Source: a virus (lineage: Duplodnaviria > Caudoviricetes). Taken from it: a stretch of 52,775 nt of DNA. Below, piece after piece: positions 1-52,775 of this stretch. The position numbers and the translations under genes were made by a program. The notes below the pieces were generated by a model. It saw only the letters and a list, made by a program, of their open reading frames with translations, made no database searches and was not told the DNA's origin. Every line of letters begins with the position of its first letter. The stretch's first letter is position 1. Location: the IMG/VR virus record IMGVR_UViG_3300030329_004607, positions 1-52,775 of that record. One strand, given 5' to 3'.

Positions 1-113
1 CCTATAAAGTGATTCATTAATATCTTCCTCAGCAAAAATCTGATCTTCAGGTGATTTTGCTTGATTCATATACTCCTGATAGAACTTTGCAGGAGTTCCA
101 CTATCAATATAAA
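1..113. repeat. 113-bp terminal overlap (identical to 52663-52775): circular or circularly permuted assembly
   Basis: Exact match of both ends; the TerL reading frame is continuous across the join. Confidence 0.97.
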
Positions 114-918
114 ATTGCTTACGTTCTTCTAATTTTGATAATGGCCAACGAGACGGCCAAATAGGTTTGCCATCTTCAATTGCTTTTTGTGTATAAACTT
201 CCCATGAGTACGATTCCCCAGTCTTTTCAGCATCTCTTGCCCCCATGACTAACCCATTTAAGAATGAATCCCAATGGACGATAGTGCCATTACACCACAA
301 GAATCCATTCTTATCAAAATCAATTGCTGGGAAAACAGCTGCAGTTACCCAGTTTTTAATTTGCTGTCTAGCCTCTGGAGTCTTTGTATTTAGTTCAGAT
401 TCAAAATCATCAAGCACCATTCCAGTGAATCGTGTTGATAATTGTTTTTTACCTCTAAGTCGCTGATTAGCTCCCTTTGCTATCATCCTACAGCCATTTG
501 ATAAAGTAAACTCGGCTTTTGTCCATTTGTTCCCTTGCATGTCTCCAAAATAGTAATGTATTGCAGGATTGAGTTCTATATGGTTCATAACCCAAGATAA
601 ATTGTCAATTGCTTGATCTTGTGCCTCACCAATCCATGCTATAAATTCTGGTCTATCTTGAGTGGCAAATAAGAAACGATGAAGAATAGCAGTTGATGCT
701 AATGTTGATTTAGCGTGGTCACGTGGCAAGACAAGTCCAATTTGTTGTTTTGTCTTGTCTAAAAGCAACTTCCCTACCTCTACGTGGAAATCAGGTGTCG
801 CAGAAGCAAGGAAGTCCTGAGGAGAGAAAAGTTTTCCAAAAGTAATAAGATTAGTATGAGCAGCAACTAAGGCTTCTTCATTCTTTGATACATCTCCATT
901 TAAGTTTAAATTAGCCAA
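1..918 (-). CDS. terL: Terminase large subunit, N-terminal ATPase part (continues at 52662 to 52018; ~520 aa total)
   Basis: Manual translation from TTG at 918: MANLNLNGDV...; Walker A-like LPRDHAKST, Walker B GMVLDDFESE; in frame with the 52018..52731 ORF. Confidence 0.93.
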   Translation of the reverse strand, partial: MANLNLNGDVSKNEEALVAAHTNLITFGKLFSPQDFLASATPDFHVEVGKLLLDKTKQQIGLVLPRDHAKSTLASTAILHRFLFATQDRPEFIAWIGEAQDQAIDNLSWVMNHIELNPAIHYYFGDMQGNKWTKAEFTLSNGCRMIAKGANQRLRGKKQLSTRFTGMVLDDFESELNTKTPEARQQIKNWVTAAVFPAIDFDKNGFLWCNGTIVHWDSFLNGLVMGARDAEKTGESYSWEVYTQKAIEDGKPIWPSRWPLSKLEERKQFYIDSGTPAKFYQEYMNQAKSPEDQIFAEEDINESLYR

Positions 919-1065
919 TTAATGCCTTGCTATTTCAACAGCCATTGAAACATAGGCATGAACCAATTGCATTATATAATTAACATCACGTAATATTAAA
1001 AATAATATTATTATGATTAAAATCATCCATGCTATTGATATTAGTTTACTTATGTCTATTTTCAT
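919..1065 (-). CDS. 48-aa single-TM protein (lysis cassette candidate)
   Basis: Manual translation MKIDISKLISIAWMILIIIILFLILRDV...; abuts the TerL start. Confidence 0.6.
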   Translation of the reverse strand: MKIDISKLISIAWMILIIIILFLILRDVNYIMQLVHAYVSMAVEIARH

Positions 1066-1285
1066 AAATTATGTGTTCACAAACATCTTCTTCACAATCA
1101 TAGTCATCTTTATGTCCAAAATGAAAATGATCTACTTCACAGTACTTTGGGCAAAAATCATACCCAGATACTCTAACCATCAACGTATCCCCACCTCCAA
1201 GTGCCTGTGGCTTTGGTTTTACCCTGTCTGTCTCCCAGGCAATGAATCCAGCCATTAAAATCATGAATAGTGTCTGCGTTAGCAC
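1046..1285 (-). CDS. Small secreted or membrane-anchored Cys/His-containing protein
   Basis: Hydrophobic N-terminus, CPKYC..HFH.GH..C...C; packed in operon with overlapping start/stop. Confidence 0.6.
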   Translation of the reverse strand: MLTQTLFMILMAGFIAWETDRVKPKPQALGGGDTLMVRVSGYDFCPKYCEVDHFHFGHKDDYDCEEDVCEHIIYENRHK

Positions 1286-1425
1286 TATTTCTTACCATAA
1301 ACGAAAACCCCAATATTTAGACAACCGATTATAAAAACGAACCATGTTCCACCCATATGCCACATGTAGAGATTAAAAAGCCCCACAAATAGATTCAATA
1401 GGCGTAACTTGTCCCTTTTTGTCAC
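1285..1425 (-). CDS. 46-aa two-TM holin-like protein
   Basis: Manual translation MTKRDKLRLLNLFVGLFNLYMWHMGGTWFVFIIGCLNIGVFVYGKK; GTG overlaps the endolysin stop. Confidence 0.6.
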   Translation of the reverse strand: MTKRDKLRLLNLFVGLFNLYMWHMGGTWFVFIIGCLNIGVFVYGKK

Positions 1426-1811
1426 TTTAATTCAAAATGTACCAGGTCATCAAAGTTATTATCTGATAAATCATTATCTCCATCCCAGTCGCCACCCCAA
1501 CGAATTGGGATGTTCAACCTCCAAGCTACACCTTTAACGAAACCAGCAAAATAACTGAACCGCTCTCTGTCTTCCCAATCAATTGGATATGGTGCAACAT
1601 CAACAGCTATTGATGGTTTTTTGTTATGCTTACCTTTTGGCCACCTTAATTGTGAATTACCTTCAGCGTAAGCCTTATTTTGGTCTTTTTCACCTCTATG
1701 CCCCACCAATATTGAACAATCAAATGCTTTTACTACCTCATTAAAAAGCAATTGCAACTTTTCATCGCAAGTTTTTAGGCGTTTACGAGATGATCTTCCA
1801 AATTTTGCCAT
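1422..1811 (-). CDS. Endolysin, peptidase M15 (L-Ala-D-Glu peptidase type)
   Basis: Motifs GHRG..DQ, KH...AVD, WGGDW, D..HFEL typical of M15C phage endolysins. Confidence 0.9.
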   Translation of the reverse strand: MAKFGRSSRKRLKTCDEKLQLLFNEVVKAFDCSILVGHRGEKDQNKAYAEGNSQLRWPKGKHNKKPSIAVDVAPYPIDWEDRERFSYFAGFVKGVAWRLNIPIRWGGDWDGDNDLSDNNFDDLVHFELK

Positions 1812-2053
1812 TATGCATCTCCTCTTTGTCCATCTTTTCCCATGAACTTTGTTAAATGGTTATCAGTATCAAATTCAGACTCACAATGAGGGCAAAGCCA
1901 ACCAATAACTTCGTCATAATCACCAAGTAAGCCCACTCTTTGAGTATAGGTGTCATCTAAGTACAAATCTTCCTTGCAAATTGGACAAGGATCAACAATT
2001 TCACTCTTCTGAGTCTTTTTCGACATGTGCGATGAGCTCTGGCTCTCCATGTT
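1811..2053 (-). CDS. Small zinc-ribbon protein (start uncertain)
   Basis: CPIC...CPHC motifs; lies between terS and the endolysin. Confidence 0.6.
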   Translation of the reverse strand, partial: NMESQSSSHMSKKTQKSEIVDPCPICKEDLYLDDTYTQRVGLLGDYDEVIGWLCPHCESEFDTDNHLTKFMGKDGQRGDA

Positions 2054-2765
2054 TTTTAACTCCTTCCAGCTGCTCAGGTGAAAAACCAACCCAAGCTGTG
2101 ACTTGTTCTGTCTTTTTGTCTTCAGTATCGAATAAACCTAACATTTTAGCTAAACTATCAAGAGCTTTAAGCTTATGGGTGTCATTTTCAGCCATATCAG
2201 CAATTGTCTTGTATCTTTCGACAACATACTCTGGAGTAGCATCATGTTCTTTGAGTACTGCAAGAATCTCTTTTCTAACCATTTTTTGAATTGTCTCCGT
2301 TTTTAGAAGTTTTTCTGTTCTCCTCTTTATGTAATTCTCATTTTTAGCATCAGGGTACGCCATTTTGTATGCATCAAGGATTTTTACACCACTAGCCACA
2401 TATCTAGCAAATAACAGTTCTTTGGAATTCCGCCCACGTTTATTGAATTCTTGTTGGCTAATGTTCTTTCCAGAGAATGTGTATATGTTTTCAGCTATAC
2501 CATCATCACCCAGCATTTCTTTATTCATGTCCTCAGCAAGGAATGTTCCGCAAACAGTGCGGACACAGGAAAAAGTCTTACTTCCTCTTTTTAATTTAGA
2601 TTTTTTTAGGATTTGACACACAAAACCATCATCAGTAAATACCCACTCACCCTCATCACCATGTCTCCAGTTATGACGGACAGGTATACTTGGATGGTGA
2701 ACAGCGAATTCTCCTTTGTTATCAAATAGATAGTGCTTTGTGTTTTTTATTTCTTTGAAATCCAT
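2001..2765 (-). CDS. terS: Terminase small subunit with N-terminal extension
   Basis: C-terminal half LFARYV...AYKMAY...KLLK...KLKALDSLAKMLGLF resembles TerS; heads the operon leading to terL. Confidence 0.75.
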   Translation of the reverse strand: MDFKEIKNTKHYLFDNKGEFAVHHPSIPVRHNWRHGDEGEWVFTDDGFVCQILKKSKLKRGSKTFSCVRTVCGTFLAEDMNKEMLGDDGIAENIYTFSGKNISQQEFNKRGRNSKELLFARYVASGVKILDAYKMAYPDAKNENYIKRRTEKLLKTETIQKMVRKEILAVLKEHDATPEYVVERYKTIADMAENDTHKLKALDSLAKMLGLFDTEDKKTEQVTAWVGFSPEQLEGVKKHGEPELIAHVEKDSEE

Positions 2766-2770
2766 GGTAA

Positions 2771-2799
2771 AATATACGTCAGTTTTTTAAATTTTACAA
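2771..2799 (-). promoter_or_regulatory. sigma70-like promoter of terS (TTGTAA-17-TATATT), probably leaderless
   Basis: -35 at 2794-2799, -10 at 2771-2776, ATG 5 nt downstream, no SD. Confidence 0.55.
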
Positions 2800-2806
2800 A
2801 TTTCCT

Positions 2807-2888
2807 GCTTTATATAATATATAGTATATAATATATAATATATAATAAAGTTCCTTTAATACAGTTTATATTGCTGAACAGTGTGCAA
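2807..2888. repeat. Copy A of a duplicated AT-tract plus 35-bp element (origin-like)
   Basis: GCTTTA, ~40-nt near-pure A/T tract, AATAAAG, then a core 32/35 identical to 9797-9831. Confidence 0.7.
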
Positions 2889-3061
2889 GAGATCACAAAA
2901 GTTGAAAAAAATGTCCGTTTTCAAAAAAATTGGATTAGAATGAGTGCAGTCCTTTCTTTATCCGCATACACCCCCAAACCTTTCCCTCTAGGGTTACGAA
3001 TTTAGTTGAAATTTTCGTTTAATTATAATATTAGTTGCTTTTTGCGTGTAATTTGATGAAA

Positions 3062-3092
3062 GGAAACAAAAAACCGCCCATTTAGGCGGTTT
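3062..3092 (-). terminator. Intrinsic terminator for the leftward early operon
   Basis: Stem AAACCGCC/GGCGGTTT with a T-run on the - strand. Confidence 0.75.
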
Positions 3093-3191
3093 AATGTTTT
3101 AGTGTGTTAATGTGTCAATGTGATTGAATGCGAGGCTTTAAATACCTTATGCATACGCAAACAATATAATGCGTATTAATACCCACTTACA

Positions 3192-3821
3192 TCACAAGTT
3201 ATCATTATCAATAATACATAGAGCGTTATCTTCATTTAGCATTAAATCACCTAATGCACCATCATTCATTTCATATTTATCAAGCATAAAAAACCATACT
3301 TTATTTTGGTTTGGGTTATGCTCAAAAAACTCATCCGCTTCCTTTTTATATTCCTTTGGTATTCTATCTTGATGCAACTTGATAGCCTTATGATTTAACT
3401 CATGCTTTAACTCTTTGTTTTCGGTTTCTTTTAATTCATTCGCAAGTTTCCAATCATCAATCTCATTATCTTTCTTTTTTATTATCTCTTTATTTTTATC
3501 CGCTAGCCATTTATTATCTTTATTCAATGACTTGATGTCATCCTCTTGGTCTACAACCGCAAGTTTTAACTCTTTAACTTGTTGTTTTAACTTTATATTT
3601 TCCTCTTTTATTTCGGCTTTCTTTACGTATGCATCCGCTAAAAATACTTGCTTTTCCGCTTTTATTCTTTTTAACTCTTTTATTTCATCTTTTAGTTTAT
3701 CAATACATTCAACATAATCAACGTGACCATCTTCCGCAATGCTTAACTCGTTTCTTAATACATCGATAACATCCCATAAATATCTATTGTTTTCTACTTT
3801 CTTTATTGATTGAAATTTCAT
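3192..3821 (-). CDS. Early coiled-coil protein, unknown function
   Basis: 209-aa ORF, heptad-rich K/E sequence, purine-rich RBS upstream. Confidence 0.8.
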   Translation of the reverse strand: MKFQSIKKVENNRYLWDVIDVLRNELSIAEDGHVDYVECIDKLKDEIKELKRIKAEKQVFLADAYVKKAEIKEENIKLKQQVKELKLAVVDQEDDIKSLNKDNKWLADKNKEIIKKKDNEIDDWKLANELKETENKELKHELNHKAIKLHQDRIPKEYKKEADEFFEHNPNQNKVWFFMLDKYEMNDGALGDLMLNEDNALCIIDNDNL

Positions 3822-3823
3822 TA

Positions 3824-4000
3824 TTAATCATCCTTTCTATTTATAAAATTAATAAACCTTGAAGAATCAAAGTTTGAATTGTCTTGTCTAAATATTACAA
3901 TTAAATCATTTATTAAACTTGATTTACTAACACAATCGGAGCATTGTTCGTTGTCACGTATAGCATTAGCAAACTTTATAAAATGCTTTCTTGTCATCAT
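3824..4000 (-). CDS. 58-aa early protein of the MTRKHF...DN..FD..RF phage type
   Basis: Manual translation MMTRKHFIKFANAI...QDNSNFDSSRFINFI; strong SD GAGGAGG. Confidence 0.7.
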   Translation of the reverse strand: MMTRKHFIKFANAIRDNEQCSDCVSKSSLINDLIVIFRQDNSNFDSSRFINFINRKDD

Positions 4001-4002
4001 AA

Positions 4003-4176
4003 TTACACCTCCTCGTTTATAGTTTCTAAATATTCGTCTAAATCTCTTCGTTCACTTATTACATCATTTAAATTAATCTCTTCACCATCTACAATTATAA
4101 ACATATCATCATCGTCATTTATTGTAAATTGATAGTTGTTTAATGTTTCTAAGTAATTAATATTATTGAGTTTCAT
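4003..4176 (-). CDS. 57-aa acidic early protein
   Basis: Manual translation MKLNNINYLE...INDDDDMFIIVDGEEINL...EEV; SD GAAAGGA. Confidence 0.65.
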   Translation of the reverse strand: MKLNNINYLETLNNYQFTINDDDDMFIIVDGEEINLNDVISERRDLDEYLETINEEV

Positions 4177-4266
4177 TTTATTCCTTTCATTTAATTAATT
4201 GGTTAATCAAATATATAACATATTGTTAATATAAAAATACATTTATTTTTTAATTATAAATAATAC

Positions 4267-4295
4267 TTGCATATGATATTTATTTAATGTATTAT
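4267..4295 (+). promoter_or_regulatory. sigma70-like early promoter (TTGCAT-17-TATTAT)
   Basis: Near-consensus hexamers, 17-nt spacer, AT-rich upstream, divergent intergenic region. Confidence 0.65.
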
Positions 4296-4407
4296 TACTC
4301 GTTCGCTTTTTGACAAAGAGAGATTATTAAGGGAAAGTAGTTAGGAAAGATATGCTCTTAATAATGGATAAAATCACTCATAATAATAAAGTAAAGGAAA
4401 GAAAATA

Positions 4408-4824
4408 ATGAAAGATTATAGTAAATTACTTGGTTTTGAGAAGAAAGCATCTTCAAGGGGTATAAGAACAAATTTAACTCTTGAAGGTAAAATCACAAAA
4501 CGTCTTGGGGAAGTTATAAGGGAAACATTAACAAGTGAATTTTCCGAGTATTTCCACGAAATTGATTCAACTACAATGATGAAACAGGACAAAGATGGTA
4601 ACTTACAAGATATTACTGATGATAGTGGATATAGAGTTTTAATCCCACTAAATGAAAAAGTAACTCTTCGTAATGGTAAAAACAAAGAAGTTTTAGCCAA
4701 TGCGGTTCGTGTAGGTGATCCACAAGTTTATCTCAAAGGTATTAAGCATTGGGTTTGTGAGTACATTAAATTAAATGGTAAAACTCATACATTCAAAGAT
4801 GGTAAACTAACTCAAACAAAGTAA
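4408..4824 (+). CDS. Immediate-early protein, unknown function
   Basis: 138-aa ORF with its own promoter, SD (AAAGGA) and terminator. Confidence 0.8.
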   Translation: MKDYSKLLGFEKKASSRGIRTNLTLEGKITKRLGEVIRETLTSEFSEYFHEIDSTTMMKQDKDGNLQDITDDSGYRVLIPLNEKVTLRNGKNKEVLANAVRVGDPQVYLKGIKHWVCEYIKLNGKTHTFKDGKLTQTK

Positions 4825-4852
4825 TATTAGCCAAGTAGTACAATAAACCAAC

Positions 4853-4890
4853 AAGCCCCTACTGATACAAATCGGTAGGGGTTTTTTGTT
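4853..4890 (+). terminator. Intrinsic terminator
   Basis: AAGCCCCTACTGAT/ATCGGTAGGGGTTT stem followed by TTTTGTT. Confidence 0.85.
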
Positions 4891-4934
4891 AATAAAATTT
4901 TATTATTATTAAACCACAAAGGAAAGGAAAAGAG

Positions 4935-5093
4935 ATGAGTAACTCAATGTTTGCTGAATTTCATAGTTCAGATGAATACAAAGAAGCATACAAGTCAGTA
5001 ATGGATAATACCATTAAAGATAAACAATTTGAACTTGTAGTGTTTATTGAAAGATTGAGAGCAACATTAATAACTGAAAGGAAAGGAGAGTGA
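4935..5093 (+). CDS. 52-aa hypothetical early protein
   Basis: Manual translation MSNSMFAEFHSSDEYKEAY...; strong SD. Confidence 0.6.
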   Translation: MSNSMFAEFHSSDEYKEAYKSVMDNTIKDKQFELVVFIERLRATLITERKGE

Positions 5094-5094
5094 T

Positions 5095-5403
5095 ATGCCT
5101 GCTTCACCAATAGGAGTAAAATTAAAAGATTATCCAATCAGATGGAAATGGAAACAGAAGGTAATAATACCTGATGAAAATACAAGTACATTCTTTAAAA
5201 TATGGTATGAAGAAAAAGGTGGTGCTGAAAAGAATGACTGGTATGCTTGGTTAATGTGGTGTCCATTTGATGAGCATGGAGTTGATAACTGGGGACACGT
5301 AGAAGAACTGACAAGGGAATCAATAGATATATTAAATACTATTGAAATGGTATTTGATATCAGTTTTCATGACAAAGTAATGGAAGAACTACCATCTGAG
5401 TGA
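5095..5403 (+). CDS. Hypothetical early protein
   Basis: 102-aa ORF, SD AAGGAG. Confidence 0.7.
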   Translation: MPASPIGVKLKDYPIRWKWKQKVIIPDENTSTFFKIWYEEKGGAEKNDWYAWLMWCPFDEHGVDNWGHVEELTRESIDILNTIEMVFDISFHDKVMEELPSE

Positions 5404-5543
5404 TGGAGGAAGAGCAGGGGGTTAACAGATGAAATGCATTTGCTAGGTTTGTTAGCCCTCTGCATTTATTTAACTAAAAAGGAAAGGAAAGGCAATGGAA
5501 AGTAACTGTAATGCTAAAAGAATATCAAATGAAAGGATAACAA

Positions 5544-5723
5544 ATGGAAAATAAATACATCAATCTGCCAATATCAAATGATATGCAGGTACAAGTTAAA
5601 GTAGAACATGAGGGCATTGTTGTAGATGTCTTTAAACAGGAAGAAATAATAGCAACAACATATAAGTTTTTTCATGAATTAGGAATAAATGTAAAGGAGA
5701 TGACAGATGAAACTATTAACTAA
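5544..5723 (+). CDS. 59-aa hypothetical early protein
   Basis: Manual translation MENKYINLPI...EHEGIVVDVF...; SD AAAGGA. Confidence 0.6.
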   Translation: MENKYINLPISNDMQVQVKVEHEGIVVDVFKQEEIIATTYKFFHELGINVKEMTDETIN

Positions 5724-6021
5724 AGAAGTAATAAAGAAAGCAACAAAACAATATACCAAAGGCTCTGACATGGATGAGCAGATGGTAGTAGCCAAGTTCT
5801 TTGATGCTTGGGGTGACTGGAAATGGTATCTAATGAATATGAAGGATGAAACTGGTGACTATGCTTGGGGTATAGTTAAAGGTTTTGATGTAGAGATAGG
5901 TTCATTCAGTTTAACAGAACTTAAACAGGTTCTTGGACTAAGACTTGAACGTGATATGTATTTTGAGCCAATGAAGGCATCTGATGTATTTAATAAACTA
6001 AACAAAGGGGAGCATGTGTAA
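5707..6021 (+). CDS. DUF2958-like protein
   Basis: VVAKFF..W.WY, AWG.V.G..VE.GSFSL.EL, LERD.YF pattern. Confidence 0.75.
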   Translation: MKLLTKEVIKKATKQYTKGSDMDEQMVVAKFFDAWGDWKWYLMNMKDETGDYAWGIVKGFDVEIGSFSLTELKQVLGLRLERDMYFEPMKASDVFNKLNKGEHV

Positions 6022-6233
6022 TGATAATAGATAACCCAAATCATATAGAACTGTATAGAATGATGGTACAACGTCAAGCACTTAAACTACAGATGAAAGG
6101 AATAAAGACAAGAGGTAGGTCTGCTTATTCTTTGATTAAAGAGCAGTATGGTCTTAAAGGTAATATTGCTAAAGTGTATGAGCAGTTCACTATAATAATA
6201 GAAAAAGCCAAACAAATAGAAAGGATGTTTTAA
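6021..6233 (+). CDS. Hypothetical basic early protein
   Basis: 70-aa ORF translationally coupled to neighbours. Confidence 0.7.
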   Translation: MIIDNPNHIELYRMMVQRQALKLQMKGIKTRGRSAYSLIKEQYGLKGNIAKVYEQFTIIIEKAKQIERMF

Positions 6234-6234
6234 A

Positions 6235-6675
6235 ATGAATATAAAAGATAAGATGTTTAAGATATTAAAAGATACAAGAGATTGGTATGCAGAAGACCCA
6301 AAAGGAAGAAGGTCTTTAGATAAAGATGGGAACTGCCTATTTACTTGGGGAAAAAATCACTGCGCAGTTGGTAGATATTTAAAATCAAAATATCAAATTG
6401 AGAACTGGCGTGATAACAATGAATCTGTTAATGAATTAACTGATGACAGTTTAGAAGAAGGTTGTTATAATATAGACTGGGCTCTACGTGATGAGGTTCA
6501 TGGACTTGACCCAGACTTTTGGACACATATCCAAGAATTCCATGACACCAGACATTACTGGCATACTAAAACTGAAAACTGGGACAATGAAACTGATAAA
6601 GGATTATCTTTTCATGGTAAAGATAAATATTATGAAATTCTAAGTAACATAACAGATGGTAAATATGATGAATGA
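6235..6675 (+). CDS. Hypothetical protein (C..CAVG..QEFHD motif)
   Basis: 146-aa ORF in early operon. Confidence 0.7.
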   Translation: MNIKDKMFKILKDTRDWYAEDPKGRRSLDKDGNCLFTWGKNHCAVGRYLKSKYQIENWRDNNESVNELTDDSLEEGCYNIDWALRDEVHGLDPDFWTHIQEFHDTRHYWHTKTENWDNETDKGLSFHGKDKYYEILSNITDGKYDE

Positions 6676-6949
6676 AGAATATAAGTTTCATTGTAATGGC
6701 TGTCAAAAACCTGATAAAGACTTTCCAAATAGGTTTCAAGACTATGAGGTAGGTAAAGAAATACATAACTGTCCACCTGTTACTGAACACAGGTGGGCAA
6801 GAAGGGATATATATGCTATCTATACAGGGCTATATTGTGATGATTGCTATAATAGTGGAGATTCTGATAAATATCCATACAGAAAAGATAGCTATGCTAA
6901 AGACTTGGAATTTGGAGAACATATATATCCAGAAGAAGAGAGGTATTAA
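6668..6949 (+). CDS. Cys-rich hypothetical protein
   Basis: CNGC and CDDC pairs; start uncertain. Confidence 0.6.
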   Translation: MNEEYKFHCNGCQKPDKDFPNRFQDYEVGKEIHNCPPVTEHRWARRDIYAIYTGLYCDDCYNSGDSDKYPYRKDSYAKDLEFGEHIYPEEERY

Positions 6950-7094
6950 ATATGGGTAAGATGAAAAGACTATGGGAGTGGTTTCAAGAAAATGAAAATA
7001 AAATAAACAAGAAAGGGGATGATGGATTTAATAATATATATGATATTTATCTTCATAATAGCAAACATAATAATGGAAATAAGAAAGGGGTAAA

Positions 7095-7334
7095 ATGATA
7101 CAGTTTGAATACAATAATACAATGAAGAGATATGATGTTAAAGTACCATATAATCTTGCTGAAGAAAAACAAGAAATGGTAGTAGTTGCATCAATATCTG
7201 AACAAAGTAAACTAAACTTACTCAGAGAATTGTCAATACCATTAGTTAGACAAATATTACTTAATTGGGATGAATATGAACATCAGATGTCAAGAGAGTT
7301 TGATGATTTGTTTGAAGAGAAAGGAGAAAAATAA
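7095..7334 (+). CDS. Hypothetical protein
   Basis: 79-aa ORF with SD. Confidence 0.65.
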   Translation: MIQFEYNNTMKRYDVKVPYNLAEEKQEMVVVASISEQSKLNLLRELSIPLVRQILLNWDEYEHQMSREFDDLFEEKGEK

Positions 7335-7840
7335 TGGGATTTGATTTATATGGAATGAAACCAGAAGCAAATACACCTGAACCTGAATGGACTAAAGGTG
7401 ACCCTTATATTTCAACTGATATAGAGGGTATAATGCAAGTTGACCCACAGGTAAAAGAAGAATATGATGACTATATAAAAGAAAAAATAAAATGGCAGGA
7501 AGTAAATGGTGGTGCATACTTTAGAAGTAATGTATGGTACTGGAGACCTTTATGGGAATTTGTTTGCACAGTTTGTAATAATGTACTTACATATGATGAT
7601 TATAAAAAAGGTAATTGGAATGATGGTCATAAAATAAGTAAAACAAAAACTAAACGAATAGCAAGCAGATTAAGAGTATTATTAAACAATGGTACAGTTA
7701 ATTCTTATGAAAGATTTCATAAAGAGTGTAAAGATGAGCTTGATGACAAAAACTGGGACAAAAGCTACCCATTTAGCGTAGAGCACGTCAAAGAATTTGA
7801 AAGGTTCTGTGAGAAATCTGGAGGCTTTGAAATACATTAA
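7334..7840 (+). CDS. Conserved phage hypothetical protein (MGFDLY...YFR.NVW.WRPLW...SGGF)
   Basis: 168-aa ORF; motif pattern of a type I recall from phage early regions. Confidence 0.75.
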   Translation: MGFDLYGMKPEANTPEPEWTKGDPYISTDIEGIMQVDPQVKEEYDDYIKEKIKWQEVNGGAYFRSNVWYWRPLWEFVCTVCNNVLTYDDYKKGNWNDGHKISKTKTKRIASRLRVLLNNGTVNSYERFHKECKDELDDKNWDKSYPFSVEHVKEFERFCEKSGGFEIH

Positions 7841-7853
7841 ATAACTAATAATT

Positions 7854-7928
7854 AAGGGGGTGGGCTTGTAGGCTGGTTACCTACTGCAAGTGTTTTGTAT
7901 TTCCTTGCACCTTTCTACCCACCCTCTT
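7854..7928 (+). ncRNA. Candidate three-way-junction cis-regulatory RNA
   Basis: Closing stem AAGGGGGTGGG/CCCACCCTCTT encloses GTAGG/CCTAC and TGCAAG/CTTGCA hairpins. Confidence 0.5.
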
Positions 7929-7949
7929 TTAACTGAAAGGAGAAAAATA

Positions 7950-8960
7950 ATGATTGTCTATAAAGTAACAAACTGTGTAAATAATAAAGTTTATATTTGT
8001 GTGTCTGGTTACTCAATAAACCATGCTAAATCTTGTAAGATTTCTGAAGCGATGTCAAAACCAAGAAAAATGAAACTAAAAGATGCCTACACTGGAAAAT
8101 CACCATTCAGTAAAGCAATACTTAGATATGGAGAGCATAATTTTAAATTTGAGCTACTACATAGTCGTGTATCAAAGAAAAGGGCTTATGATTTAAAAAA
8201 GAAATATATCAAAGAGTATGATGCTATGAATCCTAAATATGGATATAATTGTACAACTGGGGGATTGGAATCATTTAAAAATGCAAACCATGTTATTGAT
8301 AGATTAACTGTGGCACATACAGGAAAAAAACAGCCTGATTCTTATGTAAAACTTATGAAAGCAAGGGTGGGAGAGTTAAATCCTTGTTTTGGAATTAAGC
8401 ATTCAAAACAATCACGAGAGAATATGAGGAAGGGACAACTAAACTCCAACTATGTCCAATCAGAGGAAACTAAAAAAAGAAAAAGTGAAACAATGAAAAG
8501 AAGATGGCAAGAGCCAGAGGTTATTAAAAAGATGGCAAAACGTAAAAGGGGAGAGGTAACAGAGGAAACTCGTAAAAAGTTAAGCAAAGCAAGTAGTGGT
8601 AAAAATAATGCTATGTATGGTAAAACAGGAGCATTGAATCCTAATTATGGCAAATCAACCCCTCAGTGGCATAAAGATATAATTTCTAAGAAAAACAAAG
8701 AACATGCAAAAAAGAGAAGAGAGCTTTTAATAAAGAAATATAGCCAAAGAACAGAAAAAAAATGTACGCAGTGCGGTAAGGTTAAATCTGTAAATGATTT
8801 TTATAAAAGCTATAACAATGGCATTGATCCTATTACAGCAAGATGTAAACCTTGTGAAAAAATTAGGACGAGAGAAAAATATTATAGATTGCGATCACCA
8901 AATAAAGTTAAAAATCGTTATGGCAAGTTAATTAAAGACATTATAAAGGAGAATAAGTGA
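7950..8960 (+). CDS. Free-standing GIY-YIG/NUMOD3 homing-endonuclease-like protein, degenerate active site, C-terminal Zn finger
   Basis: IVYKVTN..NNKVYIC, GYN motif, NUMOD3-like SEETKKRKS and TEETRKKLS..GKNNAMYGK repeats, CTQC...CKPC; ATG 7950 follows SD AAGGAG. Confidence 0.8.
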   Translation: MIVYKVTNCVNNKVYICVSGYSINHAKSCKISEAMSKPRKMKLKDAYTGKSPFSKAILRYGEHNFKFELLHSRVSKKRAYDLKKKYIKEYDAMNPKYGYNCTTGGLESFKNANHVIDRLTVAHTGKKQPDSYVKLMKARVGELNPCFGIKHSKQSRENMRKGQLNSNYVQSEETKKRKSETMKRRWQEPEVIKKMAKRKRGEVTEETRKKLSKASSGKNNAMYGKTGALNPNYGKSTPQWHKDIISKKNKEHAKKRRELLIKKYSQRTEKKCTQCGKVKSVNDFYKSYNNGIDPITARCKPCEKIRTREKYYRLRSPNKVKNRYGKLIKDIIKENK

Positions 8961-9232
8961 AAATAATAACTAAAGATACTGCTAGAAAATATATATATGA
9001 AAGTAGTGGGAAAATATTTGCTGCTGTATTTACAAAGAAAAATGGAGAGAAAAGAAAGATGGTATGCAGACAAGGTGTAGCTAAATATGTTACAGGAAAA
9101 GGACTAAAGTTTAAGCCAGAAGAAAGAAATCTCATTGGTGTATTTGATATGCATAAGAAAGCATACAGATTTATCAATGTAAAGACACTACAGTCTCTTA
9201 AAGTGAAAGGCAAAGAATACAAAGTTACTTGA
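8957..9232 (+). CDS. WYL-like / SH3 beta-barrel phage protein (DUF2693-like)
   Basis: F.KKNGE.R.M...VFD..K.AYR pattern. Confidence 0.65.
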   Translation: MKIITKDTARKYIYESSGKIFAAVFTKKNGEKRKMVCRQGVAKYVTGKGLKFKPEERNLIGVFDMHKKAYRFINVKTLQSLKVKGKEYKVT

Positions 9233-9257
9233 GACAATAGTGAGACAAAAGTGATAC
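9230..9257 (+). repeat. Tandem 11-bp direct repeats TGAGACAAWAG (operator candidate)
   Basis: TGAGACAATAG TGAGACAAAAG TGATAC upstream of the RHH gene. Confidence 0.5.
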
Positions 9258-9365
9258 TCTCTTCGATATAAAAAAATATTTAATATATTTATAAAAATAT
9301 TTAGGTGGTATCAAATAATGTAATGTAAATTTTAACATCATCAAAAATGAGATTATAGGAGACTT

Positions 9366-9518
9366 ATGAGAGAAAATAATAATGAAAGGGAATTTTCACA
9401 TTTCCAATTCAAAGTACCGCACAAACTATGGAATAAATTCAAAATAAAGTCCATTAAAGACAATAGCCCTACGTATAGAGAGAAACTTATCGAATTGATA
9501 GAAAACTACGTAGGATAA
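9366..9518 (+). CDS. 50-aa ribbon-helix-helix-like regulator
   Basis: Manual translation ...FSHFQFKVPHKLWNKFKIKS...YREKLIELIENYVG; SD AGGAG. Confidence 0.65.
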   Translation: MRENNNEREFSHFQFKVPHKLWNKFKIKSIKDNSPTYREKLIELIENYVG

Positions 9519-9521
9519 GCT

Positions 9522-10346
9522 ATGTTTGAGGAAATTTATCAAGAATATTTATTACATAAAAACGAAGAAAACAGAAAAAAAAGATATGATGGTAAGGAAA
9601 GCTGGTATCATGCAAGTGGAGCAGGATTCTGTTCTCGCAAACTTTATTATCAATCTGTAGAAAAAGCAAAGCCTACAAATCCTTCAAAAAAAGCAAATAT
9701 GAGAATCATGAGAATGGGAACTTTGATTCATAAAGATTTTGAGGAAGCTTTAATATATTATAATAATATAAATAATAATAATATAAATAAAGAATACTTT
9801 AATACAGTTAATATCGCTGAACAGAGTGCAAAGGAATTTGCGGTGGAAAGGATTGAAAATATAGTAACCGAAGAAGAAATCAAACTACCTGAGTTCAATG
9901 TTAGAGGTTTTTATGATGTACTTTTGCAAACTTCTTCGGCAGACAATCAGAAGGCTAACAGGCTATATGATGTAAAAACAATATCTAATTGGGGATTCAG
10001 ACAGAAATTTAAACCAACAAAAGGATTTTCATCAGAAAATAGAAATCATTTCTTGCAAATTGGGACTTATGGGTTAGCAGTTAAAGAGAAATATGGCTCA
10101 CTAGACAGCATGGGAATTATTTATTATAACAAAGATAATTCTTCAATGCATTCTCAGAGCGTTCCAATGAAATATTTGGACACAGCAAGAAGATATTGGT
10201 TTTCTATTAAAGAAGAGCATGATAAAGGATTACCACCTTTTCAGCTTGGAGTATCACCAGCTTATTTCTGGTGCTGTGAAAAGTATTGTGAGTTTAAAGA
10301 TCACTGCAATCCACCTAACTTTAAAAGAAATAAGGAGATAAGATGA
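9522..10346 (+). CDS. Cas4-like PD-(D/E)XK exonuclease
   Basis: S.AG.C.R, G..D, DVKT, Q...Y and C-terminal C..YC.F...C cluster ligands; lies upstream of the Sak/SSB pair. Confidence 0.8.
   Translation: MFEEIYQEYLLHKNEENRKKRYDGKESWYHASGAGFCSRKLYYQSVEKAKPTNPSKKANMRIMRMGTLIHKDFEEALIYYNNINNNNINKEYFNTVNIAEQSAKEFAVERIENIVTEEEIKLPEFNVRGFYDVLLQTSSADNQKANRLYDVKTISNWGFRQKFKPTKGFSSENRNHFLQIGTYGLAVKEKYGSLDSMGIIYYNKDNSSMHSQSVPMKYLDTARRYWFSIKEEHDKGLPPFQLGVSPAYFWCCEKYCEFKDHCNPPNFKRNKEIR
9747..9831. repeat. Copy B of the duplicated AT-tract plus 35-bp element, inside the exonuclease CDS
   Basis: Same architecture as 2807-2888; encodes low-complexity YYNNINNNNINKEYFNTVNIAEQSA. Confidence 0.7.
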
Positions 10347-10594
10347 GTAAACTAAATGATTTTATGTTGCAATTTGGCGCAGATAAATTCATGCATTTTG
10401 CAGGTGGTGCATGTGTAATGGCTATCACTAACAGTTGGATAATGCTTGGAATAGTGGCGATAGGTAAGGAAATTTACGATTACAAGGATTATGGGCTATT
10501 TAGTAAGGCTGACGTAATTGCTACTGTTTTAGGTGGGCTATTTGCCTATTTTGCAGCAATTTGTTGGAAACTATTACCATTCACATTAGTTTAA
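10343..10594 (+). CDS. YfiM/VanZ-like small membrane protein
   Basis: DK..HF, GKE..D, D...T..GG motifs with TM segments. Confidence 0.65.
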   Translation: MSKLNDFMLQFGADKFMHFAGGACVMAITNSWIMLGIVAIGKEIYDYKDYGLFSKADVIATVLGGLFAYFAAICWKLLPFTLV

Positions 10595-10603
10595 GGAGAT
10601 TTA

Positions 10604-10858
10604 ATGAGAGACTTACCATTAATGTATGGCAGTGGATCAAGGCTAATGATCATTAATATTTATAAAGAGCAGTTAAGTAAGTTTGAGAAAATAGGGTTAG
10701 GTAATTATACTGAGCATAATACTTTAATAACAGAAAAGTTAATTAAAACTACTGAAAAGCGTTTAGCTCAACTATCTACTGCCTATGAGGCATCTTTAAC
10801 GCCAGCTGCTGAACTTTGGAGAAGAAAAAGAGATGAAGGAGAGATGTATGACAGATAA
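10604..10858 (+). CDS. Hypothetical protein, paralog of 13529..13735
   Basis: 84-aa ORF, SD AAGGAG. Confidence 0.7.
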   Translation: MRDLPLMYGSGSRLMIINIYKEQLSKFEKIGLGNYTEHNTLITEKLIKTTEKRLAQLSTAYEASLTPAAELWRRKRDEGEMYDR

Positions 10859-11396
10859 AACAAACTACTTTGTAGAATTAGATAGAGTAGACGTAACAAA
10901 ACACATAGAAAAGAAAGGTAGATTTAGCTACCTTAGTTGGACATTTGCAGTTAGAGAATTAAAAACATTACATCCAACTGCTACTTGGACAATACATGAA
11001 TGGGAAGGTGTTCCGTTCATTAAGACTGAATGTGGCTATTTTGTAAAGGTTACTGTGGACGTAGATGGTATTGAAATGACTCAAGTACATCCAGTTTTAG
11101 ATAATGCAAATAAATCTGTTGAACAGCCAAATGCTTTTCAAATAAATACAAGCATTCAAAGATGCTTAACTAAGGCAATAGCACTACATGGTCTTGGTAT
11201 TCATATTTATGCAGGTGAAGATTTACCTCAAGTAACACCGCTTGATAATTTGCAAAAAAAAGAATTATTTAATGTTTTAGAAACTCGTAAGGCTGATAAA
11301 AAACTTACAGATAAAGTTATAGAACAAATAAATAATGGAACAATAAACCAGAGTAATTATCTTGATGCAATGAAACATTACTCTACAAATGGGTAA
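10848..11396 (+). CDS. sak: Sak-like single-strand annealing protein (DUF1071 type)
   Basis: EKKG..SYLSW..A, PVLD..N, INTSIQRCLTKAIALHGLG..IYAGEDLP. Confidence 0.88.
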   Translation: MTDKTNYFVELDRVDVTKHIEKKGRFSYLSWTFAVRELKTLHPTATWTIHEWEGVPFIKTECGYFVKVTVDVDGIEMTQVHPVLDNANKSVEQPNAFQINTSIQRCLTKAIALHGLGIHIYAGEDLPQVTPLDNLQKKELFNVLETRKADKKLTDKVIEQINNGTINQSNYLDAMKHYSTNG

Positions 11397-11406
11397 GGAG
11401 AAAAAT

Positions 11407-12036
11407 ATGTCAACAATGACTGAAACACTAAAAGATGAGGCTTTATTTATTCCAAGTGAAGCCAATAATTCAAATAATAAACCAGAATATATTCCTAAGA
11501 CATCAGGAGATTATTTAGGTCATATTGTAGATGCTAGAACAATAACAAGGGAATTTCAGAAAGATGGAAGAACCTTTAAAGCACGTATATTTAACTTTAA
11601 AATACATGTTGCACCTGAAAACAAAGGAATGACGTATACTATTACAAGTAGTGATGGTTCAAGCAAAGATGTTACTGGTGAACATTATGTTGATTGGACT
11701 ATAATAGCTGATGGTGTATTTAGATTTTTAGAGCCAGGACATGAAGATTCTTTTGAATCTAATGCAGAGGGAAATAAAAAATACTTAATGTTTTGTGAAT
11801 CTCTTGGCATGGAAATTAAAACTGAAGATAGAACTGTTAATGATCGTACTGTAAGAGTTCAGATTCTTCCAGATTTAAAAGAAGAAGATTTAAATGGTAC
11901 TCCTGTAATTGCTGTTGTTGGACGTGGTAAAGATTGGGTTAATGATGAGGGAAAAACAAGGAGATCATGGAGATGTAAGTTTACTAAAAGATGGGCAGAA
12001 GGAAAGAGGTTACAAACTGATGATCTTCCGTTCTAA
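11407..12036 (+). CDS. Single-stranded DNA-binding protein-like
   Basis: Follows Sak; OB-like pattern, C-terminal DDLPF tail. Confidence 0.7.
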   Translation: MSTMTETLKDEALFIPSEANNSNNKPEYIPKTSGDYLGHIVDARTITREFQKDGRTFKARIFNFKIHVAPENKGMTYTITSSDGSSKDVTGEHYVDWTIIADGVFRFLEPGHEDSFESNAEGNKKYLMFCESLGMEIKTEDRTVNDRTVRVQILPDLKEEDLNGTPVIAVVGRGKDWVNDEGKTRRSWRCKFTKRWAEGKRLQTDDLPF

Positions 12037-12154
12037 TTTAAAAAAGACCATTGCAAGATTTCTTGTTAGAGGTCTTAGACGTAGACCAAATTCTGTTGCA
12101 AAGTTTTTAAACATAAGTAGAGCAACAGTTTATAGGTACATTAAGAATTCGTAA
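12020..12154 (+). CDS. 44-aa helix-turn-helix protein
   Basis: VAKFLNISRATVYRYI, Hin/resolvase-type HTH. Confidence 0.7.
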   Translation: MIFRSNLKKTIARFLVRGLRRRPNSVAKFLNISRATVYRYIKNS

Positions 12155-12155
12155 T

Positions 12156-12423
12156 GCATGATGGTGATCATTTACGCTAATCTTGATTCATGCTAGAGAC
12201 GAATACTGGCTGAAAGTTGCAGTATAAAAACTTCAATATATTTGAGGACTTTTACAAGAGGCATCAGAAAGGGTGTCTTGGTAGAAAGTCTCCGAAGATT
12301 GAAACCTTAACAAGTATTAGTCCTCAATGAAATTTAACAATGAGATGAGCAGGTACGCTTCCTTTATATTGACCTTAATGAGCTATCCGCACAATACCTA
12401 CACAGCTACCTGCTCTATTCTCA
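12156..12423 (+). ncRNA. Structured intergenic RNA candidate (four stem-loops)
   Basis: GCATGA/TCATGC, ATACTG/CAGTAT, TTGAGGACT/AGTCCTCAA and GAGCAGGTA/TACCTGCTC stems. Confidence 0.45.
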
Positions 12424-12558
12424 ATGACTGAAGAATTTTTAGAAATAATAAGAAATCTTTTACGAGAAAATAATGAATTAAAAAAAAGATTGAGTGTAAT
12501 GGAAGAAATATTGCATTCATATTTGCCAATAATAGAAAAGGAGAAAAAAGATGGGTAG
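12424..12558 (+). CDS. 44-aa coiled-coil peptide
   Basis: Manual translation MTEEFLEIIRNLLRENNELKKRLSVMEE...; overlaps the next start. Confidence 0.5.
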   Translation: MTEEFLEIIRNLLRENNELKKRLSVMEEILHSYLPIIEKEKKDG

Positions 12559-12775
12559 AGCAATAGACATGGAAAACAGACAAGATGATTTTGATCGTAG
12601 ATTAAAACTTGTCGAAGGTGCATTAGAAGAACTTGTTCAGACAAAGATACATCATGTAGATTTACATGAGAGCACAAAAGAGGTTCTAAGTAAATCAACT
12701 GAAATAAAGCCAGACGAAACATTTGAAAAACCTAAAGCAAAGAAAAGAGCTAAAGCAAAAGCAGAGAGTGCCTAA
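12551..12775 (+). CDS. Hypothetical protein, basic C-terminus
   Basis: 74-aa ORF, SD AAGGAG. Confidence 0.7.
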   Translation: MGRAIDMENRQDDFDRRLKLVEGALEELVQTKIHHVDLHESTKEVLSKSTEIKPDETFEKPKAKKRAKAKAESA

Positions 12776-12816
12776 AAGTCCAGCACAAAAGATTAGAGAT
12801 TACTTTATAAAGAAAT

Positions 12817-13053
12817 ATGGCAGCACAAAGGATATATTTATTAGAAAAAAAACCTCTGGGAGTATACAGGTGTCAGAGGTGCGGAGAAAACACAAAGAAA
12901 AGTAAATTTATCTGGAAGAGTTGGTTCTCTAATCATGAAAGCATAATATGTAGAGAGTGTGCCTATAAGGAATCATTTGGCACAAAAAATATTAAACAAG
13001 CAAAGAAAGAACGAATACTTGAAACGAAAAGCATTAACCAAAAAAGAGATTGA
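12817..13053 (+). CDS. Zinc-finger protein
   Basis: CQRC...CREC. Confidence 0.6.
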   Translation: MAAQRIYLLEKKPLGVYRCQRCGENTKKSKFIWKSWFSNHESIICRECAYKESFGTKNIKQAKKERILETKSINQKRD

Positions 13054-13228
13054 ACAGGCAATTAACGGACTCAGTAATAATGATCAGTATATTCATAATA
13101 AATTACTACAGATAGATAGTCTTTTTGGCTTATATTTAGAGTACAGAAAAGAAACTGAAAAGTTTAATGAGTACGTCAATTCAAGGGCAAAAGAGTTTGA
13201 GCAAAAACAATCTGAAAATAAAAAGTGA
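13019..13228 (+). CDS. Hypothetical helical protein (TTG start probable)
   Basis: In-operon ORF. Confidence 0.6.
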   Translation: MKRKALTKKEIEQAINGLSNNDQYIHNKLLQIDSLFGLYLEYRKETEKFNEYVNSRAKEFEQKQSENKK

Positions 13229-13586
13229 ACTTGATGTTGTTTACATAGATTCTGGTGGAACTAAACACTTAGAATATAAGAAAGCTTTGTGTGCAGAGGC
13301 ACAAATAGAAGGTTGTAGACAGCGTAAATTAGAACAAAAAAAGAGGATTATGGATATAGTAGACTTAATATTGCGAGTCCTAAAAAGTGAAAATTGGGGA
13401 GTCTTTTATAAGAATCAGCCAATACAACCGCTAGAACTACAGGGTGGTGATTCACTTTACAAGGTGAACCAAGTTGACGAATCTCACGTAGAAGAAATGT
13501 TAAATGAGGCGTTAGCGAAAGGAGAATCTTGGCAGGAATCTTCGCAGACAGATTCGAGTCAGAGCAAGAACTCCATGACTGGTTAA
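13167..13586 (+). CDS. Hypothetical protein
   Basis: 139-aa ORF. Confidence 0.6.
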   Translation: MSTSIQGQKSLSKNNLKIKSELDVVYIDSGGTKHLEYKKALCAEAQIEGCRQRKLEQKKRIMDIVDLILRVLKSENWGVFYKNQPIQPLELQGGDSLYKVNQVDESHVEEMLNEALAKGESWQESSQTDSSQSKNSMTG

Positions 13587-13735
13587 TATCTTTTTATGAG
13601 GGGCAATTAAGAAAGCTCCTAAATGATATTGGTGGCACAACAGAATATGGTGTAAAAATTACACCACGTGTTATCAAGGTCACCATGGACAGGTATTCAC
13701 AGTTATTGGAGAAAGATAATGTTACTGATTGGTGA
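13529..13735 (+). CDS. Hypothetical protein, paralog of 10604..10858
   Basis: TTG start with SD AAGGAG; shared Y..QL.K...G..TE....IT...I..T..R..QL. Confidence 0.65.
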   Translation: MAGIFADRFESEQELHDWLISFYEGQLRKLLNDIGGTTEYGVKITPRVIKVTMDRYSQLLEKDNVTDW

Positions 13736-14627
13736 TTGTTTTAAAAAGATAGATGAAATAGAAGAAAGCTCTGTTCAAGCAATAGTAACCTCACCACCTT
13801 ATTGGGGTCTTCGTGACTATAAGAAGGATGGTCAGTTAGGTGAAGAACTTGTTCCAGAGGATTTTGTAAATAGGCTTACTGCATTTTTTAATAAGTGTAA
13901 ACGTGTTCTTAAAGATGATGGTACTTTGTGGGTGAATATTGGAGATACTTATTTTGGAGCTAAAGGTGGCCATTGGGAGGGTGGTAATTCCATCACTAAC
14001 AATGCTACTGGCGACAATTATAGAATGCACCGAAAAGCACCCCCTAAGCACAGTAGATTGAAGACAAAGGACTTAACTGGTGTACCTTGGATGTTAGCGT
14101 TTTCTCTTCAAAAAGATGGATGGTATTTACGTCAAGATATTATATGGCATAAACCAAATCCAATGCCAGAGGCAGTTAAAGATAGATGTGTTAAATCACA
14201 TGAGTATATTTTCTTACTGTCATTAAAACCAAAATATTACTTTGATTATGAGGCAATACAAGAACCAGCTGTTTACGCTGGTGATAATAGAGCATCAAGG
14301 AAAGATAACAGAAGAGATGAACCTTTAAATTCTCACATGGCAGCCACTTCGCAGCCAGTAAAAGAATTTAGAAATAAAAGAGATGTTTGGTCAATTAATA
14401 CTGCTCAATCTGGTGAAGCACATTTTGCTGTTTTTCCAGAAAAGATTCCTGAGCTTTGCATAAAAGCTGGAACAAGAGAAGGAGACTTAGTTTTAGACCC
14501 TTTTATGGGTAGTGGTACAACTGCAACTGTGGCAAAAAGGTTAAGTAGAAATTGGGTAGGCATAGAACTAAATGAAGAATATGCTAAATTTATTAACACT
14601 AAAACATCACAGGAGGAATTATTTTAA
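13719..14627 (+). CDS. DNA methyltransferase, N4-C/N6-A, beta class
   Basis: Catalytic TSPPY N-terminal, IIW.KPNP, HFA.FP, SAM-binding LDPFMGSGTT C-terminal. Confidence 0.92.
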   Translation: MLLIGDCFKKIDEIEESSVQAIVTSPPYWGLRDYKKDGQLGEELVPEDFVNRLTAFFNKCKRVLKDDGTLWVNIGDTYFGAKGGHWEGGNSITNNATGDNYRMHRKAPPKHSRLKTKDLTGVPWMLAFSLQKDGWYLRQDIIWHKPNPMPEAVKDRCVKSHEYIFLLSLKPKYYFDYEAIQEPAVYAGDNRASRKDNRRDEPLNSHMAATSQPVKEFRNKRDVWSINTAQSGEAHFAVFPEKIPELCIKAGTREGDLVLDPFMGSGTTATVAKRLSRNWVGIELNEEYAKFINTKTSQEELF

Positions 14628-14628
14628 T

Positions 14629-14799
14629 ATGAAAAAGAAATGTTTTAACTGTGAATATACTCTCTATATAAATCCTAATGGCTTATGTAATAAGTGTCAA
14701 AAAATATATGATAAAAAAATAATCAAAGCTCTTAATAAACGTAATCAAAGAAAGACTCCTTACCCTGTTGGATTTGAATATAAAAAGGAGAGAAAATGA
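14629..14799 (+). CDS. Small zinc-finger protein
   Basis: CFNC...CNKC; SD AGGAGG. Confidence 0.55.
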   Translation: MKKKCFNCEYTLYINPNGLCNKCQKIYDKKIIKALNKRNQRKTPYPVGFEYKKERK

Positions 14800-16142
14800 C
14801 AAATAAAGAATTACCAAATGATGTTTCAATAGAAATTGCTGTTGTTGGAGCGGTTATAAGTTATCCTCATAAATATAATGATGTATCAAAATATATAGTA
14901 TCTGATGATGTATGGTATGAGTCTAAATGTAAAAGGCTTTGGAATGTAGTTTCAGGAATGATAAAAAGAAGAGAGCATATTGACCTCATGACTGTAAGTT
15001 CAATGCTTGACGAAGGTGATTACATAAATGGTGTAGACAATGTATTCATTGTTGATTGCATGAATAATTGTGGTCTTGAAAGAACAATAGAGGTGTATGC
15101 TAAAAAGATATATGAAAAATATTTATTACGTCTTGTTGTAAACCATGCAAAAGATATTGAAAAAAATGCAATGGATAATAAAGTTGATGCCCTTGATACA
15201 TTAGTTTCAGCCCATACATCCATAGGAGAATTAATAAATTTAAGACCAGATAATGATTTTGATATTAATGATGCTCTTGGTGATGCAATAGAATCAATAC
15301 AAAATACGGATAAATTATTAATAAAAACTGGCTTTGAAAATGTAGATAAATTTGCAGGTGGACTTACAAGGGGAGAATTAACCATAATTGGTGGTCGTCC
15401 AGGTCATGGTAAATCTACGATGATGTTGAACATGCTTAGCAATGTTCTTTCTACAGATAAAAAAGTCATGTTATTTAATAGAGAGCTTACAAATGTAGAG
15501 GTACTTAAAAAATTAATTGCACTTGAGTCTGGTAAATTATCATATGGAATGATACGTAAAGGTATATATGAAATGGAGCATCTTCAAGAACTTGATAGAG
15601 TACGTGGGTTTATTGCAAAAAAATATAATCCAAATAAATTTAGAATGTATGATAAAATAAGAGACTTTCCAACATCTGCAACAGAAATAAAGAAATTTAA
15701 ACCAGATGTAATATTTGATGACTATATACAATTAATAACTCCAGCTGGAAAAGAAGAGCAAAGAAGGTTACAGCTTGAACGTATTGTTAATGATTATAAA
15801 TGGATTGCAAAAGAATATAATTGTTCAGTAATTTTAGCTTCACAGCTCAACAGGTCATTGGAAACTAGAGGAAATCCAAAACCTCAATTATCAGATTTAG
15901 CAGAAAGTGGAGCAATAGAACAAGTAGCAGAAAATGTATTCTTTGTTTATTATCCATATAAGGTTCAAGCTTCAAAACCAGAAGATAAAAATCACATAAT
16001 GCTTGTTGCTGCTAAAGTTAGATATGGAGAAACAGGGACAATAGACATGTCATATAATGGAGATAAATGCAAAATATATAATAATGATGATGAAATGTTT
16101 GAACAAATAAAAGTAAAGGAATCAGATGAAATCCCCTTTTAG
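14796..16142 (+). CDS. dnaB: DnaB-like replicative helicase
   Basis: Walker A GRPGHGKST, DDYIQL, SQLNR, P.LSDL.ESGAIEQ, K.RYGETG. Confidence 0.95.
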   Translation: MTNKELPNDVSIEIAVVGAVISYPHKYNDVSKYIVSDDVWYESKCKRLWNVVSGMIKRREHIDLMTVSSMLDEGDYINGVDNVFIVDCMNNCGLERTIEVYAKKIYEKYLLRLVVNHAKDIEKNAMDNKVDALDTLVSAHTSIGELINLRPDNDFDINDALGDAIESIQNTDKLLIKTGFENVDKFAGGLTRGELTIIGGRPGHGKSTMMLNMLSNVLSTDKKVMLFNRELTNVEVLKKLIALESGKLSYGMIRKGIYEMEHLQELDRVRGFIAKKYNPNKFRMYDKIRDFPTSATEIKKFKPDVIFDDYIQLITPAGKEEQRRLQLERIVNDYKWIAKEYNCSVILASQLNRSLETRGNPKPQLSDLAESGAIEQVAENVFFVYYPYKVQASKPEDKNHIMLVAAKVRYGETGTIDMSYNGDKCKIYNNDDEMFEQIKVKESDEIPF

Positions 16143-16659
16143 AAAAATAATAGGAATTGATCCAGGTAAAGGCGGTGGGATAGCATTAATATCAGCTATA
16201 AGCCACAATAAAGAAGAGGTAAAAATATTTCCATGTCCTAAAGATGTAGATGGAATGGCAGCATTAATAGATGTTTGTCTCAGCAACGTCTCATCATACA
16301 GAGTAAAAGTATTCTTAGAAAAAGTTTGGGCATTCCCTACAGATGGTAGAGCTGGATCATTCTCATTTGGCTGTAACTATGGGCAATGGCAAGGAATATT
16401 AGCATCACATGAGCTTGAGCCAGTATTAGTTACTCCAAAGGAATGGCAATCACATTTTGAAATAAAAAAAGGTTTACCAAAAAATGTTAGAAAAAAAATA
16501 TTAAAACAAATGGCAAAGGATAAATGTCCAGATATGAAAGGCATAACATTAAAGACAGCAGATGCTTTATTGATTGCAATCTATGGGCTAGAAGCCTTTT
16601 TAAGCTACAAACGTGAACTGCCTTGGGTCTACCCTAGGGAAAAGGAAAAAGCTCTGTAA
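16126..16659 (+). CDS. RuvC-like Holliday junction resolvase
   Basis: IIGIDPG, LE, FSFG.NYG, P..W, ADALLIA. Confidence 0.85.
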   Translation: MKSPFRKIIGIDPGKGGGIALISAISHNKEEVKIFPCPKDVDGMAALIDVCLSNVSSYRVKVFLEKVWAFPTDGRAGSFSFGCNYGQWQGILASHELEPVLVTPKEWQSHFEIKKGLPKNVRKKILKQMAKDKCPDMKGITLKTADALLIAIYGLEAFLSYKRELPWVYPREKEKAL

Positions 16660-17175
16660 ATGGCTGATACAGAAGAAAAGGAGACAATACTTGAAATGTT
16701 AGATAGAAAATTAGGCGGTATAGAGGTAATTGATGATGAAATGGCAAGTCAAAACTTTAAAGACTCACTTGCCATAGGTCATACAGTAGAAGATAAGGTA
16801 TGTGCAAAGATAAGAAAGAAATATCGTAAAGCATATGTCAAACAAGGTTACTGTAAAGGATATGATATATATGTTCCTGAGAATGGAATGAAAGTAGAGG
16901 TTAAGCAAGATAAAAAATCAAATTTTACAGGGAACATTGTTGTTGAGATTGAGTTTAATGGCAAGCCTTCAGCTCTATCTACTACAGAAGCACATTACTG
17001 GGTATTTGATGATGGAGAGAAATACATGTGGATAACACCAAAGATATTGAGACAAATCATTGAACCATTGAGACCTGTTAAGTTTGTAGGTAATGGAGAT
17101 AACAAATCTAAGTTAGCTTATCTTGTTAAAAAGGATATTATTATTTCTAATTGTTTAAAGGTAGATAAGTATTAA
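16660..17175 (+). CDS. PD-(D/E)XK-type endonuclease
   Basis: G...E, YD....VEVK.D....TGN..VE. Confidence 0.7.
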   Translation: MADTEEKETILEMLDRKLGGIEVIDDEMASQNFKDSLAIGHTVEDKVCAKIRKKYRKAYVKQGYCKGYDIYVPENGMKVEVKQDKKSNFTGNIVVEIEFNGKPSALSTTEAHYWVFDDGEKYMWITPKILRQIIEPLRPVKFVGNGDNKSKLAYLVKKDIIISNCLKVDKY

Positions 17176-20100
17176 ACATTATTTGGATAAGCAAAATATT
17201 TATTACGCCACTTAGATTTACGTATTATTTTTTGTAAGTCTCTATTTTTATATTCATATAATTTTGCTACTTTTCTTACCATCTTTTCATTCTCAGGTGA
17301 AAGCCAATCATAAAATTGATTCATTAAATTTTTAGATGTACCTTTTCTTTCATCAGAAATGTTAAGTGGTTTATAATGGGACATTACACTTTTTATAGCT
17401 TGTTGTGCTTTTTTATATCTTTTTCTTGGAGTTGAATATGGGTCAACTCTTCCTTCATCTGTTATTACAAAACTCATTGCATCCCAATATGCCTTTGCAA
17501 CATCTTCTTCTTTTCCAAACATTATTGCCTCTTTTAAATCTGTATAATAGGGCTGTCTTCTACTTATAGTTCCATCTCCAGAAAACATTGGCAGATTACG
17601 TTGCTTTTTAAATGTTCTAACCATTGCTCTAGTTGCCATGAAATCCTTAAAGTAAGGGCTATTTTTATATAAAGTTGTTCTAAATAAAGTCATAGCTTGA
17701 TTTGCAACTACAACAGTTTGTTTAGTCCAACTTTTAATAGCCTGCCCTAATGTTTGTCCTCCACCTCTTACTTTGGCAATTTGTTTGTTAGCTTCTAAAA
17801 TATTTCTAATTATTACAGGCTCTATTATTGGAACTCCAAGTTCTCTTTCATATGGATTGAGTCCAGGTATGACTTCTCCAGCTAAACCAAAAAACTCTGA
17901 TCTCCATAAATTTAACATTGCTTTTGAAAATCCATCATCTTGTGTTAATGCAGAACCTGTTGGAGGTTCTTTGCCAAAAGCCTCTTTAAATACAAAATAT
18001 AAAGCTGCACCACTAGCAGAATGTGCAAGTGTAGCTCTAAGCAGTGGAGCAAAATTGCCAAATTCTTGTATTGGTTTTATGAAATTTCTATGAATGTCAA
18101 TAGTAGTAGCTGTTGCCATTCTTTGGAATAATGTTAAAGGTTTAGCCTCAGCTGAAGACATCCATAGTGGAAGTAAAACAGTTGAAGTTCCACCTTGAGT
18201 AGTTACATGTGAAAAGTGTCCAACTTTATTTATTATAGATGAATACTTGCCTTTTACATCTACTGAAGATAAATCTTTTGTATTTTCAAGAAAACTAATT
18301 TCATCACCACTCAAATGCCAGACCTCTTCCATCAATCTTCTCATTCTACTTTTATTTGTCTTCATTTTAAACATGCCTTTTTCGCCACGTAGTTTAGAAA
18401 CAACTTGATCAAAATATAATTGTCCAGCATGAGAAGAAATTATTCTATTCATGTTTTCAGTTTGTGTCATAAAGTTAAATTTAAAAAGATTTCTCATGTT
18501 TAATTTTTTACCAAGTACATCAAAACCTATCTCATCAAGTTCTAAATTTTTAGCACCATATTCAAGATAACCTTTATTTCTTGCCTCATGCCAAGCAGAT
18601 GCATCAAACATATGCTTTATTCCACTCATTGTTCTCCAAAAGCCATGAACACCTATTGATCTTGGTATACCAATGGCAAGGTTTTTCATTCCAGATAAAG
18701 GAGAAGATAAACCCATAGCAGCAGATGAACTTGCAATTATACCCCCAGCCTTATAAAGAGGTGATGCTAATGACTTTTTCAAATCTCTTTCAAAACCTAA
18801 TTGTCTTTCAACTGCTAAGTTTGCATAAGTAGCTATACCTCCACCTTCCCTTCCATCTTCAGCTAATTTAACTATTTCTGAAAGAGTTCCTGTATGTATT
18901 TTATGTTTGCTTCCAGTTCCAGTCCATTCAGGAAAATAGCTAACATTTGCTAAATGCTTTGACATTCTTCTAACGTACATTCCAGCAGTACCCTCAATAG
19001 TATCATCATATACTTTAATTTTTTCTTGTATTCCTCTGTCATTTGTAATATCAACATATTCTTTCATCAATCCTTTACGTGGAATTAAGTGAGGATTTTT
19101 AACATGGCCATATCCATATTTGAGAGCTTTAAACATTTCTTCTCTGATTTCACTTCTAAGTTTTTCTCCTTCAATAGAATTAGGGTCTTTATATTTATCT
19201 TCAAGAACTTTAGCCTCAGTATCAGATTTAGCTTTTTCTTTTGCTTGTTTTTTGGCGAGTTGGTTTGCTTGTTTTTCAACCATTTCATTTATGTAATTAC
19301 TATCTTTATGAAGATATTTTAAAGCTTTCTTTGTCCAAGCTCTTGTCATGTAATTATCAACTTCAATGGATTTCATTTCTGCCATTATTGTTTTAGCACT
19401 CTCAGGAGTTTCATGTTTTAATAATGCTTTTTCAAGTTCTTTCCAAATTTCAGTTTTATATCTATCCCATACTTGATAAGCTCTATATTCATCAGACTTT
19501 ATATCTTTGTTTTTACCATGCACTTTTTCATAAAAGTCTTGTTGACTTTTTGATAGTTCACCTTCTTGGTATAGTCTATCAGCTCTTTCTTTATCAAATA
19601 TTAATACAGCATTTTTAGATTTCTTTTTACCTAAAGTTGTTTTTATAAGATTAATTGCCTGATCTCCTGGCCCTTTATATAGAACATGTTCAGCCCATTC
19701 ATGATTCAAAAGTCTATTAGAGATTCTCTTTCCAGCTTCACCACCATAATTTTTAAGAACTAACCATACAGGCATAACAGCACGACCATAACGATACATC
19801 CATGGTTGTTTTTTAGAAATATCTTGCTCTCTCAACATCAAGTGATCTGTTAAATTTGTATCTTTAACTGGAGGTGCTTCATATTCACTACGCACCATGG
19901 ATTCATATGCTTTCATTGTTTCAGGAGATGCATTTTCATACTTTCCACCTTCAACCCCCATTAATTCTAAAGAAGCTTTTGCAACTTCTGGATGGACATG
20001 GTACTTATCGTTTACATCTTGTATTCTTCTAAAAATAGGCTCAGCAGATTTACTATTACCATAATTAGCTGGATGGTCTACTAAATATTCTTGGTATCTT

Positions 20101-23100
20101 TGCATTTGATCTAAAGTTATATTATCTGCTTTAAAGGTTGTATCTCCAAAAATTTCAGTTCTAACTTTATTATATCCTTTTAAATCAGCTTTTTTAACTC
20201 TTCTATCAAGACTATCCATTCCACCCTCATGCACTTCTCTATTTAGTTTTTTTATTTCAGCTTTTGCTTGAGGACTTTGTTTCGCTGTTTGATATTTAGT
20301 TATGAATTCTTTTGCTCTTTGCTCTGGAAGATCACCTTTCATTACTCTTTCACCAAGAATACGAGCAACATCATTTTTATTATGAACATTTAATTTATGT
20401 TTTAAGTGACTCCAAAACTTGTTAAGGAAATTTTTAACCTTTCCTATCATTGTTTTATTTTTCATGTTACCAGCAACATATTCACCGATAGCTTGAACCA
20501 TGTTTTCTTCACCTCTAAACATACGTTCACCATCTTTGATAAGTTTTTTACTTTTCTTATCTCCAAAGGCACGAAGAACATCAACAACATGGTGAGACAC
20601 CTCATGCGGAATAGTATCAGCTCTAGCATCTCCTTTAGCTATATCAATAAGATGACCAGTAACACGACCAAGAACAGCTTCTCCTTGAAACTTTCCTAGA
20701 GTATCCTTTAATTGTATATCAAGTTCTGGATAAAGTTTTTTAAAATGGTTTATTTGTGATTTTAATTGATCAACACTTATTCCTAAACTTTTAGATGCAC
20801 TTTCAAGTTGATATTTTGTTTCTTTAGTCCCAAATAGTTCTGATAATTTATTGCTTCCATCAAGAACTGATATATTTTCAGTTAAAATATCTTGTATAAT
20901 TCCACTAAGTTCTACCTTAGTTGCTTCTGGCATAGTTCCTTTATAATACTTGTTTACAACTTCAGAACTACCCTTATGCCCAAGATAAAAAGATAATAAA
21001 TCTTTTTGCCTTTGTGTCATTCCAACTTGATCAGCTCTAGTTTCTATAAACTTTCTTACATCTTCAACACGAATATTAGCTTTATATAAATCTTTTATTA
21101 ATTCTGGAGTATTTTTACTTTTAAATATAGGATCATTTTTACCAACTTTATTTTCTTTTATAATTGTTTGTATTTTATCATATAAATTTTTTGAAATTTT
21201 AACAGGTCTTGGATTGCCACCACCCTTTTTAACAAGACCTGGAGTAACATGATAATAATATTCCATCTTACCTTTTATTTTTTTCTTTTTAATATTTGAT
21301 GGAGTAAGGGCGTTAAACTCACCAGTACGAACACCAAGACCTTCTACACCATGTAGGGATGCAGAAACATGAAGTTCTTTTTGTTTTGTTGTTGATTTAT
21401 TGAATGTTGGTAGCTTTTTTACACTTTTAGCTATATCTGCTTCAAGATTAATTTCTCCTATAGCTTCTATTCTCTCACCTGCGATACGTTCACGAATCTG
21501 TTTTGCAAGTTGCCAAACACCTTTATTAGATAAATCTTGTTTTCTAAATGGTTGCTCTATAAGTTTTTTATAACCTGCCCAATCAACAAATTCAGAAAAT
21601 GCAGTTGCCATTGGCTCTGGTCTTAAAGGAAGATTTGGATCACGACTATCAATTCCTTGTAAAATTTTCTTTATATCATTTGGTTTAATTCTTTCAATAG
21701 AATCTTTACCAAGGAATTTTAATCCTTTAGCAATTAATCTCACAGAACCTTTATTACCCTCTCCTGCTTCAACCCAAGCAAGTAAAGAATTTTTTGTAAC
21801 ATTATCTTTTATTTCTGGAATATGTGTTTTTTGTTCTGGAGGTTTCTCAAAGTCAATTAAAGTTTTTTCAAGTTCACTTGTATCACGATATGAAAAATCT
21901 TTATCTTTTCTTTTTATTTTAAGATTTTCTTGTACTTGCTTCATCTCAGCAGAAGTAGTTGCAATATCTCTATATCTTGTTGTAGCACCTTCACGACCAG
22001 TAGCTATTGCTTCTGTTTCAGCGAGTTCACCTTTTTCTTGCTTTATTAATTCTGTAGCTTGTTTTCTACCTTCTGGCGTATCAATATCAAGCTCTGACAC
22101 ATCTATACCAAGAGATTCACTTTCTTCAAGTATTTTCTTTTCAGTATATATGACTTTACCTTGACGATCTCTTACTTTGTCACCTTTCCATGTATCAGAT
22201 AATTTTAATAATTGTTCTTTATGTTTTTTAAAAGAACCTAAAAGACCTTCATACATTGGATTTATAGGATCAGTAGCATGCTCTATAAGCTTTTCAACAG
22301 CTCCAATTTGCTCACTAACATTGGTTATCAATCTATTTGCTCTCTCAGTAGAACCTTCAGTAATACCATCAACATAATCACTTATAAGTATTTTTGTTTT
22401 TTCTTGAGATGATTGTAAATCTTCTTTAAATTTTATATATTTTTCATCTACACCTCTTTTTTCCTTATGAAGAGTGTCTGCAATTTTTTCATCATTTATA
22501 GCTTCCTCAATATCTCCTTGCTCTCTCTTTTCTCTTGCTCTTTCCCTTATCTCTAATTCCTGTTTATCGAGAATACTTGCATGTCTTGGATTTCCTTCAC
22601 TATCTACACCATGTTTAGCTTTTTCAGCTTCTTCTAAAAGTTTATAATGCTCCATACTTTTAGAGAATACTTTATGCATTCCTTTTGTTATTCCAAATAA
22701 ACCAAGATCAGCAACTAATGATACACCTATATCTCTCCATCTAACGTCTTCTCCTTTTGCAACTGCTGTTACTACATCTCCTGCAGTATATACAGCTGAT
22801 TCTGCTCCTATTTGACCTACAGGGCTAGTAAGTCCAAGCAATGTCCTTTCCCCTTTTGATATTGCTTCTGTTGCTTCTTCTCCTGCTTTAGTAGCAATTT
22901 TACCTGCTTTGGAAAATTTATCTAAAAGATGTGCATTTGAATAGGCTAAACCTCCACCAGCAGCACCAGCAAGTCCACCAAGTATACCTCCATGCATAAC
23001 GCCCTTAGCAATACCGCCCATTACATCTTCACCATTTACACCTGCTTGCACTCCACCCATAGCACCTTCATATGAGGCAAGTGTAAAAGCTTGTCTTGTA

Positions 23101-23612
23101 GCAAGTTCGCCCATTGAATTTTTAAGAGTTTGTTTAACCTGAAGTTTAGAAGCCTCTTTAGCTGTTTGAACGCCAAGTCCTTTTAATACTAAACTTCCTG
23201 CTCCTGCACCTGCACCTAAAGCTATAAGGTCAAGTGGCATTATAAATGAAGCAAGCATTGAACCAATGTCTTCAAGAATATTAGGATCATAATCATCAAG
23301 ATTATATCTTTGCTTTCCTGTTACTAATTGTTCTGTTAAACCTGTAAGGGAATTATTATAACCAGCTTTCCAAAAATCAGCAGAATTTTCATCTATCCCA
23401 TAATCAAACCATGATTGAAATCCATTCATGAATGTAGGAGATGTATTAGCATCTTTTTTAACTTGTGCTTTATTATCTACCTCATTCCAAGAAAGATTTG
23501 GATTATCTCTTTTTAAATATTTGTAAATTCTTTCATCGCTAAGTCCATCTACTGCATAGTCTGAATTACGATATTCATCAATAGCACTTTTTACATTTAA
23601 TGGTATTGCCAT
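17172..23612 (-). CDS. Giant internal virion (ejection) polyvalent protein with tyrosine-recombinase and zincin metallopeptidase domains
   Basis: Last gene of the structural operon; Gly/Ala-rich hydrophobic N-region; R762..R853..LGH879..Y889; HEVSH at 1003-1007. Confidence 0.75.
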   Translation of the reverse strand: MAIPLNVKSAIDEYRNSDYAVDGLSDERIYKYLKRDNPNLSWNEVDNKAQVKKDANTSPTFMNGFQSWFDYGIDENSADFWKAGYNNSLTGLTEQLVTGKQRYNLDDYDPNILEDIGSMLASFIMPLDLIALGAGAGAGSLVLKGLGVQTAKEASKLQVKQTLKNSMGELATRQAFTLASYEGAMGGVQAGVNGEDVMGGIAKGVMHGGILGGLAGAAGGGLAYSNAHLLDKFSKAGKIATKAGEEATEAISKGERTLLGLTSPVGQIGAESAVYTAGDVVTAVAKGEDVRWRDIGVSLVADLGLFGITKGMHKVFSKSMEHYKLLEEAEKAKHGVDSEGNPRHASILDKQELEIRERAREKREQGDIEEAINDEKIADTLHKEKRGVDEKYIKFKEDLQSSQEKTKILISDYVDGITEGSTERANRLITNVSEQIGAVEKLIEHATDPINPMYEGLLGSFKKHKEQLLKLSDTWKGDKVRDRQGKVIYTEKKILEESESLGIDVSELDIDTPEGRKQATELIKQEKGELAETEAIATGREGATTRYRDIATTSAEMKQVQENLKIKRKDKDFSYRDTSELEKTLIDFEKPPEQKTHIPEIKDNVTKNSLLAWVEAGEGNKGSVRLIAKGLKFLGKDSIERIKPNDIKKILQGIDSRDPNLPLRPEPMATAFSEFVDWAGYKKLIEQPFRKQDLSNKGVWQLAKQIRERIAGERIEAIGEINLEADIAKSVKKLPTFNKSTTKQKELHVSASLHGVEGLGVRTGEFNALTPSNIKKKKIKGKMEYYYHVTPGLVKKGGGNPRPVKISKNLYDKIQTIIKENKVGKNDPIFKSKNTPELIKDLYKANIRVEDVRKFIETRADQVGMTQRQKDLLSFYLGHKGSSEVVNKYYKGTMPEATKVELSGIIQDILTENISVLDGSNKLSELFGTKETKYQLESASKSLGISVDQLKSQINHFKKLYPELDIQLKDTLGKFQGEAVLGRVTGHLIDIAKGDARADTIPHEVSHHVVDVLRAFGDKKSKKLIKDGERMFRGEENMVQAIGEYVAGNMKNKTMIGKVKNFLNKFWSHLKHKLNVHNKNDVARILGERVMKGDLPEQRAKEFITKYQTAKQSPQAKAEIKKLNREVHEGGMDSLDRRVKKADLKGYNKVRTEIFGDTTFKADNITLDQMQRYQEYLVDHPANYGNSKSAEPIFRRIQDVNDKYHVHPEVAKASLELMGVEGGKYENASPETMKAYESMVRSEYEAPPVKDTNLTDHLMLREQDISKKQPWMYRYGRAVMPVWLVLKNYGGEAGKRISNRLLNHEWAEHVLYKGPGDQAINLIKTTLGKKKSKNAVLIFDKERADRLYQEGELSKSQQDFYEKVHGKNKDIKSDEYRAYQVWDRYKTEIWKELEKALLKHETPESAKTIMAEMKSIEVDNYMTRAWTKKALKYLHKDSNYINEMVEKQANQLAKKQAKEKAKSDTEAKVLEDKYKDPNSIEGEKLRSEIREEMFKALKYGYGHVKNPHLIPRKGLMKEYVDITNDRGIQEKIKVYDDTIEGTAGMYVRRMSKHLANVSYFPEWTGTGSKHKIHTGTLSEIVKLAEDGREGGGIATYANLAVERQLGFERDLKKSLASPLYKAGGIIASSSAAMGLSSPLSGMKNLAIGIPRSIGVHGFWRTMSGIKHMFDASAWHEARNKGYLEYGAKNLELDEIGFDVLGKKLNMRNLFKFNFMTQTENMNRIISSHAGQLYFDQVVSKLRGEKGMFKMKTNKSRMRRLMEEVWHLSGDEISFLENTKDLSSVDVKGKYSSIINKVGHFSHVTTQGGTSTVLLPLWMSSAEAKPLTLFQRMATATTIDIHRNFIKPIQEFGNFAPLLRATLAHSASGAALYFVFKEAFGKEPPTGSALTQDDGFSKAMLNLWRSEFFGLAGEVIPGLNPYERELGVPIIEPVIIRNILEANKQIAKVRGGGQTLGQAIKSWTKQTVVVANQAMTLFRTTLYKNSPYFKDFMATRAMVRTFKKQRNLPMFSGDGTISRRQPYYTDLKEAIMFGKEEDVAKAYWDAMSFVITDEGRVDPYSTPRKRYKKAQQAIKSVMSHYKPLNISDERKGTSKNLMNQFYDWLSPENEKMVRKVAKLYEYKNRDLQKIIRKSKWRNKYFAYPNNV

Positions 23613-23631
23613 TTATCTATTTTACCTTATC

Positions 23632-25140
23632 TTATTTAACATATTTTAAAATTTGATCAGCCCTTGTTTTTAATGATGTTCTTTTATTAGTAATTTTATT
23701 TAACTCTTTCTTGAGGCTTTTTATTTTATTTTTTCTAAATCCTTGCTGTCTTATTGGCTGTTGTCCTTTTTCTGCTAAAGAAAATTCACCAGCTTTTCTA
23801 GCAGTACCCTCTAGTTCAATACGTTCTTGTACTAGATCACTATATCTTTTCTTTTGATCTTCTGGGAAATTATTTCCAAAAAGGTCTCTCATTTCCTTTA
23901 TCTCTTTTTTTACTTCTTCCCATCGATCTTTTTCATTGGGCTGTTTTTCTAAATTTGTAATTTCATTTTTAATTTCTATTTCACGTGCATCTAAATCTTT
24001 CATTTCATTAACAATTTTCATTCCCATTTTTGAAGTATCTCCTTTTCCTGAAAAAGAATCCATATAAGAGGAATATTTATCTCCACCTTCAGCTCCACCT
24101 TCAGCTCCACCTTCACCTCCACCTTCACCTCCACCACTACCTGGTGGAGTCTTCTTCTTAAAAAGATTTGGAAACTGATATTCAATATAACTTTTTCCTG
24201 CTCTTTTCATTTGAATTTTATCATCTAAATCAATTTGTTTTTTCAAATCCATATATGTATCTTGTATGCTTTCTTTTAATGATTCATTTAAATCTTTAAA
24301 ATGACGTATTTCTCCCTCCATTGCATCAGGAATTAATTCATTTGGAACTGGTATATTACCATTTATTATTTGCTCATAACCTATATATTTATTTACATTA
24401 GCATCAATTCTATTAATTAGATTTTTTGTAGCAGTTTTTTGTAATGTATCATCTTTAGTTATATAGTCTTGTATTGGTTTTATTGTATTACTTGCAATCG
24501 ATTGCTTATAAGCTTTATATTCTACTTCATCAATTTTTTTATCATCAAAAAATGAATCAACTATAAAATCATTAATATATGCTCCATGGGCAAGTTGTTT
24601 GTCTAAATGTCTATTTTGAACAAGTTGCAATCTATCTCCATGCATTGCTAGAAATTTCTCTGTATAATCTGTATAACCTTGAACAATATTTCTAAATTTA
24701 TCTACATCTTCATCTGTATACTCTGTGCCAACAGCAAATTTATCAGAATCTATAAATTCTGATATTGGCTTCATATAAGACTCTAATTGACTTGCAAATT
24801 GTTCAAAGCTACTATTTTTTTCTATTTGTCGATCAAAATTATCAAGTTGGACTTTACCAAGTTCTAAAGTTTCTTCATCCATTTTACTGCTATACTTATT
24901 GTAATATTCTTGATATTTATCTTTTCTATCTTTAAGTTCATCATTATTATATATTCTATTAACATCACCAGCAATAGCAGACATTGTTCTTTGTCTTCCT
25001 TGATTTTTATATTTACGTTCTTGTCTTGTATCAGATATTATATTTGCAAGACGATCAATAGACGCTTCAAAGGAACGATCTTGTGTGATTGTTGGTTTAC
25101 GTAATGCTTTTGCTAATTCTCTACTTGGATCAAATGCCAT
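23632..25140 (-). CDS. Putative internal virion/ejection protein
   Basis: 502 aa, helical; position between the tail genes and the giant protein. Confidence 0.6.
   Translation of the reverse strand: MAFDPSRELAKALRKPTITQDRSFEASIDRLANIISDTRQERKYKNQGRQRTMSAIAGDVNRIYNNDELKDRKDKYQEYYNKYSSKMDEETLELGKVQLDNFDRQIEKNSSFEQFASQLESYMKPISEFIDSDKFAVGTEYTDEDVDKFRNIVQGYTDYTEKFLAMHGDRLQLVQNRHLDKQLAHGAYINDFIVDSFFDDKKIDEVEYKAYKQSIASNTIKPIQDYITKDDTLQKTATKNLINRIDANVNKYIGYEQIINGNIPVPNELIPDAMEGEIRHFKDLNESLKESIQDTYMDLKKQIDLDDKIQMKRAGKSYIEYQFPNLFKKKTPPGSGGGEGGGEGGAEGGAEGGDKYSSYMDSFSGKGDTSKMGMKIVNEMKDLDAREIEIKNEITNLEKQPNEKDRWEEVKKEIKEMRDLFGNNFPEDQKKRYSDLVQERIELEGTARKAGEFSLAEKGQQPIRQQGFRKNKIKSLKKELNKITNKRTSLKTRADQILKYVK
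24081..24135. repeat. 12-bp in-frame tandem repeat (GGEG/GAEG linker)
   Basis: CTCCACCTTCA(G/C) x ~4.6. Confidence 0.9.
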
Positions 25141-25141
25141 T

Positions 25142-26107
25142 TTACGTGCCTCCTGCTTGGGGAAGACCAGCTATAAATTGTTGAAATTGATTTTCCCATT
25201 TTGATGTTTGTTTTTGTTCTAATTCGTACATGCCTTTTTTATAATCAAATTCAGCTATATCTTTAGTTAAATCATATGTATCTTGGATAGAACTAAACCC
25301 TTTAGATAAATCCTCTAATACTTCTGTTCCACCTCTTTGCCCCATTCCACTATAAATATTTTGAGTTTTTTTGCCTAAAGTTTTAGCTCCCTTTTGAAGA
25401 CCATATATATCTGATTCTTTTTGCTTGACAGCTTTTCTTCCTATCAAACTATCCTCAAATCCAATTTTATTATATGAAGTTTCAAAAGTTTCCTCTGTTT
25501 TTCCAGATTGTACAATATCTTGAATTATTTTTGCTTGATCTGTATTACCTTCGTTATTTGCAGCAATAACATCTTGTACATTAACAACTCCATCATTAGT
25601 TAAATCATATGGAGATGTTGGTACACCAATTTCTCCACCATATTGTTCAGCAAGAAAGCTAACTTGAGTTTGATCAATTTCTTCTATTTTTGGGGCTGTT
25701 AATGCTGCTAATCTTTTTATTTCCTCTTTAAATCCATATGGATTATCACTCCAATCTCCAGGAGCTTTTTCCCCATATTTCATTTTAAATATATAATCAG
25801 CAAGTTTATCTGGAGTCATTCCTTCATATTTCTCTTTAGTGAATCCTTCCATTCCAAAATCTTGCTCTCCAATTGTAGTTGTATCAGTCCCAGGAGGTGT
25901 AGGTGTTGTTGAAGATAAATGCTGTAAATTTTGAAATTCATCTTCTTTACCATAATACTTACCAGCAGCTTGTTCCTCCGCAGGATCACCAGCAGAAAAA
26001 ACACCTTCATTAAGTTTTTTATATTGAGAGTACGCTTCATCCCATTCATAATATTCATTATCAACTGTTACTAAATCGTTGCCTTGATATGTAAACATCC
26101 AATTCAT
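25142..26107 (-). CDS. Putative internal virion protein with a single dockerin-type Ca-binding loop
   Basis: DLTNDGVVNVQD at 25571-25606. Confidence 0.6.
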   Translation of the reverse strand: MNWMFTYQGNDLVTVDNEYYEWDEAYSQYKKLNEGVFSAGDPAEEQAAGKYYGKEDEFQNLQHLSSTTPTPPGTDTTTIGEQDFGMEGFTKEKYEGMTPDKLADYIFKMKYGEKAPGDWSDNPYGFKEEIKRLAALTAPKIEEIDQTQVSFLAEQYGGEIGVPTSPYDLTNDGVVNVQDVIAANNEGNTDQAKIIQDIVQSGKTEETFETSYNKIGFEDSLIGRKAVKQKESDIYGLQKGAKTLGKKTQNIYSGMGQRGGTEVLEDLSKGFSSIQDTYDLTKDIAEFDYKKGMYELEQKQTSKWENQFQQFIAGLPQAGGT

Positions 26108-26108
26108 A

Positions 26109-27305
26109 TTATCTCCTTCCTAACTTTTCAGCTAATGATTCTTTATCACTCCCACCAAGTGTCTTTCCTTTTTGACTAAAATAATCTACAATTGTAGGTT
26201 CTACACTTCCACCTCCATAATATTTTGAAACTTGTCCGCCATCTTTTTGTATTTTAACTATATTTCCAAAATAATCTTCTTTCCAGCTATCTTGACCAAA
26301 ATATTTATCTCTTAAAGTATCATATTTTGGATCAGTATCATATAATTGTTTTTTAAAAGCTTCTTGTAAATAGGAAGATTGACCACCTATATCTCCATAA
26401 AATTCTTCATGTAACCAGTCTTCCCAATCTTGTTCACTTTTAAATCCTTGAAATGAATTTTTTTCTTTTGGTAGAGGTGGACGTTCAAGTTTTCCTCTTT
26501 GCCATATTGGGTCTGCTTTACCGCCAAAAGGTGTAATTTCATGTGTTACAGGAGATTCATCTATTAAAATATCTTCTGGAAATTTTCCATAAGATTGACC
26601 TATTTCTTTACTAATACTATTTGGATCAACACCTCCAGTTAAATCTGCTTCAAAAGCTTCTTGAACTTCTGAAATTTCAGGTGGCTCAACATCATATGAA
26701 ACATCAAATATATGATCATCTAAGCTCTTTCTTGGAAGTCTTGGTTCACTAGATACATTTGAAGCATCAAATGCTAGATCAGGAGCTTTGGCTGATTTTG
26801 TAATTACTTCCACCTTTGGAAGATCACCTTCAGGCATTCCAAAAGTCATAAAATCAGGAAGATTTTTCTTTATATTTTTAAGGAAATCTGGGTTTTGCAA
26901 AACTTCTTTACCTGCCCAGCTACCTGCATAATCTACCGCTTGACTAAGTAAAGCTTCCCCAGTACCAACATTTGATTCATCTTCAGCTTCTAATAAAGCA
27001 TCAATCATTTTGCCACCTTCTCCGCCAGTATATGCTCCTTTAGCATCTTTAATTGCTTGTTCATGTTTTTTATCAAAAAGGTCAATATTATTTTGTATAA
27101 CTCTATCTAAAAGAAAATCAGCTACATGTCCAAAACCAGGTAAAAATGTTTTTGCAAGCTTTCCAAGTATTCCCCATCTACCTCTTTTTTTTGCTTGTTT
27201 TCTCATGTTTTCTCTAGCATCTTCAATCTTCTCTGCCAATTTAGCAATCTCATTACGTGCTGTTCCTTCTAAAGTTTCTCCTCCGAACCAAATTCCATTT
27301 GACAT
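26109..27305 (-). CDS. Putative internal virion/ejection protein
   Basis: Amphipathic N-terminus, acidic middle, C-terminal xxGG motifs. Confidence 0.6.
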   Translation of the reverse strand: MSNGIWFGGETLEGTARNEIAKLAEKIEDARENMRKQAKKRGRWGILGKLAKTFLPGFGHVADFLLDRVIQNNIDLFDKKHEQAIKDAKGAYTGGEGGKMIDALLEAEDESNVGTGEALLSQAVDYAGSWAGKEVLQNPDFLKNIKKNLPDFMTFGMPEGDLPKVEVITKSAKAPDLAFDASNVSSEPRLPRKSLDDHIFDVSYDVEPPEISEVQEAFEADLTGGVDPNSISKEIGQSYGKFPEDILIDESPVTHEITPFGGKADPIWQRGKLERPPLPKEKNSFQGFKSEQDWEDWLHEEFYGDIGGQSSYLQEAFKKQLYDTDPKYDTLRDKYFGQDSWKEDYFGNIVKIQKDGGQVSKYYGGGSVEPTIVDYFSQKGKTLGGSDKESLAEKLGRR

Positions 27306-27322
27306 AATTTATTCCTTTACTT

Positions 27323-27913
27323 TTATTTAAAAAATACTGTTACTATAAGTTGTGCATATCTATCATCGCCATCTGTATCTACAGCGATTCCAGAAGCTCC
27401 ACCTGAAGAATAAGCTAAACCAGCTCCTTCAGTATGAAGATTAAATTCTCTAAGTGAAATAAGATTAAGGGTTGGATTATAATCTATTCTTCCTTCTGGG
27501 GCTGGGTCAGAAGTAGGAAGTCCATACTCTGCAAGTGTCACCATTGAACCAACATTTAACCATTGTATACTCCAATTTGCACATAAAAAATTCTTTTGAT
27601 TTATAAAATCTGGAAGATATATCTTTTTTTGAACAGTACTATCTCCAGTACTTCCTTCAGAAGCTGGGACATCTATGCTAGCTTGCCATATCTTTGGAAT
27701 ATAAACATCTGGATTGTCAAGTTCATTTCCATGCAATATGTTACTAAGCCATCTTCCACCAACCTTTGCAAATAATCTTGCACCAAGAGATGTATTCCTA
27801 ACTTCAAGATCGCCTTCACTACCTTCACGTGGATTAGGACTACTCATTTTACTTGTAATCCTAGACCTTCTAGCTGTGCCCCAAAGTGATGATCTTAATT
27901 TATTCCTTGCCAT
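27323..27913 (-). CDS. Putative tail-associated protein
   Basis: 196 aa directly after the tail nozzle; P...EG..GD motif. Confidence 0.55.
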   Translation of the reverse strand: MARNKLRSSLWGTARRSRITSKMSSPNPREGSEGDLEVRNTSLGARLFAKVGGRWLSNILHGNELDNPDVYIPKIWQASIDVPASEGSTGDSTVQKKIYLPDFINQKNFLCANWSIQWLNVGSMVTLAEYGLPTSDPAPEGRIDYNPTLNLISLREFNLHTEGAGLAYSSGGASGIAVDTDGDDRYAQLIVTVFFK

Positions 27914-30582
27914 TATTTAACTGGTCTTTCTCTATATAAAATTGCTATATCATTTATTTCAAAAGCCTCATCTACAGTTCCAGTTATCTTAATCGCAAAA
28001 GAATTACAGCCAGTACCACTTGAACCTGGGATAAGTGTAGCAACTGCTTTAGTTTGTCCTGTTGAAAAACTTCCAGTAAAACTTTCACTTGGGGTAGCAC
28101 CATTAACACCATATGTTACATCTGGAACATTACTAGAACCAGACGTATATGTAACATATACTTTCATTATTTTTTTAGTTTGAGATGGTGTTCCAAAATC
28201 AATGTCTTTTGTTATATATGTAATTGATTGAGTATTACTATCAGCATTACCTACACTATAAGCTTTTAAAGTTTCTTCAGCATCTTGACATATACATAAA
28301 TGACCATTTGGAGCTATTTGAAAATTTGTATGTCTATCTGTATCAGAATTAGTAATTATATTGACACCTTCAGTCCAAGATTGTGTAACCATGTTATATA
28401 CCCATCCATCATCATTATCAGATTCATCTCCAATATTTTTAAGAACAATAATACTTTGTGAGCGTGGATCATAACCAACACATGGAACATTTGCATTATC
28501 ATCTGCAATTGAATCTGATTCACTTAATCCCCAATCACTTATGTCAAATTTACCGCTAGTAAGTGATATTACTTTTTGACCATCATATATATAACATCCA
28601 TATTTATTTGCAAATATTACCCCAAATCCACAAGTAAATACTTGGCATGGGTTAGCTACTCCACAATCTTTAAATATTGCTTCTGCATGAAAAAATCCAG
28701 GATTTGAAATATTAATTATATACATTGCATTTTCTTTAAATTGTAATATAGTATCTTGAAAGGCTGCTAAGGCTGTAATTGGTGAGCCATCCCCAGATGG
28801 AGAATCAAAAAAGTTAAGCTCAGGAATTACTCCTGGCTTTCCTGGCATTGAAAACATCATACCATCAGCAAAATGTTTACCCCTAAATTCTACATTGCCT
28901 ACAAATACTAATCCATTTTGAGCAACTACAGATGTTTTATATCTAAGATCATGAGGCACTGGACCAGCAGTTCCAGTTGCTATTTCATCTGCAACTTCTG
29001 TATATACTTCATTTGCATAATATAAATTTTGAGAATTATATGATTGTACGCTTGGCGGTGCTGAAAAATTTATATCAGTTGCTAAAGTGTGTTTATCTGT
29101 GCCTATGGTAAATTTAGTAAAAGTTGACTCAAGAGCTCCTCTTACACCTTCTTTTAAATTAATTTCTGCTAATAACCATTTTTCTGTTGTTCCAGATTCT
29201 TTAAAATATATACGAGCACCTTCAATCCTTTTATTTCCACCAAGATGAGCATCATTTTTATGTTGAAAATTTACATTAAAATCTAAAGAATGACCTTGAA
29301 ATGAAATTCCATCAGATTCATCGCCATCGCTTTCCGTTCCACATGAAGTTAATCCTGTTTCACAACCATTGTCAAAAAGCCATGAAACATAGAAATAATA
29401 AGTAGTATTAACAGTATCTACCCCCCAAGAACCAGCAGGATTAGATTGTGGAGTACACTCTATAATCATAGTACCTGCAACAGTTGATTGCTCTAAAGCA
29501 CTTTTAACTTTAACATCCCCAACAGCCATTGATCCAGCTGCTTGACTATCATATATTGGAGCATCTATTAACCTATTTCCATACACCCAACCTGTAACAG
29601 TTTCCCTTTGATCTTCTCTATATACAAGCCTTGCACATTTGCTTGTTGTTGTATGTGCAAAATTAGCATCATTCACATATAAACCATTACCAAAAGCATG
29701 AAAAACAGGAGCAACATTTACTGCATCGTTTGAAATTGTAAGAGCAGAACTTCCATCATCAATAGTTGTGGCACTAGAAGCATCATCTTTAAATACAACA
29801 TGTTCTCCATCTGTTGAGCAAACAATTGTACAATTTTCTTGAACAGGAGCAGATGCTAATGAATATGCACTATTAAATATAAATAACCCATACCCAGAAC
29901 ACGGAATATGAGTTGCAGCTGATGCAAGAGTAGCTGTAGAGAGTCCACTAGCATCTGATTTAATATCTCCTAAAACTTTTATAACTCCTATATGTGAAAA
30001 TGTTACATTTTTTGCTTCTTGACATTCATTAATTCCTAGGTCACGTGGTGAAGATTTTTGATTTATACCTCCATGAAACTGAGATAATTGAAATAACTTT
30101 TTACTTCTACCTTTTAATATTGGTAATGGTTGAAAGCCTCCAGATATAGAATTCCAAACAATAGAACCACTAAGAGGACTAACTCCCATATTTGAGAATA
30201 ATGAAGTACCACTAGAAATAGGACTATTAGCCATATCCATTGATCTTCCTTGAGCCCCACCTTCTTCAGTATCTCCTTCAGGATCACCTCCACCAAACAT
30301 GCCTCCAACGCCAGTGTGAGGGGTAAAAGTAAACTCTCCACCTGCTTCAGAGATTGGAAAAGGTACTGTTGTAGGAGGATCATCTGGCGCAGCAGCTCCA
30401 GAAATTATAGCAGAAGAAGAAGCCTCAAGATTAGGAGGAGTATATGGAGTATATCCAAAACCTATTTGTGGAAGATTTAGATTAAGTTGCCCTAAAAAGT
30501 TACTAGAACTTAATGGATTACCTTCTTCATCTACAAGCCCAGGCTGTGTTGTTGGATTATTATTATTTCCAGTTCCAGCCAC
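27913..30582 (-). CDS. Tail nozzle/stabilisation (tubular B-like) protein
   Basis: F.GG.N...PRD motif, beta-propeller-like repeats, C-terminal TKDIDFG.P...K...KVYVTY. Confidence 0.7.
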   Translation of the reverse strand: MAGTGNNNNPTTQPGLVDEEGNPLSSSNFLGQLNLNLPQIGFGYTPYTPPNLEASSSAIISGAAAPDDPPTTVPFPISEAGGEFTFTPHTGVGGMFGGGDPEGDTEEGGAQGRSMDMANSPISSGTSLFSNMGVSPLSGSIVWNSISGGFQPLPILKGRSKKLFQLSQFHGGINQKSSPRDLGINECQEAKNVTFSHIGVIKVLGDIKSDASGLSTATLASAATHIPCSGYGLFIFNSAYSLASAPVQENCTIVCSTDGEHVVFKDDASSATTIDDGSSALTISNDAVNVAPVFHAFGNGLYVNDANFAHTTTSKCARLVYREDQRETVTGWVYGNRLIDAPIYDSQAAGSMAVGDVKVKSALEQSTVAGTMIIECTPQSNPAGSWGVDTVNTTYYFYVSWLFDNGCETGLTSCGTESDGDESDGISFQGHSLDFNVNFQHKNDAHLGGNKRIEGARIYFKESGTTEKWLLAEINLKEGVRGALESTFTKFTIGTDKHTLATDINFSAPPSVQSYNSQNLYYANEVYTEVADEIATGTAGPVPHDLRYKTSVVAQNGLVFVGNVEFRGKHFADGMMFSMPGKPGVIPELNFFDSPSGDGSPITALAAFQDTILQFKENAMYIINISNPGFFHAEAIFKDCGVANPCQVFTCGFGVIFANKYGCYIYDGQKVISLTSGKFDISDWGLSESDSIADDNANVPCVGYDPRSQSIIVLKNIGDESDNDDGWVYNMVTQSWTEGVNIITNSDTDRHTNFQIAPNGHLCICQDAEETLKAYSVGNADSNTQSITYITKDIDFGTPSQTKKIMKVYVTYTSGSSNVPDVTYGVNGATPSESFTGSFSTGQTKAVATLIPGSSGTGCNSFAIKITGTVDEAFEINDIAILYRERPVK

Positions 30583-30734
30583 TATAATAATCCTTTAATT
30601 ACTTTTTTGATCTTAGCCCAAGCTTTATCATCTTTTTTAGTTTTAGTTGCTTTAACAGCTATATCTCCAATTATGATTAATAGTCTAAGCATACCATGCT
30701 TTTTTATAAGTCTTCCTATTACTAAATTTAACAT
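30582..30734 (-). CDS. 50-aa small membrane-associated protein
   Basis: Manual translation MLNLVIGRLIKKHG...TKTKKDDKAWAKIKKVI. Confidence 0.6.
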   Translation of the reverse strand: MLNLVIGRLIKKHGMLRLLIIIGDIAVKATKTKKDDKAWAKIKKVIKGLL

Positions 30735-30877
30735 TACTTACCTACTACTTTGTAAATTGCTTTTTTAATTGATGTCCATATCAGATCATCCCACTGGCTA
30801 GGGCTAAGTGCCACTATCTTATCAACTGCCAATAAACAGATTAACACATATTCCCAGTTATTGATTAAAAAATTCAT
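30734..30877 (-). CDS. 47-aa holin-like protein
   Basis: Manual translation MNFLINNWEYVLICLLAVDKIVALSPSQWDDLIWTSIKKAI. Confidence 0.6.
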   Translation of the reverse strand: MNFLINNWEYVLICLLAVDKIVALSPSQWDDLIWTSIKKAIYKVVGK

Positions 30878-31128
30878 TTATTTTCTCCTTGTTTAAAAAG
30901 TTTAATTACGATGTCTTTTATTGTATTTACTGCTGTCATTGTTTTTTTTGTCTCATCTTTTGATTGACGATTACTATCAATTAATTTAACAGTAATGTCA
31001 TACAAGTTTTTTATATCTGCCTTTACATCTCTTGTTATGAACTTTATTAAATACATGAGTGCATAGCCTAAACCTATCGCCACTGCGACTGGAATACCCA
31101 GTGTTTCTATAATAGCAAATATGTCCAA
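30874..31128 (-). CDS. Holin-like protein (N-terminal TM plus coiled coil)
   Basis: IIETLGIPVAVAIGLGY.L TM followed by heptads. Confidence 0.6.
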   Translation of the reverse strand: MDIFAIIETLGIPVAVAIGLGYALMYLIKFITRDVKADIKNLYDITVKLIDSNRQSKDETKKTMTAVNTIKDIVIKLFKQGENK

Positions 31129-31143
31129 CCATGCCTCCTAACA

Positions 31144-31299
31144 TTATTTTAATTCTTTATATATTTTAATTACCAAATAGACTAAAGTTGCAATACCTAC
31201 AAGAAGACTTACAAACTCTGGCAACCAGTCCCATAATGATAGCCAAAAACCACCAATTCCATACGTTGTTGTTTTAACTGTATCTATAATGCCTTCCAC
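31144..31299 (-). CDS. Small two-TM holin-like protein
   Basis: GIGGFWLSL..LPEFVSLLVGIATLVYLVIKI; GTG start probable. Confidence 0.6.
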   Translation of the reverse strand: MEGIIDTVKTTTYGIGGFWLSLWDWLPEFVSLLVGIATLVYLVIKIYKELK

Positions 31300-31300
31300 A

Positions 31301-32068
31301 TTATTTCTCCCATTTCTGTCTATTAAATTTACCAAATTGCCTTATCCCTTTAGGTTTACTTTTAGCCCTATCTATTAACTTATAATAATCATCAATAGCT
31401 TTATCAAGATTTTTCATATTTCCATATCTTTGTAATAATATTTGCTGTATTTCATTAGCCTTTTCTGGATGATCTAGGGCAATATTTTCCATTTCATCAA
31501 TATAGCTATAATTAGATCGAGGAGTTTTCATTTGACCTGTTTTTCCAATTTGTTTTGTAGGCTCACCATATCCAACAGGGAATTTATACTTTGATTTAGC
31601 TTTTCCAAGAAGACCCTTTAAGAAAGACATAACACCTTTACCACTGCCAATAGCACCCATAGGCGTTGAACCTAAAGCAATATCCATTGCTAAGTTCATC
31701 ATGTCTTTTTCACTTAATTCATCAGCATCTTTTGATTTTTCTCCAAATACATTTGATATTGATTCTTCTTTTTTATTTATATTTTCAGGTACATTGAACT
31801 CCCAGCCAGGATTAGTTTCCTTTAATATATCTTTAATAAATTGGTCAATATATTGTCCTTTTCTTTCCTCGCCCTTCTTTTCCTTAAATTCATCACTTCC
31901 TGTGCTGTAAGTTCTTGGTACACGTTCAGACGATGGCCAAGGTTTGTCAGACATAGTGCCAAACGAACCTATACGAGGAGTATCACCAGATACACCGTAC
32001 TTCTCTCCTGGCTCATACTCTTTAGAAGATTTTTCTACTAACTTAATTAAATCAGTAATGTTTGCCAT
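31301..32068 (-). CDS. Hypothetical virion-associated protein
   Basis: 255-aa ORF in the late operon. Confidence 0.6.
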   Translation of the reverse strand: MANITDLIKLVEKSSKEYEPGEKYGVSGDTPRIGSFGTMSDKPWPSSERVPRTYSTGSDEFKEKKGEERKGQYIDQFIKDILKETNPGWEFNVPENINKKEESISNVFGEKSKDADELSEKDMMNLAMDIALGSTPMGAIGSGKGVMSFLKGLLGKAKSKYKFPVGYGEPTKQIGKTGQMKTPRSNYSYIDEMENIALDHPEKANEIQQILLQRYGNMKNLDKAIDDYYKLIDRAKSKPKGIRQFGKFNRQKWEK

Positions 32069-32069
32069 A

Positions 32070-32843
32070 TTATTTTCCTATTATTAATTCTCCCCAAAGG
32101 GATGTTTTTCCATTTATTATTTGTATTACATGTACAGTAAAGAATCCTTTATCATAAAAGTCTACTATTGCGAAAGCATGAGACCAATTATGCATTCTAT
32201 GTTGCAAGAATTCATTCTTTCTTGGAGACATGTCTTTAAGACATCCTATACTCCACGCTGACTTCGCCCCATCCAGATGTGTTACAGACGACTGCTGTAT
32301 GTCGTGATGATGACCATACATAACATTTGTTCCTAGCCTCATCAAATGATTCCTTGTATGATTTATTCCAGCAAAATGGTGTCCATGATACATCGCTAGT
32401 TTCCCAATCTTCATGTATTTCCCCACTGGATGATACGTATAACCTCTTTCTTTTAAATTTACACATTGTTCAAACCTATATTGTTCCATGTATGGATGCT
32501 CTTCGACAAACCTATTCATCCAATCATCGTGATTGCCTTCTATCATATGCTTCTCTTTACAGTTTGCCTTATCAAGAGACTCATCTATTATATCCATTCC
32601 TTTATTGACATCTTTAATATCCTTGTCAATGAATGGAGTTTGGTACTCTAATGGAGGACGTTTCTTTTTTCTCCACTGCCAGTGACTTGCACCTTCCCAC
32701 TCTCCAACATCCCCTAAATCTACATATATATCTGGTTTTACTATTTCTATACATTGACATAAACAGTCAATTGCTTTTTTATCAGCCAAAGGAAAATGTT
32801 TATCTGGTGTTACTATTGCTCTTTTAACTATACTTTTAGCCAT
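32070..32843 (-). CDS. Calcineurin-like metallophosphoesterase
   Basis: D.H (PDKH), LGD, GNHD, HG and GH.H motifs. Confidence 0.88.
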   Translation of the reverse strand: MAKSIVKRAIVTPDKHFPLADKKAIDCLCQCIEIVKPDIYVDLGDVGEWEGASHWQWRKKKRPPLEYQTPFIDKDIKDVNKGMDIIDESLDKANCKEKHMIEGNHDDWMNRFVEEHPYMEQYRFEQCVNLKERGYTYHPVGKYMKIGKLAMYHGHHFAGINHTRNHLMRLGTNVMYGHHHDIQQSSVTHLDGAKSAWSIGCLKDMSPRKNEFLQHRMHNWSHAFAIVDFYDKGFFTVHVIQIINGKTSLWGELIIGK

Positions 32844-33391
32844 TAAAAATTACTCCCAAAAAATGGTGCATTATGTGTTACAGCAACTGCTGTTGGTGTA
32901 TAATCTATTTCTGCATATAAATAAGCAACTTGATTTTGTCCAGCCCTTACATTTCTAAATTGATTTACTCGAAGTTGCAATCCTGCTAAATCTCCATATA
33001 CCCAATCATCAGTACCATCTGATGTTGTTTTAGCTGCCCCTGAATAAGTAGCCCAAGAACCTGTAAGAGTTATACTATCTAGCCCATTAGAGATGGAACT
33101 ACTATCTGCTGCTGTTCCAAGCTGTTGAACTGTTATAAAAGCTGAACCAAGTAATGTTTTTTGAGCTTTAAGCTTTAGAGTGACACTATTTATAGTATCA
33201 ACATCACCAGAATCAACCCCTGCATCGCTTGGAGATTGCAAATCAACTATAATTCTTTGACCATTAGTAGCACTATAAAGATAATCAGAAGTGTCATCAC
33301 TATCTACATATTCATAAGTTGCAGTTCCTCCATCGCTTGCAGTCCAACTAATTGAGCCAGTACCATTTGGATTTAAAATAAAAGTAGCCAT
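32843..33391 (-). CDS. Tail fibre-associated beta-rich protein
   Basis: S/T/G/D-rich, 182 aa, directly after the fibre gene. Confidence 0.55.
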   Translation of the reverse strand: MATFILNPNGTGSISWTASDGGTATYEYVDSDDTSDYLYSATNGQRIIVDLQSPSDAGVDSGDVDTINSVTLKLKAQKTLLGSAFITVQQLGTAADSSSISNGLDSITLTGSWATYSGAAKTTSDGTDDWVYGDLAGLQLRVNQFRNVRAGQNQVAYLYAEIDYTPTAVAVTHNAPFFGSNF

Positions 33392-35856
33392 TAAAATTGA
33401 AAGTCCAAAGTTGCTACGCCATAAGCTATTTCATTATCTGCATCATAAAAAAATGAAATTATATCTACGTGATTTGCATCATCTGTTAGATCAGGATTAC
33501 TTCCACCTGCAAATTTAACAGTTGCACTACCAGCAGCAGCAGAAGTATTGACTCTATCCCAAGCTTTATAGTTAGTTACAGTTCTACTTCCAGTACCATC
33601 TTGCTTTAATAATAATACAAAATTACCAGAAACGTCAGGAAAGATTAAATTTAAATCTGTAATATTACCAGCACCAAAAGTTACAAATTGTTTATTTCCA
33701 GTTGTAAAATCTACATCAGTATCACTTGCATTATAGGTTGGAGTAATAAGATCAAAACCCACTCCACAGCCTTCAAACTCTACATGTCCATCTATATCAA
33801 ATTTTAAATCACCATCAGCTCCATCGCTGTCGTTTGTACTAATTTCTAAAGCACCATTATCAGAAAGACTAAATTGTGCCCAATTATTAAGATCTCTTCT
33901 CATTTTAAAAAATGGAGTTGTTCCAATGTCAAAGTGCATCGCATTTGTATAATTATTAGATACATACATGAATACATCTCCATCCATTGCTTGTAAATTT
34001 ATATCTCCTTCTGATCCAGCCTCTCCAGCTGTAAGAGTTATAGCAGGAGCAGTACCAATACTATTAATTGTAAGCTCACCATCAGCTGCAACGTCAAAAT
34101 CTACATAATTACTACCATCCTCATATAGTTTTAATGAATTTACCTTTGCAGCACCATCAACTGTAAGCAATGTATCAGGAGTTTCTGTTCCTATTCCTAC
34201 GTTACCTCCATCAGTAACTAAAGCATAATTAGAATCTGCTCCTGTTGCTTTAAAATAACCACCTATAGAGGTTTGAGTACCAGATGTACCCCCTGTTGCA
34301 ATAGTATATATACCATAATTACTTACTGTTCCAGAATTAGTTTGACCATTACTATTAACAAGGGCATTTATAGCAATATTTGAGATGTTCTGACCTGCCC
34401 CTGTATCACCAGTTGCATCATAATCTACATATAATCCTTTTGAAGATTGACTTGTAGTACCTGTAAAGTCTACATCTATAGTTAATTTACCAGCCATAGT
34501 ATCATCAGCATCATTTTTAATAAATGCATCATCCACATTTAAAGTAGCACCAGCAAATGTACAATTAGTACCTGCTGTTACTGTAGCTTGAGCCCCTATA
34601 TCAGATAATACTTCACTTGCACTTCTTCCCTCAAATGTTGTCCCATTAACTCTAATAAAGTCATCATCTACTATACCAGCACCACATTTAGTAACATTAG
34701 TATCACTAATACCAAAAGTCAATGATGCTTGTCCTCCTGCATAACTTAAAAGATTAGCTCCAGTTACATATTTAACTGCTCCACTATCAGACATTAAGAA
34801 TTTATCTGTATCACTACCAACTTCAGCTATAGTATCAATAGTTAAAGTACCATCTATATTTGCATTAGCATTATTATCTATAGAGAATACTTTATCAGTA
34901 CCTCCATCAATATACATAAGATATACATTATCCCACCCACCTATATTGGTCTGTGTTTGGGTATACCATATCCCATAATGAACATCAGACCCTCCAGCTC
35001 CAGATGAAAGATTTAATGTTTCAGTTAATCTAAATGTACTATCAAGAGTACCAGAAGCTGTCTTCTGTGTTATTGTAGCCTTTAAATCTTTATTAGCTGC
35101 AGGAGTGAAAAGAATATCTCCTTGAGGTTGAAATGCAAGACTACCCTCATTTGAACCTGAATTATCAACAGTAGAAAACGTAGTCATCCCATTAGAAAAA
35201 CCATCGATACGAAAGTAATCACCTAAATCAGCTGAACTCTTAAATGTAAGACCATTTGATGCATTCCAATTCAAAAGATAAGCACCCTGTATACCAAAAT
35301 TAATATCAGAACCTTCAGCATCTAAATTTATATCTCCAGCACAATCTATTGTAAAGTCTCCACTTGATATATCTAATTCATCTTTTAAAAGAGATACGTG
35401 CCCTACTTTAAAACCTGTAGAACTTCCACTTGTATCTATTCGTGCTGGAGGATAATATATTTTATATGAACGTAAATCTCCAGAATCACCAACAGTTTGA
35501 CTTGTTGAAACAGTTAATACGATTGCTGCAGGGCAAGCAGTTATAGTGCCAGCATCAGTACCATCATCAAAAATAAATCTTCCTCCAATCATGTCAGATG
35601 TAAAAGTAGTACCGCTCCCTACTATTGATGAAGTTGTTTGATATGCAGTTCCAGTACTATATTGCACATTAGTATTAAATACTTCAAAATTGTTTGTTGG
35701 TGCAACTACATTTCCAATACCTACAAGTCCAGCATCAGTAATACGAATACCTTCATTACCACCATCATTAGATAACCAATTATCTTGTAACTGTAAGTTT
35801 TTTAACAGCTTATGATTAGGTATAGAGCCTGGTGATATAAGTCTTGTCTTAGGCAA
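33391..35856 (-). CDS. Tail fibre/spike protein
   Basis: GNVGIG module, C-terminal QDGTGSRT...F.GG..P.LT......DI.SF domain. Confidence 0.75.
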   Translation of the reverse strand: MPKTRLISPGSIPNHKLLKNLQLQDNWLSNDGGNEGIRITDAGLVGIGNVVAPTNNFEVFNTNVQYSTGTAYQTTSSIVGSGTTFTSDMIGGRFIFDDGTDAGTITACPAAIVLTVSTSQTVGDSGDLRSYKIYYPPARIDTSGSSTGFKVGHVSLLKDELDISSGDFTIDCAGDINLDAEGSDINFGIQGAYLLNWNASNGLTFKSSADLGDYFRIDGFSNGMTTFSTVDNSGSNEGSLAFQPQGDILFTPAANKDLKATITQKTASGTLDSTFRLTETLNLSSGAGGSDVHYGIWYTQTQTNIGGWDNVYLMYIDGGTDKVFSIDNNANANIDGTLTIDTIAEVGSDTDKFLMSDSGAVKYVTGANLLSYAGGQASLTFGISDTNVTKCGAGIVDDDFIRVNGTTFEGRSASEVLSDIGAQATVTAGTNCTFAGATLNVDDAFIKNDADDTMAGKLTIDVDFTGTTSQSSKGLYVDYDATGDTGAGQNISNIAINALVNSNGQTNSGTVSNYGIYTIATGGTSGTQTSIGGYFKATGADSNYALVTDGGNVGIGTETPDTLLTVDGAAKVNSLKLYEDGSNYVDFDVAADGELTINSIGTAPAITLTAGEAGSEGDINLQAMDGDVFMYVSNNYTNAMHFDIGTTPFFKMRRDLNNWAQFSLSDNGALEISTNDSDGADGDLKFDIDGHVEFEGCGVGFDLITPTYNASDTDVDFTTGNKQFVTFGAGNITDLNLIFPDVSGNFVLLLKQDGTGSRTVTNYKAWDRVNTSAAAGSATVKFAGGSNPDLTDDANHVDIISFFYDADNEIAYGVATLDFQF

Positions 35857-36268
35857 AGTAAGCTACATTCACATATTGATTAGAAGTTGAACCTATAATA
35901 AAAATACTTGCAAAACTTGAAATAGCAAGAACAAGAGTTTCTCCACCATTAAGTTTGATACCTGCACGACTACCAACGCTACCAGCTAAAGTAGTTCCTT
36001 GCGTGCTTCCTACCATAACAAATCCTGTATTAGCATCATCTGTTTGAATAAAAATCTCCTTTGCATTTGTTATAGTAGCATTACAATGGTTAGCATGAGT
36101 TAAAGCTTGTGAAGTGCCAGTCTCTGCAACAAAGTCAGGATAATTAACCCAAGAACTAAATGCATCATCTTGCTCTGTTTCTACAGCTAAACGACCATTT
36201 GTAACTGAAACAGCATCGCCATCAACATCTTGTATGATTCTTTTTATACCTAATCCTACATCAGCCAT
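35849..36268 (-). CDS. Small virion beta-sandwich protein
   Basis: Q....NTG.V.VG...GI.L..GE pattern. Confidence 0.55.
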   Translation of the reverse strand: MADVGLGIKRIIQDVDGDAVSVTNGRLAVETEQDDAFSSWVNYPDFVAETGTSQALTHANHCNATITNAKEIFIQTDDANTGFVMVGSTQGTTLAGSVGSRAGIKLNGGETLVLAISSFASIFIIGSTSNQYVNVAYFA

Positions 36269-37187
36269 TTAATATATCAGATAATCCTGCTTTATCAATA
36301 TTATCTACCTTGCTTTTAAGTTTTAACCTTGCCACTTCTTCTAATACTCCAATTTTCCAGACTTTAAATTGCTCTATTGCCTTTCTATTTCTCTCTAATT
36401 GTTTATCAGATTTAACTTTCTCTTTAGCAACTTTTTGTTCCCATTCAATATATTTATCTTCAGTATCGTTACAAAGATTTTTTAATGCTTGAAGTTCATC
36501 ATTAGATTTTTTCTTTGTACTTTCTACTTTAGATTGTATGTCTCCAAGTTTCTTTTCTTCTATTAAAGCTTGATCTTTTGCATTTAACAGGCGTTGTTCA
36601 AATTTTGAAATCATCTCTTCATGCTTCTTAGCATCTTCTTCAAGCTCTTCATATCTCATTTTATATGCAGTAACCTTATTAGAATAACCATTAGAAAGAA
36701 GTTTTTCTTCGTACTTTAAATTATCTATACTTTTAAGTAATTTATCTTTATCTTCTTTAAGAGATTTAATTTCATCTTTAGATTCAGAACATTTAACTTT
36801 ATAAAGTTCAAGACCTTTTATATCTTCTTTAAGTTTAGATTCTTTTTTCTCAACTTTAAGTAAAGTTTTCTCATTAGATTTAATTTCTTTTTCAGACTTA
36901 GAAATAGAATCAAGTTTTGTTTTTAAAAGTTTATCAGCAGAATACAATCCACCATTAATCTTTTGTAATCTCTCTTCTTTAAATTCTACTTCTTCCTGAA
37001 ACTTTCTAAGTTTTTTTAATAAAGAATCTTGATCTTTATTTAAAGATTTTAACTCTTTCTCTTTATCCTTAATAGAAGATTCAATGGATTTGTTTTTAGC
37101 TTTTAATTTTTCATTAGCTTTAACAATAGCCTTATTATAGTCACTTTTCTTTAAAGATTGTTTTTTAGGCTGAAACATTTCTGCCAT
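36261..37187 (-). CDS. Long coiled-coil protein
   Basis: 308 aa of K/E heptads. Confidence 0.7.
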   Translation of the reverse strand: MAEMFQPKKQSLKKSDYNKAIVKANEKLKAKNKSIESSIKDKEKELKSLNKDQDSLLKKLRKFQEEVEFKEERLQKINGGLYSADKLLKTKLDSISKSEKEIKSNEKTLLKVEKKESKLKEDIKGLELYKVKCSESKDEIKSLKEDKDKLLKSIDNLKYEEKLLSNGYSNKVTAYKMRYEELEEDAKKHEEMISKFEQRLLNAKDQALIEEKKLGDIQSKVESTKKKSNDELQALKNLCNDTEDKYIEWEQKVAKEKVKSDKQLERNRKAIEQFKVWKIGVLEEVARLKLKSKVDNIDKAGLSDILNG

Positions 37188-37196
37188 AATTACTCC

Positions 37197-37577
37197 TTAA
37201 TGAAATGTTAATATATCTATGGTATCACCAGCAGTTGTATCATCATCATGCATTTTTATAACAACACTTGTCATTAAAATACCGCTAATTGTAAATGGTA
37301 AATTTCTACCACCATCTAAAGTTATAGCTTTATTTGATGCTGTTTCTCCATTTAGATATATTTCTATTTCATCATCATTATCTAATGTTCCATTAGTATC
37401 ATATATAACTAATTTTTTTGCTGGAAGTGCAGTTGTAGCATATGTTAATGTAACTCCAGGATCATCTATTGCATTACCACTAACATCAAGTTGTTGATAG
37501 TTATAATCATTAAATGAATCCATATTTACAGATTCTTGTACTGTCCATGCATTTCTTCCTAACTTACTTTGTGCCAT
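37197..37577 (-). CDS. Hypothetical virion protein
   Basis: 126 aa, SD AAGGAG. Confidence 0.65.
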   Translation of the reverse strand: MAQSKLGRNAWTVQESVNMDSFNDYNYQQLDVSGNAIDDPGVTLTYATTALPAKKLVIYDTNGTLDNDDEIEIYLNGETASNKAITLDGGRNLPFTISGILMTSVVIKMHDDDTTAGDTIDILTFH

Positions 37578-37619
37578 TTTATTTCTCCTTTACTCTAAGC
37601 CATGACTGGCGTGAATGAG

Positions 37620-37835
37620 TTATTTGTTTTCTTCTTCTTCTTCTGGATGCAATTGAAGTAATACTTCTAATGCTCCTTGAGCTTTAACAGCCATAGTTTT
37701 ATGGTACTGTTCTTGTCTTAAATGTTCAGTAAGTTGAGCTCTTAATGTTGTTATTGCTTCTACAGCTTTATCAAGCTTCTCATCTACTGTTATTTCTTTT
37801 TCTACTATTGTGTTGGCACTATCTTTTTTGCTCAT
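37620..37835 (-). CDS. Small coiled-coil protein, possible fibre chaperone
   Basis: KAQGALEVL motif, directly after the fibre gene. Confidence 0.55.
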   Translation of the reverse strand: MSKKDSANTIVEKEITVDEKLDKAVEAITTLRAQLTEHLRQEQYHKTMAVKAQGALEVLLQLHPEEEEENK

Positions 37836-37863
37836 TTTATGAGACTCCTTTGTTTGTTATTTA

Positions 37864-40800
37864 TTAACCATTGTTACTTCTTGACATTTCAAACCAACTA
37901 CTTCCATCAAATATCAACGTAATTGTATCGTTATCAGTATCCATTGAAAAATCTCCAGATAATTGTAAATTTCCAGTAGCATCTTTACATACAACTGTTC
38001 GAGAGCTATCTTTTGCTCTTAATACCAATATTGCTCCTGCTGAACCACCATTTATAGTTACTAAATCATCAGAGCCTGCATCACTTTCTGTGTCAACTGT
38101 ATGATAAGATTGAGTTATAGTAATAGCACCACTTGCTATTGTTAACTCTGTTCCATTTCCAATTGCTACTCTTCCAGCTACATCTAGCTCTACACCTGGG
38201 GAGGGTTCTCCAATTCCAACATTTCCATTTTTATCAATAATCATTCTTGTAGCTTGCGTTGCAGTACCATCTGATGTTTGAAACAACATCTCTGCACCAG
38301 TATAACTATCAGCAGCACCAGTTGCACCATCTTGCACTACCTTGATCCTAGCAGGATATGTCCATGTTGAATTATTTGAGCCACGCCATTGTATAGATCC
38401 TAATAAAGTATTATCTGCTGTTGCTGTAAATCCCACAGTATCTTGATTTGAACGACCAAACTGAAGTTGAAATTCATTTGAAGCATTATCAGAATACAAA
38501 TTCATATCTAATTGAGAATCACCAGCGAGCTTATTTAAAGTTAAGATGTCTGCTGTAACACTAGCAGCACCCATAGATATTTTTCCATCGCTTTGAATGG
38601 ACATACGTTCTGTACCAGTTCTTGTGCTAGTATTTGCTGCTGTATTAAAAGTTATTTCTGTTGCTGCGTTATAGGAAGAGTGTCCTCCACCTATATCAAT
38701 TCTATTTGCTGAAGAACTAGCAAATGTCTCCATCATCATAAAACCTTCAGTTTCTGTTCCAGAGTCATATTGATGTGATAAGAAAATTGCTTGTTTATTG
38801 GTATCGTCAGTTTTATTATCAGCAGATATAAATTGACCTACAAGGTCAAGTTCTTGAAGTGGATCATCAGTTTTAATACCAACTTTTCCACCAGTTTTGA
38901 TTCTTATAATTTCTGGTCTTGAACTGTCGTGCCCTCCATAAATAATAAGATCATTTGATAAAGCACTAATTAAAGGAGGAAGAGTTCCACTATTATTATC
39001 AGCAAGTTCAATTCCTCCATAAGCATCTGTTGATTCAAACCTTGCGACTTGATTCGCAGAACTTTTAACATGTAAAGGTGTGTCTGGATCATCTTCTCCA
39101 ATACCAACATTTCCACCATCTTTAATCATCAGCACAGTTCCTTCAGCATCTACATCACTTGTAGTCCCTTGAACGACCCATAAGTCTCCAACATTGGTTG
39201 CAAAGCCTACTGTTTCACCACCACTTGCCTCTTCTAATAAAAATACTTCATTGTTAGAATTGGCTTTTACGTGCAATGGCATTTTTGGGTCATCTGATCC
39301 AATACCAACATTTCCTGCATCATCGATTCTCATTGCTTCTGTTGGAGGTTCAGCAGCAGTATTACGCTTAGTAAAAAATGCTAAGTCACTTTTGCCACCA
39401 GAACCTGTATCATAAGAAACTATTGCAGAACCACCATAAGTGTCATCACTTGTACTAAAAAGCATTGCAACAGTATCATTTGTACTCCCAGTTGGGGATC
39501 GAAGAACTAAATGATAATTATCCCAATCACCTAAGTCATCTGCTGCATTCAAATCTCTTTCAATGTGTAGTAAAGCACCTGGATTGCCAGTTCCAATACC
39601 AACATCTCCATCAGCTCTAATTGTTAAGTGTTGTGCTGATGTAGTTGTTCCAGCAAATAAATTAAAGACACCAGCATAAGTACTTAAGCCACCAACAATA
39701 TTTCCATCTCTTTCCATTGTAAAATAAGAAGCAATACCATTATCAGTTGTAGATTTATTGCCCATTCTAATATTAGCAGCTACATCTAAAAATTCTGCTG
39801 GATCATCAGTTCCAATTCCAACTTTGCCATCAGAGCCTTTAACAAATAAAGCATTTGCTGCACCAACTGCTTCAACTCTAAAGTCCATATCATTGCCTTG
39901 TTCATTGAAAACTATTGTTCCATCACCAACAACTCCTTGTCCATATGAATTTATTTCAAACATATTTTTTGCAGTACCATCGTGCAATATTTCAATTGTA
40001 AGACCACCAGATTCATCTTCATTGGCAACGTGCTGACTATATCCAGCTATACTTGCATATGTGTTCATAACATTAGCAGAATCATCTCCTTTAAATCGTA
40101 TTATTCCCAATAAATCATCATCAGCTTCTGAATTGTCTCCTGTATTTTTCATAAAGTCTAATGTTCCAGCATTTATATCTGCATGTGTATTTTCAATTAA
40201 TAAAGTTGGCTTTGCTGATGTACTACTTTTTAAATGTAATAATTCAGTTGGAGCATCAGTTCCAATACCAACTTTACCTGTTGGTGTAATCATCATTTTG
40301 TTTCTTGTGTTTCCTTCATAAGCTGTAGCAAAGTACATTGAGGAAGCATCTGATGAATGGTTTGTAAATTGCATAACTATACCACCTGCAACCATAGAGT
40401 CATTTTCAAAGAAATAACCAGCATAATTATCATTTGTTGCATCAGAATTTTGAATACGTATACCTGGTATATTGCCTGGCCCACAATTTGTCCAAAGAGC
40501 TGTAGCTGTAGTATTTGAACCAGCAACATGAAGCTCTTGGTCTGGAGTTGTATCTCCAATACCAACATTTCCTCCCATAAATACACCAGGATAATTAGCA
40601 TCAGCACTTGCAACTACACTATATACTCCATAATTAGTAGTAGAGCCACTTCCAACCCCAGTTACATCAACCTTCAAGCCAGTTAAAACAGTTGTACTTC
40701 CAGCGTGATTCACAGTAGAACTACCACCTCCATCTAATGGAGTATCATCTACATCTATAAGTATTCCATGTACAGTTGCTTGTGCACTATCTGCTGTTAC

Positions 40801-41703
40801 ACCAGTTTTATTTACGTCAACATCTATTGCATATGTATTGCCAGTAGTAATAGTTGGATTATGGTCTACAAAAATTCCAGTTCCATTCGCACTTGTTTCT
40901 TCAATTGCCAATCTTCCACCTGGGCTAGTAGCTCCAATACCAACTTTTCCACTATTATCAATAAGCATTCGTGAAGTTCCTGCTGTATAAAAATAGAGAT
41001 TATCTGGGCCAGCGTGATCATATGTAATCCTACCAGCGTTAGCATCACCACTATCACCAAAATAAATATTTCCAGCACTACCAGTAGCCGAACCAATAGT
41101 TATGCCAGCATTTCCATTATTCTCAATAAAAAGGTCATCTGCTCCTGCTTCTGGAGTGACACTAGAATCTCCACTATAAATATGCAACTTACCTTCTGGG
41201 TTATTAGCTCCAATTCCAATATTACCATCAGACTTAAAGAATACTTTGCTTGAACCAGCTCTTTGAAAATCTAAATTCCCTGATGTTCCATCATTTATCA
41301 TTTCCCAATAGCTCGATGGGCTTTGGAATTTTAATACTGCATTTGCTCCAGCAGCTACTGACTCTATTTCTACCTTAACGTTAGCCGAACTTTTATAAAT
41401 ATGTAAATTTTCTTGAGGACTTGCAGTGCCAATACCAACATTACCACCATCTTGTAATGTTAATATATCAGTCCATGCAGTACCACTTGTATAGTTTGAA
41501 AAATGTAAATCATCATCACTTGCATTTACCCACAGCCTCCACTTATCAGCATTATCGTCTCCTTGATCTGCAAATAAATCAATTATTGCATCTCCACCTT
41601 CTCCTCCTACTACTTTAAGTACAGAAACATCACTGCTATATACTTTTACTGATCCAGATTTTGTGTTACTTTCGGTTGTCCATGAAGTATTCGATGAGGA
41701 CAT
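37864..41703 (-). CDS. Long tail fibre with ~12 G(N/K)VGIG..P modules
   Basis: Repeated G.VGIG...P...L(H/D)V junctions; distinct C-terminal tip domain. Confidence 0.8.
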   Translation of the reverse strand: MSSSNTSWTTESNTKSGSVKVYSSDVSVLKVVGGEGGDAIIDLFADQGDDNADKWRLWVNASDDDLHFSNYTSGTAWTDILTLQDGGNVGIGTASPQENLHIYKSSANVKVEIESVAAGANAVLKFQSPSSYWEMINDGTSGNLDFQRAGSSKVFFKSDGNIGIGANNPEGKLHIYSGDSSVTPEAGADDLFIENNGNAGITIGSATGSAGNIYFGDSGDANAGRITYDHAGPDNLYFYTAGTSRMLIDNSGKVGIGATSPGGRLAIEETSANGTGIFVDHNPTITTGNTYAIDVDVNKTGVTADSAQATVHGILIDVDDTPLDGGGSSTVNHAGSTTVLTGLKVDVTGVGSGSTTNYGVYSVVASADANYPGVFMGGNVGIGDTTPDQELHVAGSNTTATALWTNCGPGNIPGIRIQNSDATNDNYAGYFFENDSMVAGGIVMQFTNHSSDASSMYFATAYEGNTRNKMMITPTGKVGIGTDAPTELLHLKSSTSAKPTLLIENTHADINAGTLDFMKNTGDNSEADDDLLGIIRFKGDDSANVMNTYASIAGYSQHVANEDESGGLTIEILHDGTAKNMFEINSYGQGVVGDGTIVFNEQGNDMDFRVEAVGAANALFVKGSDGKVGIGTDDPAEFLDVAANIRMGNKSTTDNGIASYFTMERDGNIVGGLSTYAGVFNLFAGTTTSAQHLTIRADGDVGIGTGNPGALLHIERDLNAADDLGDWDNYHLVLRSPTGSTNDTVAMLFSTSDDTYGGSAIVSYDTGSGGKSDLAFFTKRNTAAEPPTEAMRIDDAGNVGIGSDDPKMPLHVKANSNNEVFLLEEASGGETVGFATNVGDLWVVQGTTSDVDAEGTVLMIKDGGNVGIGEDDPDTPLHVKSSANQVARFESTDAYGGIELADNNSGTLPPLISALSNDLIIYGGHDSSRPEIIRIKTGGKVGIKTDDPLQELDLVGQFISADNKTDDTNKQAIFLSHQYDSGTETEGFMMMETFASSSANRIDIGGGHSSYNAATEITFNTAANTSTRTGTERMSIQSDGKISMGAASVTADILTLNKLAGDSQLDMNLYSDNASNEFQLQFGRSNQDTVGFTATADNTLLGSIQWRGSNNSTWTYPARIKVVQDGATGAADSYTGAEMLFQTSDGTATQATRMIIDKNGNVGIGEPSPGVELDVAGRVAIGNGTELTIASGAITITQSYHTVDTESDAGSDDLVTINGGSAGAILVLRAKDSSRTVVCKDATGNLQLSGDFSMDTDNDTITLIFDGSSWFEMSRSNNG

Positions 41704-41713
41704 TAATTACTCC

Positions 41714-42343
41714 TTATAAGTTTGGGACAGATAGTCCTCTAACACCAGATTTGCGAGACCTTTGCTTCATCATTTGGTTTTCATACATCTGTCTAAAATA
41801 ATTTGCTTGCTCAAAATTTCCTTGATCTTCGTATAATCTTGCTTTTGCATAACATACTAATTGTGGATGAAGACTTGTATCAAGACCAATATCAGTATCT
41901 AAATTTTCAGTAACCGCTGTAACATCTTCATACTTTGATTTATATGTTATACGAAGACCATTATCAATAAATAAAGATGTAAATGTTCCAGTTTCATTTG
42001 TAGCTGAACTTGAAGATGATCTAGTCATTGTAAATGTATTTGCATCAGATACAGTTACACTTTGACTTGAAAGATTATCATCATTAAAATTTGTTGTACC
42101 GCTTATAGTTACTCTATCATTTGTAGCAAGACCATGTGATGCAGACGTAAAGGTGATAGTTGTACCACTACAATCTGCATCTGTTATAGTTCCACTTAAA
42201 TTACCACTATCTTGAAATGTATCATATTTCTCTGTAGTACGTTCACCAGATGTAGTTGATGTTGTATCTAAACAAAGTATTGCTAATCTTTGATCATCAT
42301 TAAACCATGCAAAATAATCATTTGGATATGTACGACTTGCCAT
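41714..42343 (-). CDS. Head-tail adaptor-like protein, C-terminal half, with inserted beta domain
   Basis: LRITY...LH..LV.YAKARLYE...A.YF...Y; insert T...HGL.T.DRVTISG. Confidence 0.55.
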   Translation of the reverse strand: MASRTYPNDYFAWFNDDQRLAILCLDTTSTTSGERTTEKYDTFQDSGNLSGTITDADCSGTTITFTSASHGLATNDRVTISGTTNFNDDNLSSQSVTVSDANTFTMTRSSSSSATNETGTFTSLFIDNGLRITYKSKYEDVTAVTENLDTDIGLDTSLHPQLVCYAKARLYEDQGNFEQANYFRQMYENQMMKQRSRKSGVRGLSVPNL

Positions 42344-42352
42344 AATTAGCTC

Positions 42353-42658
42353 CTATTTAAGTTCATCTTCAGATGCATCAGTATCAGCTCTAAGTAATTT
42401 ATGTGGATCAGTTAATTTTGGAATCATGATATATCTATCATTAGTATCCAATATTTCCACCTTCTCAACACTTAAAACTGTAGCAGGGAGATCATACCAA
42501 CGCTTCTTCTTTTCAAGATCAGTAGTTGCAGAAACAGTATATACTTGTTTCTTATTGGCTATATCCATTAAACCATCATTAAGAATTTGCAATAAATACT
42601 TTTCTGGCTGCCTACCAAAAAGTTTCTCTAGTTGACCTATAACTGTTTTAACTGTCAT
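42353..42658 (-). CDS. Head-tail adaptor-like protein, N-terminal half
   Basis: MTV..V..., L..LNDGL.DI, YDLP...L.V..VE. Confidence 0.55.
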   Translation of the reverse strand: MTVKTVIGQLEKLFGRQPEKYLLQILNDGLMDIANKKQVYTVSATTDLEKKKRWYDLPATVLSVEKVEILDTNDRYIMIPKLTDPHKLLRADTDASEDELK

Positions 42659-43155
42659 TATGCAACATCATCCAATATAGCACATATTGTGCATCTTACA
42701 GTGCCAGTTGATGTTGCAGCATGTATATCCGCAGCATCTAAACCATCTTTAAATTTTAAATTTATAGCTTCATTAGCACCTATCTCAACAACATCTCCTA
42801 CTGATGCTGCATCTCCAGCATCTAAACAAATATAAACTTTAGCTGCCGTAGATGTTGATCCATCTGTTGTTCCACTATTTTTAATAAATAAAAATTTTAC
42901 ATGATCAGCATCCTGTGTTGTACCGCCTTCTGTGAATGCTGTTCCAGCTGCTATTAAATCAGCACTTGTGCCAGTAACATCTCTTGATGCACTATATACC
43001 CATTTATCATTAGCATCTGCTTTTTCATATTCTATAACACCACCTAATGTAGTCTTTATATCATGATGCATAGCATCTACTGCATCTGCGTCTGAGTCTG
43101 CTGCTATAGTAACTACTGGGGTCATGCTTACTGCACCCCTTGCTTTATCTGCCAT
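42658..43155 (-). CDS. Hypothetical virion protein
   Basis: 165 aa, A/D/T-rich, FLFIKNSG motif. Confidence 0.6.
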   Translation of the reverse strand: MADKARGAVSMTPVVTIAADSDADAVDAMHHDIKTTLGGVIEYEKADANDKWVYSASRDVTGTSADLIAAGTAFTEGGTTQDADHVKFLFIKNSGTTDGSTSTAAKVYICLDAGDAASVGDVVEIGANEAINLKFKDGLDAADIHAATSTGTVRCTICAILDDVA

Positions 43156-43158
43156 TTT

Positions 43159-46100
43159 TTATCTCCCTTGTTGTTGTTGTTGTTGGGGTATTCCCCCACT
43201 TATTAATTGTTGTAATCCTTGCTGATAATCAGCCTTTAATTGTGAATATTGAGATTGTAACCATTGATAATCAGTTGTTTGTTTTTGCAACTTAGCTGAA
43301 AAATCACCAATCTCTGCTTGATATTTTTGTAAACTTGATGCATTAGATGCAGATACCTTCTGTACTTCAGATTGATACTTTTGAATACTTGTGTCAAATG
43401 ATGCTCTATTTTTTGTAAGTTCTTGTGTAAATATTTGAACATTAACATTTAACTCTGAACCATAAGTTCCTACTTCTGCTTGATATTTTTGCAACTTACG
43501 AGTCTCATTTGTATCACTTAATTGTGCATCTTGAATATCTTTTTGCAATTTAGCTTGATACTCTATATTAGCATCATTAAATTCGTTCAATGAATTTTGC
43601 ATGTTAGATTGATATTCTTGCAATAGACTAGAATAATCATTTTGATACTTTTGAAAGTTTTGATTCCACTCTTCATTTATCCATTCTTGTATCTTTGTAT
43701 TAACCTCAGCTTGATAAGTTTGAACCTCTGCCTGATATTTTTGCAGTTTACGAGCTTCATTAGCATCAGATAATTGAGCTTCTGTAATCTTTTCTTGTAT
43801 CGTAGCTTGATATATTACATTCTCTTTATTAAATTCATTTAATTCATTTTGCATATTAGAACCATAAATAGATATATTGTCAGATTCAGTTTTAGCCCAT
43901 GCTTGATATGAAGTATTTAATTCTAATTGATATTGAGAAAGTTTTTGAGTATACTCTTGTATATCCGTATTTACATCTGATTGATATGCTGATATTTCAG
44001 ATTGATACTTTTGAAGCTTTTGAGCATATTCTTGATTCTCTTTTTGAAGTAATAAACTTGCTTCTTGCTGTGCATCTGTTGCATCTAATTGTGCTTGTTG
44101 TTGTGCTTTTTGTGCATCTAATTGTGCTTGTTGAATAGCCTCTTGTAGTTTTACTTGATATACTGTATTAGACTCATTAAAATCATTTAAGTTATTTTGT
44201 ATATCTGAATTATATTGTGAAATACTATCAGATTCTGCTTTAGCCCATGCTTGATAAACAGTATTTAATTCTGTAGTATATCTTGATAATTTTTGTTGAT
44301 ATTCTTGAGTTTGCTTATTAACATCAGTTTGATATGATGTTAATTCAGATTGATACTTTTGCAATTTCTTAGCTTCATTAGAATCAGATAGCTGAGCTTC
44401 TTGAATTTTCTCTTGTATTGTGGCTTGATAAATTGCATTTTCTTTATTAAATTCATTTACCTCATTTTGTATATCTGCTTGATAAATTGCAATATTGTTA
44501 GATTCTGTTTGAGCCCAAGCTTGTTGTTTAAGATTTAATTCTAATTGATATTGAGATAATTTTTGTTGATATTCTTGAACTTGCTTAGAGACTTCTGCTT
44601 GATATGAAGATAATTCATTTTGATATTTTTGTAACTTTTTAGCCTCATTAGCATCTGATAATTGTGCTTCTTGAATTTTTTCTTGAACAGTTGCCTGATA
44701 AATTACATTTTCTTTATTAAACTCATTTAATTCGTTTTGTATATCTGCTTGATAAATAGATATATTATCAGATTCAGTTTTAGCCCAAGATGTATAAGAT
44801 GTGTTTAATTCTAATTGATATTGAGATAACTTTTGTCCATATTCCTGTACATCTTTATTTACATTTGCTTGATAAGCACTAAGCTCAGCTTGATATTTTT
44901 GAACTTTTCTTGCCTCTTCTTGATTATCAAATTGTGCATCTTGAATATCTTTTTGAAGCTTTGCTTGATATTCAATATTTTCTTCATTAAATTTAATTTG
45001 TTCATTTTGTATATTAGCTTGATATTCATTTAACTGCGCACTTATCTCTTGTAATTTCGCACTTGCAAGTTCAATATCTTCATTAGTATCTATATAAGTA
45101 TTAACTTGTGTAAAATCTGGCGATACAACTGGTTGAGTAAACGTAGGGGCTGTGCCTGATATTGTTACAGATGTAGTAGATAAAGATGGAGGAACTGGTG
45201 CTACATGAGATGTTGAAAATACGTCAGGATCAGTTTCAGTTAATCCGCTTGTATAATTAGCAAATGAAGTTTGAACATTTCTTACAGGCTTAGTATATGT
45301 TGGAGCAGAACCAGAAAAATCAGCAACAGTTTGTGCTGATATAGAAGGTGCTACAGGCAATACTGCCGTAATACCTATATCAGTACCAGGGTCGGTTGCT
45401 GTCAATCCGCTTGTATAATCACTAAATGCTACCTGAGAATTTCTTACAGATTTAATATATGTTGGGGCAACTCCAGAAAAATCAGCTACAACTTGAGCCG
45501 ATATTGATGGCGCAGTTGGAGGAACTACAGATATAGATAAAACTCCAGGATCACTATCGCCAAAATCTGTAAGAGTCCAATAATCATTAAATGCAACTCT
45601 ACTTGTAAGTGATGGCTTTACATATATTGGGGCTGCTCCAGTATTTGTTAAAGTAGTAGAAGAAACTGTTATAGTTCCAATTGTAGGCGTAGAAAAGCTT
45701 GGTGTAGCTGGAGCTACTGGAATTGCACTTGTAATAGATAAAGCTCCAGGATCAGCCTCATCTAAGCCACTTGTATAAGAACTAAATGCAGTTTGCGACA
45801 TTACAGGCTTCGTATATGTAGGTGCACTACTTGAAAAATCAGCTACAGTTTGTACTGATAAACTTGGAGCTACAGGAGCACTTGGTAATGATAAATCTCC
45901 TACACTTCCAAGAGTTGGAGCACTAAATACTGGTTTTACATATGTTGGAGCTGTACCTGTAATAGTTACTGATTGAGCAGATAAACTTGGTACTGAAGGC
46001 TTAACTGGTACTATAAAATCTGTTGGAGCTGACCAAGTTGGTAAAGACTCACTTATAGTCTCTATTACTGGAGCAACTATATCAGATGGCAAATCGCTTT

Positions 46101-46641
46101 GCTTTGAATTCATTTGTTGATGTAATGCTTTTGTAGCTGCATATAATACTACAAGATATTCAGCTTCATCTGGAAAATTAGCTATCGTAGATACTCCACT
46201 TGCATCTACTGTTGGATATGATATATGATGAACATATGCTACTTGAGTTGCTTCTGGATCAGGCTTAACAAATAATGTACCAGCATCAGAAGTATTACTT
46301 GCAACCCAAAAAACTGGATCGCTAGCTGTTCCATAATAATCTAATGAATCTTCATCTGTTGCAAGACCACCATATATAGCTGGTATTTCTCTACATGGAA
46401 CTTGGAATCCACCACTATTTGCAGAAAGACGTGTAACATATAATATATCACCAACAGCATCTAAATCCATTGTAGTTGCTGAATTATTCAATAAACTAAC
46501 AGTTGCACATTTAGCTTTTAATTTAGGAGGCATGACATTTATTATCTCCTTAGCCCCATCAGCCATCCATTGATCCATTGCAGTCTGATCCGTAAATCCA
46601 GTCCCAACTAAATCTTGTATTTGTGCATCATAGTTAGCCAT
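43159..46641 (-). CDS. Head-tail adaptor-like protein with a giant mirror-repeat extension
   Basis: N-terminal ~175 aa adaptor-like (DGAKEIIN...V.PDP...FPDEAE.LVVLYA), then P/T/S repeats and 90-aa coiled-coil repeats. Confidence 0.7.
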   Translation of the reverse strand: MANYDAQIQDLVGTGFTDQTAMDQWMADGAKEIINVMPPKLKAKCATVSLLNNSATTMDLDAVGDILYVTRLSANSGGFQVPCREIPAIYGGLATDEDSLDYYGTASDPVFWVASNTSDAGTLFVKPDPEATQVAYVHHISYPTVDASGVSTIANFPDEAEYLVVLYAATKALHQQMNSKQSDLPSDIVAPVIETISESLPTWSAPTDFIVPVKPSVPSLSAQSVTITGTAPTYVKPVFSAPTLGSVGDLSLPSAPVAPSLSVQTVADFSSSAPTYTKPVMSQTAFSSYTSGLDEADPGALSITSAIPVAPATPSFSTPTIGTITVSSTTLTNTGAAPIYVKPSLTSRVAFNDYWTLTDFGDSDPGVLSISVVPPTAPSISAQVVADFSGVAPTYIKSVRNSQVAFSDYTSGLTATDPGTDIGITAVLPVAPSISAQTVADFSGSAPTYTKPVRNVQTSFANYTSGLTETDPDVFSTSHVAPVPPSLSTTSVTISGTAPTFTQPVVSPDFTQVNTYIDTNEDIELASAKLQEISAQLNEYQANIQNEQIKFNEENIEYQAKLQKDIQDAQFDNQEEARKVQKYQAELSAYQANVNKDVQEYGQKLSQYQLELNTSYTSWAKTESDNISIYQADIQNELNEFNKENVIYQATVQEKIQEAQLSDANEAKKLQKYQNELSSYQAEVSKQVQEYQQKLSQYQLELNLKQQAWAQTESNNIAIYQADIQNEVNEFNKENAIYQATIQEKIQEAQLSDSNEAKKLQKYQSELTSYQTDVNKQTQEYQQKLSRYTTELNTVYQAWAKAESDSISQYNSDIQNNLNDFNESNTVYQVKLQEAIQQAQLDAQKAQQQAQLDATDAQQEASLLLQKENQEYAQKLQKYQSEISAYQSDVNTDIQEYTQKLSQYQLELNTSYQAWAKTESDNISIYGSNMQNELNEFNKENVIYQATIQEKITEAQLSDANEARKLQKYQAEVQTYQAEVNTKIQEWINEEWNQNFQKYQNDYSSLLQEYQSNMQNSLNEFNDANIEYQAKLQKDIQDAQLSDTNETRKLQKYQAEVGTYGSELNVNVQIFTQELTKNRASFDTSIQKYQSEVQKVSASNASSLQKYQAEIGDFSAKLQKQTTDYQWLQSQYSQLKADYQQGLQQLISGGIPQQQQQQGR

Positions 46642-46844
46642 TAATCATTCATCCTTTTAATAGATTCTTCTATTGTAGTTGTATTAAATTCTACTTTAGT
46701 TTGGCCAGACCAAGTATTCCTCATGTTCACATGGTTACGTGAATTGTCATGATCTTTTACATAATGACCACATTCACATTTCATATCCTGTTTTCTTTCA
46801 AATTCACCTTTTTCACCACATTTATGACAGTAAAATATTATCAT
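46641..46844 (-). CDS. Small zinc-ribbon protein
   Basis: CHKCG...CECG. Confidence 0.6.
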   Translation of the reverse strand: MIIFYCHKCGEKGEFERKQDMKCECGHYVKDHDNSRNHVNMRNTWSGQTKVEFNTTTIEESIKRMND

Positions 46845-46845
46845 T

Positions 46846-47046
46846 CTACTTACTACTCCTATTTCTAGCATCAGACATTGGTAAGTCTCCATGCTCGTTA
46901 ATGTATTCTAATATATCTAGTGTACTTCTATTTACAGAATCTTTTCTAATTATAAATTCTCCACCCTCAGCTTCAATTGGAATACCACCTTCAGAATGTG
47001 GAGCACCATCTAATAATCCACCAAATGGATATTTCTTATAAATCAT
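46846..47046 (-). CDS. Small protein with YxxGG...G..H..GG..IEAEGGE motif
   Basis: 66-aa ORF in the head operon. Confidence 0.6.
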   Translation of the reverse strand: MIYKKYPFGGLLDGAPHSEGGIPIEAEGGEFIIRKDSVNRSTLDILEYINEHGDLPMSDARNRSSK

Positions 47047-47186
47047 CTTAAACCACTCCCTCCACGTTTACGACCACGATGTTGTTTACCTCTTTTTCTT
47101 GCTTCAACCTTTTCTACAGGAGGTATTGCAACGATTGTTGGTTCGTTTAAAAATAATGTTGATAATATAATTGTTTTCATAATCAT
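47043..47186 (-). CDS. 47-aa basic peptide
   Basis: Manual translation MIMKTIILSTLFL...RKRGKQHRGRKRGGSGLR; stop overlaps the next ATG. Confidence 0.5.
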   Translation of the reverse strand: MIMKTIILSTLFLNEPTIVAIPPVEKVEARKRGKQHRGRKRGGSGLR

Positions 47187-47273
47187 AATTTTTTATTTAG
47201 CTTGTTAGGGGCAAGCCCTTTATACGACCTGCCCCACAGTAAGCAATTCTGTTGACTTTTATTTATTCAAGTC

Positions 47274-47741
47274 TTATGAAGCAGCATCAGTATGGAACTT
47301 GGTATCAGAACCTAGAGCAGCAGCAATGCCTCTTACATACCAACGATTGCCATCGGTAAATATTTGTACATTGTCGCCAGGAGCAGCAGCAGCAGTAAAA
47401 TTGATATAATCATCATTATTAACTGCGCTATCTCCAGCTGCATCTGCAACTGAAGCAATATGCCCTACTATATCTACACCTGAACCAAAATCAATATTAA
47501 CAATTTGATTCATTGAGTCATCAGCACCATCTGTATCTTCAGTAACCCATACTTCACAATTCCAACCTGGAGGTAAATCTCCCACAGTTGGCAAATCTAA
47601 CTCAGTTGTTGCAGTTGGATTTACTAAAAAGATAGTTCCACTATCTGCTTCTAACACTGTATAGTTCTCCGTAATCTTTTTAACTTTCTTTACGTAAGTA
47701 CCAGTCAGTGAGCTATTTTCGTTTAGATAATCACTTCTCAT
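47274..47741 (-). CDS. Capsid decoration/cement-like protein
   Basis: Follows the MCP; DSG..F.V...LP...G...GD.V....DG..WY pattern. Confidence 0.6.
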   Translation of the reverse strand: MRSDYLNENSSLTGTYVKKVKKITENYTVLEADSGTIFLVNPTATTELDLPTVGDLPPGWNCEVWVTEDTDGADDSMNQIVNIDFGSGVDIVGHIASVADAAGDSAVNNDDYINFTAAAAPGDNVQIFTDGNRWYVRGIAAALGSDTKFHTDAAS

Positions 47742-47752
47742 TATATAACTCC

Positions 47753-49129
47753 TTAATTAAGGTCTGTGAATGAATATAAAGCATGAGTTTCAGGAATTGT
47801 TATTTCAAGTCCTGCTTCCGTTAGGATCATGTCTTTACGTAAATCTTCATCAGCCTGTTGTACATTAGTTATAATATGAGTATCACGATTCAATCCATTT
47901 CCAACAAGTGGACGATAAGCTAACTGTTTCATATCAGCAAGTAATAAGAAGCCAGCAGTCATACCACGAAATAAAGGTTCACGAACAATACTAAGATCGC
48001 CATGAACTGTATTAAGTTGCATGATTTTGTGTCCAAAAGAGCCATTACGATTTTCAGCACTCCAATTATATCTGTTTCCAGTATTACCAGAGTCTTGAGA
48101 AACGTCTACAAAGCTATTATTTCCTATCTTGTTGAAATAAGAGATCACAGGTAGACCAGCTAAAGCGAGTTTATTATTACTTCCACCCCTTGCAGGATCA
48201 AAGAATGTCTCGAAGTCAGATAGAAATACATCATAAGTGAATGCAGTTGAAGCAGCAGCTCCAAAATATGGACTTCCTGCGGTATATGAAAGTGACCCAG
48301 GAGTTCCAGCTTGAACTCTATTTATAATGTCTCCACATAGACCAGCAGAAGTTTGAACGCCATTTTGACGACCCTTCTGCCCAAAGAGCATTCCTCTCTC
48401 AATGTCTACTTTATGTTCTCTTAGTTTAAGATTCCAGATTCGTGACCATTCATTTGCATATCCACGATAGTTAGTAGCAATAGCTGTGTTTGTCATTTCA
48501 GCAGCTGTTTTGAAGATTTGAGTGTAACCAAAATCATCATCTAAAGACTTAGACCATACATCAGGAGACCCTGAACCTTCTTCAAAAGCAGTACCAATAA
48601 CTTGACAAGCATCACCATCTGCGATTGCATTATAGCCAGTCTCACTTGAGTTACCAGTACTCAAACATGTCACTTGACAAGTTGAATATGATGATTCATG
48701 TGTAACTGAATCTATTCTTACAACCATATGTGATTTGCCATCAACAACATCAACCGCAACCATCATTCCTTTTATAAGAAAATCAACAGAAGCATCACTT
48801 CCATTTTCAAATAAAACTTGACCGCTTGTACCTGCTGTAGCAGTTAATGCAGATTGAGCATTAAATGATCTACTCGTCCAATCGATCTTAGAACGATTTT
48901 CTAAGAAACGAAATACAGGATCAGTTGTTGGTACTTTACTAACCTTATTTAAATATACAAAAAATGGAGACTCTTCTGGCGATAATTCAGCAACTCTATC
49001 ACCCCAATCGTATAGTCTACGTTGGTCACCAGCTACACCATGTGCAGCAGCATGTGCATTAGCGATAGTGGTTGCAGCACCTGTACTGGATAATGATCCA
49101 GAACGGATTGTGTTTGCACTATTTGCCAT
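47753..49129 (-). CDS. Major capsid protein (DUF5309/SU10-like HK97 fold)
   Basis: Portal-scaffold-MCP synteny; P.E.PF, EG, YTQIF, H..DIE...LFG and E.GLE motifs. Confidence 0.88.
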   Translation of the reverse strand: MANSANTIRSGSLSSTGAATTIANAHAAAHGVAGDQRRLYDWGDRVAELSPEESPFFVYLNKVSKVPTTDPVFRFLENRSKIDWTSRSFNAQSALTATAGTSGQVLFENGSDASVDFLIKGMMVAVDVVDGKSHMVVRIDSVTHESSYSTCQVTCLSTGNSSETGYNAIADGDACQVIGTAFEEGSGSPDVWSKSLDDDFGYTQIFKTAAEMTNTAIATNYRGYANEWSRIWNLKLREHKVDIERGMLFGQKGRQNGVQTSAGLCGDIINRVQAGTPGSLSYTAGSPYFGAAASTAFTYDVFLSDFETFFDPARGGSNNKLALAGLPVISYFNKIGNNSFVDVSQDSGNTGNRYNWSAENRNGSFGHKIMQLNTVHGDLSIVREPLFRGMTAGFLLLADMKQLAYRPLVGNGLNRDTHIITNVQQADEDLRKDMILTEAGLEITIPETHALYSFTDLN

Positions 49130-49144
49130 GTTTTTTCTCCGTTT

Positions 49145-49183
49145 ATCTCTCTATCAGCTACCTTTCGGTCTTCAAGGAGAGAT
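49145..49183 (-). promoter_or_regulatory. Structured leader hairpin upstream of the MCP RBS (kink-turn-like, GAAA tetraloop)
   Basis: ATCTCTC-CTTGAAG-ACC GAAA GGT-AGCTGATA-GAGAGAT. Confidence 0.5.
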
Positions 49184-49191
49184 GTTATTGT

Positions 49192-49929
49192 TTAAGGTAA
49201 TTTATTTCCAAAACCCCCAGCGTTAATAACATCTTCATATAATTTTTCGTCAGCAGACTTCCTAGATGGTTGTTGTCCTTGAAGAACACCAGCCGATGTA
49301 GGATTAGCTTGATTCTGACGAACTTGATCTAAAGGATTGTTCGTAACAGCTTGTGGGTCTTGAGATACAGCACGCCACATTTTAAGTACATTGTCCAAAC
49401 CATATTCAGATGGATGTTTATCAGCAAATTCAAAGAATGAATTTATCTCGTTATCATTTAGCCCTTTTGAAGCTAAATCAGCACGAAGACTTGTTCTTCC
49501 TTGTTGTGCTTTAAGTCCACCTACAGCTTGATCAACTGCACCATTAATAGTGTCCTGTAACTCTTGCATCCTAAATTTATAAGATGCTGATGCTGGGTCA
49601 TTATAGGCTTCCCAAGGATCGAATTCATCAGGCTTCAAAGCAACACGTTCTTTTTGAGTATTTGGTTGACCACTTACTTCCGACATAAGGTTTTGAACCA
49701 AGTCTGGACGTGATTCCAAAAATTTCCCAATTTTTTCGTATTGTTGTAACTTCTGATTTTCAGCATGGAGTTTATCCTTTTCAGACTGGTGGTACTTAGC
49801 TTGAGCTTCCCAGTCTTGTGAAGAATTCTCCTGTTGTATTGTTCCTTCATCTTGCCCTACTTCTGCTTGTTCAACTTGACCACCATCGTGATTGTCGACA
49901 ACAGAAGCGATAACGTCTTCATTTGACAT
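49192..49929 (-). CDS. Capsid scaffolding protein
   Basis: Acidic, helical, between portal and MCP. Confidence 0.75.
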   Translation of the reverse strand: MSNEDVIASVVDNHDGGQVEQAEVGQDEGTIQQENSSQDWEAQAKYHQSEKDKLHAENQKLQQYEKIGKFLESRPDLVQNLMSEVSGQPNTQKERVALKPDEFDPWEAYNDPASASYKFRMQELQDTINGAVDQAVGGLKAQQGRTSLRADLASKGLNDNEINSFFEFADKHPSEYGLDNVLKMWRAVSQDPQAVTNNPLDQVRQNQANPTSAGVLQGQQPSRKSADEKLYEDVINAGGFGNKLP

Positions 49930-49940
49930 TTCATTACTCC

Positions 49941-51980
49941 TTATTTAGGCGATTTCTCTTTACTTTGAGTTTGACTACGTTTCTTTTCTGCATCTGTCAC
50001 CAAACGTAATTTCTCTGTTTCGAGTTTGACCGCATTAGATAATTTATCAATTGAAACTTTATTTTGAGTCTTAGAGTCATATTCTTGTTCTTTAAGTTTT
50101 CCTTTGAATTTCTCAACTTCAACTTTTTTACGTGATGAAACTGATTCACGATGAGCTGTTTGTAAATCTCCACTAAGCTTTTTAATTTGCTCTTGTGCAG
50201 ATTCTAGCTGTTGCTGTAGTTGTTGTACAAGGTCAGTTCGTTGCAATACGCCCTCTTTATCAAAAATTTCTGTTTTCTTTAAGGCTTCTACTCTATCAAT
50301 AAGCCCTGCTTGGTATGCTTCCATGTAAACATTCCATTCACCCCATTTATTAGATGGCATGGTGGAATTGCCAATTATCCTAACATCAAAGCTCCCAACA
50401 CTTAAATTGTTTTCAATGGTCTGAAGTTCCTTCGTCTTATCATCATATAATCTTTTATTAACTGTATATTCGGTAAGATCATTATTAGGTTGAACTATTC
50501 TAAATGTTTTTTGAAAAGTATAATGTGATTTGGCAAGATGATACATTAACTTACCAAGTCTTTTTAAACTTGCCTCAACATCTCTTAATTTAGATTTAGA
50601 ACGTCTTTGACCGAAATCTTCCATCATCATAGTTCCAGATGATGTTCTTGGAGCTGCACTTGTATCTCCTTGTTGCATCTCAAATATTCCAATGTTTAAA
50701 TCTATGTAATGTTCTACCATTTGAGGTAATTGTAAAATTGAACCAGCAAGTGGCTGTGGAGAGGGAAAGTGAGGTTCACCAAATGAAGCGTCATATTCTA
50801 TCGTTGCATTGGGATTCGCCCAATCACGTTCAAGTTCTTCAACATCTTGTACAGAACCTTGAGGTATTAGCAATTTCAATCCAGACGATGCCTGCGCATG
50901 CGAGGTGATCAAAGACATTACTTTATTCAAGAACCTCTGAAATCCCTTGTTCTTACGAACATCACTCATAGGGTAAGGTGTATTTGTCCAAATATTTGGC
51001 ACAGGTACTAGAGGGAATATATTTGTATCTAATACGTTTTCGTATAAAACAACTTGACCCACAACACATGTTACCTTAATACGTGTTTGTTGTACTTGTA
51101 CAATATCAAAAAGACCCCTATCAAATGCTTCAGCAGTTCTTTCATCTGCTAAAAGCTTTTCAAGTCCATCATTATCTAAAACTTTTTCTTGCCCAGACTG
51201 AAGATCAACTACTCTAAAGAATGGCATTTTAACTTTTCTAAAATCTTCTATTAATCTATATTTTTCAGCTTGATTTCCCCAATCATAATCTTTAGTTCTA
51301 TCTGGTGTAAATGAGCCCCCTTCTTGTCTATTTTGAGATACAGGATAATCATCATCAGTAACAGCTACACTTTCAATATTATCAATTAAAACATCACCAT
51401 TTTCATCTGGAGTATTTAGCATTGGATAATTATCTAATAATTGCTCTCTTGTTAAGACTGTAGATAATTGCATTCCTGATGCATCATCAAACCATTTATT
51501 CCTACTATTAGGATCAACCACTACACGAAATGGATCAACATATGTAAATTTAACTTCACCTCTACCATAATCAGCTTCTTGATCAATATAACCATAAAAA
51601 TAACCAAGACCAGCAACGGAGAAATCATGTATTACTTGTTTGAATACTTCGTCTCCATCAGAATTATCCCAAATATATTCTAATATGGTTTTCCATACAT
51701 TCCCAAGTTTTGTGTCCGAATCCTCTCTGCCAACGGCAGAAAATTTTGGTGGCTTTGAGGTGATGATTGCTTTGAACTGTTCAATAGCAGCATAGAGACG
51801 ATCAATGGGTAACCCCATTTGATTTCTCTCTGCTAAATCATTTGCTTCCTGATCAGTGAAATGGTTGCCTAGATAGAAATCTATATCCTCTCTAGCCTGC
51901 ACATCCCAATCAGCACGTGCATCAAACCATCTCCTCCAGCGTTCTTTTATTTCTTCTGCTCTTTTATCTTGCTCAATCAT
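49941..51980 (-). CDS. Portal protein (P22-like)
   Basis: D..FY.G.H, VDPF...DP, FP.VP and SG...motifs, C-terminal coiled-coil barrel; follows terL. Confidence 0.9.
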   Translation of the reverse strand: MIEQDKRAEEIKERWRRWFDARADWDVQAREDIDFYLGNHFTDQEANDLAERNQMGLPIDRLYAAIEQFKAIITSKPPKFSAVGREDSDTKLGNVWKTILEYIWDNSDGDEVFKQVIHDFSVAGLGYFYGYIDQEADYGRGEVKFTYVDPFRVVVDPNSRNKWFDDASGMQLSTVLTREQLLDNYPMLNTPDENGDVLIDNIESVAVTDDDYPVSQNRQEGGSFTPDRTKDYDWGNQAEKYRLIEDFRKVKMPFFRVVDLQSGQEKVLDNDGLEKLLADERTAEAFDRGLFDIVQVQQTRIKVTCVVGQVVLYENVLDTNIFPLVPVPNIWTNTPYPMSDVRKNKGFQRFLNKVMSLITSHAQASSGLKLLIPQGSVQDVEELERDWANPNATIEYDASFGEPHFPSPQPLAGSILQLPQMVEHYIDLNIGIFEMQQGDTSAAPRTSSGTMMMEDFGQRRSKSKLRDVEASLKRLGKLMYHLAKSHYTFQKTFRIVQPNNDLTEYTVNKRLYDDKTKELQTIENNLSVGSFDVRIIGNSTMPSNKWGEWNVYMEAYQAGLIDRVEALKKTEIFDKEGVLQRTDLVQQLQQQLESAQEQIKKLSGDLQTAHRESVSSRKKVEVEKFKGKLKEQEYDSKTQNKVSIDKLSNAVKLETEKLRLVTDAEKKRSQTQSKEKSPK

Positions 51981-51987
51981 AGATTAT

Positions 51988-52016
51988 AATTTACTGAATT
52001 ATTAATTAATTTCCAA
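51988..52016 (-). promoter_or_regulatory. sigma70-like promoter of the portal gene (TTGGAA-17-TAAATT), probably leaderless
   Basis: -10 ends 7 nt before the ATG; no SD. Confidence 0.55.
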
Positions 52017-52017
52017 A

Positions 52018-52775
52018 TTAAGTACGTTTACCTGTTATCCAATTATAAGCCTTACGTGCCTTCATGTAAGTGCCATCATTCTGTTTCTCTTTTTTCTTTC
52101 TACCTGCTTTAGGATTACCTCTTGCAAACTGAGTAGCAAGCCAGAAGGCATCAATCGTATCATCATGTGATCCTTTTGGAAAATCTAATAATTCGCCAAT
52201 AAGCTCATGATGTTGTTTTTTAAGGTGAACAGCCCCAGCCTTGAACATGGGTTGCAATCCTTCAAACAATCTGTCTTTTTTCTTCTGAGTATAACCTTTT
52301 ATACCTTGTTCGATACCTGGAACAAAGAGACCTTCCTTTTTACTACGTTTTTGTACATAATCTCTTAACATTTCCTGATATGCAATTGTTTCAATATTCA
52401 CCCTCCTTACTGGCGAATACCTTTTAACCATCTCAAAAATCTTGTCAGCACATTCCATTGGGAGGACTCTTTCACGCCAATACTCAATAACATAGTAATC
52501 ATACTCCGCAGTGACACCAATAACCATAATAACGCTGTAATCGTTGTAACTAGCAACAGTTGAAGCGGGATCAACGCCCACATAAATATTGACATATTCT
52601 GTATGCCCATCGTCAAACTTGATATACCAACTGTCTGATGCTTCTTCAAATCTAATATTCCCCCTATAAAGTGATTCATTAATATCTTCCTCAGCAAAAA
52701 TCTGATCTTCAGGTGATTTTGCTTGATTCATATACTCCTGATAGAACTTTGCAGGAGTTCCACTATCAATATAAA
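52018..52775 (-). CDS. terL: Terminase large subunit, C-terminal RNase H-like nuclease part
   Basis: VGVDPA, DYS, IE...YQ, FP...HDDTIDA. Confidence 0.93.
   Translation of the reverse strand, partial: YIDSGTPAKFYQEYMNQAKSPEDQIFAEEDINESLYRGNIRFEEASDSWYIKFDDGHTEYVNIYVGVDPASTVASYNDYSVIMVIGVTAEYDYYVIEYWRERVLPMECADKIFEMVKRYSPVRRVNIETIAYQEMLRDYVQKRSKKEGLFVPGIEQGIKGYTQKKKDRLFEGLQPMFKAGAVHLKKQHHELIGELLDFPKGSHDDTIDAFWLATQFARGNPKAGRKKKEKQNDGTYMKARKAYNWITGKRT

Follow-up and report, generated by a model that had tools for sequence, protein, structure and literature searches.

The trinucleotide CAG is absent in both orientations from a putative immediate-early module in a group of uncultured marine phages

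Selection on the phage DNA that enters the cell first is so far known from a few cultured models, with single restriction sites at stake. In T5, as in BF23, the first-step-transfer DNA is a small terminal segment with divergent pre-early operons followed by a stop signal, a segment of approximately 10 kb that in T5 lies within a long terminal repeat. Two T5 reports describe EcoRI and CRISPR as acting only on pre-early DNA (10.1101/866236, PMC5389539), and the discussion of a third article likewise ascribes the harm done to T5 by restriction and CRISPR to sites in the first-step-transfer segment (PMC12455610). The portion of the latter article on Murciavirus, a T7-like phage of marine Marinomonas, reports a Type I motif that matters only in the leading region; the motif, a 7-base bipartite site of which one or two copies are at stake, is absent from the first-injected hypervariable region and tolerated elsewhere (PMC12455610). 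Type I CRISPR systems need a trinucleotide PAM, according to PMC6568314. With protospacers on either strand, PAM depletion is expected to take the form of avoidance on both strands, as is seen at the locus described here. Depletion of PAMs in phages, as studied by Kupczok and Bollback in 2014, was reportedly partial and genome-wide, whereas the depletion of CAG/CTG here is total and concerns one module. When we applied a gap test to T7 and to the first 50 kb of both T5 and N4, no trinucleotide desert was found at the leading ends, and the known models are thus without this exact signature.

The window, by which we mean the whole analysed stretch of 52,775 nt (33.4% GC), comes from a phage group that is abundant, uncultured and marine, with 437 TerL relatives in IMG/VR. 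Neither blastn with positions 2500–5500 nor megablast with 20000–40000 gave a match in INPHARED, and tblastn with TerL toward cultured phages reached identities below 30% at most. No TerL relative was present in a search of one genome per prokaryote species, and no tRNA gene that might hint at the host was found. The window contains 1420 CAG/CTG sites, one per 37 nt, but between the sites at 2947 and 4585 there is a gap of 1638 nt without any (strict desert 2950–4584, unstranded, delimited by gap and k-mer statistics), the second-longest gap being 381 nt. The word is thus missing from one segment and common elsewhere in the same genome. The density of the remaining genome predicts 45.5 sites in this gap, and the region's own dinucleotides (Markov-1) predict 19. 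Both the empty interval and an expectation of roughly 20 sites had been put forward in a first-pass annotation made by manual scan, and the computed counts agree with it. Among all 32 reverse-complement trinucleotide classes the gap corresponds to 44 mean spacings vs 19.5 for the second, and it also ranks first when every 2- to 5-mer class that has 25 sites or more is compared, with a log10P of approximately −16.6 vs −7.6 for the second. In comparison with the 7-base Murciavirus motif, what is erased here is a 3-base word, completely, from some 45 expected occurrences, and every gene of the module is recoded. The locus appears to show an extreme form of such selection, with not one of ~45 expected copies left in an entire module; to our knowledge, a three-base reader in such a role has not been described.

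The desert is not peculiar to the window. It is present at the same, syntenic place in 13/13 close-clade loci (those that extend 4 kb or more upstream of TerL), with a length of 956–2138 nt, and pooling the desert of 13 genomes gives 0 CAG/CTG vs 549 expected. In the same pool, each of the eight 4-mer classes that contain CAG/CTG has a count of 0 vs 91–190 expected, so the flanking bases are irrelevant and the avoided unit is the 3-mer, on both strands and in any frame. For the same reason we discarded classical avoidance of a Type II site of 4 bp or more. The first-pass annotation had ascribed the pattern to avoidance of CWG on both strands; avoidance on both strands holds, but a degenerate palindrome is unneeded, because CAG and CTG are reverse complements, so that avoidance of a single exact trinucleotide, whichever way round it lies, would leave an identical pattern. 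In the sister clade, the surroundings of the family B gene (see below) have 1 CAG/CTG in 1698 nt vs 40.9 expected, in 10 distant-clade loci, and in the complete relative G011 CAG/CTG is again the top k-mer gap. Little of the module interior is aligned by blastn in the relatives, and the genes inside are mostly not alignable; the word-free state has been maintained through gene turnover.

The best explanation of the 1.9-kb stretch from the terS-proximal non-coding element to the terminator at 4853–4884 is that of an immediate-early module. It is divergent, adjoins terS and a conserved non-coding stretch, and is bounded by two terminators. A conserved box, TAGAATGAGTG (2936–2946, plus strand), lies close to where the CAG/CTG-free zone begins on the left; it is present in the window and 12/12 relatives examined, and the edge of the desert falls between 153 nt before and 85 nt after it. 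The adjacent non-coding DNA (2947–3070, unstranded) is CAG/CTG-free and, in a 12-sequence alignment, conserved, with a TATAAT box and the SD-like GAGGAAAGGA. Apart from the terminator, no conserved RNA fold was detected in this left element among the 12 sequences, and no Rfam family scored above threshold in 2600–5200. The leftward operon ends at this terminator, a hairpin at 3071–3092 that a scan of both strands identified as intrinsic and bidirectional; in relatives the hairpin keeps its pairing despite changes on both sides.

The leftward operon consists of three ORFs on the minus strand. Its first gene encodes the 57-aa family A protein, of the NYGITI type (4003–4176), which is very acidic in this phage; tblastn matches occur in 11/13 close-clade loci with a complete desert (L004 is one of those without), and the one weak PHROG match is itself of unknown function. 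It is followed by the 58-aa family B protein (MTRKH..., 3824–4000), with homologues in 16 loci and a predicted three-helix structure (AF2 pLDDT 84) for which a fold search gave no PDB match at E ≤ 0.001, and lastly by a CAG/CTG-free gene for a 209-aa coiled-coil-rich protein without a PHROG, Pfam or NCBIfam family (3192–3821). The divergent promoter region (4177–4407, unstranded, 19% GC) is CAG/CTG-free. On the plus strand, the 138-aa family C protein (4408–4824) is encoded by the first gene of a long rightward early operon. Homologues were found by tblastn in the window and 13/13 close-clade loci with a complete desert, with 19 homologues among 1.84 billion representatives, and fold searches with the predicted structure (AF2 pLDDT 85) were without match. 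As the first-pass annotation had noted, only two sites, at 4585 and 4616, both within the family C gene, precede the next one at 4862. Thirteen family C genes (window and 12 loci) together hold 17 sites in 5.5 kb, approximately 0.3 per 100 nt, vs approximately 3.5 per 100 nt beyond the gene, with the density step lying ~500 nt from the gene start. The module is closed by a strong terminator with a 14-bp stem (4853–4884, plus strand, terminator scan), past which CAG/CTG density is normal again. In 13/13 genomes the stop codon is followed after 6–20 nt by an equivalent hairpin (dG −19 to −24 kcal/mol) and then by TTTTTTGTT, and the boundaries of the purge match terminators in 13/13 genomes.

Within the genes, the clearing is achieved by synonymous choice together with a thinning of dipeptides. 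When the synonymous codons of the four ORFs were redrawn in 2000 simulations, 17.1 CAG/CTG were expected with the codon usage of 30 long ORFs and 22.6 with that of early ORFs, and the lowest simulations had 10 and 13 sites, respectively; the observed number is 2, both after 4585, and the depletion is thus beyond the range of all simulations. For the gene of the 209-aa protein alone, 0 sites compare with 9.3–11.8 expected from resampling. Permuting each gene's own codons left a mean of 6.15 sites and reached zero in 0/2000 permutations. The recoding is most visible at junctions of xCN with a following G, where xCA or xCT before G is replaced by xCG or xCC. In the 30 long ORFs outside the desert the third base is A or T at 1015/1048 such junctions, vs 0/10 and 0/68 in the two counts made inside; the 10 junctions of the window's desert ORFs have 6 G and 4 C. 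The dodging of the motif by codon choice that the first-pass annotation had proposed is borne out by these figures. In addition, Gln is always CAA in the module, Leu is never CTG, and dipeptides of Ser, Pro, Thr or Ala followed by Val, Ala, Asp, Glu or Gly are thinned three-fold. The visible cost of the purge is that CpG, otherwise avoided, is tolerated and that these dipeptides are fewer. The pentamer GCGGA/TCCGC also recurs (6 vs 0.4 expected), and CCGC/GCGG is likewise frequent (110 vs 17 expected). The pentamer contains the core of the Bacillus subtilis Chi site, but a role as Chi was dropped since the pentamer is a by-product of Ala-Gly, Ala-Asp and Ala-Glu written as GCG G...

The clearing of CAG and CTG extends to both the coding and the non-coding DNA of the module. 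In the promoter region, pooled from 13 genomes, there are 0 sites in 3128 nt vs 26.6–31.7 expected, and in its core, trimmed by 45 nt on each side, 0 sites in 1958 nt vs 21.8 expected. Since the purge extends to the promoters, selection most probably operates at the level of DNA rather than of codons or mRNA, and the total absence of CAG on both strands points to an agent that reads just three bases of module DNA. We put at about an even chance the reading that the module is first-exposed DNA, cleared of the 3-nt target of a DNA-cutting system. The first-pass annotation had proposed that this is the first-injected end, which is plausible given that the module adjoins terS and the conserved non-coding stretch, with a divergent layout resembling that of the T5/BF23 first-step-transfer DNA, and that the gene order, with the module at the head, resembles that of N4. 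Two-step entry of this phage is an inference. The module would be the first phage DNA to become accessible, and for a time the only one; a DNA-cutting system with just these three bases as part of its recognition would harm the phage only during this first exposure, and the module products would then neutralise or outrun it, which would allow the rest of the genome to bear one site per 37 nt. The conserved strong terminator directly past the first rightward gene is a possible hint of stepwise entry, and could represent a pause between two entry steps.

Candidates for the agent would be, by falling likelihood, a CRISPR system with a trinucleotide PAM, where erasure of the PAM would be the sole sequence-based escape from interference; a restriction system, either a variable Type I enzyme with the word as its constant 3-bp half-site or a frequent cutter; and a pre-early nuclease of the phage itself. 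A text search of the literature returned no natural CAG/CTG PAM, restriction system or nuclease, and we know of no nuclease, restriction system or CRISPR type that requires CAG/CTG. The first-pass annotation had proposed a CWG-recognising host defence, either restriction/modification or a DNA-targeting toxin, and no candidate for it was identified. The more specific proposition that the module is a landing strip erased of PAMs or of another target, and that a widespread host surveillance system needs only CAG beside or as its target and stops infection only for as long as the leading module is the sole phage DNA in the cell, appears rather unlikely to us. If it were true, the phages would have paid for deletion of the word with CpG-rich codons and altered proteins, and word-free leading modules could be a general signature of a host's 2–3-nt motif and of the amount of DNA that enters in the first step.

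The evidence on the ends of the molecule comes from assembled contigs only: those from four runs show no ends and break at a 42-nt repeat at 2810–2851, and the contig ends of 64 relatives' loci do not cluster at one place. T5 differs in that its segment lies within a long terminal repeat; here no long repeat was seen in 437–12000, nor was there in that interval a unitig of doubled depth, as expected from a long terminal repeat. Should packaging be headful, the argument from first-exposed DNA fails. If the reading of the module as first-exposed DNA holds, sequence analysis alone would suffice in uncultured phages to find the leading module and to infer which motif the host targets, and the small conserved proteins of families A, B and C would be of interest as possible anti-defence proteins of a new kind. 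The segment is variable, judged by how little of its interior blastn aligns, and the module proteins have no PHROG, Pfam or NCBIfam function and match no known anti-defence family or fold; a search of the ESM Atlas with them gave no usable match.

We consider it improbable that the agent is the phage's own, namely a pre-early or virion-delivered nuclease that degrades host DNA at CAG/CTG, with which a coexisting module must lack the word, and that the remaining genome enters or replicates once this nuclease is shut off. An agent inherited with the phage would account for the loss of one and the same word in the two clades, and a frequent cutter would fit the degradation of host DNA; nickases with 3-nt sites exist in chlorella viruses. 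Self-targeting of this kind is also put forward, as an unproven idea, for T5 A1 and the first-step-transfer DNA (10.1101/866236). However, neither the module proteins nor the 2146-aa virion protein matched a nuclease family, an extra mechanism would be needed to spare the ~1400 sites elsewhere in the genome, and this explanation also requires stepwise entry.

A purge at the RNA level is very improbable. Here immediate-early transcripts would lack the C-A/U-G cleavage word of an endoribonuclease, for instance an mRNA interferase from a toxin-antitoxin system of the host or an RNase by which the phage shuts off its host. mRNA interferases usually have three-base specificity, which a three-base word fits, and the depleted zone is bounded by terminators and hence matches transcription units. 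The promoter is nevertheless purged as strictly as the genes, including the core that is predicted to be untranscribed, and an RNase would require a degenerate middle base, where on DNA one exact trinucleotide in either orientation is enough.

Less probable still is that the module is kept free, on both strands and for example beside an origin, of the sites at which host DnaG starts primers, an alternative already named in the first-pass annotation. The recognition trinucleotide of Escherichia coli DnaG is 5'-CTG-3', identical to the word purged here, although the primase of this phage's host may differ. The ORFs scanned matched no primase or DNA polymerase family, yet they include a DnaB-type helicase, read by eye from its translation, and a Sak annealing protein with a Pfam match, which makes host priming likely, and the AT-rich 42-nt repeat has a second copy at 9755–9796. 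Against this, there is no evident selective reason for a priming-free zone with borders at terminators, and the length of the purged zone, 318–2138 nt across loci, follows the gene content of the module and not some set distance to a putative origin; we know of no primase-site-free zone in any other case.

The least probable of these alternatives is that the phage's PF01555 methylase marks C-W-G and that the module avoids the marks, which might attract methyl-dependent restriction or hinder host transcription: the longest deserts do occur in methylase-encoding genomes (the window, G001 and G011), and the SPPY motif read from the methylase translation is typical of N4-cytosine enzymes, for which CWG is symmetric, but the complete relative G006, with no PF01555, PF02086 or PF00145 match, still has a 428-nt CAG/CTG-free stretch around its family B gene. 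We therefore rejected the methylase as a necessary cause. Moreover, a desert lies within 10 kb in only 1/62 methylase-homologue loci, namely in the relative L092 (the 62 are those that span 8 kb or more among 80 loci around homologues of 42–85% identity).

Weaker deserts of other words occur in the same part of the window and speak for the reading of the module as first-exposed DNA. AGCT is missing from 2493–6890 and GATC is scarce in 2891–8826, both sharing the left border and extending further right. We dropped the methylase as the reason why GATC is tolerated, as G011 has a homologue and yet zero GATC. Lastly, CpG is scarce in 4873–7655.

Together, CAG and CTG occur 1420 times in the 52775 nt of the window (33.4% GC), and none of these sites lies in the 1638 nt from 2947 to 4585; the second-largest gap is 381 nt. 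For this stretch we predicted 45.5 sites from the density of the remaining genome and 19 from the region's own dinucleotides, against 0 present. Expressed in mean spacings, the gap measures 44.1, versus 19.5 for the runner-up among the 32 trinucleotide classes, and in a ranking of all 2- to 5-mer classes having at least 25 sites in the window it took first place (log10P about -16.6; next, -7.6). The same gap test found no comparably strong trinucleotide desert in T7 or in the first 50 kb of T5 or of N4 (best log10P -4 to -8). The first-pass annotation had counted only two sites from 4585 to 4860, and on recount this tally was exact: the two are at 4585 and 4616, and the next one is at 4862.

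The IMG/VR record is complete; its two ends share a 113-nt overlap that falls within the large terminase gene, which makes the record's break point an artefact of circular assembly. From the small terminase gene (terS, 2765 to 2001, minus strand) at its head, the late operon runs leftward via the large terminase gene, over the record ends, to the portal, capsid and tail genes, and closes with a gene for a 2146-aa protein (17172-23612, minus strand) that has no PHROG, Pfam or NCBIfam match. A long early/middle operon (4408 to 17175, plus strand) meets this last gene convergently. N4 has a similar gene order, with its giant virion RNA polymerase at the convergence point that the 2146-aa protein occupies here. 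Between the heads of the two operons lies the putative immediate-early module, comprising a conserved non-coding stretch that begins with the box TAGAATGAGTG at 2936-2946, a bidirectional terminator (3071-3092, both strands), three minus-strand genes (family A, 57 aa; family B, 58 aa; and a 209-aa coiled-coil protein), a divergent promoter region of 231 nt and 19% GC, the plus-strand family C gene (138 aa), which is the first of the rightward operon, and, after it, a strong terminator (4853-4884). The strict desert covers everything from the non-coding stretch through the promoter region plus 40% of the family C gene, the rest of which holds two sites. Family, ESM Atlas and fold searches gave no functional clue for the module proteins.

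Some further elements were seen in and around the module. In 12 sequences a perfect TATAAT box is kept along with an SD-like word, GAGGAAAGGA (window 3025-3092); the two lead rightward into the bidirectional terminator without an ORF, and may mark a short RNA or else an antisense start opposing the leftward operon. An AT-rich 42-nt repeat, at which public contigs break, is found upstream of terS (2810-2851) and again within a PD-(D/E)XK-like gene (9755-9796). A NUMOD3-type homing-endonuclease-like gene (7890-8960) represents an insertion polymorphism; in contigs assembled from two runs of other samples, 7952 is linked to 8958 through 152 different letters.

How the sites are avoided is visible in the codons. 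Of the 1168 sites in 30 long ORFs that lie outside the module, 1015 (87%) read xCA|G or xCT|G, with a codon for Ser, Pro, Thr or Ala preceding one that starts with G. Since every synonym at such an xCN|G junction yields C-N-G, a gene can dodge CAG/CTG or CpG there, never both. The codon dodging claimed in the first-pass annotation is indeed evident: A or T stands at 1015 of 1048 junctions outside, at 0 of 10 in the window's module and at 0 of 68 in 34 leftward ORFs of relatives. The junctions are also rarer, at 2.6 per 100 codons in the module and 2.3 in the relatives versus 7.75 outside, and neither the module nor the relatives use CAG for Gln (0/10 and 0/64, versus 83/587 outside) or CTG for Leu (0 and 0, versus 16). 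Genome codon usage on the same amino-acid sequences would give 17–23 sites where 2 are observed, which, together with the k-mer ranking, bears out the reported depletion. The rewriting of xCN|G junctions without A or T accounts for the local CpG surplus (35 vs 14.7 expected) and for an enrichment of CCGC/GCGG, which we therefore do not regard as Chi-like sites.

With the large terminase (TerL) we collected 437 IMG/VR relatives and fetched 80 of these loci. Among close-clade loci whose TerL is 86–93% identical and that extend 4 kb or more upstream of it, 13 of 13 have a desert of 956–2138 nt at the syntenic place, the conservation that the initial reading had called for, and several more contigs stop within such a stretch. 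By blastn, the side next to terS aligns, as do portions of the promoter region, but little of the interior does; each module combines its own selection from a small number of small gene families. The pooled sequence of 13 genomes (19.2 kb) contains 0 sites versus 549 expected; for every other trinucleotide, any depletion stays within two-fold. Each of the eight 4-mer classes containing CAG/CTG stands at 0 (91–190 expected), so the avoided unit is the 3-mer with any flanks. From the start of family C, site density stays at 0.2–0.8 per 100 nt over 500 nt and then steps up to 2.3–4, coinciding with the conserved terminator present in 13/13 genomes. In the sister clade (TerL 79–82% identical to the window, 85–92% to the complete genome G011), large deserts are patchy, with 2094 nt in locus L180 and 845 nt in G011, where the desert is again the top k-mer gap. 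All 10 family-B homologues of this clade nevertheless lie inside CAG/CTG-free stretches of 318–2094 nt and together hold 1 site in 1698 nt (40.9 expected). The purge thus belongs to the module, is older than the clade split and survives sequence turnover. We conclude that the desert is genuine, under strong selection and conserved.

Across 13 genomes, the divergent promoter DNA (3128 nt) contains 0 sites versus 26.6–31.7 expected, and the cores, trimmed by 45 nt per side, 0 versus 21.8. If the promoter cores are not transcribed, the pressure is exerted at the level of DNA. As CAG and CTG are reverse complements, avoiding one exact trinucleotide whatever its orientation suffices to account for both words, and there is no need to postulate a degenerate palindrome.

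Our preferred explanation, to which we give an even chance, is that the module would be the first-exposed DNA, on a presumed order of entry, cleared of the target of a system reading three bases. Restriction-modification specificities differ from strain to strain, and one word has been kept across two clades, which makes a conserved reader more likely than a restriction enzyme of variable specificity. As candidates we list a CRISPR PAM, a Type I half-site that stays constant, a nuclease of the phage itself and the primase; a literature text search found no reader of CAG/CTG described in such a role. Target avoidance in leading DNA is an established principle, of which the module would be an extreme case. 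EcoRI and CRISPR harm T5 solely through pre-early DNA (10.1101/866236, PMC5389539), and marine Murciavirus phages evade a Type I enzyme if the motif is missing from the leading region alone (PMC12455610). Sub-genomic avoidance of this kind is already known; our searches found no published case in which a trinucleotide is erased completely and CpG compensation is forced as a result.

We also considered the phage's own PF01555 methylase (13668-14627; Pfam match, SPPY motif read from the translation), which is found in the window, G011 and a further relative, G001, as the cause of the purge. The longest deserts accompany it, and no PF01555, PF02086 or PF00145 match was obtained in five records of the sister clade, of which two are 93% complete or more. 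The relative G006, however, has no methylase match and still keeps its family-B stretch free of CAG/CTG, and of 80 loci fetched around methylase homologues, 62 reached 8 kb or more, and just one of these 62, a relative, has such a desert. We therefore rejected the methylase as the cause.

Lastly, other short words show deserts. AGCT, the AluI word, occurs 253 times in the genome and never in 2493-6890 (4397 nt; 23 expected, log10P -7.6), AGCTG/CAGCT is missing from 2492-9600 (7.1 kb), and GATC occurs within about 6 kb only at 2891, 4717 and 8826 (13.5 expected, weak taken alone). CpG falls to 6 versus 26 expected in 4873-7655, the delayed-early genes directly after the module, the inverse of the CpG-rich module itself. 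Relatives repeat the CpG pattern, and those of AGCT and GATC are variable. Zones of avoidance with a common border near terS and unequal rightward extents fit a polar process, for example ordered entry, and also fit temporal gene classes. GATC is fully missing from the sister clade (0 vs 164 expected in 55.8 kb of late genes from L056, L073, L049, L063, L064 and L079), as are CCGG and CGCG, and the complete 49-kb and 50.9-kb genomes G006 and G011 have 0 GATC; this sister-clade absence is classical genome-wide restriction-site avoidance. Unrelated viral contigs reached via the methylase carry region-limited 4-mer deserts, of TCGA over 10.5 kb in L098 (5348-15819; log10P -17) and of GTAC over 7 kb in L144 (13905-20889; log10P -11).

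Follow-up and report, generated by a model that had tools for sequence, protein, structure and literature searches.

The analysed stretch of DNA (52,775 nucleotides; the window) comes from an uncultured marine phage and contains an open reading frame of 2146 aa on the minus strand (17172..23612). This frame is both the final and the largest gene in the structural block and closes the minus-strand late arm. Genes upstream of it include those for the portal, the major head protein and a tail fibre. The portal was 22–24% identical to the portals of P22-like phages and APSE, and no cultured relative of the phage was found. Homologues of the giant protein (n = 24, 1245–2896 aa) were recovered from marine metagenomes. 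tblastn of the protein against 50,697 phage records returned no match. Pfam models, including those for LPD and MPTase domains, matched neither the whole protein nor pieces of it, and a search of the protein with NCBIfam was equally negative.

Two features flank the central part of the protein. Residues 112–148 (23169..23279, minus strand) form a hydrophobic, Gly/Ala-rich segment with a mean Kyte-Doolittle value of 1.75 (19-residue averaging), the sole segment of the protein above 1.2 by this measure and a possible membrane or channel segment. An HExxH...E zincin-type motif (H1003, E1004, H1007 and E1036; 20505..20606, minus strand) directly follows the exchangeable cassette described below. 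All four residues were invariant in 16/16 aligned family members. The zincin assignment is made at the level of the motif, and neither Pfam nor PDB sequence searches matched this region. Language-model features of the giant protein gave scores for LPD39 and LPD38 clusters of 0.98 and 0.97, respectively, with LPD39, LPD38, LPD22 and P22 gp16 as leads; these came without Pfam support, and hmmscan found no LPD domain. By analogy, giant proteins encoded by the last structural gene and carrying a Gly-rich segment and HExxH...E appear to be built like the 'polyvalent' or ejection proteins of phages. Gene order suggests that the protein may be packed in the virion and ejected with the DNA.

Fold and active site of the internal module

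By profile comparison and structure prediction, residues ~600–900 of the giant protein are a two-domain tyrosine-recombinase (TR) module. The core-binding-like helical domain (residues ~603–705; 21498..21806, minus strand) was aligned to the N-terminal domain of Cre by hhalign and VIA-align (from model residue 29 and Cre residue 20 onwards) and was modelled with pLDDT 84–97. The predicted core-binding-like stretch was found, with IERIKPND beginning at residue 639. The catalytic domain (residues ~717–900; 20913..21464, minus strand) is supported by matches to phrog_1 and phrog_216, the hhalign map to Cre and an alignment with type IB topoisomerases. With residues 590–915 as query, these two PHROG integrase profiles matched at E 4.9e-6 and 9.4e-5, respectively, both covering residues 759–860.

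An hhalign comparison of seven sequences of the window's cassette type (type A) with 15 real tyrosine recombinases gave Prob 90.6%, E 1.3e-6 and a score of 53.5 over 283 columns spanning both domains. Controls scored at most 17.9 (20 column shuffles) and 16.1 (reversed alignment). The AF2 model of the type-A module had a mean pLDDT of 78, and its top Foldseek matches in the PDB were Cre/Tre (E 1.7e-4). VIA-align superimposed model residues 29–309 on Cre residues 20–319 with Z 9.2 over 233–245 residues. The best 50 PDB matches were all tyrosine recombinases, type IB topoisomerases or TR-fold repressors, and among BFVD ranks 1–48 every named match was an integrase, XerC, DNA_BRE_C or VLF-1. Model residues 261–320, which hold E850, R853, H879 and Y890, had a pLDDT of just 50–68. 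An Int-like fold had been set beforehand as a refutation test of the original prediction, and both domains showed this fold with AF2, Foldseek, VIA-align and hhalign.

Other searches gave no recombinase match. PF00589 (curated cut-off 27.1 bits) matched neither the giant protein nor the module segment nor any of the six frames of the complete genome, in which no other integrase was found. PDB sequence searches with the protein, the segment and alignments A1 and A3 yielded nothing beyond prefoldin, IL-10, ribosomal L11 and designed helical proteins (E ≥0.02). Single-sequence profile comparisons likewise detected no signal between A1 and either Cre or lambda Int. When all 1.84 billion representatives were scanned with the cassette, five proteins only were recovered, and no free-standing relative. 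Further type-A loci from the scans lay in viral contigs (three) and metagenome contigs (two).

The catalytic signature was located as predicted: GVRTGE at residues 760–765, VKKGGG at 794–799, DPIF at 827–830, VEDVRK at 849–854, YLGH at 876–879 and NKYYKG at 887–892. Box I (21318..21329, minus strand) holds R762 (Arg I), aligned with Cre R173, and E765 (Glu I), both invariant in 7/7 sequences. The candidate catalytic Lys, K796, lies in a beta-hairpin (21225..21227, minus strand) and coincided in the hhalign alignment with the consensus Lys of the profile of 15 recombinases; it is invariant in the six close type-A sequences, and P0028 has a loop gap at this position. Box II (21054..21065, minus strand) comprises E850, D851 and R853, of which E850 aligns with Cre H289 (His II) and R853 (Arg II) with Cre R292. 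R853 is invariant, and column 850 contains Glu in 5/7, Gln in 1/7 and Ser in 1/7 sequences, in agreement with the predicted replacement of His II by Glu. The last element extends from H879 (His III), aligned with Cre W315, to Y889/Y890 (20943..20978, minus strand). Both tyrosines had been proposed as the nucleophile. Y889 aligns with Cre Y324 but is Phe in P0006 and Ile in P0028; Y890 is invariant and is the favoured candidate.

The expected conservation of catalytic residues in relatives was thus borne out for Arg I, the Glu three residues past it, Lys, Arg II, His III and Tyr. Of the seven positions of the canonical active site, six are retained (R762, E765, K796, R853, H879 and Y890), with Glu or Gln at His II. 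R762, E765, R853, H879 and Y890 are invariant in 7/7 sequences down to 26% identity. In this seven-sequence alignment 37 of 352 columns are invariant and include 5/6 canonical catalytic positions (P 5.5e-5, a post hoc test).

Across tyrosine recombinases the His II position is His in 87%, Tyr in 7% and Gln in ~1%. Gln or Leu at this position in Cre leads to accumulation of the covalent intermediate. In the available text of PMC2943603, Glu at Cre His II is one of just five substitutions that abolish recombination in vivo, and H289E and H289R are both listed as inactive. Because H289E abolishes Cre recombination, a full Cre-type reaction by the type-A module is doubtful.

Cassette types and their exchange

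The TR module lies within an exchangeable cassette (residues ~476–932; 20817..22185, minus strand). In blastn of the window against locus L020, which carries the type-B cassette, the alignment ended at 22186 and restarted at 20816. Protein P0007, whose cassette is of type B, was 89% identical to the window protein in the N part, 21% in the cassette, 94% in the zincin part and 98% in the C part. From these sequence comparisons the module is a swappable cassette among close relatives, a feature newly found here. A TR-like module is present at the same place in every lineage of the giant-protein family, and three cassette types were distinguished: A (window), B and C.

Type B has the TR fold and Arg at His II, and most of its sequences lack Arg I. 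Its AF2 model had a pLDDT of 78. A Foldseek-independent search of 48,161 chains placed XerD first (Z 8.1), and the best eight matches were all recombinases or integrase N-domains. Foldseek itself gave a weak result with this model, with a type IB topoisomerase at E 0.079 and nothing at E ≤0.001. In hhalign, an alignment of 11 type-B sequences matched real recombinases at E 9.2e-7 (10 shuffles scored at most 13.7), a match which appears only at this depth: a shallow seven-sequence type-B alignment did not match type A and reached Prob 1.3% against real recombinases. Type-A and type-B profiles matched each other at E 3e-5. Relative P0013 matched PF00589 at E 9.3e-5 and 22.7 bits, under the 27.1-bit cut-off, and PHROG searches with four type-B or distant homologues found no integrase match.

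Among the 11 type-B sequences Lys (K174, ≥90%), Arg II (R243, invariant) and Tyr (Y282, invariant) are kept, and the His III position is Asp in many members. Recombinases without Arg I may be inactive, according to the available text of PMC2943603. Since most type-B sequences lack Arg I, the function common to all cassettes may be DNA binding only.

P0007 was also considered as an A/B mosaic on the basis of a BLAST row. This was ruled out on reading the sequence, the apparent mosaic being an artefact of a long gapped alignment. In four sequencing runs, contigs of X3, X4 and X5 covered the cassette bins more thinly than the flanks. Contigs diverging from the window near the cassette borders had loose ends at 20618 (X4) and 20644 (X5), and X4 record 14 fitted only from 22023. 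The run contigs give no evidence on cassette exchange because none spans the cassette.

Genome ends, candidate sites and possible roles

The genome assembles as a circle or a permuted molecule with a 113-bp overlap. This terminal repeat is an assembly overlap within an open reading frame, so the ends of the sequence cannot be taken as physical ends; the frame spanning the junction had no match in a search of the PDB. The original prediction had linked the giant protein to a 'leading end' of the genome, a link without support here, and to a lox-like site (3148–3181). The latter contains a 7+7 inverted repeat (3153–3176), present as a single copy in non-coding DNA. It was picked after the fact from at least 48 short-range inverted repeats genome-wide, and nothing connects it with the giant protein. 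No DNA target of the module was found among the inverted repeats, and nothing notable was seen within the cassette or at its borders. Relatives of the giant protein or the type-B cassette were sought in prokaryote genomes (185,579 species, one genome each) with pattern-limited scans, in which 29 and 9 stretches fitted the pattern and none was confirmed. Integration, also proposed originally, is without support because these scans found no prophage copy.

The explanation that we prefer has in our view an even chance of being correct. The giant protein would be packed in the capsid and enter the cell with the DNA, where the zincin may cut the TR module free. The module would then bind a specific DNA sequence and use Y890 to cut one strand, to which it would become joined by a 3'-phosphotyrosyl link. 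Given the replacement of His II, the expected outcome is not Cre-type four-strand exchange but either nicking-closing or covalent attachment that is long-lived. Cassette types A, B and C would be specificity alleles of one job. A more specific version is improbable as a whole: the injected TR enzyme of marine podovirus-like phages would attach covalently to, or nick and reseal, a specific site of the incoming genome before gene expression, and so cap, pilot or circularise the DNA. The cassettes would then be specificity or escape alleles, and Arg at His II of type B would replace the missing Arg I in a rearranged active site.

Alternatively, the module may be a catalytically dead DNA clamp, whose recombinase fold only binds DNA. 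It might hold or mark the DNA of the phage, either inside the capsid or during entry, or serve as an early DNA-binding regulator. We regard this as a genuine but lesser possibility. Known TR-fold repressors have lost their catalytic residues, which counts against a dead clamp, as do the invariance of R762, E765, R853, H879 and Y890 down to 26% identity and the Tyr, Arg II and Lys common to types A and B. For it speak the missing Arg I of type B, the Asp at His III in many members, the lack of a Pfam match over the cut-off, the presence of MrpR, YopR and SroF (SPbeta-type repressors without recombinase activity) among the fold matches, and the inactivity of Cre with Glu at His II in the available text of PMC2943603. 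It is quite unlikely that the protein is not a virion component and serves as a large intracellular late protein, for example in DNA processing or concatemer resolution during packaging, in the manner of baculovirus VLF-1. An injected polyvalent protein would fit its size, the Gly-rich hydrophobic segment, the hub motif HExxH...E and the location of the gene behind the tail genes; its virion location is, however, read from gene order, VLF-1 proteins occupy BFVD ranks 29–30, and VLF-1 is described as a recombinase-family protein with a role in genome packaging in the available text of PMC11654684.

The original model, in which a Cre-like recombinase leaves the capsid along with the DNA and uses the lox-like site to circularise the genome before gene expression, is very unlikely. 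Cre is the best structural match, the inverted repeat is real and non-coding, and six-frame PF00589 searches detected no other integrase. Cyclisation would however need two sites, and the assembled genome has one copy, itself one of at least 48 short inverted repeats. The 113-bp repeat does not map physical ends, His II is Glu, and exchange of the cassette would require exchange of a site 18 kb away as well. Least probable is a ready-made integrase, injected by a temperate phage in a retrovirus-like manner. Such a role would account for the lack of a free-standing integrase in the complete genome, and cassette diversity could mirror differing attachment sites. The pattern-limited scans of 185,579 prokaryote species nevertheless confirmed neither a relative of the giant protein nor one of the type-B cassette, and an unsystematic look revealed no repressor or excisionase.

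Proteins injected with phage DNA act before phage genes are read; this is known for RNA polymerases, ADP-ribosyltransferases, anti-restriction proteins and end-protecting proteins. If the preferred explanation is true, an integrase-family enzyme that cuts and joins DNA and is delivered with it would constitute an entry function of a new class, and could become a source of new site-specific DNA tools whose specificity modules are naturally swappable. Side by side, the cassettes provide a natural experiment on the active site of recombinases, with Arg I and Glu at His II in type A, and no Arg I and Arg at His II in type B. Even an inactive, conserved recombinase-fold clamp in a presumed ejection protein would inform on how DNA is held and handed over at infection.

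Comparison with known systems

Phage-type polyvalent proteins (Iyer et al. 2017, PMC5512222), such as gp50, the virion RNA polymerase of N4 with an MPTase domain, are likewise giant and multi-domain, with a constant HExxH...E, a variable and exchangeable enzymatic module in the middle, and predicted delivery with the DNA. MPTase is named as the hub domain of phage polyvalent proteins in the available text of that source, whereas no Pfam LPD or MPTase model matches the giant protein. A word count of its main text gave 0 occurrences of 'recombinase' and of 'integrase'. Literature text searches, conducted partly by title, found no precedent for a tyrosine recombinase or integrase in phage ejection, internal virion, tail or polyvalent proteins.

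VLF-1 of baculoviruses and nudiviruses, which was among the structural matches, is also a TR-family protein, linked both to the virus particle and to the handling of the genome. It differs in belonging to eukaryotic viruses, in being free-standing and in acting in packaging or capsid assembly, not entry. The type IB topoisomerase of poxviruses, which is packed in the virion core, shares the predicted catalytic chemistry and the catalytic-domain fold (Z 7–8.8). Topoisomerase IB catalytic domains aligned to model residues 130–318, and the catalytic domain alone aligned. Type IB topoisomerases have a beta-rich N-terminal domain and no Glu I equivalent, whereas the module's N-terminal domain is of the helical integrase type and the recombinase-specific Glu I (E765) is present. 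SKxxY, a topoisomerase IB motif, is absent from the module. In the available text of PMC2943603, topoisomerase IB is described as having no His II equivalent. Telomere resolvases (TelK, TelN and ResT) combine a recombinase-like core with extra domains of their own and go with hairpin telomeres on the genome; the present genome assembles as a circle or a permuted molecule.

With Cre, XerD and lambda Int (PF00589 plus SAM-like core-binding domain) the module shares the two-domain clamp fold and Arg I, Glu I, Lys, Arg II, His III and Tyr in canonical order and spacing. These are free enzymes of 300–400 aa, whereas the module forms a middle part of a 2146-aa protein, has Glu or Gln at His II, carries an extra GGGN loop in the Lys hairpin and scores under the Pfam cut-off. 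MrpR, YopR and SroF of SPbeta-like phages (PDB 8a0a, 8bj6 and 9rd5), found among the fold matches of both cassette types, represent the same fold outside classical integration. They are free-standing regulators, whereas the module of the window keeps its catalytic residues.

Recombinase module of the giant protein

The giant protein (2146 aa) is encoded by an ORF at 17172-23612 on the minus strand. The original prediction had placed a tyrosine recombinase within it, and the motifs and residue numbers were found correct when the sequence was re-read. Pfam and NCBIfam detected nothing on the giant protein. Two PHROG integrase profiles matched residues 759-860 in a segment search (E 4.9e-6 and 9.4e-5), and the match was weaker with the whole giant protein as query (E 0.0021). 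Homologues were retrieved from 5.8 billion proteins (24 sequences, all from marine metagenomes), five of which (P0002-P0006) share 49-77% identity with the window protein over the middle part. A further protein, P0028 (1876 aa; 31% identity over the stretch), came from a full scan of 1.84 billion representatives and retains GLRTSE, a hairpin Lys, TRK, MGH and KIY. For profile-profile comparison, 15 real tyrosine recombinases were aligned as a reference: the 13 E. coli K-12 loci with PF00589, together with P1 Cre and lambda Int. The profile of type A, the module version carried by the window, matched this alignment over both domains (Prob 90.6%, E 1.3e-6, score 53.5), against no more than 17.9 for 20 column shuffles and 16.1 for the reversed alignment. 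The recombinase module in the giant protein is confirmed.

The type-A module was modelled with AlphaFold at a mean pLDDT of 78 (84-97 in the N-domain, only 50-68 in model residues 261-320). The proposed Int-like fold was borne out by the predicted model, whose top PDB matches were Cre/Tre (Foldseek E 1.7e-4; VIA Z 9.2 over 233-245 residues). All 50 PDB entries listed were recombinases, type IB topoisomerases or the tyrosine recombinase-fold repressor SroF, and each named match at BFVD ranks 1-48 was an integrase, XerC, DNA_BRE_C or VLF-1 protein.

In the profile alignment with the reference recombinases, R762 corresponds to Cre R173 (Arg I), K796 to the consensus Lys, E850 to Cre H289 (His II), R853 to Cre R292 (Arg II), H879 to Cre W315 and Y889 to Cre Y324. 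E765, 3 residues past R762, stands where the family has Glu/Asp I. The expected conservation of catalytic residues in relatives was found for R762, E765, R853, H879 and Y890, which are among the 37 invariant columns of 352 in a 7-sequence alignment. Y889 is Phe in homologue P0006. Because only Y890 is invariant, it is the likelier nucleophile judging from the alignment, one residue off the position aligned with Cre. D851 and K854, which flank R853, are also invariant in six close type-A sequences; the acidic pair E850/D851 adjoining Arg II is unusual for a tyrosine recombinase active site.

Exchange of the module as a cassette

Homologue P0007, which carries a second version of the module (type B), shares 89% identity with the window protein over residues 1-555, 21% over residues 575-925, 94% over the zincin part (the HExxH...E-motif region) and 98% over residues 1101-2146. 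DNA similarity to a type-B locus ends at 22185 and restarts at 20817. By these comparisons the recombinase module is a cassette, a point absent from the original prediction. The zincin motif directly past it (H1003, E1004, H1007 and E1036) is invariant in 16/16 members.

Type B is found in most homologues of the giant protein and is a recombinase module too. Its profile (11 sequences) matched the real recombinases with E 9.2e-7 (10 shuffles scored at most 13.7) and type A with E 3e-5. Its model (pLDDT 78), compared with 48,161 chains in a search independent of Foldseek, gave XerD as top match (Z 8.1), and the best 8 rows were all recombinases or integrase N-domains. The type-B homologue P0013 reached 22.7 bits against PF00589, under the 27.1-bit cut-off. 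Type B retains Lys, Arg II (R243) and Tyr (Y282). At Arg I it has Pro or some other residue, at His II an invariant Arg (R240) and at His III Asp, His or Asn. At the extreme end of the cassette, past Tyr, the type-B alignment has an invariant P-R-x-N-E (R371, N373, E374; residues ~936-945 in P0007), which resembles an out-of-order recombinase box I (R-x-x-E).

A third cassette type (P0015, P0022) matched type A with E 9.3e-5. All three types are recombinase-like, so that the protein family consistently has such a module here; no other part of the protein is as divergent or as often exchanged. P0025 (2896 aa), a distant member with only the zincin part in common with the window protein, has a Rho_N match in its variable middle (PF07498, residues 1057-1088; E 4.4e-5; its 23.8 bits fall slightly short of the 24.9 cut-off). 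In other marine runs, contigs with at least 88% flank match turn dissimilar close to the borders of the cassette (20618-20644 and ~22023). Such breaks are consistent with variation of the cassette in natural populations; none of these contigs spans the cassette.

Genome arrangement and site of action

The record is a complete virus sequence of 52,775 bases (CheckV completeness 100), classed in IMG/VR as having direct terminal repeats. The 113-bp repeat (1-113 and 52663-52775) lies inside an ORF crossing the junction (1..918 and 52018..52773, minus strand), for which a PDB sequence search gave no match. It is therefore an overlap left by the assembly of a sequence that is circular or permuted, and was rejected as a marker of physical genome ends. 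Genes are arranged in two arms. The plus-strand or early arm (~4000 to 17175) encodes a GIY-YIG/HNH-type homing endonuclease (7890-8960; phrog_314, E 1.4e-19), a Cas4-like nuclease (9522-10346; phrog_1706, E 3.2e-17), a DnaB-like helicase and a DNA methyltransferase. The minus-strand arm encodes the portal (49941-51980; only 22-24% identity to P22-like and APSE portals), the major head protein (47753-49129), a tail fibre of 1279 aa and a weak internal-virion-protein match (27913-30582, E 6.5e-4), with the giant ORF as its final gene. A metallophosphoesterase (32070-32843, minus strand; phrog_221, E 1.4e-22) lies amid the structural block, between putative tail and internal-protein genes.

From its gene position, size, single strongly hydrophobic Gly-rich segment (residues 112-148), zincin motif and language-model leads (LPD39, LPD38, LPD22 and P22 gp16 clusters), we infer virion delivery of the giant protein. 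In phage polyvalent proteins the zincin is described as the hub domain (PMC5512222). The language-model leads were not confirmed by hmmscan, and no protein matching the giant protein was found among 50,697 phage records.

The original prediction had further proposed integration and a link to a lox-like inverted repeat. Two pattern scans of one genome per species (185,579 species) gave no prophage copy and the genome has no other PF00589 match, so neither lysogeny nor the integration role has support. The lox-like repeat (3153-3176) is real but present once, and it does not stand out from the 48 short inverted repeats. No link between it and the cassette was found, and no candidate target site within or beside the cassette. 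The earlier interpretation is partly supported: it stood for the Int-like fold and the conserved residues, and gained no support for the lox-like site and integration. That the module is an injected enzyme which caps, pilots or circularises the genome appears unlikely.

Putative activity and related families

The canonical seven residues and their conservation are set out by Gibb et al. 2010 (PMC2943603). According to that paper, His II is the least conserved of them and is lacking in topoisomerase IB, Glu or Arg in place of Cre H289 inactivates the enzyme in vivo, replacement by Gln or Leu leads to accumulation of the covalent intermediate, and in recombinases that lack Arg I the active site may be laid out differently or the enzyme may be inactive. 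As read from the alignments, both types depart from the canon at positions important in Cre: type A has Glu at His II (Gln in P0004), and type B has Arg there and no Arg I. Tyr, Arg II and Lys are retained by both over deep divergence. Because these three are kept yet the canon is broken elsewhere, cleavage chemistry is probably retained and classical four-strand recombination would be unlikely. Type A pairs Arg I with Glu, and type B combines the lack of Arg I with an Arg at His II; this complementarity may reflect a shift of the arginine.

In literature text searches, no phage precedent for such a module was found. The main text of the polyvalent-protein survey contains 0 occurrences of recombinase or integrase (PMC5512222), and a 2024 paper states that no role in virion formation is attributed to tyrosine recombinases outside baculo-like viruses (PMC11654684). 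Among known families, those nearest to the module are free tyrosine recombinases, phage polyvalent proteins, baculovirus VLF-1, poxvirus topoisomerase IB and tyrosine recombinase-fold repressors.

Follow-up and report, generated by a model that had tools for sequence, protein, structure and literature searches.

The window (the whole stretch of DNA analysed, 52,775 nucleotides of a tailed virus recorded in IMG/VR) encodes a 1160-residue protein, P0001, which carries two unlike series of repeats and raises the question of what such a protein builds, and where on the virion. The preliminary description of this locus had proposed six Pro/Thr/Ser units, a turn and six helical units, forming a hairpin rod on the neck. 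A single reading frame harbours the adaptor domain, the six and six units, the turn and a C-terminal tail (Table 1), and position 46100, at which that description started, falls at about residue 180, where the adaptor domain ends.

With regard to location, the N-terminal domain is a head-to-tail adaptor of the SU10 / T7 gp11 type. Residues 9-176 match Pfam family PF24175 (SU10_adaptor, profile positions 11-159 of 194) with 29.4 bits (E 1.3e-6) against a cut-off of 27 bits, a match that is missed when the full-length protein is scanned, and AF2 models the domain with a pLDDT of 71-87. The fold search was made with the model of a homologue with three units in each arm, P0004 (N-domain pLDDT ~88), the P0001 model being too poor for such a search. 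Foldseek matched it to solved podophage adaptors with a probability of 1.0 and TMt values of 0.40-0.52, namely, 7qoj_D, 9k09_d, 8jov_G, 7z47_A, 9nwi_A, 8zkk_B and 9lc0_H, which are the adaptors of phicrAss001, cyanophage A4, GP4, SU10, Pa223, VP1 and N4. The gene order points the same way, with the portal gene (49941-51980), the capsid protein gene (47753-49129), the adaptor gene and then a fibre gene (37864-41703), and it recurs in related loci reaching far enough downstream. A 165-aa protein is also encoded downstream of the adaptor. The neck location put forward earlier thus follows from the podophage nature of the N-terminal domain. In 50,697 phage records, tblastn retrieved no match to the whole protein at E 1e-5 and none to the N-domain at E 1, and merely four distant ones to the capsid protein; a PDB sequence search gave no match below E 0.1, and the PHROGs match (E 1e-4) is to a family of unknown function.

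P0001 thus shares with podophage adaptors (SU10 gp11, the T7 gp11 'tail tubular protein A' and others) the Pfam match, the gene position and, by the model of its homologue, the fold. It also has a conserved C-terminal tail, whose motif is kept in relatives of all sizes, from ~210 to more than 1300 aa. The SU10 paper describes an adaptor with a helix bundle and a fibre-dock domain, and with an embracing loop that sits as a wedge between the clip domains of the portal; by analogy we presume that the C-terminal tail is a putative portal-embracing tail. However, the solved adaptor chains matched by Foldseek measure ~200-240 aa, whereas here ~940 hairpin residues stand between core and tail, and no such excursion occurs in any solved adaptor among the Foldseek matches.

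Table 1. Layout of the adaptor gene and its predicted protein in the window.
Feature	Residues	Coordinates	Strand	Features or basis
Whole gene P0001, adaptor with putative hairpin rod		43159..46641	-	1160 aa + stop codon
Head-to-tail adaptor domain, SU10 / T7 gp11 type	1-185	46087..46641	-	Pfam PF24175, AF2
Outgoing-arm proximal linker (SDLPSD...PSLSAQ)	186-218	45988..46086	-	Mirror position faces last returning segment
Outgoing unit a	219-260	45862..45987	-	Head SVTITGT, short tail FSAPTLGSVG
Outgoing unit b	261-318	45688..45861	-	Head VADFS, tail YTSGL..DPG
Outgoing unit c	319-382	45496..45687	-	Long head STTLTNTG, tail YWTL.DFGDSDPG
Outgoing unit d	383-436	45334..45495	-	Anchors, subtype
Outgoing unit e	437-489	45175..45333	-	Anchors, subtype
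Outgoing unit f	490-505	45127..45174	-	Head only, SVTISGTAPTF
Turn PDFTQVNTYIDTNEDIELA	506-524 (19 aa)	45070..45126	-	Family-wide E[DE].E[LMIV] motif
Helical stretch directly after turn	525-554	44980..45069	-	AF2
Returning helical unit 1	555-644	44710..44979	-	Head YQAKLQKDIQDAQ, AWAKTESD-type tail
Returning helical unit 2	645-734	44440..44709	-	Anchors, subtype, tandem repeat
Returning helical unit 3	735-824	44170..44439	-	Tail SRY..ELNTVY, unit-c cognate
Returning helical unit 4	825-940	43822..44169	-	Long head
Returning helical unit 5	941-1024	43570..43821	-	Tail EEWNQNF, cognate of unit a tail
Returning helical unit 6 and proximal helix	1025-1123	43273..43569	-	Anchors, AF2
Conserved C-terminal tail	1124-1160	43162..43272	-	DYQW..QY..LK.DY..GL..L and Gln-rich end

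The repeats on either side of the turn, whose residues E521, D522 and E524 do not vary in alignment A2, differ in length and character. The outgoing arm is marked by AP[TI][YF] anchors at residues 231, 273, 337, 392, 446 and 498 (spacings 42, 64, 55, 54 and 52), and the returning arm by N..YQ anchors at residues 555, 645, 735, 825, 941 and 1025 (spacings 90, 90, 90, 116 and 84), while Tandem Repeats Finder reports a period of 270 bp over 44176-45024 (3.1 copies); the proposed layout of six units, a turn and six units is thus borne out. Their subtypes correspond in reverse order, as the preliminary description had it from the motifs. Outgoing units a and f (SVTI.GTAPT) have their counterparts in helical units 6 and 1 (NIEYQAKLQKDIQDAQ), and the VADFS units b, d and e theirs in helical units 5, 3 and 2 (YQAT.QEKI.EAQLSD). 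The long unit c, of 64 aa, corresponds to helical unit 4, which is likewise long (116 aa) and bears in its long head a tandem repeat of 33 bp, or 11 aa, at 44059-44133. The relationships among units are mirrored as well: similarity matrices of the two arms of P0001 correlate under the mirror mapping with r = 0.87 for head segments (parallel mapping r = 0.03; 6 of 720 permutations equal the mirror) and r = 0.91 for tail segments (parallel r = -0.14; 3 of 120). The mirror order is not due to chance. Each unit consists of a head and a tail, and the pairing is shifted by half a unit from the register first given, so that outgoing head i corresponds to returning head 7-i, and outgoing tail i to returning tail 6-i.

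The same rule is kept across many shuffled module arrangements in other proteins. Over 75 proteins, the summed edit distance between the two arms is 62 when read in mirror order and 159 in parallel (shuffle mean 134, minimum 116), with 23 perfect matches in mirror against 1 in parallel order, and the partner of the YWTL subtype is [RH]Y..NTVY in 12 of 12 cases (Fisher p 7e-5); the motif expressions behind both tests were written after viewing 19 of the same proteins, and the counts are not independent events, since many of the proteins are related.

The search with the N-domain gathered relatives in 733 cluster representatives, and the protein family is encoded in 570 IMG/VR stretches. The turn motif and an N-domain HMM served as fixed points for measuring arm lengths, because counting units by regex was too noisy, and an iterated C-terminal HMM, which drifted into the helical repeat, was left out of the judgement of completeness. 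Among 233 complete homologues (~200 to 1281 aa), the lengths of the outgoing and returning arms agree closely (Pearson r = 0.90), as the hairpin proposal would lead one to expect. The returning arm equals 1.95 times the Pro-containing outgoing residues plus 0.66 times the Pro-free ones plus 32 (R2 0.95), and a set of 30 IMG/VR ORFs yields coefficients of 2.04 and 0.94 and a constant of 14 (R2 0.96). When the outgoing arm is poor in Pro, the ratio of the arms falls to ~1 (for instance 130/127, 190/182 and 256/258). About two helical residues per extended residue would mean that each module pair covers an equal physical distance; with pairs of equal span, both ends of the excursion would lie at the neck, and the turn would be the distal tip. 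At the lower end of the size range, the outgoing arm measures at most 7 aa in 19 of the 233 complete relatives, with core, turn motif and C-terminal tail directly joined; these minimal forms (~210 aa) indicate that the rod is an expanded adaptor loop. A 407-aa relative, P0228, has one unit in each arm. The largest relatives reach 1631 aa, and some carry larger tip cassettes.

Changes of length within close pairs of proteins are mirrored about the turn. P0002, which is 93-98% identical to P0001, lacks residues 303-423 and 689-894 of the latter (121 + 206 aa), two gaps that lie 98-218 residues before and 168-373 residues after the turn, at a scale of 1.70. Among 17 close pairs, both arms had changed in the same direction in 12 and in opposite directions in none, with a median ratio of 1.93; these counts come from the method that replaced a gap-based indel classifier, which missed indels of ~22 aa and mixed in swaps of whole cassettes. 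A pair 98-100% identical, with helical outgoing arms, differs by 125 and 119 aa. A single arm had changed in the 5 remaining pairs, and 10 of the 233 homologues are length outliers with a residual of at least 60 aa (e.g., P0096, P0016, P0087 and P0042), so that either mismatched forms exist or these are assembly errors. The earlier claim that length can change only by coordinated duplication therefore goes too far. Length appears to evolve through stepwise compensatory indels in both arms.

The returning arm has the hallmarks of amphipathic helices with one narrow straight hydrophobic stripe, since the hydrophobic residues of each helix lie mostly within a 120-degree arc and their best period is 3.62 overall, with 3.58-3.74 in the individual helices. 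The arm contains 6.8% Tyr and 31 YQ dipeptides, and across 203 proteins it is richer in aromatic residues where the outgoing arm has more Pro (rho 0.41). The outgoing arm itself, with 11% Pro, is far from a classical polyproline helix. AF2 modelled P0001 with a mean pLDDT of 59 and a pTM of 0.34; the values fall below 50 over residues 259-444 and follow a mirrored profile, with 50-80 at base and tip, and 22-40 and 46-65 in the middle of the arms. In the P0004 model, the outgoing arm has a pLDDT of 50-78, compared with 33 at a disordered end. The returning arm is split into helices of 46, 89, 83 and 104 aa in P0004 and of 50-287 aa in P0001. When the two arms of P0004 were predicted as a complex of separate chains, the score was 0.12 against a mark of 0.32, a result that speaks neither for nor against their pairing.

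Taken together, these data make it likely, in our judgement, that an adaptor loop has been expanded into an antiparallel, in-register hairpin of cognate module pairs. In the mechanism that we propose, the adaptor would be the ring protein beneath the portal, and the loop that joins the C-terminal tail to the helix-bundle core would have grown into a hairpin of ~320 + 600 residues. The outgoing arm, rich in Pro, Thr, Ser and Val, would run as an extended chain, reverse at the conserved acidic turn (NEDIELA) and come back as a series of amphipathic Tyr/Gln-rich helices of 50-287 residues. The two arms would lie antiparallel and in register as cognate pairs, at about two helical residues per extended one. 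The extended way out and the helical way back, as first suggested, are supported by the mirror order, the covariation of the arms and the mirrored indels, and it is from the covariation that we infer direct packing of arm on arm. The contacts may take the form of a Tyr/Trp ladder against the Pro-rich strand, by analogy with the streptococcal AgI/II adhesin discussed below. Twelve copies per virion would then project as thin segmented whiskers, for which ~80-90 nm would be the upper bound, assuming collinear helices and a straight rod. Function is the least certain step, where we favour a whisker or antenna on the neck that makes the first reversible contacts or arranges the fibres. A role as fibre holder finds no support, as adaptor length does not track that of the first large downstream ORF, the fibre gene (r 0.31, p 0.16, n 22).

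The partners in this pairing could be distributed differently, each strand packing on a neighbour's helix, or the hairpins of two, three or more of the twelve subunits forming bundles, so that the neck would bear fibres that are fewer but thicker, or else a collar or skirt, instead of twelve two-stranded whiskers. Because all arms begin and end at the neck, the mirror order and the length law would be equally expected; the adaptor is a dodecamer in solved relatives (according to the SU10 paper), and a single helix with a single strand would be a thin structure. The one ~120-degree stripe per helix nevertheless suits one partner and leaves little for a multi-helix core, and the period of ~3.6 departs from the value of 3.5 that marks canonical coiled coils, for which reasons we regard this arrangement as unlikely, though far from implausible. 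Rather improbable, to our mind, is a folding of the paired arms back on themselves at short helix breaks (FDNQ / LSD.N), which would give a compact bundle of ~13 nm on the neck rather than an 80-90-nm whisker. The separate helices in the AF2 models of P0004 and P0001 would suit it, as would the position of the breaks in the four-helix P0004 model, ~20 residues past each unit anchor, and the likeness to designed helical-repeat proteins that Foldseek gave for the helical part, which is weak and non-significant (E 0.015-0.4, rmsd >30 Å). However, the breaks comprise merely 1-5 residues, the sole narrow stripe of each helix would already be occupied by its cognate strand, and relatives of up to 1631 aa suggest no size limit.

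Alternatively, the helices might form a rod alone or with their neighbours, the outgoing arm being a contact-free flexible linker that reaches its distal end. Such a tether would likewise need ~0.5 outgoing residue per helical residue, and the Ser/Thr/Pro-rich composition is usual for linkers and in keeping with the low AF2 confidence over residues 259-444. A linker, however, needs neither module order nor matched subtypes, yet both covary in mirror order; moreover, the outgoing modules show sequence conservation, and the ratio of ~1 with a helical outgoing arm fits packing and not a tether, which makes this reading very improbable. To the idea that the pattern has no structural meaning and reflects chance, or repeat homogenisation with diverged edge units, we give virtually no credence. 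Edge units aside, the long unit of this protein had a 1-in-4 chance of standing at the mirror position, but divergence at the edges predicts neither the resemblance of a to f nor that of 1 to 6, and the length law, the mirrored indels of 93-100% identical pairs and the shuffled module orders are left unexplained by chance or homogenisation. The hairpin of cognate pairs is therefore the reading that we retain.

The closest analogue of the proposed rod is the stalk of streptococcal AgI/II (SspB), in which an alpha-helix intertwines with a polyproline-II helix. Its A and P repeats measure ~82 and ~39 aa, near the 83-aa and 42-aa module pair found here. As in that stalk, helical and Pro-rich extended repeats of one chain would here run antiparallel to make a long, thin fibril. 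According to a review, the A3VP1 fragment of AgI/II measures 155 Å, and aromatic-proline contacts occur in the stalk, for which a second paper gives a length of ~50 nm. Sequence homology is absent: P0001 has no Pfam match to AgI/II, and Strep_SA_rep was met in P0124 alone, with 9.8 bits (E 1.1). The order is also reversed, since here the extended arm comes first and the helix returns, and the apex is a 19-aa turn instead of a globular domain. Furthermore, the window protein, with ~11% Pro, is a viral ring protein and not a cell-wall adhesin, and its module types are numerous, can be exchanged for one another and have cognate partners. The architecture is thus unusual, as the preliminary description held, but not unique, because AgI/II provides a precedent.

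Long, thin structures also emanate from the head-tail junction in T4 (fibritin whiskers), phi29 (collar appendages) and lactococcal phages (neck passage structures). Those are separate proteins docking on the neck, fibritin being a parallel trimeric heptad coiled coil, whereas the rod described here is part of the adaptor chain, a hairpin by our reading, with a helix period of ~3.6. A fibritin-like trimeric coiled-coil whisker was rejected, as neither the overall period nor that of any helix comes down to the 3.5 of heptads. Apolipoproteins A1/A4/E (PF01442) show a weak profile likeness over residues 627-823, with 11-residue-like amphipathic repeats; with 24.6 bits, where the cut-off is 90, the window protein is not a family member, and the resemblance is compositional and periodic only.

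Few components of short-tailed phages are as conserved, or as well solved, as the adaptors, and an excursion of up to ~1400 residues from one loop is absent from the solved structures retrieved here. The literature consulted, abstracts together with the Xacm4-11 preprint, contained no description of such a phage adaptor. We can propose, stopping just short of calling it probable, that the adaptors of these ocean phages, a widespread family, form a self-registering two-stranded zipper with at least 8 interchangeable cognate pairs, whose length is tunable from 0 to ~100 nm or more. This would represent a modular ruler made by nature, whose pairing code can be read, and a protein architecture so far undescribed in viruses. 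If the pairing is true, these proteins would provide a second, independent natural case of the rare hybrid fibril of helix and extended strand besides AgI/II, and their cognate modules and natural length variants would be useful for protein design. They would likewise be a model for the co-evolution of two distant gene segments, in which the evolutionary route via mismatched intermediates is visible. With regard to the phages themselves, the rod would add an appendage, unrecognised until now, to marine phages that are abundant and uncultured, and it may influence how they meet their hosts or how the particles attach.

The stretch is a complete uncultured virus record of 52,775 bp with direct terminal repeats, and GC content is about 28-40% around the adaptor gene. 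In its structural module, portal and major capsid protein are followed by the P0001 gene, which three small ORFs separate from a 1279-aa tail-fibre protein. The first 185 residues of P0001, the repeat-bearing protein, alone score 29.4 bits against Pfam SU10_adaptor (curated threshold 27). The AF2 model of the homologue P0004, with a pLDDT of about 88 over this N-terminal domain, matches in Foldseek the adaptor chains of phicrAss001, cyanophage A4, GP4, SU10, Pa223, VP1 and N4 (probability 1.0, TMt 0.40-0.52), and its viral-library matches include 'Tail tubular protein A' and 'Head to tail adaptor'. Given the profile match and the matches of the homologue model to solved adaptors, P0001 is therefore a phage head-to-tail adaptor, with about 975 extra residues.

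Positions of the genes, repeats and protein landmarks considered (nucleotides of the window; aa, residues of P0001)
Feature	Position	Strand	Description
P0001 ORF	43159-46641	minus	single ORF, 1160 aa
P22-type portal	49941-51980		structural module, first in gene order
SU10-type major capsid protein	47753-49129	minus	between portal and P0001; 458 aa
Outgoing-arm AP[TI][YF] anchors	aa 231, 273, 337, 392, 446, 498
Turn	aa 506-524
Returning-arm N..YQ anchors	aa 555, 645, 735, 825, 941, 1025
33-bp tandem repeat	44059-44133		2.3 copies, 85% matches
165-aa ORF	42658-43155	minus	directly downstream of adaptor; no Pfam or PHROG family
101-aa ORF	42353-42658	minus	SU10_adaptor profile positions 1-77 (N-terminal), weak, 21.5 bits, below 27
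209-aa ORF	41714-42343	minus	SU10_adaptor profile positions 113-184 (C-terminal), weak, 19.7 bits, below 27
2146-aa ORF	17172-23612	minus	no Pfam family; follows several other family-less large ORFs, structural region
356-aa ORF	7890-8960	plus	two NUMOD3 motifs

Downstream of the adaptor, related loci usually have ORFs of about 150-185, 92-127 and 130-240 aa and then a large ORF, whose length is not predicted by that of the adaptor (r 0.31, p 0.16, n = 22). The ORF of about 150-185 aa directly follows the adaptor in most of these loci and is missing after the 327-329-aa adaptors of three of them (L053, L077 and L078); the 165-aa product of the window is a possible rod partner. Similar-sized ORFs in related loci hold the positions of the 101- and 209-aa ORFs, the products of which may form a second, split adaptor-like ring. 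The major capsid protein holds roughly 130 aa of insertions, since its residues 40-452 span only the 292-position SU10_MCP profile; its only matches among phage records, about 24-31% identical, are to Microcystis, Caulobacter, Polaromonas and Roseobacter phages. The 356-aa product looks like a homing endonuclease.

With regard to the repeats, the preliminary description had placed the subtypes of the two arms in reverse order. Both arrays and the turn were located, with a 270-bp period in the DNA, and the unit is better split into a head and a tail, outgoing head i corresponding to returning head 7-i and outgoing tail i to returning tail 6-i. The similarity matrices fit the mirror mapping (r = 0.87 for heads, 0.91 for tails) but not the parallel one (0.03 and -0.14), and only 6 of 720 head and 3 of 120 tail permutations did as well. 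Mirror order of the repeats in P0001 is thus confirmed. The 33-bp tandem repeat encodes 11-residue QAQLDA.. repeats that lengthen helical unit 4, which has gained length by units of about three helical turns.

Cognate modules of the two arms
Outgoing module	Returning module
Head SVTITGT	YQAKLQKDIQDAQ
Head VADFS	YQAT.QEKI.EAQLSD
Head DPSS[FY]	YQAILQEY.QEAQLLD
Long head STTL.N.G	QQEASL.LQKE insert
Head AYTDA.N.DAS	extra-long KFNK..DQAL insert
Tail FSAPSLGS.G	EEWNQNF
Tail AP.ISDLSI (42-aa unit)	VWQ.ERQTD (83-aa unit)
Tail ..YTSGL..DPG or YWTL.DFGD.DPG (54-aa unit)	AWAKTESD (90-aa unit)

The cognate pairs were first recognised by reading 19 relatives, and the mirror rule is maintained across relatives despite their differing module order. 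When 75 complete proteins were scored with hand-written module signatures, written after 19 of them had been viewed, the summed inter-arm edit distance was 62 for the mirror mapping and 159 for the parallel one, compared with a mean of 134 and a minimum of 116 in 1000 within-protein shuffles. Perfect matches numbered 23 and 1, respectively (shuffle mean 5.9, maximum 11); they also occur in proteins not viewed beforehand (e.g., P0026, P0032, P0039, P0045, P0091 and P0097), and at least one leftover mismatch, that of P0001 itself, is a regex miss. Covariation extends to subtypes of a single module type: among 58 pairs from 47 proteins, YWTL tails always go with [RH]Y..ELNTVY (12/12), and SGL tails have SQYQ as partner 17 times and RY 8 times (Fisher p 7e-5); by eye, at least six of these 8 form their own T[TA]RVAFS / [RH]YS.ELNT[AS]Y..DS[LF]QQY subtype.

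A word-indexed search with residues 1-560 scored 8000 candidates of 638-2030 aa, of which 160 reached E <=1e-3; a 'shorter' search gave 528 among 1595, and exhaustive comparison of the N-terminal domain with 1.84 billion cluster representatives gave 733 at E <=1e-3, 276 of them at <=1e-10. In IMG/VR, 570 stretches, among at least 599 matching a pattern, encode a relative, with adaptor ORFs of up to 1631 aa. Records of several relatives carry ocean-metagenome source labels; a search of phage GenBank records found no relatives. In nearly all members a single E[DE].E[LMIV] motif follows the N-terminal domain. In the shortest (208-235 aa) it stands directly between the adaptor core and a conserved C-terminal L..DY..G...L motif, and longer members carry insertions on both sides of the motif, which therefore sits at the far end of the excursion. 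Judged from these sequences, the rod is an expanded adaptor loop. Its distal tip varies as a cassette among relatives (P0006, P0007, P0008, P0010, P0133; P0012, P0223, P0217), some having an acidic/aromatic segment inserted before the turn, others being flanked there on either side by Ala-rich helix-helix modules of the AQGY.. type.

For the arm-length analysis, completeness filters retained 233 of 366 proteins, dropping 46 whose N-domain matched only in part, 38 lacking the turn motif, 36 lacking a C-terminal motif, 12 without a starting M and 1 with no N-domain match at all. Outgoing length, from N-domain end to turn, and returning length, from turn to C-terminus, correlate closely across these homologues (Pearson r = 0.90, Spearman 0.92). 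For arms of equal physical length, two helical residues (1.5 A each) are expected per extended residue (about 3 A), and a helix-helix hairpin is expected to have a one-to-one residue ratio. Arm ratios fall into two clean classes, about 1.0 for Pro-poor outgoing arms (outgoing/returning 69/79, 130/127, 190/182, 256/258) and about 2.0-2.5 for Pro-rich ones. Dividing the outgoing arm into 15-residue windows with (ext) or without (hel) Pro gave ret = 1.95*ext + 0.66*hel + 32 (R2 0.95, RMSE 35 aa); 30 ORFs from IMG/VR loci, non-identical to the first set, gave coefficients of 2.04, 0.94 and 14 (R2 0.96). Deviations of at least 60 aa from the length law concern 10 of the 233 proteins (P0096, P0016, P0156, P0087, P0276, P0111, P0014, P0035, P0067 and P0042).

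Natural variants bear on the claim that length changes only by coordinated events in both arms. The relative P0002 aligns with P0001 in three blocks, 93-98% identical, and lacks residues 303-423 (121 aa) and 689-894 (206 aa), gaps lying 98-218 residues before and 168-373 after the turn, that is, the same interval scaled 1.70. Of 17 close pairs, which share proteins and are thus non-independent, defined by both arms each aligning at >=80% identity with differing lengths, 12 saw the two arms lengthen or shorten together and none saw opposite changes; 'only' goes too far, as 3 changed the returning arm alone and 2 the outgoing. Ratios in concordant pairs cluster at 1.93-1.98 (42/83, 45/87, 65/127, 86/166); where the outgoing arms are mostly Pro-poor, a pair 98-100% identical gives 125/119, or 0.95. 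A possible series (P0149 and P0165, arms of 99 and 212-214 aa; P0138, 99 and 162; P0153, 77 and 162) resembles stepwise change. Real intermediates or errors in repeat assembly could account for this series and the length outliers.

The outgoing arm of P0001 is rich in Ser (15.5%), Thr (14.9%), Pro (11.3%) and Val (11%), the returning arm, of 605 aa, in Gln (17%) and Tyr (6.8%), including 31 YQ dipeptides. Hydrophobic periodicity in the latter peaks at 3.62; most hydrophobic residues of each predicted helix lie within a 120-degree arc (periods 3.58-3.74), so that each helix carries one narrow, nearly straight hydrophobic stripe. AF2 of P0004 (28-row alignment, mean pLDDT 75.7, pTM 0.42) returned coil for the outgoing arm (pLDDT 50-78) and four helices of 46, 89, 83 and 104 aa for the returning arm, with breaks of 1-5 residues about 20 residues past each unit anchor. 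The P0001 model (30 rows, mean pLDDT 59, pTM 0.34) is more confident near the base and the tip of each arm, with low values midway along both. The two models bear on the pairing of the arms only indirectly. With all helices in line, the 599 helical residues would make a rod of about 90 nm; to match it, each of the 320 outgoing residues would have to cover about 2.8 A. Mirror order, the arm-length law, mirrored gaps and module covariation together lend the antiparallel hairpin proposed in the preliminary description strong support at the sequence level; contact between the arms, like the oligomeric state, straightness and function of the rod, is inferred.

The N-terminal domain of P0001 is a member of the known adaptor family, and no adaptor with such an excursion was found in the openly accessible literature searched, nor one with a comparable excursion among the retrieved solved structures. 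The nearest likeness is the paired helix/extended-strand stalk of streptococcal AgI/II, with which the rod shares zero sequence. According to a review, the A3VP1 alpha/PPII fibril of AgI/II has an aromatic ladder on an extended Pro-containing strand; the rise of returning-arm aromatic content with outgoing-arm Pro content (rho 0.41, n = 203) would fit an aromatic ladder packing on such a strand in the rod. Compared with AgI/II, the rod has its arms in the opposite order, bears no apical domain and is built from many interchangeable module types.
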